Source: a virus (lineage: Duplodnaviria > Caudoviricetes). From it: DNA of 35,093 bases. How positions within the stretch are numbered: position 1 is the stretch's first letter; each line of letters starts with the position of its first letter. The translations under genes and the position numbers were made by a program. Location: the IMG/VR virus record IMGVR_UViG_3300030329_004417, positions 1 to 35,093 of that record; one strand, given 5' to 3'. Positions 1-35,093 of the stretch are shown here, piece after piece. The notes beneath the pieces are model-generated. The model did not search any database and was not told the DNA's origin. It worked only from the letters and a program-made list of their open reading frames with translations.

Positions 1-373
1 CTATGACGGTGATAAAATGGTTGTGTGGCGCATCGTCAATTACGATGGCACCGAGCCTGAAATTCCCCTCTACATTTGGCGGCGCGAACAGAGCGCCAAT
101 TGCGGCGTTGGTCGGAAATCCGATTTAACGGAAATTTGGGGGGCTATCTCCACCAAAATAATGACTTCATTCGGCGGGACGAAAATCGCCGAGTTTAATA
201 GTTCCGGCATTGGCTTCTTTGCTGCTACCCCTGTCGCGCAACCAGCAGCATACACCGTGACGAACGGCGCGACAGACAGAGCCTACGATGCTAATGCGAC
301 CTCGACCGCCGAGTTGGCAGACGTTTTAGGCACGCTTATTGGCGACCTTCAAAACTATGGATTACTTCAATAG
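1..373 (+). CDS. C-terminal part of tail fibre/tailspike-like protein (5'-truncated)
   Basis: Frame 2 is open from position 2 to TAG at 371-373. The C-terminus (GFFAATPVAQP...LADVLGTLIGDLQNYGLL) resembles phage fibre ends. Probably the continuation of the fibre ORF starting at 33699. Confidence 0.6.
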   Translation, partial: YDGDKMVVWRIVNYDGTEPEIPLYIWRREQSANCGVGRKSDLTEIWGAISTKIMTSFGGTKIAEFNSSGIGFFAATPVAQPAAYTVTNGATDRAYDANATSTAELADVLGTLIGDLQNYGLLQ

Positions 374-427
374 CGCCTAGTTGCGAAGCGTTAATGTAAA
401 TTCGCAGCATGACCAATGGAGACTATA

Positions 428-739
428 ATGTTTAATCGCTCGTTTTTATCCATGCTCGTGGCGTTCGCACTCGGTGCAGTGCTTGCGTCTTGTTCTGGTT
501 TACCCAGTGATGTCAGCAATGCTGATGGCTCGCCTGTGTTCGAGGACAAGAAGGCTGGTGTGTTTCTCGGTGTCGGACCCGGCGCTGGTGGGTCTATCAG
601 TATCGTCTGCCTGAACAAGAAGGACGAAACCTACGCCAAAGGTCCGGCGTGCCACAAACTATTCAACGCGAAATCTTGCAAGTATTGGGGTGTTCCCGAA
701 TACAGCGATATGTCGTGCCCCACTATAGCCAAGAAATAA
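428..739 (+). CDS. small lipoprotein (lipobox LASC), Cys-rich
   Basis: MFNRSFLSMLVAFALGAVLASC is a signal peptide II with lipobox, followed by four more Cys. Alternative start at 416. Confidence 0.65.
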   Translation: MFNRSFLSMLVAFALGAVLASCSGLPSDVSNADGSPVFEDKKAGVFLGVGPGAGGSISIVCLNKKDETYAKGPACHKLFNAKSCKYWGVPEYSDMSCPTIAKK

Positions 740-770
740 CCACCGCAAAAAACAAAAATTGGAGAAAGAA

Positions 771-1103
771 ATGGCCGAATACGAAATCGAATTGAAGGAT
801 TTGGAACTTTCCGGGATACCGGAAGGAGCAGATAATCCCACTTATGGGGGATTATTGAAACAAATCATCAACATGCCTAGTTCCAATGAAGGAATTACGT
901 ATGACAAAATGCGCAAAATTTGCGACATTTCGGATAAGATCGATAAGGCGATGGAAAATGGAAATATTCTTCGCCTTGATGCCGATGAACATCGACTTTT
1001 GAAGGAACGGACCAGACAATTCCCGTTCGGCGTGGCCGATCGAGCTTTGATTATTTTTGTCGATGACGTTCTTGACGCTAAAAAAGTCGTCGAAGACAAA
1101 TAA
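771..1103 (+). CDS. hypothetical protein (tail-fibre region)
   Basis: GGAG RBS upstream of ATG 771; 110 aa ORF tightly packed in the operon. Confidence 0.6.
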   Translation: MAEYEIELKDLELSGIPEGADNPTYGGLLKQIINMPSSNEGITYDKMRKICDISDKIDKAMENGNILRLDADEHRLLKERTRQFPFGVADRALIIFVDDVLDAKKVVEDK

Positions 1104-1114
1104 GGAAGGTAGAT

Positions 1115-1522
1115 ATGGGATTCCCATCAGAAGCAGCCCGCAACGCAGCGGGGAAAATGGACGATCGAGAACTCGAACGACCCGAGCTTAAAGACTACGC
1201 CGAAACGGTAAATACTATTGGTGCTATTGGCGGGGGGGCTCAAGACATCGATCTTGAGGATGGGAATGTCGTATCCGCTACGGTGGATACATCGGAAACA
1301 ACGTTCACGTTTTCGAATCCCCCCGCTTCTGGAAGCTGTGGTTCATTCACATTGATTCTTACCAATGGGGGATCACAAACAGTGAACTGGCCCGCTTCTG
1401 TAGATTGGCCTTCTGGCGCGTCGCCCACGCTAACATCGTCGGGCGTTGACGTTCTTTCGTTCTTCACCGTTGATGGCGGAACGATATGGTATGGATTTGA
1501 GTGCGGATTGGATATGAGCTAA
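1115..1522 (+). CDS. tail fibre-associated beta-rich virion protein
   Basis: TAAGGAAGG RBS. The stretch TFTFSNPPASG...FTLILTNGGSQTVNWPASVDWPSG..PTLT.SGVDVLSFFTVDGGT.WYG resembles a domain common in phage tail-fibre regions. Confidence 0.65.
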   Translation: MGFPSEAARNAAGKMDDRELERPELKDYAETVNTIGAIGGGAQDIDLEDGNVVSATVDTSETTFTFSNPPASGSCGSFTLILTNGGSQTVNWPASVDWPSGASPTLTSSGVDVLSFFTVDGGTIWYGFECGLDMS

Positions 1523-2310
1523 TGCTTAGTTCCAGAATGCTACAATCGGTTACTACTGGGGAGTATGTTGCGGATGCTGTAAATTCGAACGGTACCCAAT
1601 TCGCAAATAGAGCATCCGCCCTATCCGGCGTGTCAAATGGTAAACAAGGACTAATTTCCGCTTGGGTTGAAATCAATACTAATACTGTTCATCATCGATA
1701 CGTTATAAGTTCAGGCACTTCCGGAGGAGCGAATGTTGGTTTGTTGTTCAGTCACCAATATGCTTCCGACACATTCGTGCTTAATGCATACAATTCAGTA
1801 AATACAATTGTTTTGAATGTTGAAAATGATACAGTGTTTACTGACGTTACAAATCCAGGAATTCATCACCATTTAATTTCCTGGGATTTATCGGTTGCCG
1901 GTTCATTTAAATGGTACGTGGATGACGTATTGGCGACTGTTACCGAAACCACATTCTCCAATGACGATATCAACTACGAAACTGCATCCGGATGGAACGT
2001 ATTGAATGATCCGGGATTCTCCGGAGCCTATGCTCCTTGGTCAGGCGACGTATTTGATATTTGGTTCGATCCGGGGGAATACATTGATCTCACAGTTGAA
2101 GCAAACAGGCGAAACTTCATCGACGCGAGCGGTAAGCCTGTCAATCCGGGAGCAAAAGGCGAAGCTTTTACTGGTACCCAACCCCCTATGTTCTTTCATT
2201 TGAATGATGGGGAAACTCCAGCCAATAATTTTTTTAATAACGCTGGTAGTGGCGGTACTTTCACAGCCAATGGTACTCTTACCGTTGCGCCATCAAGTCC
2301 AACGGATTAG
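1522..2310 (+). CDS. concanavalin A/LamG-like virion protein (putative receptor-binding)
   Basis: TAATG-coupled start. LamG-like pattern ISAWV...HHHLISWD....KWYVDD; rich in Thr, Asn, Ser and Gly. Confidence 0.6.
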   Translation: MLSSRMLQSVTTGEYVADAVNSNGTQFANRASALSGVSNGKQGLISAWVEINTNTVHHRYVISSGTSGGANVGLLFSHQYASDTFVLNAYNSVNTIVLNVENDTVFTDVTNPGIHHHLISWDLSVAGSFKWYVDDVLATVTETTFSNDDINYETASGWNVLNDPGFSGAYAPWSGDVFDIWFDPGEYIDLTVEANRRNFIDASGKPVNPGAKGEAFTGTQPPMFFHLNDGETPANNFFNNAGSGGTFTANGTLTVAPSSPTD

Positions 2311-2319
2311 AAGATTACT

Positions 2320-2673
2320 ATGGGCGACGTAGACTTATCAGCGGTAAGGGCGAAACTTAACGCCCATATTATAGAATGTAATCGGGAGCGCGAATTACAA
2401 GAACGCACTGACGATCGACTTCGTGAAGATATTAAAAATTTGAATGAAAAACATGACAGAATTCGGGATCGTGTCGTCACCGGCAACAAAGAAGCGAATG
2501 CAACGATGGGAAGAATCCATCATCGTATTGACCAAACTCGATTTCAAGTTCTTTCTATTGTGATTGGGGGAGGGTTTACAGTTGTTGGTTCTTTAGCCGG
2601 TTTCTTTTATTGGTGGTCTGGTCACATTATCGGCGTAATTAAATTGATGATAACTGGAGGATACGAAGGATGA
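2320..2673 (+). CDS. coiled-coil protein with C-terminal transmembrane helix (lysis-module associated)
   Basis: Charged helical N-terminus followed by the hydrophobic segment VLSIVIGGGFTVVGSLAGFFYWW; directly upstream of the holin. Confidence 0.55.
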   Translation: MGDVDLSAVRAKLNAHIIECNRERELQERTDDRLREDIKNLNEKHDRIRDRVVTGNKEANATMGRIHHRIDQTRFQVLSIVIGGGFTVVGSLAGFFYWWSGHIIGVIKLMITGGYEG

Positions 2674-3098
2674 TCACACTCCTAGGCAGTGTACTGGGTT
2701 TCGCGACCAGCTTTTTACCAAAAATTCTTGGCTATTTTGAGCAGCGGCAGAATAACGCGCACGAACTCAAAATGTTGGAGGCCACGGCAGAAATCCAAAA
2801 GGATCGAGCAATCATCGATGCCCAAATCCGTGATTTGGAAGCGGTACGGGTCCACGATTCTCAGCTTCGATCCGGATACAAATGGATGGACGCTTACCGA
2901 TCAAGCGTACGACCCACCATTACTTATATGTTCATGGCACTTTTCATTTTTGTGGAAATGTCAGCATACATCATTATGTTGAAAACTGGAATGGACGCGT
3001 TTGAAGCCGGTAAGCATCTTTGGAATGCCGAGATCAATGGGCTGTTCGCCGCGATTATTTCATTCTGGTTCGGCGATCGAGGATTTTCGAAGAAATGA
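2670..3098 (+). CDS. holin-like membrane protein
   Basis: N-terminal hydrophobic segment, the motif RSSVRPTITY followed by a TM helix, and C-terminal IISFWFGDR. ATGA overlap with the endolysin. Confidence 0.65.
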   Translation: MITLLGSVLGFATSFLPKILGYFEQRQNNAHELKMLEATAEIQKDRAIIDAQIRDLEAVRVHDSQLRSGYKWMDAYRSSVRPTITYMFMALFIFVEMSAYIIMLKTGMDAFEAGKHLWNAEINGLFAAIISFWFGDRGFSKK

Positions 3099-3541
3099 AG
3101 ATCAATGGCTTCGGACTCGACATAATCAAACGGCACGAGGGCCTTCGACTATCTCCGTATTTATGCCCCGCGTCCGTCCCGACGATCGGCTACGGGACTA
3201 TACGCTACCCGGACGGTACCCCTGTGGCCCTCACCGATCCAGATATCACGGACGAGCGAGCCTCGGCCCTCCTCGACCACGAGGTACGGGGCACTGAGTA
3301 CGCCATATCGGTGATGACGTCTGTACCCATTACGGAGAACCAATTCTCGGCCCTCGTTTCGTTTGCGTATAACGTAGGGGTAAGTGCCACCCGGTGTTCT
3401 ACCCTGATGCGGAAATTGAATCGCGGCGATACGATCGGTGCTGGAAAAGAATTCCCCCGCTGGAAGTTTGGCGGGGGTAAGGTACTGCCGGGTCTTGTTC
3501 GACGTCGGAACGAAGAACAAGCCCTATTTTTTCGCGCCTAG
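3095..3541 (+). CDS. endolysin, GH24 lysozyme
   Basis: HEGLRLSPYLCPASVPTIGYG (E-x8-C-x5-T catalytic triad), QFSALVSFAYNVG, GKVLPGLVRRRNEE. Start ATG 3095 overlaps the holin stop. Confidence 0.95.
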   Translation: MKINGFGLDIIKRHEGLRLSPYLCPASVPTIGYGTIRYPDGTPVALTDPDITDERASALLDHEVRGTEYAISVMTSVPITENQFSALVSFAYNVGVSATRCSTLMRKLNRGDTIGAGKEFPRWKFGGGKVLPGLVRRRNEEQALFFRA

Positions 3542-3544
3542 GGG

Positions 3545-5656
3545 CTACATTAGTCCCTCTTTCAACTTAAGGCCGCGTAGCCTAACAACTACGCGGCCTT
3601 TTCTTTTATTTTTAGCGGGATACCCGGCAGAAGTTAGTTTTTTTCCCCAGTAGACGTCTGTAAAAGGCTTTTGGTATCCACTAACACGTGACCATTCCGC
3701 AAAGTCCGCATAGAGTTCTGGAGAGGGAGAGCCTTCCTCAATATCAACGTTTTCTGTTCGGGTGACAATCCAGCGTCCAACCGGATCATTTTCAAGCATG
3801 TATTCGGCCACAGATTGATTGGACTGCTCGGGAGTAATGAAATTGCCCCTCTCGTAAAGAGTTCTAAGAGAATGAACCCATCTGTTGAGGATTCCAGCAC
3901 GTTCACTGTGAAGTTTGGCGTCGAGGTCGAGATCAGGTTTTTCTACTTTGTTTGGGCAATTGAGGATGATGATTCGTCTTCGCAAAGCATCGCTGTTATC
4001 ACTGGTAGCTGGCATGTCATTAACCAACTCAAGGAAACGGACCGATAATGTAACATTATTTTGGGTTTCACCATACAGACGCCGGATATCAATGGCGTCT
4101 CCACCTGTAATCTTTTTAAGGTAAGTGTCTGAAACGAGGTTAAGTCGAGATTGTTCGCCTGAGATATTAACAAGTTTTCCGACAAGTGAAGTTCTTTTGC
4201 GTTCGTTGTTAAGATCGGTGACTCCAACTGATCCGACACATTCTGGATTATGCATGCTGCGTAACACTCGGGAGACGGTACCTTTGCCATTACCTCCCGG
4301 ACCTCTGAGAAAGAGAAGCCTTTGGAAGGACATGTCGTCAACAAGGGTGTGAGCGCAGTATTCGTCCCAGAATGTAATAGCCTCTGTATCGCCATCGAAA
4401 GTCTCCTTTACGATTTTATCGTACAATGGACATTTTGCATTTTCGTCCCATTCTACATCGAGTTGATGAGTAAGCTCGTGACTAGAATCCCACTTAAGTA
4501 GGTCCCCAGAAACAACGTCGATAGTACCGTTAAGACAGCAAATACGACGCTTTTTAGGATCATCTTTCGCTGCTACGCCGGGGGTTGATCCGAATGATAT
4601 ATTTTCACGCATTGTATGTATAATAGAAACAGCATTGTCAACATCGCGTAATCTAAGAAATTCGTCAGCATCGTACATTCTCCTCTTGAGGTCAGGTATA
4701 TTAACTAAAGGCCAATGTCCGTCTCGGTATGTGCGCAGTTGGCCACGCACGCATGCTACGTTTTCTTGGCCTCCTAGATACTCGATTGCCCAATCGGCCA
4801 TAATTCGTTCTGCAGGGGGTTTCTTCTTCGACTTGGCATTGCCAGTCATTCCTTTTTCTCTAGCGGAATCTATCCATCCTTGGACGACTTGTTCCTCTTC
4901 GGGCCAGTTATATTCTTCACCAGTTCGTTCCACAGCCAAACGCTTAGCACGACTAACCCTACTATGAATATCGAGGTCGCGCCAATCGCGGGCCACCATG
5001 AACGCAACTGCGGAGACGCAGGTATCATGAGTATTCCCGCCCCCATCAACACCAGCCCAATGCATGGTATTGAGTGCCTCAAAATGTTCGTCTTTGTCGG
5101 TACATATCGCTCTAATTTCATCCACAGTGCCGAACGTAATGCTCGGAAGCGAGTCCGATTGAAGGATATCTTGGCCCACCCACTCGTAGGGTTGATCCGT
5201 ATCTGGATGGATAGAAGGCGGAATAACGGTTTGCGCTCCCAGTGCCAAAATTTCCACTGAGGGGGCGCTCTTAGGCTTTCCGTTTTCGTCGGTTCGTCGG
5301 ATTTTTGCATTGGTTAACTCCTTCGGTGCTACGCCAAAAATAGTTAATCCTTTCTTCCCTTTCTTGGCCGGTTGGTCCGACCCTATCGCGTGTTTCACTT
5401 TGTCGACGAGATCATCGTCGTCGATATCCACCGCGATGATCTGGACGCCCTCCGGGCCGTACCCCGTACCGAGGCATAGACCAATGTTGCACCCCGGATG
5501 ATTTGTATCCCACGCGTCGATTTCGTCTGCGGTCGGTATTTCTTGGCAATAACGTTGCCAATGATTGCTAATTGGTCGTTTTAGTCCCGGTTTAAGCGGA
5601 ATGAGACTGATGCCACGCTCCGCGTATAGAGTTGCTAACTCTTTGAACTCCCCCAT
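3545..5656 (-). CDS. Prim-Pol domain primase fused to D5/P4-family SF3 helicase
   Basis: N-terminal bifunctional primase/polymerase motifs (IPL..G.KRP, NIG, VDID, VIPPSIHP). D5_N-like CCLNG region, Walker A GPGGNGKG, LKKITGGD, RRRIII, and a C-terminal winged-helix-like region. Confidence 0.9.
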   Translation of the reverse strand: MGEFKELATLYAERGISLIPLKPGLKRPISNHWQRYCQEIPTADEIDAWDTNHPGCNIGLCLGTGYGPEGVQIIAVDIDDDDLVDKVKHAIGSDQPAKKGKKGLTIFGVAPKELTNAKIRRTDENGKPKSAPSVEILALGAQTVIPPSIHPDTDQPYEWVGQDILQSDSLPSITFGTVDEIRAICTDKDEHFEALNTMHWAGVDGGGNTHDTCVSAVAFMVARDWRDLDIHSRVSRAKRLAVERTGEEYNWPEEEQVVQGWIDSAREKGMTGNAKSKKKPPAERIMADWAIEYLGGQENVACVRGQLRTYRDGHWPLVNIPDLKRRMYDADEFLRLRDVDNAVSIIHTMRENISFGSTPGVAAKDDPKKRRICCLNGTIDVVSGDLLKWDSSHELTHQLDVEWDENAKCPLYDKIVKETFDGDTEAITFWDEYCAHTLVDDMSFQRLLFLRGPGGNGKGTVSRVLRSMHNPECVGSVGVTDLNNERKRTSLVGKLVNISGEQSRLNLVSDTYLKKITGGDAIDIRRLYGETQNNVTLSVRFLELVNDMPATSDNSDALRRRIIILNCPNKVEKPDLDLDAKLHSERAGILNRWVHSLRTLYERGNFITPEQSNQSVAEYMLENDPVGRWIVTRTENVDIEEGSPSPELYADFAEWSRVSGYQKPFTDVYWGKKLTSAGYPAKNKRKGRVVVRLRGLKLKEGLM

Positions 5657-5657
5657 T

Positions 5658-7028
5658 TTACCTCCTAAAATAGTCGATGATGGATTGCGCCACGTTACTC
5701 TTATGTTGCAGACATTTAATAATATCTATTTCTTCTTCTGTCCCAATGAGATCGATATAAAGGACGGAATCGTTTGTTTGTCCGTGTCTATGGATTCGAT
5801 CTTCACTCTGTATTCTGTCGTCAAGGCTATAATTGTTTTCATAGTAGACTGCCGTTGCGCATCGATTGTCCTCAGTACCAAGTAAAGTGTGCCCGTATTT
5901 AGCACTTCGCACCTGACAGATAATGATGTCAGCTTCGCCAGTGTTGAACTTGAACTTCTCAGCTTCGATGTCCTCATCTTGCATCCCTCCAGTGATGAAC
6001 GAGTAGGGAATTTTCTTTTTGTCCAGCGCGTCGAATATGTCCTGAATCGAGTGGCGGTAGTGGGCATTCACCACGATTGGAGTATCGCGCGTCTCATACA
6101 ATTCAAGCAGCAGGTCCAGTTTGGGGTTTTTACCAGGAATTTTAATTGGTTCCCCTTCTTCGGAATTTACCCACCCCGAAGAAATTTGCTGCAGTTTCAT
6201 GATTTTGGTGATTACCATGTGGACTTCGATTTCCTCCCCTTGGACGTACGCGATTAGATCGTCGCGCATAGTAGTATAGTGTGCGGTCTGGTCCCTCGTC
6301 AAGTCGAATCGTCTTTCCGTGTAGATTTTCGGCGGGAGATCGGTCCATTCGTCCTTCCTAGCGCGGAACCCCACCTGATCCACCATATTCGCAAGCTCAA
6401 GTTCTCTATCCTTCTTGACGCCAAGCACCTGCTTACCTTGCCACCCGCCCATACGGCAGAAGTAGTTGCGAAACGCGAAATAGTTGGACTTTCCATTGGC
6501 TGACAGGAATGTAAGTTGTGCCCATAAATCGTGGGGACCCTGAACTATAGGGGAACCAGAAAGACAACGACGATATTCCATCAGCGTCTTGCGCTGTAGC
6601 AACCATTTAGTCTTTTTGGCTTTATGATTCTTGATCATGATGCTTTCATCGAGCACCACCATACAACGATAACGATTGATCAACCTATCGACTTCCTCGC
6701 CGCCAGAATAAATCAACGTTTCGTAGTTTATAATAAAAATGTTGGGCATGTCAATAACCGACCCCAGTTCCGGCCAAACCCTGATGTTTGGGTCCATCTT
6801 TAACCATGTTTCTGCTTCTTTGGCCCAGTTTCGCTTTAAAGTGTTAGGGCAAATTACGATTAGAATGTCTACGTCGTGGTTGAGCCACAATTCTAAAAAA
6901 TCGGACAGAGCGACTGCTGTCTTACCGAGTCCCATTTCCATCCAGTAACCGAATTCCCCCCGTCCGCCACACTTATCCAACGCGCGGGATTGAACTTCAT
7001 ATGGGTTACCATTAAGATTCCAAGTCAT
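5658..7028 (-). CDS. SNF2-family (SF2) DNA helicase
   Basis: MEMGLGKT, IINYE, VVLDES, LSGSP and QSEDRIHRHGQ motifs. Confidence 0.9.
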   Translation of the reverse strand: MTWNLNGNPYEVQSRALDKCGGRGEFGYWMEMGLGKTAVALSDFLELWLNHDVDILIVICPNTLKRNWAKEAETWLKMDPNIRVWPELGSVIDMPNIFIINYETLIYSGGEEVDRLINRYRCMVVLDESIMIKNHKAKKTKWLLQRKTLMEYRRCLSGSPIVQGPHDLWAQLTFLSANGKSNYFAFRNYFCRMGGWQGKQVLGVKKDRELELANMVDQVGFRARKDEWTDLPPKIYTERRFDLTRDQTAHYTTMRDDLIAYVQGEEIEVHMVITKIMKLQQISSGWVNSEEGEPIKIPGKNPKLDLLLELYETRDTPIVVNAHYRHSIQDIFDALDKKKIPYSFITGGMQDEDIEAEKFKFNTGEADIIICQVRSAKYGHTLLGTEDNRCATAVYYENNYSLDDRIQSEDRIHRHGQTNDSVLYIDLIGTEEEIDIIKCLQHKSNVAQSIIDYFRR

Positions 7029-7572
7029 CGCTGTTCCTCATCACTTTGTCCGTACCGGCGAGTTGTTTACGCACGGTGTCGAGTATTTTTTGTTTCCTCT
7101 CGTCGTCTCCCTGCAAATTACCAACCGCGCCAATGAGACGTTCCCAGGAAGATTCTTGAAAATTGCCGACCCATGAATTCCCCATCCGTATTTCGTTGTT
7201 GAGGAAGAAGACTTCATCGATCAGGTCCGCGCATTTAACAACGTCTTTATGTTGGTCGCTAAACCTAGGTGCGATCGTTTTAAACGTACTGACCGCCAAA
7301 TTTACGTTCATTCCGTGGTACTTGGTGGGGTCCACTACTTCCCGCTTAAACGGGCCGGGTATGTCCCCGCTGAAAATTTCGTCCCGGTCGTGGTACAGGG
7401 CGACCAAAATACACTCAGCTCGGAATTCGGGCCGGTATCCCATCATTATACAGATTTGATCCGTGTAGATCGATACGAAATAGCTGTGCTCTGCTATGTT
7501 TTGAGTGTTGAGGGTCCGGGCGATGGACCAACGATTAACGAATGCCATGCGGCGATAAGCTTGTTCAAACAT
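7012..7572 (-). CDS. datZ: HD-domain dATP triphosphohydrolase (DatZ-like/YfbR family)
   Basis: RWSI...QNIAEHS...ALYHD.DE..SGDIPGPFK...KCADLID. The RW-x-I and GD.P.P features resemble DatZ, and the gene lies in the purZ cluster. Confidence 0.8.
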   Translation of the reverse strand: MFEQAYRRMAFVNRWSIARTLNTQNIAEHSYFVSIYTDQICIMMGYRPEFRAECILVALYHDRDEIFSGDIPGPFKREVVDPTKYHGMNVNLAVSTFKTIAPRFSDQHKDVVKCADLIDEVFFLNNEIRMGNSWVGNFQESSWERLIGAVGNLQGDDERKQKILDTVRKQLAGTDKVMRNSDDLES

Positions 7573-7602
7573 CTTGCACTCTCTTCTGTGCGTGGGGTTG
7601 GA

Positions 7603-8076
7603 CTAGTCTTCGTCGTGAAGAAACGGGTTGATCAGTAGATTCGACGCTTTGATTTCGGCCACCGGCTCGTAGAACTTGAGGCCAGTTTCGCTGTCGATCC
7701 ACATTTGGCTGATTTCCTGCCCGTCCAATACAAGACCATTCGGCTTGCGGCGCTTGAGGTTCGATCGGTTGATCTTATATTCTTGACCATCGACCGTCAC
7801 CGTTGCGACTTGTTCCGATGCGTCTTTGGGGATGGATTCTGCCGGGTCCCGATCATTGAACTGGGACCAAGCGTGATCCCGTTCGATTTTGGTTACCCGA
7901 TGGTCGATGTCGAACTTGTCTTTCAACAAGGCCGTCATACGGTTGGCGTCTGGAACGCCCGCACGGGTGAAATCGTCTTCGCTATCGGGGTTCATTTCCC
8001 CAATAATCGCAATCATGTTGCCCAATAGGGCCTCTTGACTAAGTTCGTCGGCCATTAAATAACTCCTTTCCGACAT
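7603..8076 (-). CDS. hypothetical protein with small helical module (DFT..G.P...L...VT..ERD.AW)
   Basis: 157 aa ORF packed between the MazG-like and HD genes. Confidence 0.55.
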   Translation of the reverse strand: MSERSYLMADELSQEALLGNMIAIIGEMNPDSEDDFTRAGVPDANRMTALLKDKFDIDHRVTKIERDHAWSQFNDRDPAESIPKDASEQVATVTVDGQEYKINRSNLKRRKPNGLVLDGQEISQMWIDSETGLKFYEPVAEIKASNLLINPFLHDED

Positions 8077-8296
8077 TCCATGCTATCATCATAGCAAAAT
8101 TCGCGACATCTGCCGCCTCGAATAAGACCTCAAACGGGTTTTCCCGCTCAATGGCCTCTTGCAATTCATCGACTTCTTCTCGCAGACGAATAAAGAGGGT
8201 ATCTAGATCGGTTTCCTCCCACCCACCTTTATGGTCGTTTCGACGAAGCTTAAGCTCCATCGCCTCTGCAAATACGTTTATTTCGTGTCGCGCCAT
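8039..8296 (-). CDS. MazG-like all-alpha dNTP pyrophosphohydrolase (MazZ/DUF550-like)
   Basis: LREEVDELQEA...FEAADVANF carries the ExxE...ExxD metal-binding motif; overlaps the purZ stop. Confidence 0.75.
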   Translation of the reverse strand: MARHEINVFAEAMELKLRRNDHKGGWEETDLDTLFIRLREEVDELQEAIERENPFEVLFEAADVANFAMMIAWNVGKELFNGRRT

Positions 8297-9303
8297 TTTT
8301 TAACGTCCTTTCTAGTGGGACCGTACCCTAAGTATACCTCATCAAAGCGACCCAAGTCCAGTGATCGTAAAAATCCCTGCTCCTGTGCTGTCGATTGAAA
8401 GTAGTTCATGAAGTTGACGAATAGATAGTTGGGTTGAATCTTCTTCACAGCCCGTTCGAATTGGTAATAAGAAAATGTCGCTATGCGCCGCACTTTCTGC
8501 GTTACGGTGGTCAATTCTTCTTCTTGCTGGATTTTGTCGAAATCGATCTCGATCGAATCCTCGAAGAAGGGGCCAGATTTACCTCCCACCCGAATTGGAT
8601 AGGTACGTATCACCATACAAACATCGCCCAGTGCGGAAGGATGCGCGCCGATATCGGACAACGCTTGTGCCGGTGTTACGTCCCGGCTCGTGCAATAAGG
8701 ATAGTGGCTAGAATTGAGACTCAATCCGAATCCTTGCGCTACTTCCATTAAAGCGGGCATTCGGTCCAAAGTTACGGACCAATCTACTTCATCGAATTTG
8801 GTGTCATAATTGGCGTGGGAAAACCCTATTTTTCCCCACTCCGCTAACAATTGTCTGTAGGGGAGTTCATCGTAACGACGCATAATCTTCCGGGTAAATG
8901 CGGCACCGGTTCCACTTGCCGTCGATCCACGTGATTTGGCTATGTCAGCCTCGGCGTCAATATCGGCCTGTGTAATCACGGCTATATAGGGGCTTATAAC
9001 TATAGTACCTATCCTGTTGGCGTGCTCCGCGATTTCATCTGCCAATTGCTTGGGATTAATAACTGATCCGGGTCCAATATAAACATCGTCTTTTGCGTAG
9101 CGGTGAATTGCCGATGTCGGCAGATGGTGGAGTATTACTTTCTTGTCGCTGAGATACGAAGTATGGCCAGAATTTGCTCCATTGGTCGAACAATGCAGGG
9201 CTTCGCCTATCTGCGGAGAAAAGTAGGAACTAACCAATCCCTTGCCACACGACCCAAACTGACCATCGATAATCAAATTGATCTTACCTCTTTTTCCGAA
9301 CAT
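8278..9303 (-). CDS. purZ: PurZ, N6-succino-2-amino-2'-deoxyadenylate synthase (adenylosuccinate synthetase paralogue)
   Basis: DGQFGSCGKG (Ser in place of the PurA catalytic Asp of GDEGKG), NSGHT, EVAQGFGL...YPYCTSRD, RTYPIRVG, TTVT..VRR and NFMNY. RBS AAGGGG before ATG 9303. Confidence 0.9.
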   Translation of the reverse strand: MFGKRGKINLIIDGQFGSCGKGLVSSYFSPQIGEALHCSTNGANSGHTSYLSDKKVILHHLPTSAIHRYAKDDVYIGPGSVINPKQLADEIAEHANRIGTIVISPYIAVITQADIDAEADIAKSRGSTASGTGAAFTRKIMRRYDELPYRQLLAEWGKIGFSHANYDTKFDEVDWSVTLDRMPALMEVAQGFGLSLNSSHYPYCTSRDVTPAQALSDIGAHPSALGDVCMVIRTYPIRVGGKSGPFFEDSIEIDFDKIQQEEELTTVTQKVRRIATFSYYQFERAVKKIQPNYLFVNFMNYFQSTAQEQGFLRSLDLGRFDEVYLGYGPTRKDVKKWRDTK

Positions 9304-9613
9304 TGACTTCCCCTTTGGTTGCAAATTCTTTAGCGTACTTGACGTAATTTATGATGTCGTCGTAATTATCTTCTACGACCCGACCAGTGGCGATTCGAGC
9401 GAACTTGAGCATCGCTTCTTCGAGACACAACATTTCCTTTGGGCCGGGTTTGCGATGGACGTTACTCCGAACACCGTCGCGAAGAGTGGCCCGCAGGGAC
9501 GCGGCAATACCAAAATTGACCCATCGATCGCCGTATTTATCGCCTCTATTTTCCGATATTGCATATCTGCTTAATTCGTCGTTATCCTGTAAGGATTTGA
9601 AGAATCGCTCCAT
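9284..9613 (-). CDS. DUF6378-like all-helical protein (putative nucleotide-metabolism associated)
   Basis: RGDKYGD...KFARIATG...DNYDDIINY pattern. Probable start ATG 9613 with purine-rich RBS; the ORF track extends to 9751. Confidence 0.55.
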   Translation of the reverse strand: MERFFKSLQDNDELSRYAISENRGDKYGDRWVNFGIAASLRATLRDGVRSNVHRKPGPKEMLCLEEAMLKFARIATGRVVEDNYDDIINYVKYAKEFATKGEVNVRKKR

Positions 9614-9980
9614 GTTGATGTTTCTCTCCCCGCCCACGTATATACGCAATTTGTCCGTCACGGGGGTGACTGCTATTCCAGTCGGTTGAGACGTAGATTG
9701 TGTCGGTTGATCCTTCGGTGACGCAGCAGCACCATCCTGCTTTTCCGCCATGTTTTTGCTCCTTTGCTATGAACCGCCGTTGGAGTTGTGAAAGTCCAAG
9801 GGCAATATTTGCCGACTTTCGAAACTTGAGTTCGATAAATACACTAGGGTAATCGGGATGCTTAACGTAGAGATCAGGAATCCCACCCCTAAAGCGATCA
9901 GAAATCTTAAAAACGTGACACCCTTGGTCTTGCATTGCAAGGCGCAACTGGGTTTGAAACTGTTTTTCATTCGTCGGCAC
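9582..9980 (-). CDS. VRR-NUC / PD-(D/E)xK nuclease (Holliday junction resolvase-like)
   Basis: NEKQFQ...GIPDL...FIELK...LSQLQRRF. GTG start at 9980 with GGAGG RBS. Confidence 0.8.
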   Translation of the reverse strand: MPTNEKQFQTQLRLAMQDQGCHVFKISDRFRGGIPDLYVKHPDYPSVFIELKFRKSANIALGLSQLQRRFIAKEQKHGGKAGWCCCVTEGSTDTIYVSTDWNSSHPRDGQIAYIRGRGEKHQHGAILQILTG

Positions 9981-11760
9981 CGAACGTAGCCTCCTTCCAA
10001 CTTGCACCCTCACCAATATCAACTGCCATCGGCACGGTGCCTACTTTCAAAGTTAAATCGATTACGTCACCGGGACCAAACGCCATCATCCGTTCTTCGA
10101 TTTTGGCTTTCGCCTCCTTGATTTCCGCAATCGGGATCGAAAAGTCTAAACTATCGTGAATTTGCAACAATGGGGTATACCCCATGTCGTCGCATTCTAC
10201 CATTTTTAATTTACACATGTCCGCGCACGTACCTTGTACGTAACGGGACGACGACCGATAGGTAAATCTCTTCTCTTTCCCTGGGAACCGTTGCTTTCGA
10301 CCAAGGATAGTTTTGGCGTACGGCACCGGGTGGCGCGATTCACAAATAGATTTGGCTTTGTCCAGGAACAGCTTAACCTCTGGGAACTGGTGAAAATACT
10401 GTCGTTTGTACAATTTGGCTTGTTTTTCCGTACACCCTAGAGACGCGGCCAATTTCGCCACACCAATCCAATTGATCAAGCCCATATTCATCCGCTTGGC
10501 AGTAGTGTCGCGATCGACATTCATCATTTGGGCTACTGTCCCGTGCATGTCAATAGGTGGATCGGACAAATACCCTCCGATGAGTTTTCGGGATTTAGTG
10601 TAATAAGAGAAAATTCGGTACTCTTGTTGGCTGTAGTCCATGGAGAGCCATCTTTCTCCTTCATCCGGGACGAACACGGACCGAAATAAGACAGCAAGCT
10701 CCTTATTGTGTTTAGGTACTTGCTGCATGTTAGGTTGGCTAGAAGATAGTCTTGCCAAGGAGCCTTTATCCTCAAAATTAAAAGCCTCTCCCCTGAGTTG
10801 GTTAAAGTTAGTGTGCACTCGCCCATTGTGGATATGTTTCTCAGCAAGCGGACCAAGGAAAGAGTTAACGAGGTTGGTGAACTTCCGGAGTGTGATAATA
10901 TCTCGGCCCTTCTCTCTTTCTTTGAGCCAATCTTCTGTAAACGATGGATTGCCCTTTGGCGTGAGATTCCATTCATCTTTACAATCTGCGAAATATTCTT
11001 GCATCTGGATGGAGCTTCGTGGATTAAAGCCATCGGGTAGCGACTTAGAAACCCGTTCAATCTCACTTTCGACATGTTGTCTAACTTGTCCCAGACGTTG
11101 TTCATCAACACGCACTCCTCGTCTTTCCATACGGAAAAGAGTTCGGAGTACTCGGCATTCGAGGTCGTGTACCGTACGTAGATCGTCTTCATCGATCAAT
11201 CTCTGCTGTTCTTCCCAAACTTGCCAAGTCGATGTACCGTCGCCCTTCGCGTACTCGTGCGCAAGGGGGTCTTGGGCATCAAGCTTCCAGTAATTGCCCA
11301 TTTGGCGTCGGTTAGCTTCACCACCGAATTCTTCTGCAAGATGTTGATAGAGGGCTTCACCCTTTTTGACCTGCACACCATGATACTTGCTCACTCCGTC
11401 TAGTGAAAAAGAGGGCATATACTCGTTAATAAGGCATGCGTTGACCATAGTACATTCCACTGGGCCTTTAAACTCAATGTTATGATTAGCACTAAAGTGG
11501 AGATCAAACTTAAGGTGGTGACCGACAATGCGAATATCGTCACGTGCCGCAATTTCGGTCTGAATCCACTTTTCGACCTGACCGGCATCACAGTTATCGC
11601 CTTGCCCATGCCTAACCGGGAAATAGAAAGTGTCGTCTTCTCGGGGGCCAAGGGTAATGACGTACCCGCAGACTTTTTTTGTTTTCCAATCCAGTCCAGT
11701 AGTTTCTGTGTCATAAACAACAGTTGAAACATCTTTAAGCCTTGGTGGATCGAATTGCAT
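9967..11760 (-). CDS. family A DNA polymerase with 3'-5' exonuclease (candidate DpoZ-type)
   Basis: Exonuclease motifs DTETTG, HHLKFD and YAKGD. Polymerase motifs RLSSSQPNMQQ, DYSQQEYR (A), AKRMNMG (B), VQGTCAD and IHDS (C). Confidence 0.92.
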   Translation of the reverse strand: MQFDPPRLKDVSTVVYDTETTGLDWKTKKVCGYVITLGPREDDTFYFPVRHGQGDNCDAGQVEKWIQTEIAARDDIRIVGHHLKFDLHFSANHNIEFKGPVECTMVNACLINEYMPSFSLDGVSKYHGVQVKKGEALYQHLAEEFGGEANRRQMGNYWKLDAQDPLAHEYAKGDGTSTWQVWEEQQRLIDEDDLRTVHDLECRVLRTLFRMERRGVRVDEQRLGQVRQHVESEIERVSKSLPDGFNPRSSIQMQEYFADCKDEWNLTPKGNPSFTEDWLKEREKGRDIITLRKFTNLVNSFLGPLAEKHIHNGRVHTNFNQLRGEAFNFEDKGSLARLSSSQPNMQQVPKHNKELAVLFRSVFVPDEGERWLSMDYSQQEYRIFSYYTKSRKLIGGYLSDPPIDMHGTVAQMMNVDRDTTAKRMNMGLINWIGVAKLAASLGCTEKQAKLYKRQYFHQFPEVKLFLDKAKSICESRHPVPYAKTILGRKQRFPGKEKRFTYRSSSRYVQGTCADMCKLKMVECDDMGYTPLLQIHDSLDFSIPIAEIKEAKAKIEERMMAFGPGDVIDLTLKVGTVPMAVDIGEGASWKEATFGADE

Positions 11761-11926
11761 CAATAAACTCCGCTTCTTCGTATTGACCTAAAGTCGTGAC
11801 CGACATCACGATTTCCCACATTCGGACGCAATAGGCGCGCCAAGAACGAGAGCGGGGGTCCATTTCTGATATGGGTCGCCCAATTACGACTTCGCCTTTT
11901 AGATGAGGATCGTTGCGCGGATACAT
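11735..11926 (-). CDS. hypothetical protein
   Basis: ATG coupled to the upstream stop (TGATG); overlaps the polymerase start. Confidence 0.5.
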   Translation of the reverse strand: MYPRNDPHLKGEVVIGRPISEMDPRSRSWRAYCVRMWEIVMSVTTLGQYEEAEFIDAIRSTKA

Positions 11927-12126
11927 CAGTTCACTGCCTTTTCTTGACAAGCGTAGAGAATTTTCCACTGTTTGGCGCTAAGGCGAATTCCAGCCCCGTA
12001 TTCTTCATAGCGCTGCTGGTTGTCGCTGATGAAGCCCTGCTCCCAACCGTTGAGTTTTTCAAAATTGTCGTTGCAATCCTGCAGGATTTCTTGCAGCTTA
12101 ACATCTTCGTCGTCCGTGATTGACAT
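11926..12126 (-). CDS. small hypothetical phage protein (L..WE.GFI...RLS.KQ..IL)
   Basis: GGAGG RBS; 66 aa. Confidence 0.6.
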   Translation of the reverse strand: MSITDDEDVKLQEILQDCNDNFEKLNGWEQGFISDNQQRYEEYGAGIRLSAKQWKILYACQEKAVN

Positions 12127-12136
12127 TTAAACCTCC

Positions 12137-12163
12137 AAAAAGAAGGGGGGCCGAAGCCCCCCC
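12137..12163 (-). terminator. intrinsic terminator after the SSB-like gene
   Basis: Minus strand GGGGGGC-TTCG-GCCCCCC-TTCTTTTT. The hairpin is identical to the one at 24731-24748. Confidence 0.8.
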
Positions 12164-12167
12164 AGTT

Positions 12168-12995
12168 CTACATGCGTTCGTCTTCTTCCGTGGGAACCGA
12201 GGATTCGGACTCCTGCATGCCTTCCTCGTCGCGAATCTGCATACCCAGATTCTTGAAGCTTTCGTAATACTCCCGCATGGAGAGGAACTCAGCTTCATCC
12301 TCAACGAAACCGACCCGCTTGAACTTATAGGACTTGAAGTCCTCGTTCCGATCGTTGGTTTCGTCCGAAGACGACATTTCGTAGACCAGCCCGTACGAGG
12401 GAGCGTTCGCCATTTTAAGCTTGGAGTACAACTCCTTGCCGATCTTTTCGCTCGATCGTTGACACGTTATCACGCAAGGCGACAACTCGGGATGATCGGG
12501 CAACCAGCACGCAAAGCAGTGCATCGCGGTTGCGGCGGGCGGCGAATCCTCTTCATCGGGATCGTAGCTACCCCAGTCAGCCAGTCCGCTTTCGCGCACG
12601 GTATCTGCCGTTTTCCATACGCCTGTCTTTTTCTGGCCTTTGTAGAGATTGACTTCAAACTCGCGATTAGCCGGGTTCCAATGGACACCGTCGTCACTGC
12701 GGGCCAAAATACCACCGCCATCATGGCGCGGGTTCCACAGCAAGTACCGCTTCGTGTAGTAGAGCGGAATAATGCGAACCGTGTCGCCTAGGGACAAATC
12801 GCCCAACAGGTGGTAGAAGTCGCCTGCTTTTTCGTCACCCGATTGCACGAGTTCCGAAATGCCTTGCAGCAGGATTACGCGGGGAATTATCAGGTCTTCT
12901 GACGTACCTGCTTCCGTGCCCTCGCCACGGTAGTCATTCATGAATGTGGGCAGCGCGCCCGATTCTTGCTTTGCAACAGCTTTACTTTTAGCCAT
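12168..12995 (-). CDS. putative ssDNA-binding/recombination-associated protein
   Basis: DLIIPRVILLQ..S...GDFY pattern, aromatic-rich core and acidic C-terminal tail. Lies upstream of the polymerase and is followed by a terminator. Confidence 0.55.
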   Translation of the reverse strand: MAKSKAVAKQESGALPTFMNDYRGEGTEAGTSEDLIIPRVILLQGISELVQSGDEKAGDFYHLLGDLSLGDTVRIIPLYYTKRYLLWNPRHDGGGILARSDDGVHWNPANREFEVNLYKGQKKTGVWKTADTVRESGLADWGSYDPDEEDSPPAATAMHCFACWLPDHPELSPCVITCQRSSEKIGKELYSKLKMANAPSYGLVYEMSSSDETNDRNEDFKSYKFKRVGFVEDEAEFLSMREYYESFKNLGMQIRDEEGMQESESSVPTEEDERM

Positions 12996-12996
12996 A

Positions 12997-13503
12997 CTAT
13001 TTCACTTTCGTTACACTTGTGTTTTCACGATACGTTACGTTGAACACCTCTTCGGGGAGTTCTTCTCCCTCTTCTATTTGAGATTTGGCCCATGCGGACA
13101 AAGTGGAGGCGTTCACGGTCGGAGTGACCAATTCACCATGTCCGTTTATTTCGAGCCAACCCATCCCAGATTCTCTGTCTTTCATTGAAGCGAACACTCG
13201 TTGCGATACGGTCAAACGGAACGGACCGTTCTCCGTTTCGATCGTCATTGTCTTGACGCCTTCTTCATCGAAGCGTTCGGGGATTTGGAATTCTTTGATT
13301 TGGGCGCGACACTTGCTAATTTCTTTGGTTAGCTTGTCAAGTTCGGTCGCTACTTGATGGAATTCAACATAATCTTGCAACAGAGCGGGCAGGGATTGTT
13401 TTTTTGATTCGGTATATACCCAATCCTTAAGATGAACAAGATCAGAAGTAAGCTTTTCAGCTGTATCCCGAAGTTTGCGAATCGATAAATCTACTACAGT
13501 CAT
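12997..13503 (-). CDS. conserved phage replication-module protein (coiled coil plus WL..NGHG.LV..TVN..TL)
   Basis: AAAGGAG RBS; recognisable phage hypothetical-protein pattern. Confidence 0.6.
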   Translation of the reverse strand: MTVVDLSIRKLRDTAEKLTSDLVHLKDWVYTESKKQSLPALLQDYVEFHQVATELDKLTKEISKCRAQIKEFQIPERFDEEGVKTMTIETENGPFRLTVSQRVFASMKDRESGMGWLEINGHGELVTPTVNASTLSAWAKSQIEEGEELPEEVFNVTYRENTSVTKVK

Positions 13504-13520
13504 TTACTCTCTCCTTTGGT

Positions 13521-13835
13521 TTATAGCGTCACCGTTACTGGGAAGTATCCGCGCTCTCGCTTGTCCCATTTCAGGCAGCGAAAGTGTGTTACCCCTTGGG
13601 CGCAGATTGCTGCTGATGCGGCAACCATCAATATTGGGTCGCCAGATAAAAGCAGACTGTCGCGCGTAGGGTCGAACGTCTTGAGCTTCCGCTCCATAAT
13701 CATTCGAACACGAATCATGTCGTAATTGTCGGGGAATTGTTCTTTGGCGACTAGCGGAACCAATGTCCCGTATGTGCGGGCGGCGCTAAAATCGCGATGA
13801 TCTTCGGTTTGGGTGATGAAAACTCGTTTAACCAT
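13521..13835 (-). CDS. small alpha/beta hypothetical protein
   Basis: First gene after the promoter at 13.95 kb; VFITQ...DFSAA..YG...DSLLLSGDP...LKWD. Confidence 0.6.
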   Translation of the reverse strand: MVKRVFITQTEDHRDFSAARTYGTLVPLVAKEQFPDNYDMIRVRMIMERKLKTFDPTRDSLLLSGDPILMVAASAAICAQGVTHFRCLKWDKRERGYFPVTVTL

Positions 13836-13938
13836 TCTTTACTCTCTTCTTTTTAGTGGGGGTGGGGTTCTCGTCCAAAACCCCACCCCCGACCTTGGGG
13901 AGGTCCATACAGGGCCGTTAAAGGGCTGCTGTACCTAT

Positions 13939-13974
13939 ATCCTAGCACAGGGGGTGGTGCGGGTCAAGAGGAAG
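13939..13974 (-). promoter_or_regulatory. sigma70-type promoter for the replication operon
   Basis: TTGACC (13967-13962), 17-bp spacer, TAGGAT (13944-13939) with extended TG. Confidence 0.7.
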
Positions 13975-14353
13975 TTAATGTCCCGCTAAAAGGACCAGAA
14001 GGACCAACAGGACTATCGATTGCACTACCCACTCGTTTTTCCTTAGCCAAGTGGTCCGTGAGTTGTCGTCCAATACGCCTCGATTCAAGTTTCGCATCTT
14101 CTGTCCTTATTTGTGGTTGAATGACTGGTGCGACGTCGGAATCCAGGATCGCTTGCGCTATTGCTTTCAGCGCAGCGTTGCCCCTATTTGCTTCGTTCAT
14201 CATACCCTCGATCGTGGTTGCTTCCACTTCATAAGTGGTGTAATGATAACCGCAGCTGTGACACATTCTGCGACGCCGTATCGCTGATTCGGTCGGCCTG
14301 GAATCCTTAACACGGGATTGAGGCGATCCGCAGTTCGGACAATATATACTCAT
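13964..14353 (-). CDS. NrdR-like zinc-ribbon protein (no ATP cone)
   Basis: CPNCG...SRVKDSR....[18 protein letters not shown] matches the NrdR N-terminal Zn ribbon. Confidence 0.8.
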
Positions 14354-14367
14354 TACTCTCTCCTATG

Positions 14368-14632
14368 TTGCTGTAGTGGGTGTGTAGAGTATCGTAGTGG
14401 GTGCATACTCTACACCAGAGGCCGCGTCCGTCGCGGGCTGACGGCCAGTGTAGTGTATGTAGTGGGTCTCTCTCCTTATTTTTTGGGAGAGAGGAGGTCC
14501 TATAGGGGGGAGGCTGTCCCTTAGGGAGATGTGGCGTCTCATACTCTACACCCACTACATACACTACAGGCCGCGTCCGACGCGGGGTCTGGGCGTAGTG
14601 GGTGCGGCGACGCACCCACTACATACCCTACA
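14368..14632. repeat. iteron/palindrome element L
   Basis: Multiple TGTAG(T/A/G)G and CTACA units. CCGCGTCCG(T/A)CGCGG at 14422-14436 and 14571-14585. 19-bp perfect inverted repeat at 14449-14467/14550-14568. Confidence 0.9.
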
Positions 14633-14633
14633 G

Positions 14634-15278
14634 CTAGGCCGCTTTCTTCTTTGCGGCTTGCTTTTCGCGCTGTTTCTTGAGGTTTTCGAGACGCTTCTTC
14701 TCGTTCTCCTTCTTCTTTTTCTCGTGTTCATCACGAGTTTTGTCGAGCGCCGATTGGTTGCTTTTCGCCGCTGCGGCTGGTGCTTTCCCAACGATCGTGA
14801 CCTTCTCGCCTTTGTTTGCTTTCCGGCGAAGCATGTTGCCGAGATTCATCCGTTTCATTCCCGGATTGAGTTTGTTCTTAGTCCACTTGTCCCAATTTTC
14901 CTTGAGGCCATTTTCATTAGCCACCGCAGAAAGTTCGGCAGAAGTCAAGCCCATCAGGGCCTGCGCAACATCGTCACCGTTGTTGATGGAAGGCGCGCCG
15001 GACTCGGTTTTCACGGCGTTGTCGACTTCGTACTTGTCGCGATACGAATCGTCGACGGCCTTGAACCGCGTCGATTTGATCGTCACCTGCACTTCGTCTT
15101 GCGGATCGCGTTCCAGCTTGACCTTATACACGCCGAGTTTCTTGTCTTCCGACACAATGAGGCCTGGTCCCTTCGGAGTGTGGACGCGCCGATTTTCGTA
15201 TTCGGACGTGCCCCACACTGGCTTGGGCTTTTCTTTGAGCTTCTTATCGTCAGTTATCGCTTTAGCTTCGTCGGCCAT
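14634..15278 (-). CDS. Lys-rich hypothetical protein with NNGDD...LNPGMxRMNLGN domain
   Basis: AAAGGAG RBS before ATG 15278 (frame open to 15419); paralogous to 16393-16785. Confidence 0.75.
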   Translation of the reverse strand: MADEAKAITDDKKLKEKPKPVWGTSEYENRRVHTPKGPGLIVSEDKKLGVYKVKLERDPQDEVQVTIKSTRFKAVDDSYRDKYEVDNAVKTESGAPSINNGDDVAQALMGLTSAELSAVANENGLKENWDKWTKNKLNPGMKRMNLGNMLRRKANKGEKVTIVGKAPAAAAKSNQSALDKTRDEHEKKKKENEKKRLENLKKQREKQAAKKKAA

Positions 15279-15437
15279 GTGAATTTCTCCTTTGTTGACC
15301 AATTTCCAAATTTTGACGCGAGCGTGATAAAGAGATTCGAATCTTCGCGCCGCTCCGATAAACTCTAATTCTTCGTTGCACTCGTCGAGTGATAGTTCTT
15401 GGATCGGTTTATCTAACATAATTTAACACGTCCTTTG

Positions 15438-15665
15438 TTACCCGTCAATAAGAATCTCACCGTACCCGTTGCACAGCCCGCATTCCTTATCGTGGCCTTT
15501 GTAGCGATACTTCACCCCACCTTTAGTGAAATATTTAGTCTTGAATGTGTGCCCATACCCTTTACACTTCTCGCAGCGGCACTGGCCGTTCACAATGTGT
15601 GGAACTTTTCCCATCTGCATTCGAAGATCGGAAGGTGACGCGCGCCGCATTTCGAAATACCTCAT
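15438..15665 (-). CDS. small protein with DnaJ-type CxxCxGxG zinc-finger pair
   Basis: CEKCKGYG ... CGLCNGYG; ATGA-coupled to the upstream gene. Confidence 0.65.
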   Translation of the reverse strand: MRYFEMRRASPSDLRMQMGKVPHIVNGQCRCEKCKGYGHTFKTKYFTKGGVKYRYKGHDKECGLCNGYGEILIDG

Positions 15666-15952
15666 CCTTTATACCCCCATGCGCGCAGTTCTTCGACCAA
15701 TTGGCCAAAAGAAGGGACTTCGACTTGATTCTCGTATTGCCAATCCTCGGGGAATTCTTTGAATCCCGCAACGTCCATAAGCTGCTTTTTGGTGTAACGT
15801 TCGTTCAGACGAATCAGCGTCAGTCCGATCTGGTCGTCGTTCATGTGGCGCACTACTTTCACGATCTTGAGGTACTGCGCGTTCGTGATCTTGAATGTTG
15901 CGCGTAGGGACTGCTCGCCCCATTTGGCTGAATGGAATAAGAACATTACCAT
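15662..15952 (-). CDS. hypothetical protein
   Basis: AAGGAGGG RBS; packed in the early operon. Confidence 0.6.
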   Translation of the reverse strand: MVMFLFHSAKWGEQSLRATFKITNAQYLKIVKVVRHMNDDQIGLTLIRLNERYTKKQLMDVAGFKEFPEDWQYENQVEVPSFGQLVEELRAWGYKG

Positions 15953-15970
15953 ACCCCTCCTTTGCTCCTC

Positions 15971-16309
15971 CTATACGAGCGTCGAAATGTTGTCGAGAAT
16001 GCCGAGACCTTTCGCGAACACACCGTCTTTTTTGGCGTGCATGACGATGTGGCGTCGGAATCCACGACGCGGCAGGTGAAGGAACGGCAACTCAACGTCG
16101 CACGTGCGTCCATCTTTAAGTACGCCGTGGCAGTACGAAACGTCCCAAACGGGGTGGCCCGGATCGCTCAACAAGCGAAGCCGGATCACGCGTTTCAGTC
16201 GATTGTCGCCCCACGAAACGCGACCCGCGTACTTCTCTTTGTCGTAGAAGTCGTCGTGCGAGTAGGGCAGCGGGTTCGTCTCGTTGATTCCGTAGATTGC
16301 GCAAGTCAT
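15971..16309 (-). CDS. hypothetical protein
   Basis: AGGGGG RBS; 112 aa; early operon. Confidence 0.6.
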   Translation of the reverse strand: MTCAIYGINETNPLPYSHDDFYDKEKYAGRVSWGDNRLKRVIRLRLLSDPGHPVWDVSYCHGVLKDGRTCDVELPFLHLPRRGFRRHIVMHAKKDGVFAKGLGILDNISTLV

Positions 16310-16392
16310 GATTACCCCCTATCTAGAACTCTCTACCCCGAAAGCCCGGCAGGGCGAACCATACCGGGCTGGTCGGGTGGATGGGTTCCGGT

Positions 16393-16785
16393 TTAGACCG
16401 GCGCGTCAGCGAAAGTGCGACCGCAGATCGTTACGTCGTTGCCTTTCTTGATCGCGCCGCGAAGGACGTTACCGAGGTTCATCCGCTGCATACCGGGATT
16501 CAAGTGGCCCCAGCGATCCAGAACGTCGATCCCCGCGTCTTTTTTGGCGCTCGGGAGAACATCGGCCTCGAAGTCCAACTCCTTGAGGAACGTGGCGAGG
16601 TCGTCACCGTTGTTACCCGTCTTGCCGTACTGCCGCTTGTACTTCTCCGGGACGACGCTCTTGGGGGTGGGCGCTTCGTCGTCTTCGATCGACGGGTCGG
16701 CGTCCAACTCGACGAGCTTCTGTGCGTCGGCTTGGTCTTTGGTCAGCTTGGATTCGGTCTTCGCGTCTTTCGTTTTTTTCGCCAT
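16393..16785 (-). CDS. hypothetical protein with NNGDD...LNPGMxRMNLGN domain (first early gene)
   Basis: AAGGAG RBS; paralogue of 14634-15278; directly after the promoter-like site at 16.85 kb. Confidence 0.75.
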   Translation of the reverse strand: MAKKTKDAKTESKLTKDQADAQKLVELDADPSIEDDEAPTPKSVVPEKYKRQYGKTGNNGDDLATFLKELDFEADVLPSAKKDAGIDVLDRWGHLNPGMQRMNLGNVLRGAIKKGNDVTICGRTFADAPV

Positions 16786-16842
16786 GGTGTGGCTCCTTCT
16801 CTACTCTCTGGTTCGGGGCTGTGTTGCCCCATCAACCCAACC

Positions 16843-16878
16843 AAAAAAGCACAGCCGGGTTGCCGTGTCAAGAGGAAG
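16843..16878 (-). promoter_or_regulatory. putative early promoter
   Basis: Perfect TTGACA (16871-16866). Shares CTTCCTCTTGAC and CTGTGCT, at identical spacing, with the 13.95-kb promoter. The -10 position is atypical (TTTTTT). Confidence 0.55.
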
Positions 16879-17272
16879 ACGAGGGGCGCGACACTCTGTC
16901 GCATGTTGGCGACGAGGCGGAGCCGGGACGAACGGCGCACGAGCTGCGTTGCGGGACGCTTGACGGTGCTCAACGAACAGCGTAGAGTAACGGGATGAAC
17001 GCCGCTAGACAGCCAGAAGAGCGAACCGGGTGAGTACGTCACGAACCCGCAACCATGCCGGGCCGCTGTGTTGCTCGTCCCCGTTCGAGCCGCATTCGCC
17101 TTGCGCAGCGCGACGCCGGAAGCCCGACAAAGGGAAAAAGGAACGCGCGTTCTTTTTGGAAGGACCCAGCGCCGCCGGAACGGCATCGATTTTTGGACTA
17201 AGCGCCATCAGGTCACTTGATATATATTGTACTGACACGATGCGAGATATTACATTTTTCCATGCTTTCTGT

Positions 17273-17555
17273 TATGTATGTAGAGTATGTGTAGGGGGTA
17301 GGACCCAGCGCACCCACTACACGACAGCCCGCGTCCGTCGCGGCCTCTGGCCCTCTCGACCTATCTGTAGTGGGTGTAGAGTATCGGAGGCGCACTCCTC
17401 CCGGTCGCTCTCCTCTATCATCCTCTATATACTCCCCCATGAGAGAGGGGGTAGGACCCACTACATACCCTACATCTGGCTCTGGCCCGCGTCCGTCGCG
17501 GGCTCTGGTGTAGGGGGTACATACTCTACAGTACTCTACACACCCACTACAGCAA
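17273..17555. repeat. iteron/palindrome element R, at the early/late strand switch
   Basis: Same TGTAG/CTACA units as element L. CCGCGTCCGTCGCGG at 17329-17343 and 17487-17501. 17532-17555 is the exact reverse complement of 14368-14391. Confidence 0.9.
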
Positions 17556-17567
17556 GACGAGGACCCG

Positions 17568-17936
17568 ATGGAGCGTAAGATAGTATATCGCGGAGTCCCT
17601 TGGTTTCATTGGCGCGGGTGGGGCTTCACTGTTCAGCAGGAATTATTTTGCTGGGAATATGCTTATCACGGCTCGAATGCTCGCGCTGCGCGTATGAGCC
17701 ATAAAGGGGGTAGGCATAGTTGGATTGGACGACGTTTGAGAAGGCAAGAAAAAATTTTGGAACGGATCCAATTTTTGCGGAAGAAACATAAAGAAGGGGT
17801 AATTGACCTTGCCAAAGGACCCTACGAGTATTATAATATACCTAAGAAGGAAAATGTAGAACACTACAAGCGCGCGCCAAACCTTTATCAGGAGTTGAAA
17901 GACCGTGAGCAGCGACGAAGACTTGCCAGCGATTGA
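17568..17936 (+). CDS. terminase small subunit-like HTH protein
   Basis: FTVQQELFCWEY....NARAAR......IGRRL....KILERIQFL resembles the TerS N-terminal HTH. Confidence 0.5.
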   Translation: MERKIVYRGVPWFHWRGWGFTVQQELFCWEYAYHGSNARAARMSHKGGRHSWIGRRLRRQEKILERIQFLRKKHKEGVIDLAKGPYEYYNIPKKENVEHYKRAPNLYQELKDREQRRRLASD

Positions 17937-18399
17937 ACCTATACCCAATGAAGGGTTCTCCCATATTCAACAGGATATTCGGGAGAAAATGACGATTAAG
18001 CAGTTACTATTCGTCGAGGCGTTCATACGTAATATGGGGGATCGGAGCGCGACTGCGGTGGAATTGGATGTGTCCAGAGATACCGTGAATAGATGGTTGA
18101 AGATGGACAAGGTGAAGGACGAGATACTTGATGCCCTCGAAGCCCTGCGGCAAGAAACTCGTCTAAATGCAACATGGGTCGTATCGAGGCTCATGCGCGA
18201 GGCTGATGGTGGGGTTAAGTCGTCGGAGAGGACATCGGCACTTAAGGAGCTAGCGAGGATAATGAACCTCGCAGACAAAGAGAGCGGGCTAGGCAAAAAC
18301 GATCCCAAAGACACGAAAGTTAGTATTACAATCAATTCAGAAAGGAAGAAGGATGGGAGTTACGGACCCCGAGACGACAGTAAGAGTGATTCAAACTGA
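17905..18399 (+). CDS. terS: terminase small subunit
   Basis: MTIKQLLFVEAF...TAVELDVSRDTVNRWLK (HTH) ... WVVSRL...SALKELARIM (oligomerisation helices); upstream of TerL. Confidence 0.7.
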   Translation: MSSDEDLPAIEPIPNEGFSHIQQDIREKMTIKQLLFVEAFIRNMGDRSATAVELDVSRDTVNRWLKMDKVKDEILDALEALRQETRLNATWVVSRLMREADGGVKSSERTSALKELARIMNLADKESGLGKNDPKDTKVSITINSERKKDGSYGPRDDSKSDSN

Positions 18400-18586
18400 A
18401 TACACAGTGGGGAACCCCCATCTGATTAAAGTGAAAGGACTCAACGAGGACCGGGAGGTAGTTTTTGTTGAAAGTTTGCATGTGGATGATATTGGTACGC
18501 ACGCAATCAGGGTGAATGATTACGTCCCAACCGACGATGGAATTATTTTGGTGGACGTTGACGTTAGGAAATGCGATGAGCACTGA
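18353..18586 (+). CDS. hypothetical protein
   Basis: 77 aa ORF bridging TerS and TerL, overlapping both. Confidence 0.45.
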   Translation: MGVTDPETTVRVIQTEYTVGNPHLIKVKGLNEDREVVFVESLHVDDIGTHAIRVNDYVPTDDGIILVDVDVRKCDEH

Positions 18587-20129
18587 GGAATTTGACTTTT
18601 CCGGAATAGAAAGTGACTTTGTAGAAAACTACGAACCGGAGGGAAACAATGTCATTGAGTATATATCAACTCCAACCATGTCCAAATTCCACACCATGGA
18701 TACCTTTGTGCGCGGAATACGTGGACCAATTGGCAGTGGTAAGTCGGTTGGTTGTTGCTTTGAAGTTTTTCTTAGATGCAAACAGCAGCGCCCAGATAAA
18801 AGTGGGATACGGCGAAGTCGCTGGGCCGTTATTCGAAATACGTATCCAGAACTTGAGACTACAACTATTAAGACATGGCTCGATTGGTTCCCTGAAAATA
18901 TATTCGGAAGATTTAGAAGACGGGTCCCATTCTTTCATCATATTCGGTATGACGACATTGACGCAGAAATTTATTTTCTCGCAATGGATAAACCGGATGA
19001 TGTTAAAAAACTCCTATCTCTTGAACTTACGGGCGTATGGGTCAACGAAGCGCGTGAAATTCCATTGGAAGTCGTCCAAACGTGTACGGAACGTGTCGGT
19101 AGATACCCTTCAAAACGCGCTGGAGGTCCAACGTGGTATGGGGTCATTATGGACACCAACCCGCCCGAGGAAAATCATTGGTGGGCTCAGTTTGAGGGAT
19201 TTACTGAGCTTGATGACGGGGTACTTAAACCGAATAACTGGGAATTTTTGACTCAACCGGGAGCGATGCTGGAGCGCAAAACTCCGGGAGGCGGAATAGA
19301 ATGGATATCGAATCCGGAGGCGGAAAATGCTGAAAATCTACCGGCAGACTATTATACCAATCTTATCCAAGGCAAGACGCACGCTCATATCCGCATTTAC
19401 GTGGGTAACAAATTCGGTTCGATCCTCGACGGGAAACTTGTCTACCCAAATTTCAACCCTGATGCACACATATCGAACGAACCCCTACGCTGGATACCGG
19501 GTCGAGTCATTACCGTTGGGCTTGATTTTGGTCGTACACCCGCAGCTAGCTTCTCCCAGCAAACTCCACGTGGTCAAATCCAAGATGTACATGAGTTGGT
19601 TTGCGAAGACATGGGTGCGGAAAATTTTGCCAAAGCGCTTTACAACGAGTGTAAAACTGTCTTTCCAGATGCAAAGTTTAATTTCTGGGGGGACCCCTCT
19701 GGAGGTTTCGGAGGACAATCCGATGAACGGACATACTTTGATATACTTAGAGCCAACAGGATTGTTGTTAGGGGCGCTCCAACTCAAAATAAGGCGGATC
19801 GACTCTCGGCAGGTGAAGCATGTCTCAGTCGACTGGTTGACGGACAGCCCGGATACCTTATCTCGCCTACGTGTTTTATGCTTAAGCAAGGATTTACCGG
19901 GGGATTCCACTATCGAAAACTCAAGACTCCTGGGAAAACTCGGTACGCGGAAGACTGGGAGAAGAACGAATACTCGCACATACATGAAGCCCGACAATAC
20001 GCCTACTGCGGTATGGGGGAGATCAAGGTAGTTAAAGGTAAAAATAAAAGAAAGGATGAACGATGGAATCTAGGGGGATCACGCAGGCGTACTTTCAAAG
20101 CAAAGACTGGATTCAGCCCACTGAGGTAG
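18576..20129 (+). CDS. terL: terminase large subunit
   Basis: Walker A GPIGSGKS, IRNTYPEL, Walker B WVNEARE, DTNPP, and nuclease motifs GLDFGRTPA, GDPSG and KNEYSH. Confidence 0.95.
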   Translation: MSTEEFDFSGIESDFVENYEPEGNNVIEYISTPTMSKFHTMDTFVRGIRGPIGSGKSVGCCFEVFLRCKQQRPDKSGIRRSRWAVIRNTYPELETTTIKTWLDWFPENIFGRFRRRVPFFHHIRYDDIDAEIYFLAMDKPDDVKKLLSLELTGVWVNEAREIPLEVVQTCTERVGRYPSKRAGGPTWYGVIMDTNPPEENHWWAQFEGFTELDDGVLKPNNWEFLTQPGAMLERKTPGGGIEWISNPEAENAENLPADYYTNLIQGKTHAHIRIYVGNKFGSILDGKLVYPNFNPDAHISNEPLRWIPGRVITVGLDFGRTPAASFSQQTPRGQIQDVHELVCEDMGAENFAKALYNECKTVFPDAKFNFWGDPSGGFGGQSDERTYFDILRANRIVVRGAPTQNKADRLSAGEACLSRLVDGQPGYLISPTCFMLKQGFTGGFHYRKLKTPGKTRYAEDWEKNEYSHIHEARQYAYCGMGEIKVVKGKNKRKDERWNLGGSRRRTFKAKTGFSPLR

Positions 20130-20584
20130 TATGGCACGTAGCCTTCATCGATTATAGGACAATTCTACCCGTATCAGGGAAGAAGTCCGGAATCCCGTGG
20201 TATATACGTTGGTTTACTAAAAAGGTTAAGTATAACCATTGTTGTGCATTTACGTACGAAGCGGCCATGGATTCTTGGGTGGTAATTGATCCTCTTATTT
20301 GGCAAACCAAGGTGGATATCATACCGCAGGATTTTTTGAGAACGTCCGGATTTTCTGGTCTTGATGATTTTCTCCACGAAGAAGTAGGAGCAAAGGTCGT
20401 AGCGTGGATGAATAAGCCGAATATACGCACCGTTCCTACTCTATTGCCTCACTCATGTGTATCTGTGGTAAAATCGCTTTTTGGGATAAGATCGTGGAGA
20501 ATTATCTCCCCTTATCAACTCTATAGATACCTCATTAAGGAGGGTGGTCTTGAGTTTAGCACCGACACCAAAATCACCGGATAA
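20063..20584 (+). CDS. hypothetical protein, permuted papain/NlpC-P60-like (His before Cys)
   Basis: Y.HC...W...DP ... SCVSVVK..FGI.....SPYQLYRYL; start uncertain. Confidence 0.5.
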   Translation: MESRGITQAYFQSKDWIQPTEVVWHVAFIDYRTILPVSGKKSGIPWYIRWFTKKVKYNHCCAFTYEAAMDSWVVIDPLIWQTKVDIIPQDFLRTSGFSGLDDFLHEEVGAKVVAWMNKPNIRTVPTLLPHSCVSVVKSLFGIRSWRIISPYQLYRYLIKEGGLEFSTDTKITG

Positions 20585-20786
20585 TTCGGCTTTGAAAGAG
20601 CAACAGGCGCTAGCGCGCCAGCGTCAAGCCGAAGCAGATGATCAAACGCGGATCGAGAAGGAGCAACTTCTCGCCGAATCCCGCGCAGTGCGATCGGGCG
20701 TCACGGGCCGAATCGGGCTCTTCGGGGATCGCCCCGATGGCGAGACTGAAACTGGAGTCCCGGACAAAACGACTCTTGGTGTTTAA
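20544..20786 (+). CDS. small virion/head-associated protein
   Basis: AP.P..PD...helical...TTLG pattern typical of the gene just before the portal in podoviruses. Confidence 0.5.
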   Translation: MVLSLAPTPKSPDNSALKEQQALARQRQAEADDQTRIEKEQLLAESRAVRSGVTGRIGLFGDRPDGETETGVPDKTTLGV

Positions 20787-22328
20787 ATGACCGGTACCGT
20801 TCCCGAATTTCGCAAGTATAATGCCAACAAAAGGCGGCGCGACCAATGGCTTGGTTATTGGCGCGATATATACGAGCTTGCGATTCCCAATCGGGACCTA
20901 ACTTCTGATCATATGGAAGGAGCGCGAAAGCACGGTCGAGTTTATGACTCCACTGCGGTCGATTCTACAGGAAACTTCGCAAATTTTGTCCAGTCCACTA
21001 TGGTTCCTGCTGACCAATGGTGGGTTAATTTTGTGGCTGGTTCTGATATTCCTGATGAACTCAAGCCACAGGCAAACGCGCTCTTATCCGTTGTGCAGCA
21101 AGAATTTTTCAACCTCTTGTCGCAGACGAACTTCGACGACGAAGTTAACGAAGCCTTCCACGATCTCGCTGTCGGGACCTGTTCCATGCTCACACAGGAT
21201 TACGACGACGAGCAACCCGCAGTAAACAGCGCAGTACCATCACCGTCGCTCGTATTTGTGGAGGGACCAAATGGGTCGATTTGGGGAACGTTTCGAGACT
21301 TTAGTAAAACAATTGACGTTATCAAGCATGAATGGCCAGGAGCCGAAATTCCTCAAGAGACGGCCCGCATCATGCTCGAAAAACCCGACGAAAAAATCAA
21401 ACTGCTCGAATCCTGCCTCTACAACCCAAATGAGAGACGGTGGGATTACAAAATCTTTCTACAGAAGGACGAAAAGCAGATATTCGGGGATGAACACGAC
21501 ACAAATCCTTGGTCTCACGGAAGATGGTCAAAAGTTCCCGGAGAAATCTACGGTCGCGGACCTCTCATTAATGCCTTGCCAGATATCAAAACGCTCAACG
21601 CGGCACTAGAACTTATCCTACAAAACGCGACCATCGCCATTAGTGGTGTTTATACTGCAGCGGATGATGGTGTCCTCGATCCGGAGGAAGTCGTTATCGA
21701 GCCGGGTGCCGTAATCCCTGTTGGTTTCAATGGAGGAGTAAATGGTCGGTCTTTGGACGCGTTGCCGCGATCGGGTGACTTTGATCTGGGCAATATTGTT
21801 ATTGAAGATTTACGTCAGTCTATTAAGCGTAAGTTACAAGATGATATCATGGACCCTCTGGACCAAGCTGTCCGCTCTGCAGAGGAAGTCCGGGATCGCG
21901 CTGGAAGGCGTGTTGAGCAAGTGCCACAGGCGTTTGGGCGAGTTGAAACGGAATTTGTCAAAAGTTTGATTGCTCGCCATTTGGACATCTTCCAGAAGGC
22001 CGGTCGTCTCCCGCCATTCAATTTGGACGGTCGAGAAGTAGATATTAAATTTGTCTCTCCATTGGCTCAGCTGCAAGCACGAAAGAATTTACAGGATTTA
22101 GTGGAGACGAACGGTGTCGCTAATAGCATCTTTCCCGGACTCGGGATGGTTATGTGGCAACCGGGTAAGTTGGTTGAATATATCACGGAACAAACAGGGA
22201 TTCCGCCTCAGTTAACAAACAACGAGGAAATGATCAACCAGTTGATTGCTTCGGGGATGGAAGCACAAGCGCAGGGCGAAGATGTAGTGGGTCCCGCGTC
22301 TCGGTTGATCCAAGCATCAAGTGGCTAA
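20787..22328 (+). CDS. portal (head-to-tail connector) protein, T7 gp8-like
   Basis: VYDSTA, RWSKVPGEIYGRGP, ALPDIKTLN, SAEEV and FVSPLAQ. Confidence 0.93.
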   Translation: MTGTVPEFRKYNANKRRRDQWLGYWRDIYELAIPNRDLTSDHMEGARKHGRVYDSTAVDSTGNFANFVQSTMVPADQWWVNFVAGSDIPDELKPQANALLSVVQQEFFNLLSQTNFDDEVNEAFHDLAVGTCSMLTQDYDDEQPAVNSAVPSPSLVFVEGPNGSIWGTFRDFSKTIDVIKHEWPGAEIPQETARIMLEKPDEKIKLLESCLYNPNERRWDYKIFLQKDEKQIFGDEHDTNPWSHGRWSKVPGEIYGRGPLINALPDIKTLNAALELILQNATIAISGVYTAADDGVLDPEEVVIEPGAVIPVGFNGGVNGRSLDALPRSGDFDLGNIVIEDLRQSIKRKLQDDIMDPLDQAVRSAEEVRDRAGRRVEQVPQAFGRVETEFVKSLIARHLDIFQKAGRLPPFNLDGREVDIKFVSPLAQLQARKNLQDLVETNGVANSIFPGLGMVMWQPGKLVEYITEQTGIPPQLTNNEEMINQLIASGMEAQAQGEDVVGPASRLIQASSG

Positions 22329-22599
22329 ATCACGAATCGATCCTCCTTTTTTCCCGAGTGAGCCGGATCAAGACGATCCGAAAGCGAAATCTACGTATCG
22401 GGAATTATGCGACAATTTTAATAAAACCTTTAGTACTCCAGCAGGGCAAAGAGTGTTGGAGTACTGGGAAAAGCAGTTTATGAGTCAGCCTGTGGCACGA
22501 CCGGATATAGATGCACAAGTGGCATTTTTCCGGGAGGGGCAGAATTCAATTATCAGGGATGCGCTAGTAAAGATCAATAGATCGAAGGAAGGTAAATAA
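22321..22599 (+). CDS. Bbp19-like phage protein
   Basis: TFSTPAGQRVL...FFREGQNSII; position between portal and scaffold. Confidence 0.7.
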   Translation: MAKSRIDPPFFPSEPDQDDPKAKSTYRELCDNFNKTFSTPAGQRVLEYWEKQFMSQPVARPDIDAQVAFFREGQNSIIRDALVKINRSKEGK

Positions 22600-23498
22600 T
22601 GGCCGAAGATGCCGGTGCCGGTGGCAGTGAAAGTTTATTCGATGACAGTGGAGAGGGAAAATCAGAAGAAGGAAAAAAGCCCGACCTCCCGATCGAAGAT
22701 GGAGAAGAGGGAAAACAAGAGGAAGGCGAACCGGGGAAAGTCGCAAAAGATGAACCTGGGTCTTCTCAGAAGCAAATCGATGGCGCACCAGTTGAGGGTG
22801 AGGAAGGCGAAAAAGAACCTTTAGACCTCCCCTTTGTTCTCGGCGAAGAATTTGATATCGAGAAAGTTCCGGACAAGTTCAAAGACGAAGACGGCAAAAT
22901 CGACGTTGAAAAGTTCCTTAAAAGCTACGAGGAGCTTGAGAAGCAGTTCCATGAGGGCCGCGCTCCGGAAGAATACGAAATCTCCGACGTTGAGATTGAG
23001 GGTAAGAAAATTCTTTCGGCAGACGAGTATAAAGAAGACCCGATGTATGTTGGGTTTTCGTCCATGGCGAAGGAACTCGGCCTTTCTCAAGAAGCTCACG
23101 ATAAATTGGCCCATGAATTTATCAAGCTGAACATCGACAATTTTATGGCAAACATGGAATTGGAGCGGGAGCGTCTTGGTGATCAGGCTGATGCCGTAAT
23201 CAAGAAAAACAAGGATTTTTATCAAAACAATCTCTCGGAAGATGGATTTGCTACGATGAAGTCTTTGGCAATCTCTGCCGAAGCAGTTCATCTTTTCAAC
23301 GAAATTCGCACTAAGGTGCTGAAAGCTCCGATACCGGGTGACGAAGGGGATGTTGGAGAATCCTTGACCCTCGAAGAGTTACGCGGTATGATGAGGGACC
23401 CGAGATACCACGACCAGAGCCAACGCGATGCAGCGTTTGTGAAGCAAGTGGATGAAGGGTTTAAGAAATTGTTTCCTGAGAAGCAAAAGGGCGGATAA
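22599..23498 (+). CDS. capsid assembly scaffolding protein
   Basis: Acidic; P.KF.....D...KSY.ELEK, AKELGLSQE and C-terminal MMRDPRY; upstream of the major capsid gene. Confidence 0.85.
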   Translation: MAEDAGAGGSESLFDDSGEGKSEEGKKPDLPIEDGEEGKQEEGEPGKVAKDEPGSSQKQIDGAPVEGEEGEKEPLDLPFVLGEEFDIEKVPDKFKDEDGKIDVEKFLKSYEELEKQFHEGRAPEEYEISDVEIEGKKILSADEYKEDPMYVGFSSMAKELGLSQEAHDKLAHEFIKLNIDNFMANMELERERLGDQADAVIKKNKDFYQNNLSEDGFATMKSLAISAEAVHLFNEIRTKVLKAPIPGDEGDVGESLTLEELRGMMRDPRYHDQSQRDAAFVKQVDEGFKKLFPEKQKGG

Positions 23499-23540
23499 CC
23501 GCAAGGCCCGCCAACTTTCGGCCCGTCAGGACAACCGAGA
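23490..23540 (+). promoter_or_regulatory. twin-hairpin RNA leader of the major capsid gene
   Basis: GGCGG-ATAA-CC-GCAA-GG-C-CCGCC and TTTCGG-C-CC-GTCA-GG-ACAA-CCGAGA. Confidence 0.55.
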
Positions 23541-23579
23541 GCAGACTGGGAAATGTCGTTTTAACAACGGAGAATCGAC

Positions 23580-24413
23580 ATGACTCAAGATGTGTCAGAT
23601 GCCTTTGTTGCCCAGTATGAATCGGAAGCCCATGAGGCATATCAGCGTCAAGGCTCTCGGTTGCGTAACACTGTTCGCAACAAGACAAACGTGGTAGGCA
23701 GCACCGATACCTTCCAGAAGACTGGTAAGGGAACGGCATCCACGAAAACTCGTCACGGCAAAGTACCTGTGATGAACGTTTCTCATGACCCGGTAACGTG
23801 TACCCTTTCGGATCACTATGCCGGTGATTGGGTCGACAAGCTCGACGAGCAAAAAATCACCATCGACGAACGCCAAGTTCTTTCGAACGCTGGCGCTTGG
23901 GCAATCGGTCGTAAGACCGACGAAATCATTTTCGACGCCCTCGGTGGTGCAACCCAACAGTCCGCTGCTGGCGGTGCCGGTATGACATTGGCCAAATTCC
24001 TGGAAGCCATTCGCACCCTTGGTGATAATGACGTTCCGATGGATGACGGCCAAATGTACTTGCCGGTTGGTTGGCAGGAATGGACCGATCTTCTCCAGAT
24101 TGACGAATTCAGTCACGCTGATTACGTCAGTTCGGAGCATCTTCCGTTCCGTGGGCGAGGTTTCCTCGCCAAGTGGTGGCATGGAGTGATGGTGTTCCCG
24201 CACTCCGGCGTCCCGGTTACTGCCGGTGACATTTCATCCTGCTTCATGTATCATACGTCCGCCATTGGCCATTGTGCCGGTGTCGAATTGACGGCTGATA
24301 TCACGTGGCATGGTGACTATGCCTCCCACTTCATCAATCACTTCATGTCGCAAGGCGCGGTGTTGATTGATGTGCTCGGCGTCCACGAAATCCTCTGTGA
24401 TCGCAGCCCGTAA
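23580..24413 (+). CDS. major capsid protein
   Basis: AFVAQYE.E...YQRQGSRLRNTVR...AGAWAIGRKTDEII...FSHADYV, typical of BPP-1/HTVC010P-like podovirus capsid proteins. Confidence 0.93.
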   Translation: MTQDVSDAFVAQYESEAHEAYQRQGSRLRNTVRNKTNVVGSTDTFQKTGKGTASTKTRHGKVPVMNVSHDPVTCTLSDHYAGDWVDKLDEQKITIDERQVLSNAGAWAIGRKTDEIIFDALGGATQQSAAGGAGMTLAKFLEAIRTLGDNDVPMDDGQMYLPVGWQEWTDLLQIDEFSHADYVSSEHLPFRGRGFLAKWWHGVMVFPHSGVPVTAGDISSCFMYHTSAIGHCAGVELTADITWHGDYASHFINHFMSQGAVLIDVLGVHEILCDRSP

Positions 24414-24442
24414 GAGCTAGGTCCAACTAAAGGAGTACGGAT

Positions 24443-24724
24443 ATGGCGTACGCAGCAGCAGGTCTGGTCCAAATCGCCAATGGCGGTGCGATCGGAACCG
24501 GTGAAGGATCGGTCAAACGAATCTTCCATTACGCGACCAACGATGCGGATACGGTCGTTGAAGCGGATGGCTACTTCGACAACACCGATCTCAATGATGG
24601 TGATCTTCTGGTTTGTTCCCTCGATGTCGATGGAACTGCGGAGATCAAGACATATATTGTCTCTGTCGGCACTGGCGACATTGACAGTAACGATGTTACC
24701 ATCGTGGCGATGCTCATTGCCTAA
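24443..24724 (+). CDS. small virion protein (capsid decoration-like)
   Basis: AAGGAG RBS; Y.T.D...V...GYF......GD motif; lies between the capsid gene and the terminator. Confidence 0.6.
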   Translation: MAYAAAGLVQIANGGAIGTGEGSVKRIFHYATNDADTVVEADGYFDNTDLNDGDLLVCSLDVDGTAEIKTYIVSVGTGDIDSNDVTIVAMLIA

Positions 24725-24730
24725 GGGGGT

Positions 24731-24755
24731 GGGGGGCTTCGGCCCCCCATTTTCT
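24731..24755 (+). terminator. intrinsic terminator after the capsid genes
   Basis: GGGGGGC-TTCG-GCCCCCC-ATTTTCT. Confidence 0.8.
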
Positions 24756-24757
24756 AT

Positions 24758-25351
24758 ATGTCGTTTGATATAATTCAGATCAATAATATGGCCCTAGCCC
24801 TCATTGGGCAGGATAACATTAACACTCTCGATGATGGTATCGCAGAATCCGATACCTGCAGGGATATTTATCCCGGTCTTCTGGAGGCCATGATTACGGA
24901 ACATCCTTGGCGATTTACTATTGGTAAAGCCAAGTTGACCAAGGAGGCTGATACTCCGGAAAACGAATGGGAAACGTCGTATCTATTACCGACTGATCCA
25001 CCTATTCTCCACCTAATCTCTGTTCATATCGATGACCGATTGCTCGGAAAGGAGAATTATGACATTTATGAAAATCGTCGTCTCTATACTGGTGATCACG
25101 GTACTGATAGTTCACTTTATGTGGATTACCAATTTGTACCAGATGAGTCAGCATTCCCGCCCTACTTCATTGAATATATTAAACTTCGACTTGCCAGCCA
25201 ATTCGCTATCGCCTTAGCGGAAGATGGCACTACGTCCAAATATTGGGGGGAAGTAGCTGTGGAATACGGCAAGACCGCTCGTCGGTTGGATTCCCGCCAG
25301 CGGCACGCTCGTCCCATCAAACGGTTTAAGTTGACCGATGTGAGGGGTTAA
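24758..25351 (+). CDS. tail tubular protein A (T7 gp11-like adaptor)
   Basis: I.NMALALIG...HPWRF...LP.D...FPPYF...LA. Confidence 0.85.
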   Translation: MSFDIIQINNMALALIGQDNINTLDDGIAESDTCRDIYPGLLEAMITEHPWRFTIGKAKLTKEADTPENEWETSYLLPTDPPILHLISVHIDDRLLGKENYDIYENRRLYTGDHGTDSSLYVDYQFVPDESAFPPYFIEYIKLRLASQFAIALAEDGTTSKYWGEVAVEYGKTARRLDSRQRHARPIKRFKLTDVRG

Positions 25352-27318
25352 TGTCTGTAGCTTTTAAACCAGGGCGCCGTCAGTTTAAACAGGTTGTAAA
25401 TGCATTTACTGCTGGGGTAATTTCTGAACGAGGTCGCGCTCGTCGCGATATTCGTCAGTATTATTCGGGCGGTAAAACTATGAATAATGTACTTATTCAT
25501 CCGCAAGGTGGTTTTTATCGCCGCCCTCCGCTCAAATATGATGCTGATCTCGGGTCGGAAGCGGTAATTATTCCGTTCGATTTTTCGACTACTCAAGACT
25601 ATATTATTGCGTTAACGGAAAACCAAATTGAAATTTTTAAAGATGGTGTTTCTCAGACTACCATAGTAACTACCATTACGTTGGCTCAGGCTAAAGAATT
25701 GAATTATACTCAATCTGCCGACACTCTTATTTTGGTCCATGAAGACCATTATCCAAAAGAATTGATTCGTAACACTGACGTCAGCTGGACGTATCAGAAT
25801 GTTACTTTTGATTATATACCTAAATATCCATTTACTCCGTCGACTGAAACTCCTACAGGGACACTTACCCCATCTGCTAAGTCGGGGACGATTACGTTGG
25901 CGTCATCTACTAGTCAATTTTTGGCGACGGATGTAGGAGGCTTTATCACTGGTAACGGTGGTGAGGCTCGCATTACTAAATTTAATTCGACTGCAGAAGT
26001 CGAAGCAATTGTAACACTTGAGTTCATCGACACTTCTGCTATCGCTTCCGGGGACTGGGAGATAGAAAGGGGATATGAAGATGCTTGGTCTGCTACTAGG
26101 GGATACCCTAAATCGGCTACATTCCATCAGGGTCGCTTATGGTTTGGGGGGTCGAAGCAGCGGCCTCAAACTCTTTGGGGTTCTCGTGTTGGCCGTTTTT
26201 TCGATTTTGACCTTAATATTGGGAATGATAATGACGCCTTAGATTTCGACATCGAGGATGATCAGGTCAATGCCATTCAACAGTTGATGTCGGGTGAATC
26301 GCTGGAGGTATTAACTTCCGGGGCTGAATTCGAAGTCACGGGTAGACCTATTACTCCAGCGGATAGCCTGTTGGAAAGGCAGGACACTAAGGGGTGTCGG
26401 AACGTTAAACCCGTGTTTGTTGAAGGCGCAACTATTTTCGCTCAAAATTTGGCCGATAACATTTATGAATTTTTGTTTGATGATATGAATCAAAAATTTC
26501 AGTCCATTAACATTTCGTTGACGGCACATACTCTTATTAAGAACGTTGTGCAAATGGCATACGAGCGCCCGCTCGATGATCGCGATGCCAATCTTGTTTA
26601 TGTTGTTAATACAGACGGAACGTGGGCGGTTCTTAACACGATCCGTAAGCAGGACATTACGGCGTGGGTATCGGGGGATACGCGCCCGGCCACAGATAAG
26701 GTACTATCTATCGCCAGTATCAATGGGGTTACATATGCCGTTGTTCAAAGAACCATCAATTCAGTTACGAAATACTATCTTGAACAGTTTCAATACTATC
26801 CTGATTCCATCGCAGAAAATGGCGGTGATGATTGTTGGATTAATATTACTAATTCTCCTGCTTCTTCCGCTGTTTCTGGTCTTACCCATCTAGCGGGCGA
26901 GGAAGTTCGCGTAATTGGGGATGGGTTTGATCTTGGTACTCATACGGTAGATAGCTCGGGTGAGATTGCTGATATTAGCCGGGATTCGACTGAGGTCTAT
27001 GTCGCCCTCGCCATGGAGCCGGAAGTAGAGACCCATCCGGTGGAGAAAGAACTCCGGGATGGGACTATCCTTGGCGATCGTCGTCGGATAGTTCGAGCCA
27101 ATTTGATCCTGAATAATTCGTTTGCATTGAAAGTGAATGATATAGCCGTTAGATTTTTGCGGTTGGGCCAAATTCAGTTTAATACTAAACCGTCTTTGTT
27201 TACGGGCACGAAGCGGGTGACATTTAGGGGGTATTCTGACTCCCCAACTGTTAAAGTAACGCAAAGTGGCCCTTTTAGTATGGAAGTGGCGGCAGTCGTT
27301 ATGGAGGTAAAAGTGTAA
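25351..27318 (+). CDS. tail tubular protein B (T7 gp12-like nozzle)
   Basis: NAFTAG..S, PQGG..RRP, TQSADTL, GYP....FHQGRLWFGG....PQTLWGS and GLTHL.GE.V. Confidence 0.9.
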   Translation: MSVAFKPGRRQFKQVVNAFTAGVISERGRARRDIRQYYSGGKTMNNVLIHPQGGFYRRPPLKYDADLGSEAVIIPFDFSTTQDYIIALTENQIEIFKDGVSQTTIVTTITLAQAKELNYTQSADTLILVHEDHYPKELIRNTDVSWTYQNVTFDYIPKYPFTPSTETPTGTLTPSAKSGTITLASSTSQFLATDVGGFITGNGGEARITKFNSTAEVEAIVTLEFIDTSAIASGDWEIERGYEDAWSATRGYPKSATFHQGRLWFGGSKQRPQTLWGSRVGRFFDFDLNIGNDNDALDFDIEDDQVNAIQQLMSGESLEVLTSGAEFEVTGRPITPADSLLERQDTKGCRNVKPVFVEGATIFAQNLADNIYEFLFDDMNQKFQSINISLTAHTLIKNVVQMAYERPLDDRDANLVYVVNTDGTWAVLNTIRKQDITAWVSGDTRPATDKVLSIASINGVTYAVVQRTINSVTKYYLEQFQYYPDSIAENGGDDCWINITNSPASSAVSGLTHLAGEEVRVIGDGFDLGTHTVDSSGEIADISRDSTEVYVALAMEPEVETHPVEKELRDGTILGDRRRIVRANLILNNSFALKVNDIAVRFLRLGQIQFNTKPSLFTGTKRVTFRGYSDSPTVKVTQSGPFSMEVAAVVMEVKV

Positions 27319-27863
27319 TGGTTGCGGAACCGGTATCAGGTACAGCAGCGGCAGCGGCAACAGCAGCAAGTATATCGGCAACTCCAGTTGTTACAACTTC
27401 TGCTGGGTCGATTACTGTTGGTAATACGTTGGCTGCGGCGGCGGCGGCGGGTGGTCTTGCTTTATCTATGAGTGGGGGCAGCGCGGCGGCGGCTGGTATT
27501 GAGGCACAATCGAAACAGTCCGAAGCTCAAATCAGTGCCCAAATTGCGACGGAGGAGGCGAACGAGGCGGAGGAATCTCTGTTTAGAGTTCGGCGTCTCC
27601 GGGAGATTATTGGTTCCCAGGAAGCGTTACGGTCGGCTCAGAATATTAATCCGTTTTCCGGTTCCCCTGCGCGTCTTGTAGAATCCTCTAAGGCAGCTGC
27701 AGCTAGAGAAACGGATATTGAACGTTTCAATGCGGGTACTACCACCCGTGCTTTGAGAAGTCGGTCGGCATCCAATTCAGCATTCGCGTCTTTTAATGCG
27801 GGTATGGCTCGCTTTAAAGGGTTTTCATCCGGTGTAGGCAGTCTATTTACGGCGATATCGTAA
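27318..27863 (+). CDS. internal virion (ejection) protein
   Basis: Ala/Ser-rich with a hydrophobic N-terminus; T7 gp14-like position; TAATG-coupled. Confidence 0.65.
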   Translation: MVAEPVSGTAAAAATAASISATPVVTTSAGSITVGNTLAAAAAAGGLALSMSGGSAAAAGIEAQSKQSEAQISAQIATEEANEAEESLFRVRRLREIIGSQEALRSAQNINPFSGSPARLVESSKAAAARETDIERFNAGTTTRALRSRSASNSAFASFNAGMARFKGFSSGVGSLFTAIS

Positions 27864-29551
27864 TGGCGGATAAATTATCCACTTTTCAGGAACCTAGCGG
27901 TCGTCGCGGTCGCGTAATTCAACCGTTTAATCCGGGGAATGTAGCCATTCGTCCGGATTTCAGTTCGTTGTCGCAGAGTAATAATACTCTGGTTAATAGT
28001 ATTGTTGGATTTGTGAAGCGGAAAGAAGCCGAAGGCGAGCGATTTGAAAAAGTTCGTTTCGGTAATATGGGTGCACAGGCTGCGGCCAACGCCGATTTAC
28101 AACAAAAAGACCTCCAAAGCTTGTTTTCTCAGGATGGCGGTTTTCGTGCCCACGCATTTAATCAGTCCCTTATCGCGGGTCTTTCCGCCCGATTTAAGGC
28201 TCAAGTATCGACTGATATTGATAAATTTAAAAATAATCCCAATCTTCGTGCTAATCCGGATGCGATGGGACGAGCTATTTCCGATTATCGGGGTAAATTG
28301 CTGGAGCAAGCCCCTGCTCAGTTGCATCCCGATATCATCCCGTTTTTGGATTTACATACGGGGACGGCTCAAAATTCGAGCATAGTGGGACAGCAGAAGG
28401 CTGTTGTCGATGCTAATAAGGCGCAGTTCGAACAATATAAAAAGTCTCAATTGAATACTATTCTAAATCTTCAAGAGGAAGGTCAGTTCGATGCGGCGGG
28501 TAAATTGGAGAAGGAATACTTCAATGAACTCGATAAGCAGGGCCCTCTTGAATTTGGAGGTACAGGCGTATACACTGCTAAAGGTCTTGGCGACCAAAAA
28601 TTGGCGTTCCGACAGCAAATGCGAATTTCTGCTCTTCGTGGTGAGTTCCGCCGTATTCCCGGTTTTTCCGGTAAGATGGCATTCCTAAATCGTTTGTCCA
28701 AGCCGGGCAATAAGGAATTGGACGATCTGTTCACTCCGAAAGAACAGGCGTCTATTCGATCCGAATTGCGTACTATCGTAACTCAAGAAAATGCTGCGTT
28801 TAATTCTTCTATTGCCCGTAGAAATTTCTTAATGAAGGAAAAAGAACGTACTGCTATTAAAGCGTATATTGGCGTAAAATCCGATCCGGATTCTTCGGAT
28901 GAACAATTGAATGCTTCTTTACAGAATGTGTATGCCAATGCGTTCGGTCTGGATACCATAAAATTTGTTGATAAAGAAGCAACAGATATTAACGATGAAG
29001 CGGCGGATCAGGAGTATACAACCCGGTTCTTTGGTCCCGACGAAAAAGCTGGGAATGATCTGACAATCAACGATGTTGTTGAAGATTTTCGTTTGGGCCG
29101 AATTAAGGCCCCCACTGCTCGGCGGTGGATCGACAAGCTTGAAAACGCTAAAGATTTCCCGTTCCTCAAGTCCAGCGGGTGGAAGCAAGCCATTAAGTTT
29201 CGGAATAATGACTTTCCGGTAAACAAAAATCTCATGGGCGGATTTTCTAGCGCGCAATCGCGTAAGAATGCTGCTGTCAGGACGGAGATCGAAGAACAGT
29301 TGTTTAACGTTATGAAGGCCAATCCCGATAAAGACCCGGTTGCTGCGTATCAGTCGATCAAAAATCAACGGAAAGCTGCTGGGAGTCAGAAGACTAGTCT
29401 TGTGGATAAACATTTTGGCACTGGTGATGCAGTAAATCAAAATTGGGTGCAAAACCACAAGTCTTATCGGGAAGCAAAAAGGCTCGGAATTGTCAGTCCA
29501 GATTTGCAGTCTAAGTATGACGCATATTGGAAAGAAAAGGCGGGATTGTAA
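27863..29551 (+). CDS. internal virion (ejection) protein
   Basis: Helical 562 aa protein in the gp15-like position; TAATG-coupled. Confidence 0.65.
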   Translation: MADKLSTFQEPSGRRGRVIQPFNPGNVAIRPDFSSLSQSNNTLVNSIVGFVKRKEAEGERFEKVRFGNMGAQAAANADLQQKDLQSLFSQDGGFRAHAFNQSLIAGLSARFKAQVSTDIDKFKNNPNLRANPDAMGRAISDYRGKLLEQAPAQLHPDIIPFLDLHTGTAQNSSIVGQQKAVVDANKAQFEQYKKSQLNTILNLQEEGQFDAAGKLEKEYFNELDKQGPLEFGGTGVYTAKGLGDQKLAFRQQMRISALRGEFRRIPGFSGKMAFLNRLSKPGNKELDDLFTPKEQASIRSELRTIVTQENAAFNSSIARRNFLMKEKERTAIKAYIGVKSDPDSSDEQLNASLQNVYANAFGLDTIKFVDKEATDINDEAADQEYTTRFFGPDEKAGNDLTINDVVEDFRLGRIKAPTARRWIDKLENAKDFPFLKSSGWKQAIKFRNNDFPVNKNLMGGFSSAQSRKNAAVRTEIEEQLFNVMKANPDKDPVAAYQSIKNQRKAAGSQKTSLVDKHFGTGDAVNQNWVQNHKSYREAKRLGIVSPDLQSKYDAYWKEKAGL

Positions 29552-32500
29552 TGCCGGACGTAAACGCATATAGTCAGTATCGGGAAGCAGTAGAAGAGGA
29601 GTTTAATCTCCCTTCCACGCTGGACGAGGTACGTGAGTCTTTAGGTATGCCACCCGTCGCCGAGGCTGAGGCGAGGGAGGGTGCCTCTCCGGACGGTACC
29701 ACCATAGCAGCCCCGACGCCTGACACCCCCTCGACGGGCGACGGCGGCGGACGGACGGGCGTATCCGACGAGGAGGCTGGTCGGGTGATCTCGGAGCTTA
29801 ACGATCCCCGTCGAACTATAGTGGACGATATCAAAGACTCGGCAGGTGCGAATTCTGATCAAATTTTTCCTTCCGGAAATAAACTTCGGCATGATTTGAT
29901 TCAAGCTGGCGTGCCGGAAGCTTTGCTTAAATCGAATTTGGGTGATATTGGCTTAGCTGATTTAATCCCAGGTGTTGAAGCCGGGTTGTCATTTAATGAT
30001 TTGCTAGAAGCGCAAGAAAGACGCCATAGGGGGGAGGATTCTTCGATGGTGGAGGAAGGGGGTCTTGCCATAGCAACGGTACTTGGCACGATCCCCTTCC
30101 TTGGCGCTCCTGCGTCTAAAGTCGTAAAAGCAACTGCTAAAGCAGCGGGTAAAGGGCTAAAAGCAGTTCGAGACGTATTAGGGTTTAAATCCAATGCCGA
30201 CAAGCTTCGCGATGCGATGGACACCGCTATCAAAAACGAAAACGGCAACATCATTGGTTCTCAAGCCCATATTGCTACTCTTAATGACGATAATCTCGAA
30301 GTAGTGGGTCGATATCAGGGCGATTCTTCGGACATAAATAGCGCCTTGCGGAACGGTGATCCCACGTTCGATAAGTTTGCTAAAAGTTTAGATACTATTA
30401 TTGCTGAACGAGCGATGAATCAAAATGTAGTAGTTTATCGCGGGATTGATCAAAGTGTAGTGGGGAAAACTCTTCCGAAACCGGGCGATACTATTATCGA
30501 TCCTGCGTTTGTGTCCACTTCTTACAGTGTTCGGATATCCGACCAATTCACCCAACATGTTGGCGATAAGCGAGTAATTCTTAAGATCAAAGTCCCGGAA
30601 GGGCAAAATGCTCTTGATTTGTCCGCTACTAGAAATGTTCGCGATATTTCTGGAGTTCGCATTGAGGATGAATTCGAAGTACTTCTTCCCCGCAATACTC
30701 CGATCAAAATTGAAGATGTCCATGAATTTGAAAATCAGATACTTATCAAGGGTGCAGTCGGCGATGCGGCGGGTAAACCGGACTCCGATTTCAGGATTTT
30801 CGGCCATCAAACGCTGTCAGGTGGTAAAGATCGTGGTCCATTGGTACAGGAAGCACGAGGAGAGGAAGCTACCAAGCGGACTTTCCTTGGCGACGCTCAC
30901 CAGTTATTTAAGGATCATATAGTCACCCCTGCCGCTATGACGGCCAAAATGGACAAGGGCGACAAAGTTCAAGTTTATGGTGTTGCTCTTGGAGAAGATT
31001 CTCTGGACGAAGGTATTTTGGCGGCGGAGAAAGCAGGAGGTACTACTCACGTTGAGTTTATGTTGGGGGACCGGGAATTTGTTCTTCCGATTGATCATGT
31101 TATTAAAAATTTCGATTCCATTAAGGGACTGGAAGCTTCGCAAAAAGAATTCGGCCAATTGCAAGGATTTTTGGGGTGGGCCGGTAGAGACGCGGGTAAA
31201 TATCTTCCCGACAAGACGCTGAATATCAGTCTTCTTCGTATGAACACGACTGATGATATCAAGGCGGCAGCGGCGTCTCTTGGTGATATTACTCGGGCAG
31301 GCGGTAAGAAATTTACTGAGTCGATGGATGAAACAATTTCTCGTTTGTCCGAAGTAACCGGCACTGACATAGCTGTTTTGAAAAAGCGGGCAGAACAGGC
31401 TAACCGTTTGGCGGTTGAAATCAATGATACTACCAACCTTATGACTGCAGCAGCCTACCAACTGCGGTCTATGGCCCGTATATATGACCCTATGACGGCA
31501 ACTGCGTCTGACAAGCTTAAGATCATGCTAGAAGTCCAGGCGCTATCGGAAGTGTTTAAGTATGGCGAAATGATTTTGTCGGCACCGGGTCGAGCGTTGA
31601 ATATACAAAAGGTAGGTGGCGCAATAGATTTTGATAGTGTGGCTCGTGTTAATGAAATGATTGGTTCGTTTGGCGGCGAAAAAGCTATTGACGATCTGAT
31701 GCGAGCGTTAGGTACGGCGGAAAACCCTGTTGAGATTGCAAAAACGGTTCGACCCTCTGTGCTTTCTCGGGCAGGCGATGCGGTCATGGAATTCTGGGTT
31801 AATGGGATTCTGTCCGGCGTCAAAACTCTTGCTGTTAATACGGTGGGCAATACTCTATTCATGGGATGGCAAGTACCGGAGCGCGCAATTCAAGGGATGG
31901 TGGGTGCTATTCGTGCCGGTGGTCGGAAAGACGTAGATCGTGTGTTTGTTGGTGAATCCATTGCCATGATGTATGGTACCGTTAAGGGGCTGAAAGACGG
32001 TTTGCGTTTGGCAGGTAAAGCATTTCGTACGGGTGACCCGCAATTCGACAGTGTTGCAAAAATTGAAATGCCGGAATTGAAGCGGGCCATATCGTCTGAT
32101 CAACTTGGCTTGACTGGGATTCCGGGTATTGCGGCTGATGTATTGGGCGCTGTAATTCGTACCCCCACCCGCGTGATTATGACGCAGGACGAATTATTTA
32201 AGGGTATCGCTTCATCCATGCAGAATAATGCCCTTGCTTATCGGACTGTTGTGCAGAGTGGTGGTTCACTTACCAATCCTAAGCAAGTAATCGACAAAAT
32301 GAAGTCCGTACTGGATGATGTTGATGCGTACCCCGCTATTCAGAAGGATTCTCAAGCTTTTGCCCAGTATGTCACATTCCAAAAGGAATTAGGGAATATT
32401 GGGCAGGATATTCAGAAGAACGTGGGCCGATTCCGGTTGTTGGGAATCCCTGTACTGCGTTTTGTTCTCCCCTTTATTCGTACGCCCACGAACATCTTTA

Positions 32501-33699
32501 AAGCGGGTGTCGTGGAGCGGAATCCTGCGGTGGCTATAATTTCGCCTTCCTTTTATAAGGAGTTGGAAGCGGGCGGTGCTCGCGCCGATGCGGCAATGGG
32601 CAAATTGGCTATGGGGTCCGCTGTTGGCGCGGTTGCGGCATCGATGGCGATGGAGGGTCAAATTACTGGCTCCGGTCCGATCGACCAAAAACAGCGTCAG
32701 TTCATGCGCAGCGAGTTTGGATGGCGACCGTACTCGATCCGGGTTCAGAAGGGTCTCAATGCGGATGGGTCTCCGAAATATGAATACGTATCCTACTCTC
32801 GGTTGGAGCCGTTGGCCTTCCTTATTGGCGCGGTTGCCGATACGGTCGATATCCTGAAATATCAGGATCAGGTGGACGTAGATCAATCTGAAATCGATGA
32901 AGCGCAGGATTTAGCAGTTGCCATCGTCAGTGCTATCGCACAGAATACGATGTCGAAAACGTTTATGACAGGCTTCACTGATTTCATTCACGTTATGGAC
33001 GATCCCAAACGCTACATGGACCGGTGGGTACAGCGCTATTCAAGTTCATTCGTACCAAATATTATACGGGACGTCAAGACTTCCATGGACGACGATACGA
33101 TTCGGCAAGTCGAAACTTCGCTTGAAGCGATTAAGTCCAAAGTGCCGGGTATGGGTAAGGATTTACCCCCAGTGACGAATTATTGGGGCGATATTCGTAC
33201 GCGGGATAAAGGTTGGGTGATGGGGGCGAGTTCGTACTTCTCCCCCATGGCGACGTCCGAGGAATCTCACTCCCCTGCGGATAAAGAAATTAAGCGCTTG
33301 GCTATCGATGGGATTAAAGGTCCCGATGGTGAGCGCCTTATTTTCGATGACGCGATGCCCACGAAACCGAAACGCGATCTTACGGTAGATGGTGTTAACA
33401 TTCGATTGACACCGTGGGAGCATTATGATCTAATAACAATGAGTTCACGCGATCTCCAGATTGACTATTGGAATATCGGCAAAAAGATGAACCAAAAAGA
33501 GGCGTTGGACCACATGGTTACTCGACAAGACGCCTATATCAACGGGTCTGCGGTAGAACAGGCTGGGATGATAAATTTCGTAATGAGAGAATACAAACAA
33601 GCGGCGCGAGATATTTTGATCGAACGAGAAGAAATTCAAAATCGCCTTATAGAGCGAATGATTTTCTTGGAACGGGCTAATCAAGCTGGAGAACAGTAA
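29551..33699 (+). CDS. large internal virion/polyvalent protein with ADP-ribosyltransferase domain
   Basis: gp16-like position and size (ATG 29551, TAATG overlap). ART motifs YRG, FVSTS and EFEVLLPR. C-terminal PFIRTP.NI...GW.PYS..YSRLEP region typical of podovirus ejection/large polyvalent proteins. Confidence 0.85.
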   Translation: MPDVNAYSQYREAVEEEFNLPSTLDEVRESLGMPPVAEAEAREGASPDGTTIAAPTPDTPSTGDGGGRTGVSDEEAGRVISELNDPRRTIVDDIKDSAGANSDQIFPSGNKLRHDLIQAGVPEALLKSNLGDIGLADLIPGVEAGLSFNDLLEAQERRHRGEDSSMVEEGGLAIATVLGTIPFLGAPASKVVKATAKAAGKGLKAVRDVLGFKSNADKLRDAMDTAIKNENGNIIGSQAHIATLNDDNLEVVGRYQGDSSDINSALRNGDPTFDKFAKSLDTIIAERAMNQNVVVYRGIDQSVVGKTLPKPGDTIIDPAFVSTSYSVRISDQFTQHVGDKRVILKIKVPEGQNALDLSATRNVRDISGVRIEDEFEVLLPRNTPIKIEDVHEFENQILIKGAVGDAAGKPDSDFRIFGHQTLSGGKDRGPLVQEARGEEATKRTFLGDAHQLFKDHIVTPAAMTAKMDKGDKVQVYGVALGEDSLDEGILAAEKAGGTTHVEFMLGDREFVLPIDHVIKNFDSIKGLEASQKEFGQLQGFLGWAGRDAGKYLPDKTLNISLLRMNTTDDIKAAAASLGDITRAGGKKFTESMDETISRLSEVTGTDIAVLKKRAEQANRLAVEINDTTNLMTAAAYQLRSMARIYDPMTATASDKLKIMLEVQALSEVFKYGEMILSAPGRALNIQKVGGAIDFDSVARVNEMIGSFGGEKAIDDLMRALGTAENPVEIAKTVRPSVLSRAGDAVMEFWVNGILSGVKTLAVNTVGNTLFMGWQVPERAIQGMVGAIRAGGRKDVDRVFVGESIAMMYGTVKGLKDGLRLAGKAFRTGDPQFDSVAKIEMPELKRAISSDQLGLTGIPGIAADVLGAVIRTPTRVIMTQDELFKGIASSMQNNALAYRTVVQSGGSLTNPKQVIDKMKSVLDDVDAYPAIQKDSQAFAQYVTFQKELGNIGQDIQKNVGRFRLLGIPVLRFVLPFIRTPTNIFKAGVVERNPAVAIISPSFYKELEAGGARADAAMGKLAMGSAVGAVAASMAMEGQITGSGPIDQKQRQFMRSEFGWRPYSIRVQKGLNADGSPKYEYVSYSRLEPLAFLIGAVADTVDILKYQDQVDVDQSEIDEAQDLAVAIVSAIAQNTMSKTFMTGFTDFIHVMDDPKRYMDRWVQRYSSSFVPNIIRDVKTSMDDDTIRQVETSLEAIKSKVPGMGKDLPPVTNYWGDIRTRDKGWVMGASSYFSPMATSEESHSPADKEIKRLAIDGIKGPDGERLIFDDAMPTKPKRDLTVDGVNIRLTPWEHYDLITMSSRDLQIDYWNIGKKMNQKEALDHMVTRQDAYINGSAVEQAGMINFVMREYKQAARDILIEREEIQNRLIERMIFLERANQAGEQ

Positions 33700-35093
33700 T
33701 GGCCGCTTTGGAAATTAACGACGACGATGGCAAAACCAGAGTATCTGGCGACGGGACGACAGGTCCCTATACCTATGATTTTCCCGTCTATGCAGCAACC
33801 GATATAAAGGTAATCGAAACCGATGTAGACGGTACCGATACTACCTTTACATATAGTGCCACCCCATCCGGTACACAATTTTCAGTGACCGGGGTGGGGG
33901 TCGAAGCTGGCGGTACTATTACAACTGGCCAAAACATCGCTGCTACCAGTACCCTTACTATTTATCGTGATATGCCGATCGAGCAGTTGCAGGAGCATCA
34001 TTTCTCGAATGCTGGCGATTTTGATGGTGATGAAATTAACACCACTTTCAATCGCTACGTCATGATGCTGCAGCAGATCGAAGAGACCACGAGCCGGGCG
34101 GTAGTAACCGCGATCACCGATACGGCAGGGTCCCTGACCCTCCCCGCTGCGGTTAACTCCTATCTACTGCAGTGGTCGAGTGGCGCGCTGGTCAATGTTG
34201 CACCTGCCGATCTTACAGGCTTCGGAACGCAGTATCTCGGATCGTATTCTACCGCGCCTACGGAACGGCCCGACGAAACTGCGTTGCAAGAAGGCGATAT
34301 TTATTGGAATTCTTCCAGCAACAAGCATTTCACGTGGGACAATGATGGCTCGCAATGGTTGTCGGGTGTTATTGGCAAAGAAGTCGATAAATTCGAATAT
34401 ACGGCAACTGCGGAACAGACTACGTTTTCTGGCTCTGATAACAATAGTAAAACTTTAGGGTACACCGTTGGTCAGATCGACGTGTTTGTCAACGGAATAC
34501 TCCTGGACGACGATGAATTTACTGCCACTAATGGTACGTCTGTCGTGTTGGATGATGGCGCAGCGCTGAGTAGTTCAGTCATTATTAAGACATGGGACAA
34601 TATCGCCACATACGGTTCCATGGCGAGCCAAAACGCCAATGCTGTAGCAATCACGGGCGGTACGATTTCTGGTGTCACTATAGATGGTGTTACCATAGGT
34701 AGTATCGGTAGCGCTGGTCTTGCTTTTGAGGGCGCAACGGATAATGCTTTCGAGACGACGCTTACAGTCACGGACCCGACAGCGGATCGGACAGTCACGT
34801 TTGGTGATCTCGATCTGACGTTTGATCAGAATGTCCAGACGACTGCGGCAGTAACATTCGCGACGGTCGATACTGGCCAAGGCGCTAATGAACTCTACGC
34901 AATGGATCAGAATGTTCGCACAAGCGACGATGTGACGTTCGATACGGTCGAGGTAACGGGAACGCTCACGGCGCCGGTTTCGGGCTTAACGGGCGAGGTT
35001 CCTGTCGCGAATGGTGGCACCGGCGCCACGTCCGCAGCGAATGCTAGAACTAATTTGGGCGTAGCCATTGGCTCTGACGTGCAGGCGTATTCA
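33699..35093 (+). CDS. tail fibre protein, T7 gp17-like N-terminus (3'-truncated; absent from the ORF track)
   Basis: Translated from ATG 33699: MAALEINDDDGKTRVSGDGTTGPYTYDFPVYAATDIKV...LTIYRDMPIEQ...NAGDF...FNRYVMMLQQ, then Thr/Gly-rich fibre segments. Appears open to the window end. Confidence 0.85.
   Translation, partial: MAALEINDDDGKTRVSGDGTTGPYTYDFPVYAATDIKVIETDVDGTDTTFTYSATPSGTQFSVTGVGVEAGGTITTGQNIAATSTLTIYRDMPIEQLQEHHFSNAGDFDGDEINTTFNRYVMMLQQIEETTSRAVVTAITDTAGSLTLPAAVNSYLLQWSSGALVNVAPADLTGFGTQYLGSYSTAPTERPDETALQEGDIYWNSSSNKHFTWDNDGSQWLSGVIGKEVDKFEYTATAEQTTFSGSDNNSKTLGYTVGQIDVFVNGILLDDDEFTATNGTSVVLDDGAALSSSVIIKTWDNIATYGSMASQNANAVAITGGTISGVTIDGVTIGSIGSAGLAFEGATDNAFETTLTVTDPTADRTVTFGDLDLTFDQNVQTTAAVTFATVDTGQGANELYAMDQNVRTSDDVTFDTVEVTGTLTAPVSGLTGEVPVANGGTGATSAANARTNLGVAIGSDVQAYS

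Follow-up and report, generated by a model that had tools for sequence, protein, structure and literature searches.

AA/TT-free islands in phages with a Z-genome gene set: a putative cis-acting structural element

Many phage genomes with the genes for replacing A by 2-aminoadenine (Z) contain several sharply bounded segments, of about the size of one protein footprint, from which the dinucleotides AA and TT are entirely missing, and these islands are very probably a cis-acting structural element linked to the Z genome. They came to light in a stretch of 35,093 nucleotides, here called the window, for which an earlier note had proposed that coding sequence is overlaid by a cis-acting signal of DNA structure, to be seen in connection with Z-DNA; this proposal is well supported by null models, by the link to purZ and by the residues missing from a lysozyme. 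The islands are maintained at the expense of amino-acid choices in whichever gene occupies the spot. They are a clear case of protein sequence choice overridden by DNA mechanics, and they bear on how host enzymes bend, open and relax a genome with three hydrogen bonds per pair. They form a widespread element of Z-genome phages that apparently has not been described before: no description of AA/TT-free islands in Z phages was found in the literature searched, which covered few subscription papers, and the accessible parts of the Z-genome papers (PMC12884076, PMC8515928, PMC13128860) deal with the enzymes and with base calling, mentioning neither dinucleotide-free segments nor a cis-acting adaptation to the mechanics of Z-DNA.

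Gene set and AA/TT-free runs of the window

The window is a podovirus-like phage genome with two transcription arms. The leftward replication arm encodes a Prim-Pol/D5 primase, an SNF2 helicase, DatZ, a MazZ-like gene, PurZ, a family A polymerase and genes resembling gp32-34 of Pam3, and the rightward virion arm terminates in a holin and an endolysin. PurZ (8278-9303, minus strand; PHROG 1211) has Ser at the position of PurA Asp13, the replacement that marks PurZ according to PMC8515928; it carries a DGQFGS motif, with S18 invariant in our alignment A1. Adjoining it are a DatZ-type dATP triphosphohydrolase (7012-7572, minus strand; PHROG 7076, Pfam YfbR-like), a MazZ-like nucleotide pyrophosphohydrolase (8039-8296, minus strand) that gives a weak Pfam PRA-PH match and is found in most purZ relatives, and a family A DNA polymerase, likely DpoZ (9967-11760, minus strand; Pfam DNA_pol_A). 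This combination, by which PurZ-type Z genomes are recognized, is the gene set (PurZ, DatZ, MazZ, DpoZ) of the Z-genome systems of phiVC8, SH-Ab 15497, S-2L and ZP6, and judging by it, Z probably replaces A in the window's DNA. Within the window there is no exact terminal repeat, and the public-run contigs show no pile-up of contig ends that would mark genome termini.

AA and TT together have a frequency of 0.156 over the whole window (15.6% of all steps). Six runs of 83-282 bp are free of both, the next longest being 50 bp; recomputation found the 169-bp stretch and the other runs where the earlier note had placed them. Three of the runs are coding: the 169-bp island lies within the endolysin gene (3162-3330), a 157-bp island in the N-terminal part of a large internal virion protein (29642-29798), and a short run of 83 bp in the part of the primase-helicase gene that encodes its Prim-Pol domain (5401-5483). 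The non-coding islands are made up of four copies of a ~150-bp unit, each with a palindromic GC core and arms that carry TA hinges every 9-12 bp. Unit 1 (14369-14491; core 14411-14443) has phased GTAG/CTAC steps in its arms and is AA/TT-free over 14369-14476 (108 bp). Unit 2 (14522-14643, 122 bp; core 14560-14592, 149 bp after that of unit 1) shares 10 bp with the end of the gene at 14634-15419, and units 3 and 4 form the 282-bp island (17273-17554; cores 17318-17350 and 17476-17508, 158 bp apart) in a divergent region ~1.2 kb upstream of terL; tandem unit starts in the window are accordingly 149 and 158 bp apart. The segment 17432-17555 is an inverted copy of 14368-14491 (124 bp, 74% complementary), with outer ends that are exact over 23-24 bp.

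Genome-wide nulls, whether Markov models or block shuffles, did not reproduce this set of runs, nor did nulls for composition or recoding, an outcome in favour of the earlier note. Among Markov genomes of orders 1, 3 and 5 (150 each), the longest run averaged 63 bp and reached at most 114 bp; local block shuffles (3 x 300) gave a maximum of 143 bp, 157 bp being reached in none, and runs of at least 80 bp arose about 0.5 times per genome, so the 83-bp run is the weakest member of the set. Shuffling the endolysin island's own bases gave an AA/TT-free segment in 0/200,000 trials and synonymous recoding of its peptide in 0/100,000. The exact log10 probability of being free, given the peptide and the codon use of the genome, is -7.0 for the endolysin island, -5.4 for the virion-protein run and -4.1 for the primase run. 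Chance, local GC and codon bias are ruled out as causes of the window's runs by these shuffling and recoding nulls. An assembly artefact is ruled out as well, because two other assemblies match and the frame is that of an intact GH24 lysozyme (Pfam PF00959): loci L001 and L172 have identical runs, and public-run contigs span the endolysin island without listed differences. The public runs holding the window's sequence are marine, and no RNA dataset holding it was among those listed.

The cost to a protein can be read from the endolysin itself (3095-3541, plus strand; GH24, 148 aa, Pfam PF00959). Over its 55 whole codons within the island, C24-P78, K, N and F are absent, all three Glu codons are GAG and all three Leu codons are CTC, just as the earlier note had read them. 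Homologous lysozymes retain such residues: at least one K/N/F is present in the segment in 116 of 119 homologues, with a mean of 5.7, while outside the segment the window's lysozyme has 18 against a homologue mean of 19.5. No column of the segment has a K/N/F majority among the 119 homologues, and the conserved N82 and F84 follow directly beyond the island's end, suggesting that the island occupies a part of the gene able to spare K/N/F.

Islands in phages with and without purZ

Islands were scored as run length x AA/TT frequency - ln(expected count), with a threshold of at least 5.5 that was set after the first data had been inspected. Among whole records, 29 of 38 with purZ have islands versus 0 of 13 others, and in a further set 6 of 8 purZ records versus 0 of 11 reference phages; the pooled counts, 35/46 against 0/24, bear out what the earlier note had expected of relatives with and without purZ, and overstate independence because many purZ records are kin. 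For ViI and phiW-14, which stand among the reference phages beside T7, lambda, Mu and P22, the first 60 kb were used; we take the reference phages to lack purZ and presumably to carry the base modifications ascribed to them. The link also holds for de-duplicated loci of at least 10 kb, a comparison that leaves out shorter loci and near-duplicates: at a GC of 0.40-0.60, 47/89 purZ loci pass versus 1/25 purZ-less capsid/helicase relatives (Fisher 5e-6), and over all GC values 50/115 versus 2/51. When ten dinucleotide classes were compared, no class other than AA/TT passed in more than 7/89 purZ loci.

The island-bearing phages include ZP6, K228 (one island cluster only) and OH, as well as sewage and other isolates (OH, Kokobel2), and comprise long-tailed and short-tailed phages, both types also including island-free ones. 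Eleven of the 46 purZ records are island-free at the threshold, e.g. DMU1, PSA28, G007, G014 and G024, and GC-rich genomes (S-2L, Wayne, Ghobes, G049-G051) give low power. When 69/123 ORFs of the island-free Z phages G024, G007 and G014 were compared with Pfam for a topoisomerase of their own, no such family was matched in this part of the ORFs, only a GHKL ATPase domain in G014.

Might the islands arise merely as a side effect of intergenic repeats and of protein segments that are repetitive, GC-rich or rich in Ala/Gly/Pro? For some runs this is so, as L240, L417, G042 17541 and G005 7904 encode repeats, several linkers have a log10 P(free|peptide) of just -0.6 to -2.5, and the purZ-less loci L045, L006 and L070 have runs of comparable excess. 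However, the coding islands in the window's clade have values of -4 to -8, which largely refutes this explanation for the window, islands lie within conserved enzymes (lysozyme, polymerase, primase, helicase), and the purZ-less sisters G049-G051, which have the same virion genes, are island-free at the threshold, albeit at higher GC and hence lower power. As a general account it is very unlikely. The islands offer a sequence-only marker for Z genomes, including contigs without purZ.

Another companion of purZ is the phrog_8941 family, a putative accessory protein that could also serve to mark Z genomes. It occurs in 36/38 purZ records, often in 2-4 copies (range 1-4), versus 0/13 others, and in 2/4 further purZ records versus 0/11 reference phages; 58 of 50,697 GenBank phage records match it, and their host genera and counts mirror the proteobacterial purZ list. 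The window encodes two paralogues, at 14634-15419 and 16393-16785 (both minus strand), the second comprising a small helical domain whose fold weakly matches SAP/LEM-like ones. The family's model (pLDDT 82) reaches Z 3.5-4.8 to SAP/LEM-like (helix-extended-helix) domains, under the tool's noise level; neither a PDB sequence comparison nor Foldseek gave a match for the domain, and its Atlas matches all stayed below 0.9. A protein of this kind could coat Z-DNA at ZZ/TT steps, in which case the islands would be segments kept free of it as footprint-sized access for other machinery. The strict exclusion of a single step would suit a sequence reader, the family's tie to purZ is close, and its genes flank the non-coding islands in the window and in relatives. 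Yet DNA binding is only putative with fold matches under significance, and the family does not track islands among purZ phages, being present in the five island-free phages named above and missing from the island-bearing G005; we consider this explanation unlikely.

Anatomy and placement of the islands

Of 112 non-redundant islands, 76 are 120-179 bp long, the lower side of this distribution being trimmed by the detection threshold, and their mean GC is 70%. Their edges are sharp: AA/TT density regains 0.8-0.9 of its mean within 20-40 bp outside, and the flanks are of average composition. The genes that bear islands vary by lineage and include those for lysozyme, primase, polymerase, helicase, a PurZ extension and virion proteins. 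Relative to AA/TT-free shuffles, and with L240 and L417 left out for their protein repeats, TA steps are enriched 1.53x, GA/TC steps reduced 0.76-fold and GTAC found 121 times versus 61. CC/GG steps are doubled (0.24 versus 0.12), which speaks against a protection of key segments from thymine-dimer damage, as these steps are photodimer sites as well. Such protection would have suited the lack of TT on both strands that an AA/TT-free run entails, and the marine origin of the runs holding the window, but the segments are not common essential sequences, islands are also found in the sewage and other isolates, and the link to purZ would go unexplained; UV protection is extremely unlikely.

Shared sequence or structure beyond composition is limited. 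A universal motif was rejected, as lineages have none in common and the centres of islands are not enriched in any; CGTCC takes a central place in five window units and several islands of G026-G028, though not across lineages, and its reverse, GGACG, stands at the centre of the endolysin island. Single-strand folding was likewise rejected as a common property, the median z of 92 islands being -0.4: a fold is present in the non-coding units of the window, with z of -2.3 to -3.4, whereas the endolysin island has no stable fold (z = 0.1 and -0.4). [quoted passage not shown] Deformability lies above the 90th percentile in 87/102 islands, a measure that is partly circular and uses A-DNA values; the endolysin island, at 4.05 versus 3.95 for its own AA/TT-free shuffles, shows no excess. 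Phasing is confined largely to non-coding units, where gaps of 9-12 bp between GTAC/GTAG/CTAC steps account for 12/23 in the four units of the window, against 3.9 expected, and for 9/14 in five units of G026-G028, against 2.0 expected, i.e. 21/37 over nine units, versus 1/6 in the window's three coding islands. Periodicity tests, which leave out islands with internal repeats or below 100 bp, found no 10-11 bp GC oscillation in 64 repeat-free islands (power ratio 1.06 at 10.5 bp), and a first hint of 10.5-bp periodicity was largely gone once repeat-containing islands were excluded. GpC steps give a weak periodic signal, at 1.54 against 1.17 for controls and with an amplitude of 3-4%, in one of many tests; an anti-phase of TA and GC was looked for in the islands and not found.

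Along the genomes, the position of the virion-protein island is kept in G026, G027 and ZP6, and its sequence is not conserved. G027 has an exact copy of 41 bp common to two islands 12.8 kb apart (G027:C1:4335-4488 and 17089-17259), one of which is the virion-protein island. Seven islands follow one another at intervals of 5.5-11.3 kb in G008, and those of ZP6, whose termini were determined with PhageTerm according to PMC8515928, lie at 12.7, 25.4 and 37.4 kb of 38.1 kb, which corresponds to thirds of the genome and its end. Over 14-18 records, however, even spacing is modest (Fisher p 0.007-0.08 by threshold). The pattern of ZP6, together with the similar distance between the island upstream of terL and the virion-protein island (12.4 kb in the window, 12.8 kb in G026), could be taken to mean that islands act as hinges that flex, or as marks for a pause, while a stiff genome is packaged or ejected, and that their places are set by the distance from its end. 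However, gaps range from 4 to >30 kb among phages, tail type does not sort the presence of islands, and a passive hinge would have no need of dyad units with phased arms, making this quite unlikely.

Relative to genes, the islands of 29 records lie closer to strand switches than expected by chance, both to convergent ones (Fisher p 0.007) and to divergent ones (p 0.003); the switch points were called automatically, with the window's divergent point put at 14.5 kb instead of ~17.3 kb. The end of the endolysin island lies ~210 bp, and its centre 293 bp, from the head-to-head convergence of the two arms. In 15/31 records (4.7 expected) the start of the primase has an island no more than 3 kb upstream, ten of them within 1 kb and all of these from one related group, and terL has one within the same distance upstream in 8/21 (3.1 expected); the endolysin island has no such position relative to terL. 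Iteron-type origins combine phased short repeats with an AT-rich unwinding element, and pac regions lie at or upstream of terminase genes. The window's units resemble both in having phased repeats around a core, and islands share the position upstream of primase or terminase in many records. It is possible, though doubtful, that islands are loading or initiation platforms, either for the phage primase-helicase at an origin and secondary priming sites or for the small terminase where packaging starts, and that the repeats phased at 9-12 bp serve as iteron-like binding sites. The common core and inverted arms of the four non-coding units point in this direction, as do CGTCCGTC, which is present in four islands and absent from the rest of the window, and the switch of the GC skew at ~17.5 kb. 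What speaks against it is that the GC-rich islands have no AT-rich or otherwise easily melted element, that no motif is common to lineages or found at island centres, that the intragenic copies are free of repeats and of single-strand folds, and that island-bearing phages have unrelated primases and terminases; placement upstream of operons is predicted equally by a supercoiling model. The unwinding role suggested in the earlier note is disfavoured for islands averaging 70% GC, and of the roles listed there, protein loading fits best.

Proposed bendable sites for a DNA-wrapping enzyme

The exclusion of AA and TT from both strands, the sharp edges, the ~150-bp unit and the lack of a common motif or fold point to a physical property of double-stranded DNA over the length of one protein footprint. 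We lean towards islands being protein-wrapping sites of some kind; that they are putative bendable landing sites for host gyrase on stiff Z-DNA is our more tentative proposal. Gyrase reportedly fails on Z-substituted DNA, going by the title of Fernandez-Sierra 2015. Z-substituted DNA is stiffer (PMC8599871), gyrase has a footprint of ~150 bp and selects GC-rich SELEX binders with short A/T linkers (10.1101/2025.10.21.683783), it favours flexible, GC-rich DNA (10.1101/2025.10.21.683783; PMC13284261), and TA in GTAC is the most deformable step and central in the gyrase-bound G-segment (PMC13284261). Island lengths and unit spacing agree with one footprint of about 130-150 bp, and the TA and GTAC enrichment, the phased steps of the non-coding units and the nearness to strand switches count in favour of such sites as well. 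It is the conjunction of stiff Z-DNA, a ~150-bp wrap, a preference for flexible GC-rich DNA and the reported failure on Z-DNA that favours gyrase sites; a literature search for PurZ together with gyrase gave 0 matches.

Under the gyrase proposal, the DNA of island-bearing phages would be Z-substituted and ZZ/TT steps would be the strongest hindrance to bending. Selection would clear ZZ/TT within one enzyme footprint, cut the Z content and add TA hinges. Gyrase as the reader might then relieve positive supercoils where transcription arms converge, as at the endolysin island, and provide negative supercoils close to promoters and to the site where replication begins, places at which triple-bonded DNA has to be opened. 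The islands could in this way form a second mechanical code, an idea we put forward with reserve: with Z-DNA too stiff for host gyrase, footprint-sized segments free of ZZ/TT would be kept every 6-18 kb, recoding or extending resident genes and being copied to new places, possibly with Z-specific phrog_8941 proteins marking the remaining genome.

The strong gyrase site of Mu and the sites of pSC101 and pBR322, as described in PMC13284261, resemble the islands in their gyrase-footprint size, in the DNA mechanics through which the islands would likewise act, and in a core with phased flexible arms, as seen in non-coding units. The Mu site, however, is single and central, lies in normal DNA and is AA/TT-rich, with 37 AA/TT steps per 150 bp (97th percentile of Mu) and 43% GC; islands are several per genome, AA/TT-free, ~70% GC, often intragenic and tied to purZ, and gyrase action on them is putative. 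The Mu site also sits at the 2nd percentile of the deformability score on which islands score high, so this score misses a known gyrase site. This low score and the AA/TT richness of the Mu site are the strongest evidence against the gyrase proposal, and they fit it only on the assumption that A-tract bending is lost in Z-DNA. The arms of the islands lack a 10-11 bp GC oscillation, and the purZ records without islands, the single cluster of K228, the modest evenness of spacing, the coding islands without phased hinges and the ordinary deformability of the endolysin island likewise speak against it. The strict absence of one step is explained equally well by mechanics and by the avoidance of a sequence reader. 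We do not class the islands as strong gyrase sites. Nucleosome-positioning DNA of the Widom 601 type is ~147 bp long, and natural nucleosome sequences use phased AA/TT. Similar to Widom 601, the islands are GC-rich, of about this length and, in the arms of the non-coding units, have TA steps roughly one helical turn apart; unlike nucleosome DNA, they have no histone to serve, lack AA/TT wholly and are unphased where coding.

If the islands are read through their mechanics, they predict that ZZ/TT is the step most important to the mechanics of Z-DNA, and they suggest a design rule for synthetic Z-DNA replicons. Exact island coordinates in the cultured phage ZP6, whose marine host, Alteromonas macleodii, is harmless, make their function testable.

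Several observations stand beside these results. One island (G026:C1:17876-18024) lies within an extension of purZ whose frame, at 481 codons, is ~130 above the usual, and in the polymerase genes of G001 and G038 a loop close to the N-terminus contains islands. At G002:C1:7075-8831, K228 38137-39309 and G005:C1:1776-8600, three to six islands are clustered in an early or terminal region instead of standing as single units, and the records L081 (41006-41188), G038, G036, G012, L118 and L171 start or end in or near an island, which may reflect genome ends or assembly breaks. In the island-free purZ phage G014, a GHKL (gyrase B/HSP90-like) ATPase domain is part of a protein of 542 aa (L306:3334-4959).

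Within the window, the inverted copies at 14368-14491 and 17432-17555 border a 2.9-kb block of early genes, a possible invertible segment. An inversion of 14369-17554 was considered for a loose end at 17555 in run X4 and rejected, as this end matches the sequence flanking the inverted copy at 14368, and the repeat, which lies on the same contig, accounts for it; no joint of the inverted form was among those listed, and L172 is oriented like the window. Scans for related loci with single proteins gave 0 for PurZ and 6 for the polymerase, and a primase search among GenBank phages gave distant matches only. The gene directly downstream of unit 1 (13964-14353, minus strand) has a zinc ribbon at its N-terminus that resembles the one of NrdR. 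Residues 251-402 of the internal virion protein (29527-33699, 1390 aa) make up an ADP-ribosyltransferase domain (Pfam PF03496), which hints at an enzyme injected for host takeover, comparable to T4 Alt.

What the first reader, a model, noticed from the sequence alone, without database searches (positions are those of the whole stretch)
9967..10780. Family A polymerase with several non-canonical substitutions at base-pair-sensing positions (candidate new DpoZ lineage)
Aligned by eye to Klenow numbering. Motif B reads KRMNMGLINWIG where KxxNFGxxYG is usual (F762 to M, the near-invariant Y766 to N, G767 to W). The N845 minor-groove position before Q849 is Ser (SSSRYVQGTCAD). TGRLSS is LARLSS, and motif C is HDS rather than HDE. 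The catalytic Asp, Arg and Lys residues are intact. These positions line the nascent pair and minor groove, where the 2-amino group of Z projects. The inference is adaptation to Z:T pairs or discrimination against dATP.
Basis: partly seen in the sequence, partly recalled or inferred. Interest (0 to 1): 0.7.

Follow-up and report, generated by a model that had tools for sequence, protein, structure and literature searches.

The report
Z-phage polymerase missing its conserved tyrosine
A marine phage that likely replaces adenine with 2-aminoadenine (Z) in its DNA has a DNA polymerase from a branch separate from the two studied Z-preferring polymerase groups, and it lacks a normally conserved active-site tyrosine, a loss seen here only in phages with the Z genes and predicted to make the enzyme shun ordinary adenine.

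Summary
The substitutions are real, but none is unique to this enzyme. It is the intact family A polymerase of a phage carrying purZ, a MazG-like gene and datZ. It belongs to a well-supported, mostly uncultured clade that includes Ochrobactrum phage vB_OspP_OH and is separate from phiVC8- and Wayne-type DpoZ.

Non-Glu 883 and non-Gly 767 each occur in 9 of 10 purZ-less clade members, so they are not Z-linked. Loss of the aromatic ring at 766 (Asn/Thr/Ser) occurs in 41 of 52 purZ-bearing and 0 of 10 purZ-less members, always with Met/Gln762. The purZ-less members form only two lineages, so this is not significant, and 11 purZ-bearing members keep Tyr.

Klenow Y766A binds an A:T-pair nucleotide about 100-fold more weakly but handles G:C normally (PMC3715850). 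The likely mechanism is therefore a penalty on two-hydrogen-bond pairs, not room for the 2-amino group. It is untested. The scan earlier noted a related Z module on other DNA (e1-6291793). Verdict: new variant of a known kind, with natural controls for an open mechanistic question.

The parts
9967..11763 (-). Family A DNA polymerase with 3'-5' exonuclease (598 aa from TTG, 597 from ATG at 11760)
   Evidence: Pfam PF00476 and PF01612; NCBIfam phage_DpoZ_1 326 bits, under the 500 cut-off; best PDB sequence hit 7PBK, phiVC8 DpoZ
10471..10473 (-). Asn431 at the Klenow Tyr766 position, end of helix O: the key departure
   Evidence: alignment, codon, purZ association
10483..10485 (-). Met427 at the Phe762 position; Met762 never occurs with Tyr766 among 119 homologues
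10468..10470 (-). Trp432 at the Gly767 position; not Z-linked
   Evidence: non-Gly in 9 of 10 purZ-less and 4 of 52 purZ-bearing clade members
10246..10248 (-). Ser506 at the Asn845 position; weakly Z-associated
   Evidence: 18 of 52 vs 0 of 10; Ala at this site in purZ-less L097, L220, L224 of the phiVC8-like clade
10150..10158 (-). Motif C His536-Asp537-Ser538; catalytic Asp intact, Ser not Z-linked
   Evidence: non-Glu in 48 of 52 vs 9 of 10; Ser also in phiVC8
10750..10755 (-). Ala337-Arg338 at Gly667-Arg668, after a lengthened, low-confidence palm loop
8278..9324 (-). purZ (likely start ATG at 9303), with Ser at the phiVC8 S14 site and N294/F295/N297/Y298
   Evidence: NF038379 234.6 bits, under the 300 cut-off; residues
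8039..8296 (-). MazG-like nucleotide pyrophosphohydrolase, likely MazZ-2 role
   Evidence: PF01503 weak hit; BLAST match to the gene after purZ in phiVC8 and in phage OH
7012..7572 (-). datZ-like HD dATP triphosphohydrolase with W20 and I22 of S-2L DatZ
   Evidence: PF12917, phrog_7076, alignment
9582..10022 (-). Nuclease-like gene directly after polA
   Evidence: phrog_93
9284..9751 (-). DUF6378-like gene between the nuclease and purZ, as in phage OH
5658..7028 (-). SNF2-type helicase closing the Z-cluster slot
3545..5656 (-). Prim-pol/D5-like primase-helicase
12168..13835 (-). Pam3 gp34-, gp33- and gp32-like genes upstream of polA; the gp34-like gene recurs in most clade loci that reach upstream

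Best explanation
This is the intact family A polymerase of a phage with purZ, MazG-like and datZ genes, from a clade separate from both described DpoZ groups, and its Asn at the Tyr766 site (with Met at 762) likely makes it close poorly on two-hydrogen-bond T:dATP pairs while closing normally on three-hydrogen-bond T:dZTP pairs. Shown: sequence, fold, gene context, clade and which substitutions occur with purZ. Inferred from known pathways: PurZ supplies dZTP precursor and DatZ removes dATP, so the genome carries Z (about 0.9). Inferred by analogy with Klenow Y766A: the tyrosine ring props up weak A:T pairs during fingers closing, and losing it costs little once all pairs have three hydrogen bonds and adds a second filter against leftover dATP. 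The loss may be selected or merely tolerated. It is optional, since purZ-bearing relatives with Tyr766 exist. The 883, 767 and 667 changes are lineage variation.
For: (1) Z cluster with diagnostic residues and the same gene order as phage OH. (2) Non-aromatic 766 in 41 of 52 purZ-bearing vs 0 of 10 purZ-less clade rows. It appears in none of the 45 of 132 representatives scored purZ-less (one later rescored purZ-bearing), and 74 of 74 more distant loci without purZ in the held flank have Tyr. (3) Three different small polar residues are used (Asn, Thr, Ser). A 9-row purZ-less Tyr766 group (SH-aLRT 99) is nested among purZ-bearing Thr/Ser766 groups, and three of its records are complete and lack purZ. 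(4) The relative closest by identity, L170 (48-50%), has no purZ or datZ between polA and helicase and is canonical at all six sites. (5) L097 scores 761 bits on the DpoZ model, is a complete genome without purZ or datZ, and has Tyr where its purZ-bearing kin have Phe. (6) Klenow Y766A Kd2 is 79 uM for A-dTTP (wild type 0.83) and 42 uM for T-dATP, but 0.11 uM for G-dCTP (wild type 0.20) (PMC3715850 Table 1). (7) Across 5 independent tree pairs, 'not Tyr' went with purZ in 3.2 on average and never against.
Against: (1) The purZ-less members of the clade form only two lineages. The sign test on independent pairs is not significant: median p 0.25 for 'not Tyr' and 1 for 'non-aromatic'. (2) 11 of 52 purZ-bearing members keep Tyr766, including some of the nearest (L008, L009), so the change is not required. 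(3) phiVC8 and Wayne DpoZ are Z-selective with Phe766, which behaves like wild type in Klenow, so selectivity can arise elsewhere. Phe766 also occurs in purZ-less complete genomes L091, L100 and L112, and in L220 and L224 (flank only). (4) The Klenow study tested templates A, G and T but not C, and Ala rather than Asn; Y766A is a mutator. (5) Absence of purZ in L170, L206, L209 and L215 rests on flanks only, and one flank-negative locus (L201) proved to carry purZ elsewhere in the genome. (6) S-2L reaches full substitution with a non-selective polymerase (PMC10201439). (7) Z has not been measured in any member.
Confidence: 0.45

Rival explanations
1. The polymerase is indifferent to A versus Z; the substitutions are lineage drift, and Z incorporation depends wholly on the DatZ/MazG/PurZ nucleotide pool, as in S-2L.
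For: 11 of 52 purZ-bearing members keep Tyr766; 883 and 767 vary regardless of purZ; the tree test is not significant; S-2L precedent; the enzyme is under the DpoZ model cut-off and scores lower than purZ-less L170 and L042 (326 vs 414 and 338 bits).
Against: No purZ-less row with non-aromatic 766 among those examined; Tyr in the nested purZ-less group and in L097; the Klenow mutant has a strong base-pair-specific effect.
Confidence: 0.3
2. The enzyme prefers Z, but through pol-to-exo backtracking or a distributed network as proposed for phiVC8 DpoZ, shared by Tyr766 and non-Tyr766 members alike; the 766 change is secondary.
For: The clade may be sister to the phiVC8-type (SH-aLRT 84); residues matching phiVC8 R161/M165 are present (R152, M155); phiVC8 is selective with Phe766.
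Against: The same Arg/Met are in purZ-less L170 and L210; phiVC8 insertions 2 and 3 are missing; exo-dead phiVC8 DpoZ keeps its A-vs-Z ratio.
Confidence: 0.17
3. The smaller residues at 766 and 845 make steric room for the 2-amino group of Z in the minor groove.
For: 766 forms part of the nascent-pair pocket (PMC3715850); Ser845 occurs only with purZ inside the clade.
Against: G already presents a 2-amino group there (established chemistry); PCR DNA reaches 98% dZ; 34 of 52 purZ-bearing members keep Asn845 and 11 keep Tyr766.
Confidence: 0.08

Closest known systems
Ochrobactrum phage vB_OspP_OH DNA polymerase I (YP_010665247; Wolominvirus)
   Same: Best cultured hit (34.7%, 310 bits); same clade; same order polA-nuclease-DUF6378-purZ-MazG-datZ-helicase; Ala667, Met762, Ser845, Ser883 and non-aromatic 766.
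   Different: Ser-Met at 766-767 rather than Asn-Trp. In the passages I read (PMC7139368) it is described as ordinary nucleotide salvage, with no test for Z or polymerase selectivity.
phiVC8-type DpoZ (cluster 18; PDB 7PBK; NF038380)
   Same: Fold, exonuclease, purZ-mazZ-datZ context, departures at 762, 766, 845 and 883, palm-loop insertion 1 region, helix E2 Arg/Met.
   Different: About 31% identity; 326 of 500 bits; Asn instead of Phe at 766, Met instead of Leu at 762, Ser instead of Gly at 845; no helix-O loop (insertion 2) or fingertip insertion 3; separate clade.
Wayne-type DpoZ (cluster 19; NF038381)
   Same: Family A polymerase beside a purZ gene; non-Tyr 766.
   Different: 20 bits against a 350 cut-off; long branch far from the clade; Phe766; PurZ0/dUTPase-type helpers rather than datZ.
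phiJL001-like PolA (cluster 11), e.g. phiJL001, PaMx11, HTVC023P
   Same: 28-30% identity; same broad superfamily branch; no Arg at 841.
   Different: No purZ in the regions fetched; all three keep Tyr766, Gly767, Asn845 and Glu883; separate clade.
Klenow fragment Y766A mutant (PMC3715850)
   Same: Loss of the 766 ring; a model for what the change may do.
   Different: Laboratory Ala mutant in a Phe762/Asn845 background, tested with A, G and T templates and no Z nucleotide.

Membership tests
Family A DNA polymerase (Klenow type, exo+) | Motifs A, B, C catalytic residues and Exo I-III acidic residues | tested here: met
Family A DNA polymerase (Klenow type, exo+) | Klenow fold | tested here: met
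   model pLDDT 95; Z 33-35 to PolA structures
phiVC8-type DpoZ | NF038380 score of at least 500 bits | tested here: not met
   326.2 bits; PMBT28 control 943
phiVC8-type DpoZ | Leu762, Phe766, Gly845 signature (L455, F459, G548) | tested here: not met
   Met, Asn, Ser
phiVC8-type DpoZ | Three insertions (palm loop, helix O loop, fingertip) | tested here: not met
   palm loop present and longer; helix O has one extra residue only; fingertip insertion absent
phiVC8-type DpoZ | Falls inside the phiVC8 clade | tested here: not met
   separate clades at SH-aLRT 100 and 99; sister relation 84, unresolved
phiVC8-type DpoZ | purZ-mazZ-datZ cluster in the genome | tested here: met
Wayne-type DpoZ | NF038381 score of at least 350 bits and placement with Wayne | tested here: not met
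   20.3 bits; tree
DpoZ as a function | Prefers dZTP over dATP opposite template T | not testable with these tools
   needs enzyme assay
Z-genome phage | PurZ with Ser at the PurA Asp13 site and ATP-type NFxN residues | tested here: met
   S14, R230, I234, T262, T263, N294, F295, N297, Y298; 234.6 bits is under the NF038379 cut-off, as are relatives
Z-genome phage | DatZ with W20 and I22 | tested here: met
   alignment to S-2L DatZ; residue roles from 10.1101/2025.10.22.683976
Z-genome phage | Z measured in virion DNA | not testable with these tools
   uncultured; indirect restriction-site test is weak

The most novel reading that the evidence does not exclude
A third lineage of Z-selective polymerases exists that rejects adenine by one simple active-site change, dropping the helix-O aromatic ring (Tyr766 to Asn, Thr or Ser). 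The change arose more than once in Z phages and the tyrosine is present wherever purZ was lost, giving the first residue-level, transplantable determinant of Z-over-A selectivity.
Probability: 0.3. Interest if true: 0.8.

Novelty: new variant of a known kind. Interest (0 to 1): 0.52.

Why it matters
The structural study of phiVC8 DpoZ could not assign Z-over-A selectivity to any residue (PMC8599892). This clade supplies natural matched sets at 38-50% identity: purZ-bearing enzymes with Asn, Thr, Ser or Tyr at 766, purZ-less relatives with Tyr, and one cultured member. Published Klenow data predict the direction of the effect. A positive result would explain how a polymerase can count hydrogen bonds and offer a route to polymerases for Z-DNA. 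A negative result would show that a residue called universally conserved is dispensable in Z phages. The clade also widens the known Z-phage range: 52 distinct purZ-bearing members were found with capped scans.

Tried and rejected
1. Treating all six substitutions as one Z signature: rejected for 883 and 767 (9 of 10 purZ-less rows each) and 667 (4 of 52).
2. Trp767 as a stand-in for the lost tyrosine: 7 of 8 Trp767 homologues keep Tyr766, and 17 of 18 Asn766 homologues have Gly767.
3. Phe766 as a DpoZ marker: found in purZ-less complete genomes.
4. Scoring purZ absence from 10-kb flanks: this failed for L201, whose complete record carries purZ and datZ far from polA. L201 was rescored purZ-bearing and its sister L031 (65% complete) was set aside as unknown.
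5. Naive Fisher tests (p 3e-6 for 766) are not used, because rows are related; independent pairs give no significance.
6. Restriction-site avoidance as evidence for Z. Four-base palindromes show no group difference (p 0.64-1.0). G/C-only six-base palindromes are depleted in the window (22 observed, 74 expected; A-containing 462 of 506) and in purZ-bearing members (0.34-0.51). But purZ-less members (0.57) and the marine outgroup (0.48) are also low, and four A-containing sites are nearly absent in the window too. Weak at best.
7. Single-sequence locus searches found no close relatives; alignments were needed. The genome-contig scan gave four phage-like contigs in MAGs (L250-L253) and otherwise distant, mostly acidobacterial PolA, so no host was inferred.
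8. No RNA holder listed.
9. Rows dropped before the counts. One search kept 203 polymerases (at least 140 bits, covering the motifs) and collapsed them at 85% identity to 132, of which 24 had too little flank to score. One search used 91 rows: clade rows of at least 300 bits with a purZ call, L215, seven later loci, and 25 chosen phiVC8-like and outgroup rows. One duplicate was removed, leaving 63 clade rows (52 purZ-bearing, 10 purZ-less, 1 unknown).

Full report
WHAT IS THERE. The window is a 35,093-base virus record with podovirus-type structural genes (portal PF12236, capsid PF19821, scaffold PF05396). Its DNA is held by marine metagenome runs. On the minus strand lie Pam3 gp32/33/34-like genes, polA (9967-11763), a nuclease, a DUF6378-like gene, purZ (8278-9324), a MazG-like gene, a hypothetical gene, a datZ-like HD gene (7012-7572), an SNF2 helicase and a prim-pol/primase. 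PurZ has Ser at the phiVC8 S14 site and the N294/F295/N297/Y298 residues. DatZ has W20 and I22 of S-2L DatZ. A Z genome is inferred from these genes; it is not measured.

OBSERVATION. All six substitutions are confirmed by alignment to Klenow: A337=G667, M427=F762, N431=Y766, W432=G767, S506=N845, S538=E883. Catalytic and exonuclease residues are intact. The R754 equivalent, R418, is one residue further from the motif B Lys. The model is confident and Klenow-like. Contigs from four runs not marked as the source agree with the window across the parts of polA that they cover. None of the changes is private: among the 119 best homologues (39-47% identical over the polymerase domain) Met762 is in 50, non-Tyr 766 in 68, Trp767 in 8, Ser845 in 63, Ala667 in 13 and Ser883 in 52, and P0035 shares five of the six.

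FAMILY. The best solved-structure hit is phiVC8 DpoZ, but the enzyme scores 326 of 500 bits on the phiVC8-type model and 20 of 350 on the Wayne-type model. It lacks phiVC8 insertions 2 and 3. Trees place it in a clade with SH-aLRT 100, separate from the phiVC8-like clade (98-99) and the phiJL001-like clade (100) (trait columns were left out). Whether it is sister to the phiVC8 type is open (84). The only cultured member found is Ochrobactrum phage vB_OspP_OH, with the same gene order. In the supplement of the 2023 PolA classification its polymerase is at row 2132, outside the phiVC8-like list at rows 47-89 and far below the Wayne heading at row 90; I did not read the rows between.

Loci were gathered by capped scans, scored for purZ in the flanks and, where held, on whole records. 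Of 63 clade rows, 52 carry purZ, 10 do not and 1 is unknown. Counts for purZ-bearing against purZ-less rows are:
- 766 non-aromatic: 41/52 vs 0/10
- 762 Met or Gln: 41/52 vs 0/10 (the same rows)
- 845 not Asn: 18/52 vs 0/10
- 883 not Glu: 48/52 vs 9/10
- 767 not Gly: 4/52 vs 9/10
- 667 not Gly: 4/52 vs 0/10

Three contrasts stand out. A nine-row purZ-less group with Tyr766 is nested among Thr/Ser766 purZ-bearing groups, and three of its records are complete. L170, the relative closest by identity, has no purZ or datZ between polA and helicase and is canonical at all six sites; only 14 of its 17 kb were seen. L097, a complete purZ-less genome inside the phiVC8-like clade, has Tyr where its kin have Phe.

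Against this, the purZ-less clade rows are only two lineages, and five independent pairs cannot reach significance (median p 0.25 to 1). Eleven purZ-bearing rows keep Tyr766, and one flank-negative locus carried purZ elsewhere. Phe766 occurs in purZ-less complete genomes and in L220 and L224 (flank only).

MECHANISM. In Klenow, Y766 stacks on the terminal pair, then helps E710 shape the nascent-pair pocket and positions F762 (PMC3715850). Its Table 1 shows Y766A with Kd2 79 uM for A-dTTP (wild type 0.83) and 42 uM for T-dATP, but 0.11 uM for G-dCTP (wild type 0.20); Y766F is near wild type (1.9). Removing the ring thus penalises the two-hydrogen-bond pairs tested and spares the three-hydrogen-bond pair. 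In a Z genome every pair has three hydrogen bonds, so the ring would be dispensable, and its loss would disfavour residual dATP. This step is inference: template C and Z nucleotides were not tested there, Asn is not Ala, and selection cannot be told from relaxed constraint. It fits the suggestion in PMC8599892 that DpoZ senses pair stability rather than the 2-amino group. Steric room for the 2-amino group is unlikely to be the reason, since G carries the same group and PCR DNA reaches 98% dZ. I put Z preference of this enzyme at about 0.6 and the 766/762 change as its main cause at about 0.3-0.45.

LITERATURE SEEN. PMC8599892: parts 2-4 of 6 of the text and one supplement search; it lists L455, F459, G548 and S583 and finds no single determinant. 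PMC10201439: passages and supplement searches. PMC12884076: abstract, section 25, passages and a supplement search that held little text; it reports two DpoZ groups, and its tree figure, not held, may include phage OH. 10.1101/2025.10.22.683976: passages only; it reports divergent DpoZ homologues whose sequences are in a supplementary figure I could not see. PMC3715850: passages, legends and Table 1. PMC7139368, PMC12944874, PMC13369328, PMC4882331, PMC6302109 and PMC8775771: passages. The 2021 Science papers on DpoZ and PurZ were not read. Seven searches and these passages showed no report of a non-aromatic 766 in Z-phage polymerases or of the link to the Klenow mutant; the library lacks most subscription papers.

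VERDICT. The enzyme is one member of a third, mostly uncultured clade of purZ-associated PolA; it is not a member of either described DpoZ family, and it may work like a DpoZ. The value lies in a ready set of natural controls and a specific, cheap prediction for an unresolved question. New variant of a known kind; interest 0.52.

Noticed in passing
L097:750-2585 (G011, 37,168 bases, complete with terminal repeats): Polymerase passes the phiVC8-type DpoZ model (761 of 500 bits) and has the helix-O insertion, yet the genome has no purZ or datZ and position 766 is Tyr: a likely revertant and a false positive for NF038380.
   Followed up: yes
L089, L091, L100, L101, L112: Phe at position 766 in purZ-less genomes (three at least 99% complete), although Phe766 is described as the one change shared only by the two DpoZ groups.
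   Followed up: partly
L012, L020, L028, L036, L038 and relatives: A 23-row purZ-bearing subclade has Gln at position 762 with Thr766; the passages I read name only Phe, Tyr and Leu as 762 types.
   Followed up: partly
L326/L332 (G012, 91,316 bases, complete): purZ and datZ lie tens of kilobases from polA, unlike the rest of the clade; flank-only scoring misses such cases.
   Followed up: yes
L025, L027-L030, L032, L038, L046, L217: PurZ variants with Asp at the phiVC8 N297 site and a changed N294 (15 of 94 aligned rows have Asp), which may mean a different phosphate donor.
   Followed up: no
L038, L046, L049: A 12-16 residue insertion just before the R754 equivalent in purZ-bearing Gln762/Thr766 polymerases, near but distinct from the phiVC8 helix-O loop.
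   Followed up: no
window 29527-33699 (+): A 1390-aa likely virion ejection protein with an ADP-ribosyltransferase domain at residues 251-402 (PF03496, E 5e-14), recalling T4 Alt (recalled comparison).
   Followed up: no
whole window: Four G/C-only six-base palindromes are absent (CCCGGG, CCGCGG, CGGCCG, GCCGGC; 8-10 expected each), as are AGATCT, CTCGAG and GAGCTC; a possible clue to host restriction enzymes.
   Followed up: partly
L170:4710-5171: The purZ-less closest relative keeps a dATP/dGTP diphosphohydrolase-domain gene (PF18909) in the slot where the Z cluster usually lies.
   Followed up: partly
window 13964-14353 (-): Small protein with an NrdR-like zinc ribbon (PF22811) upstream of the replication module.
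   Followed up: no
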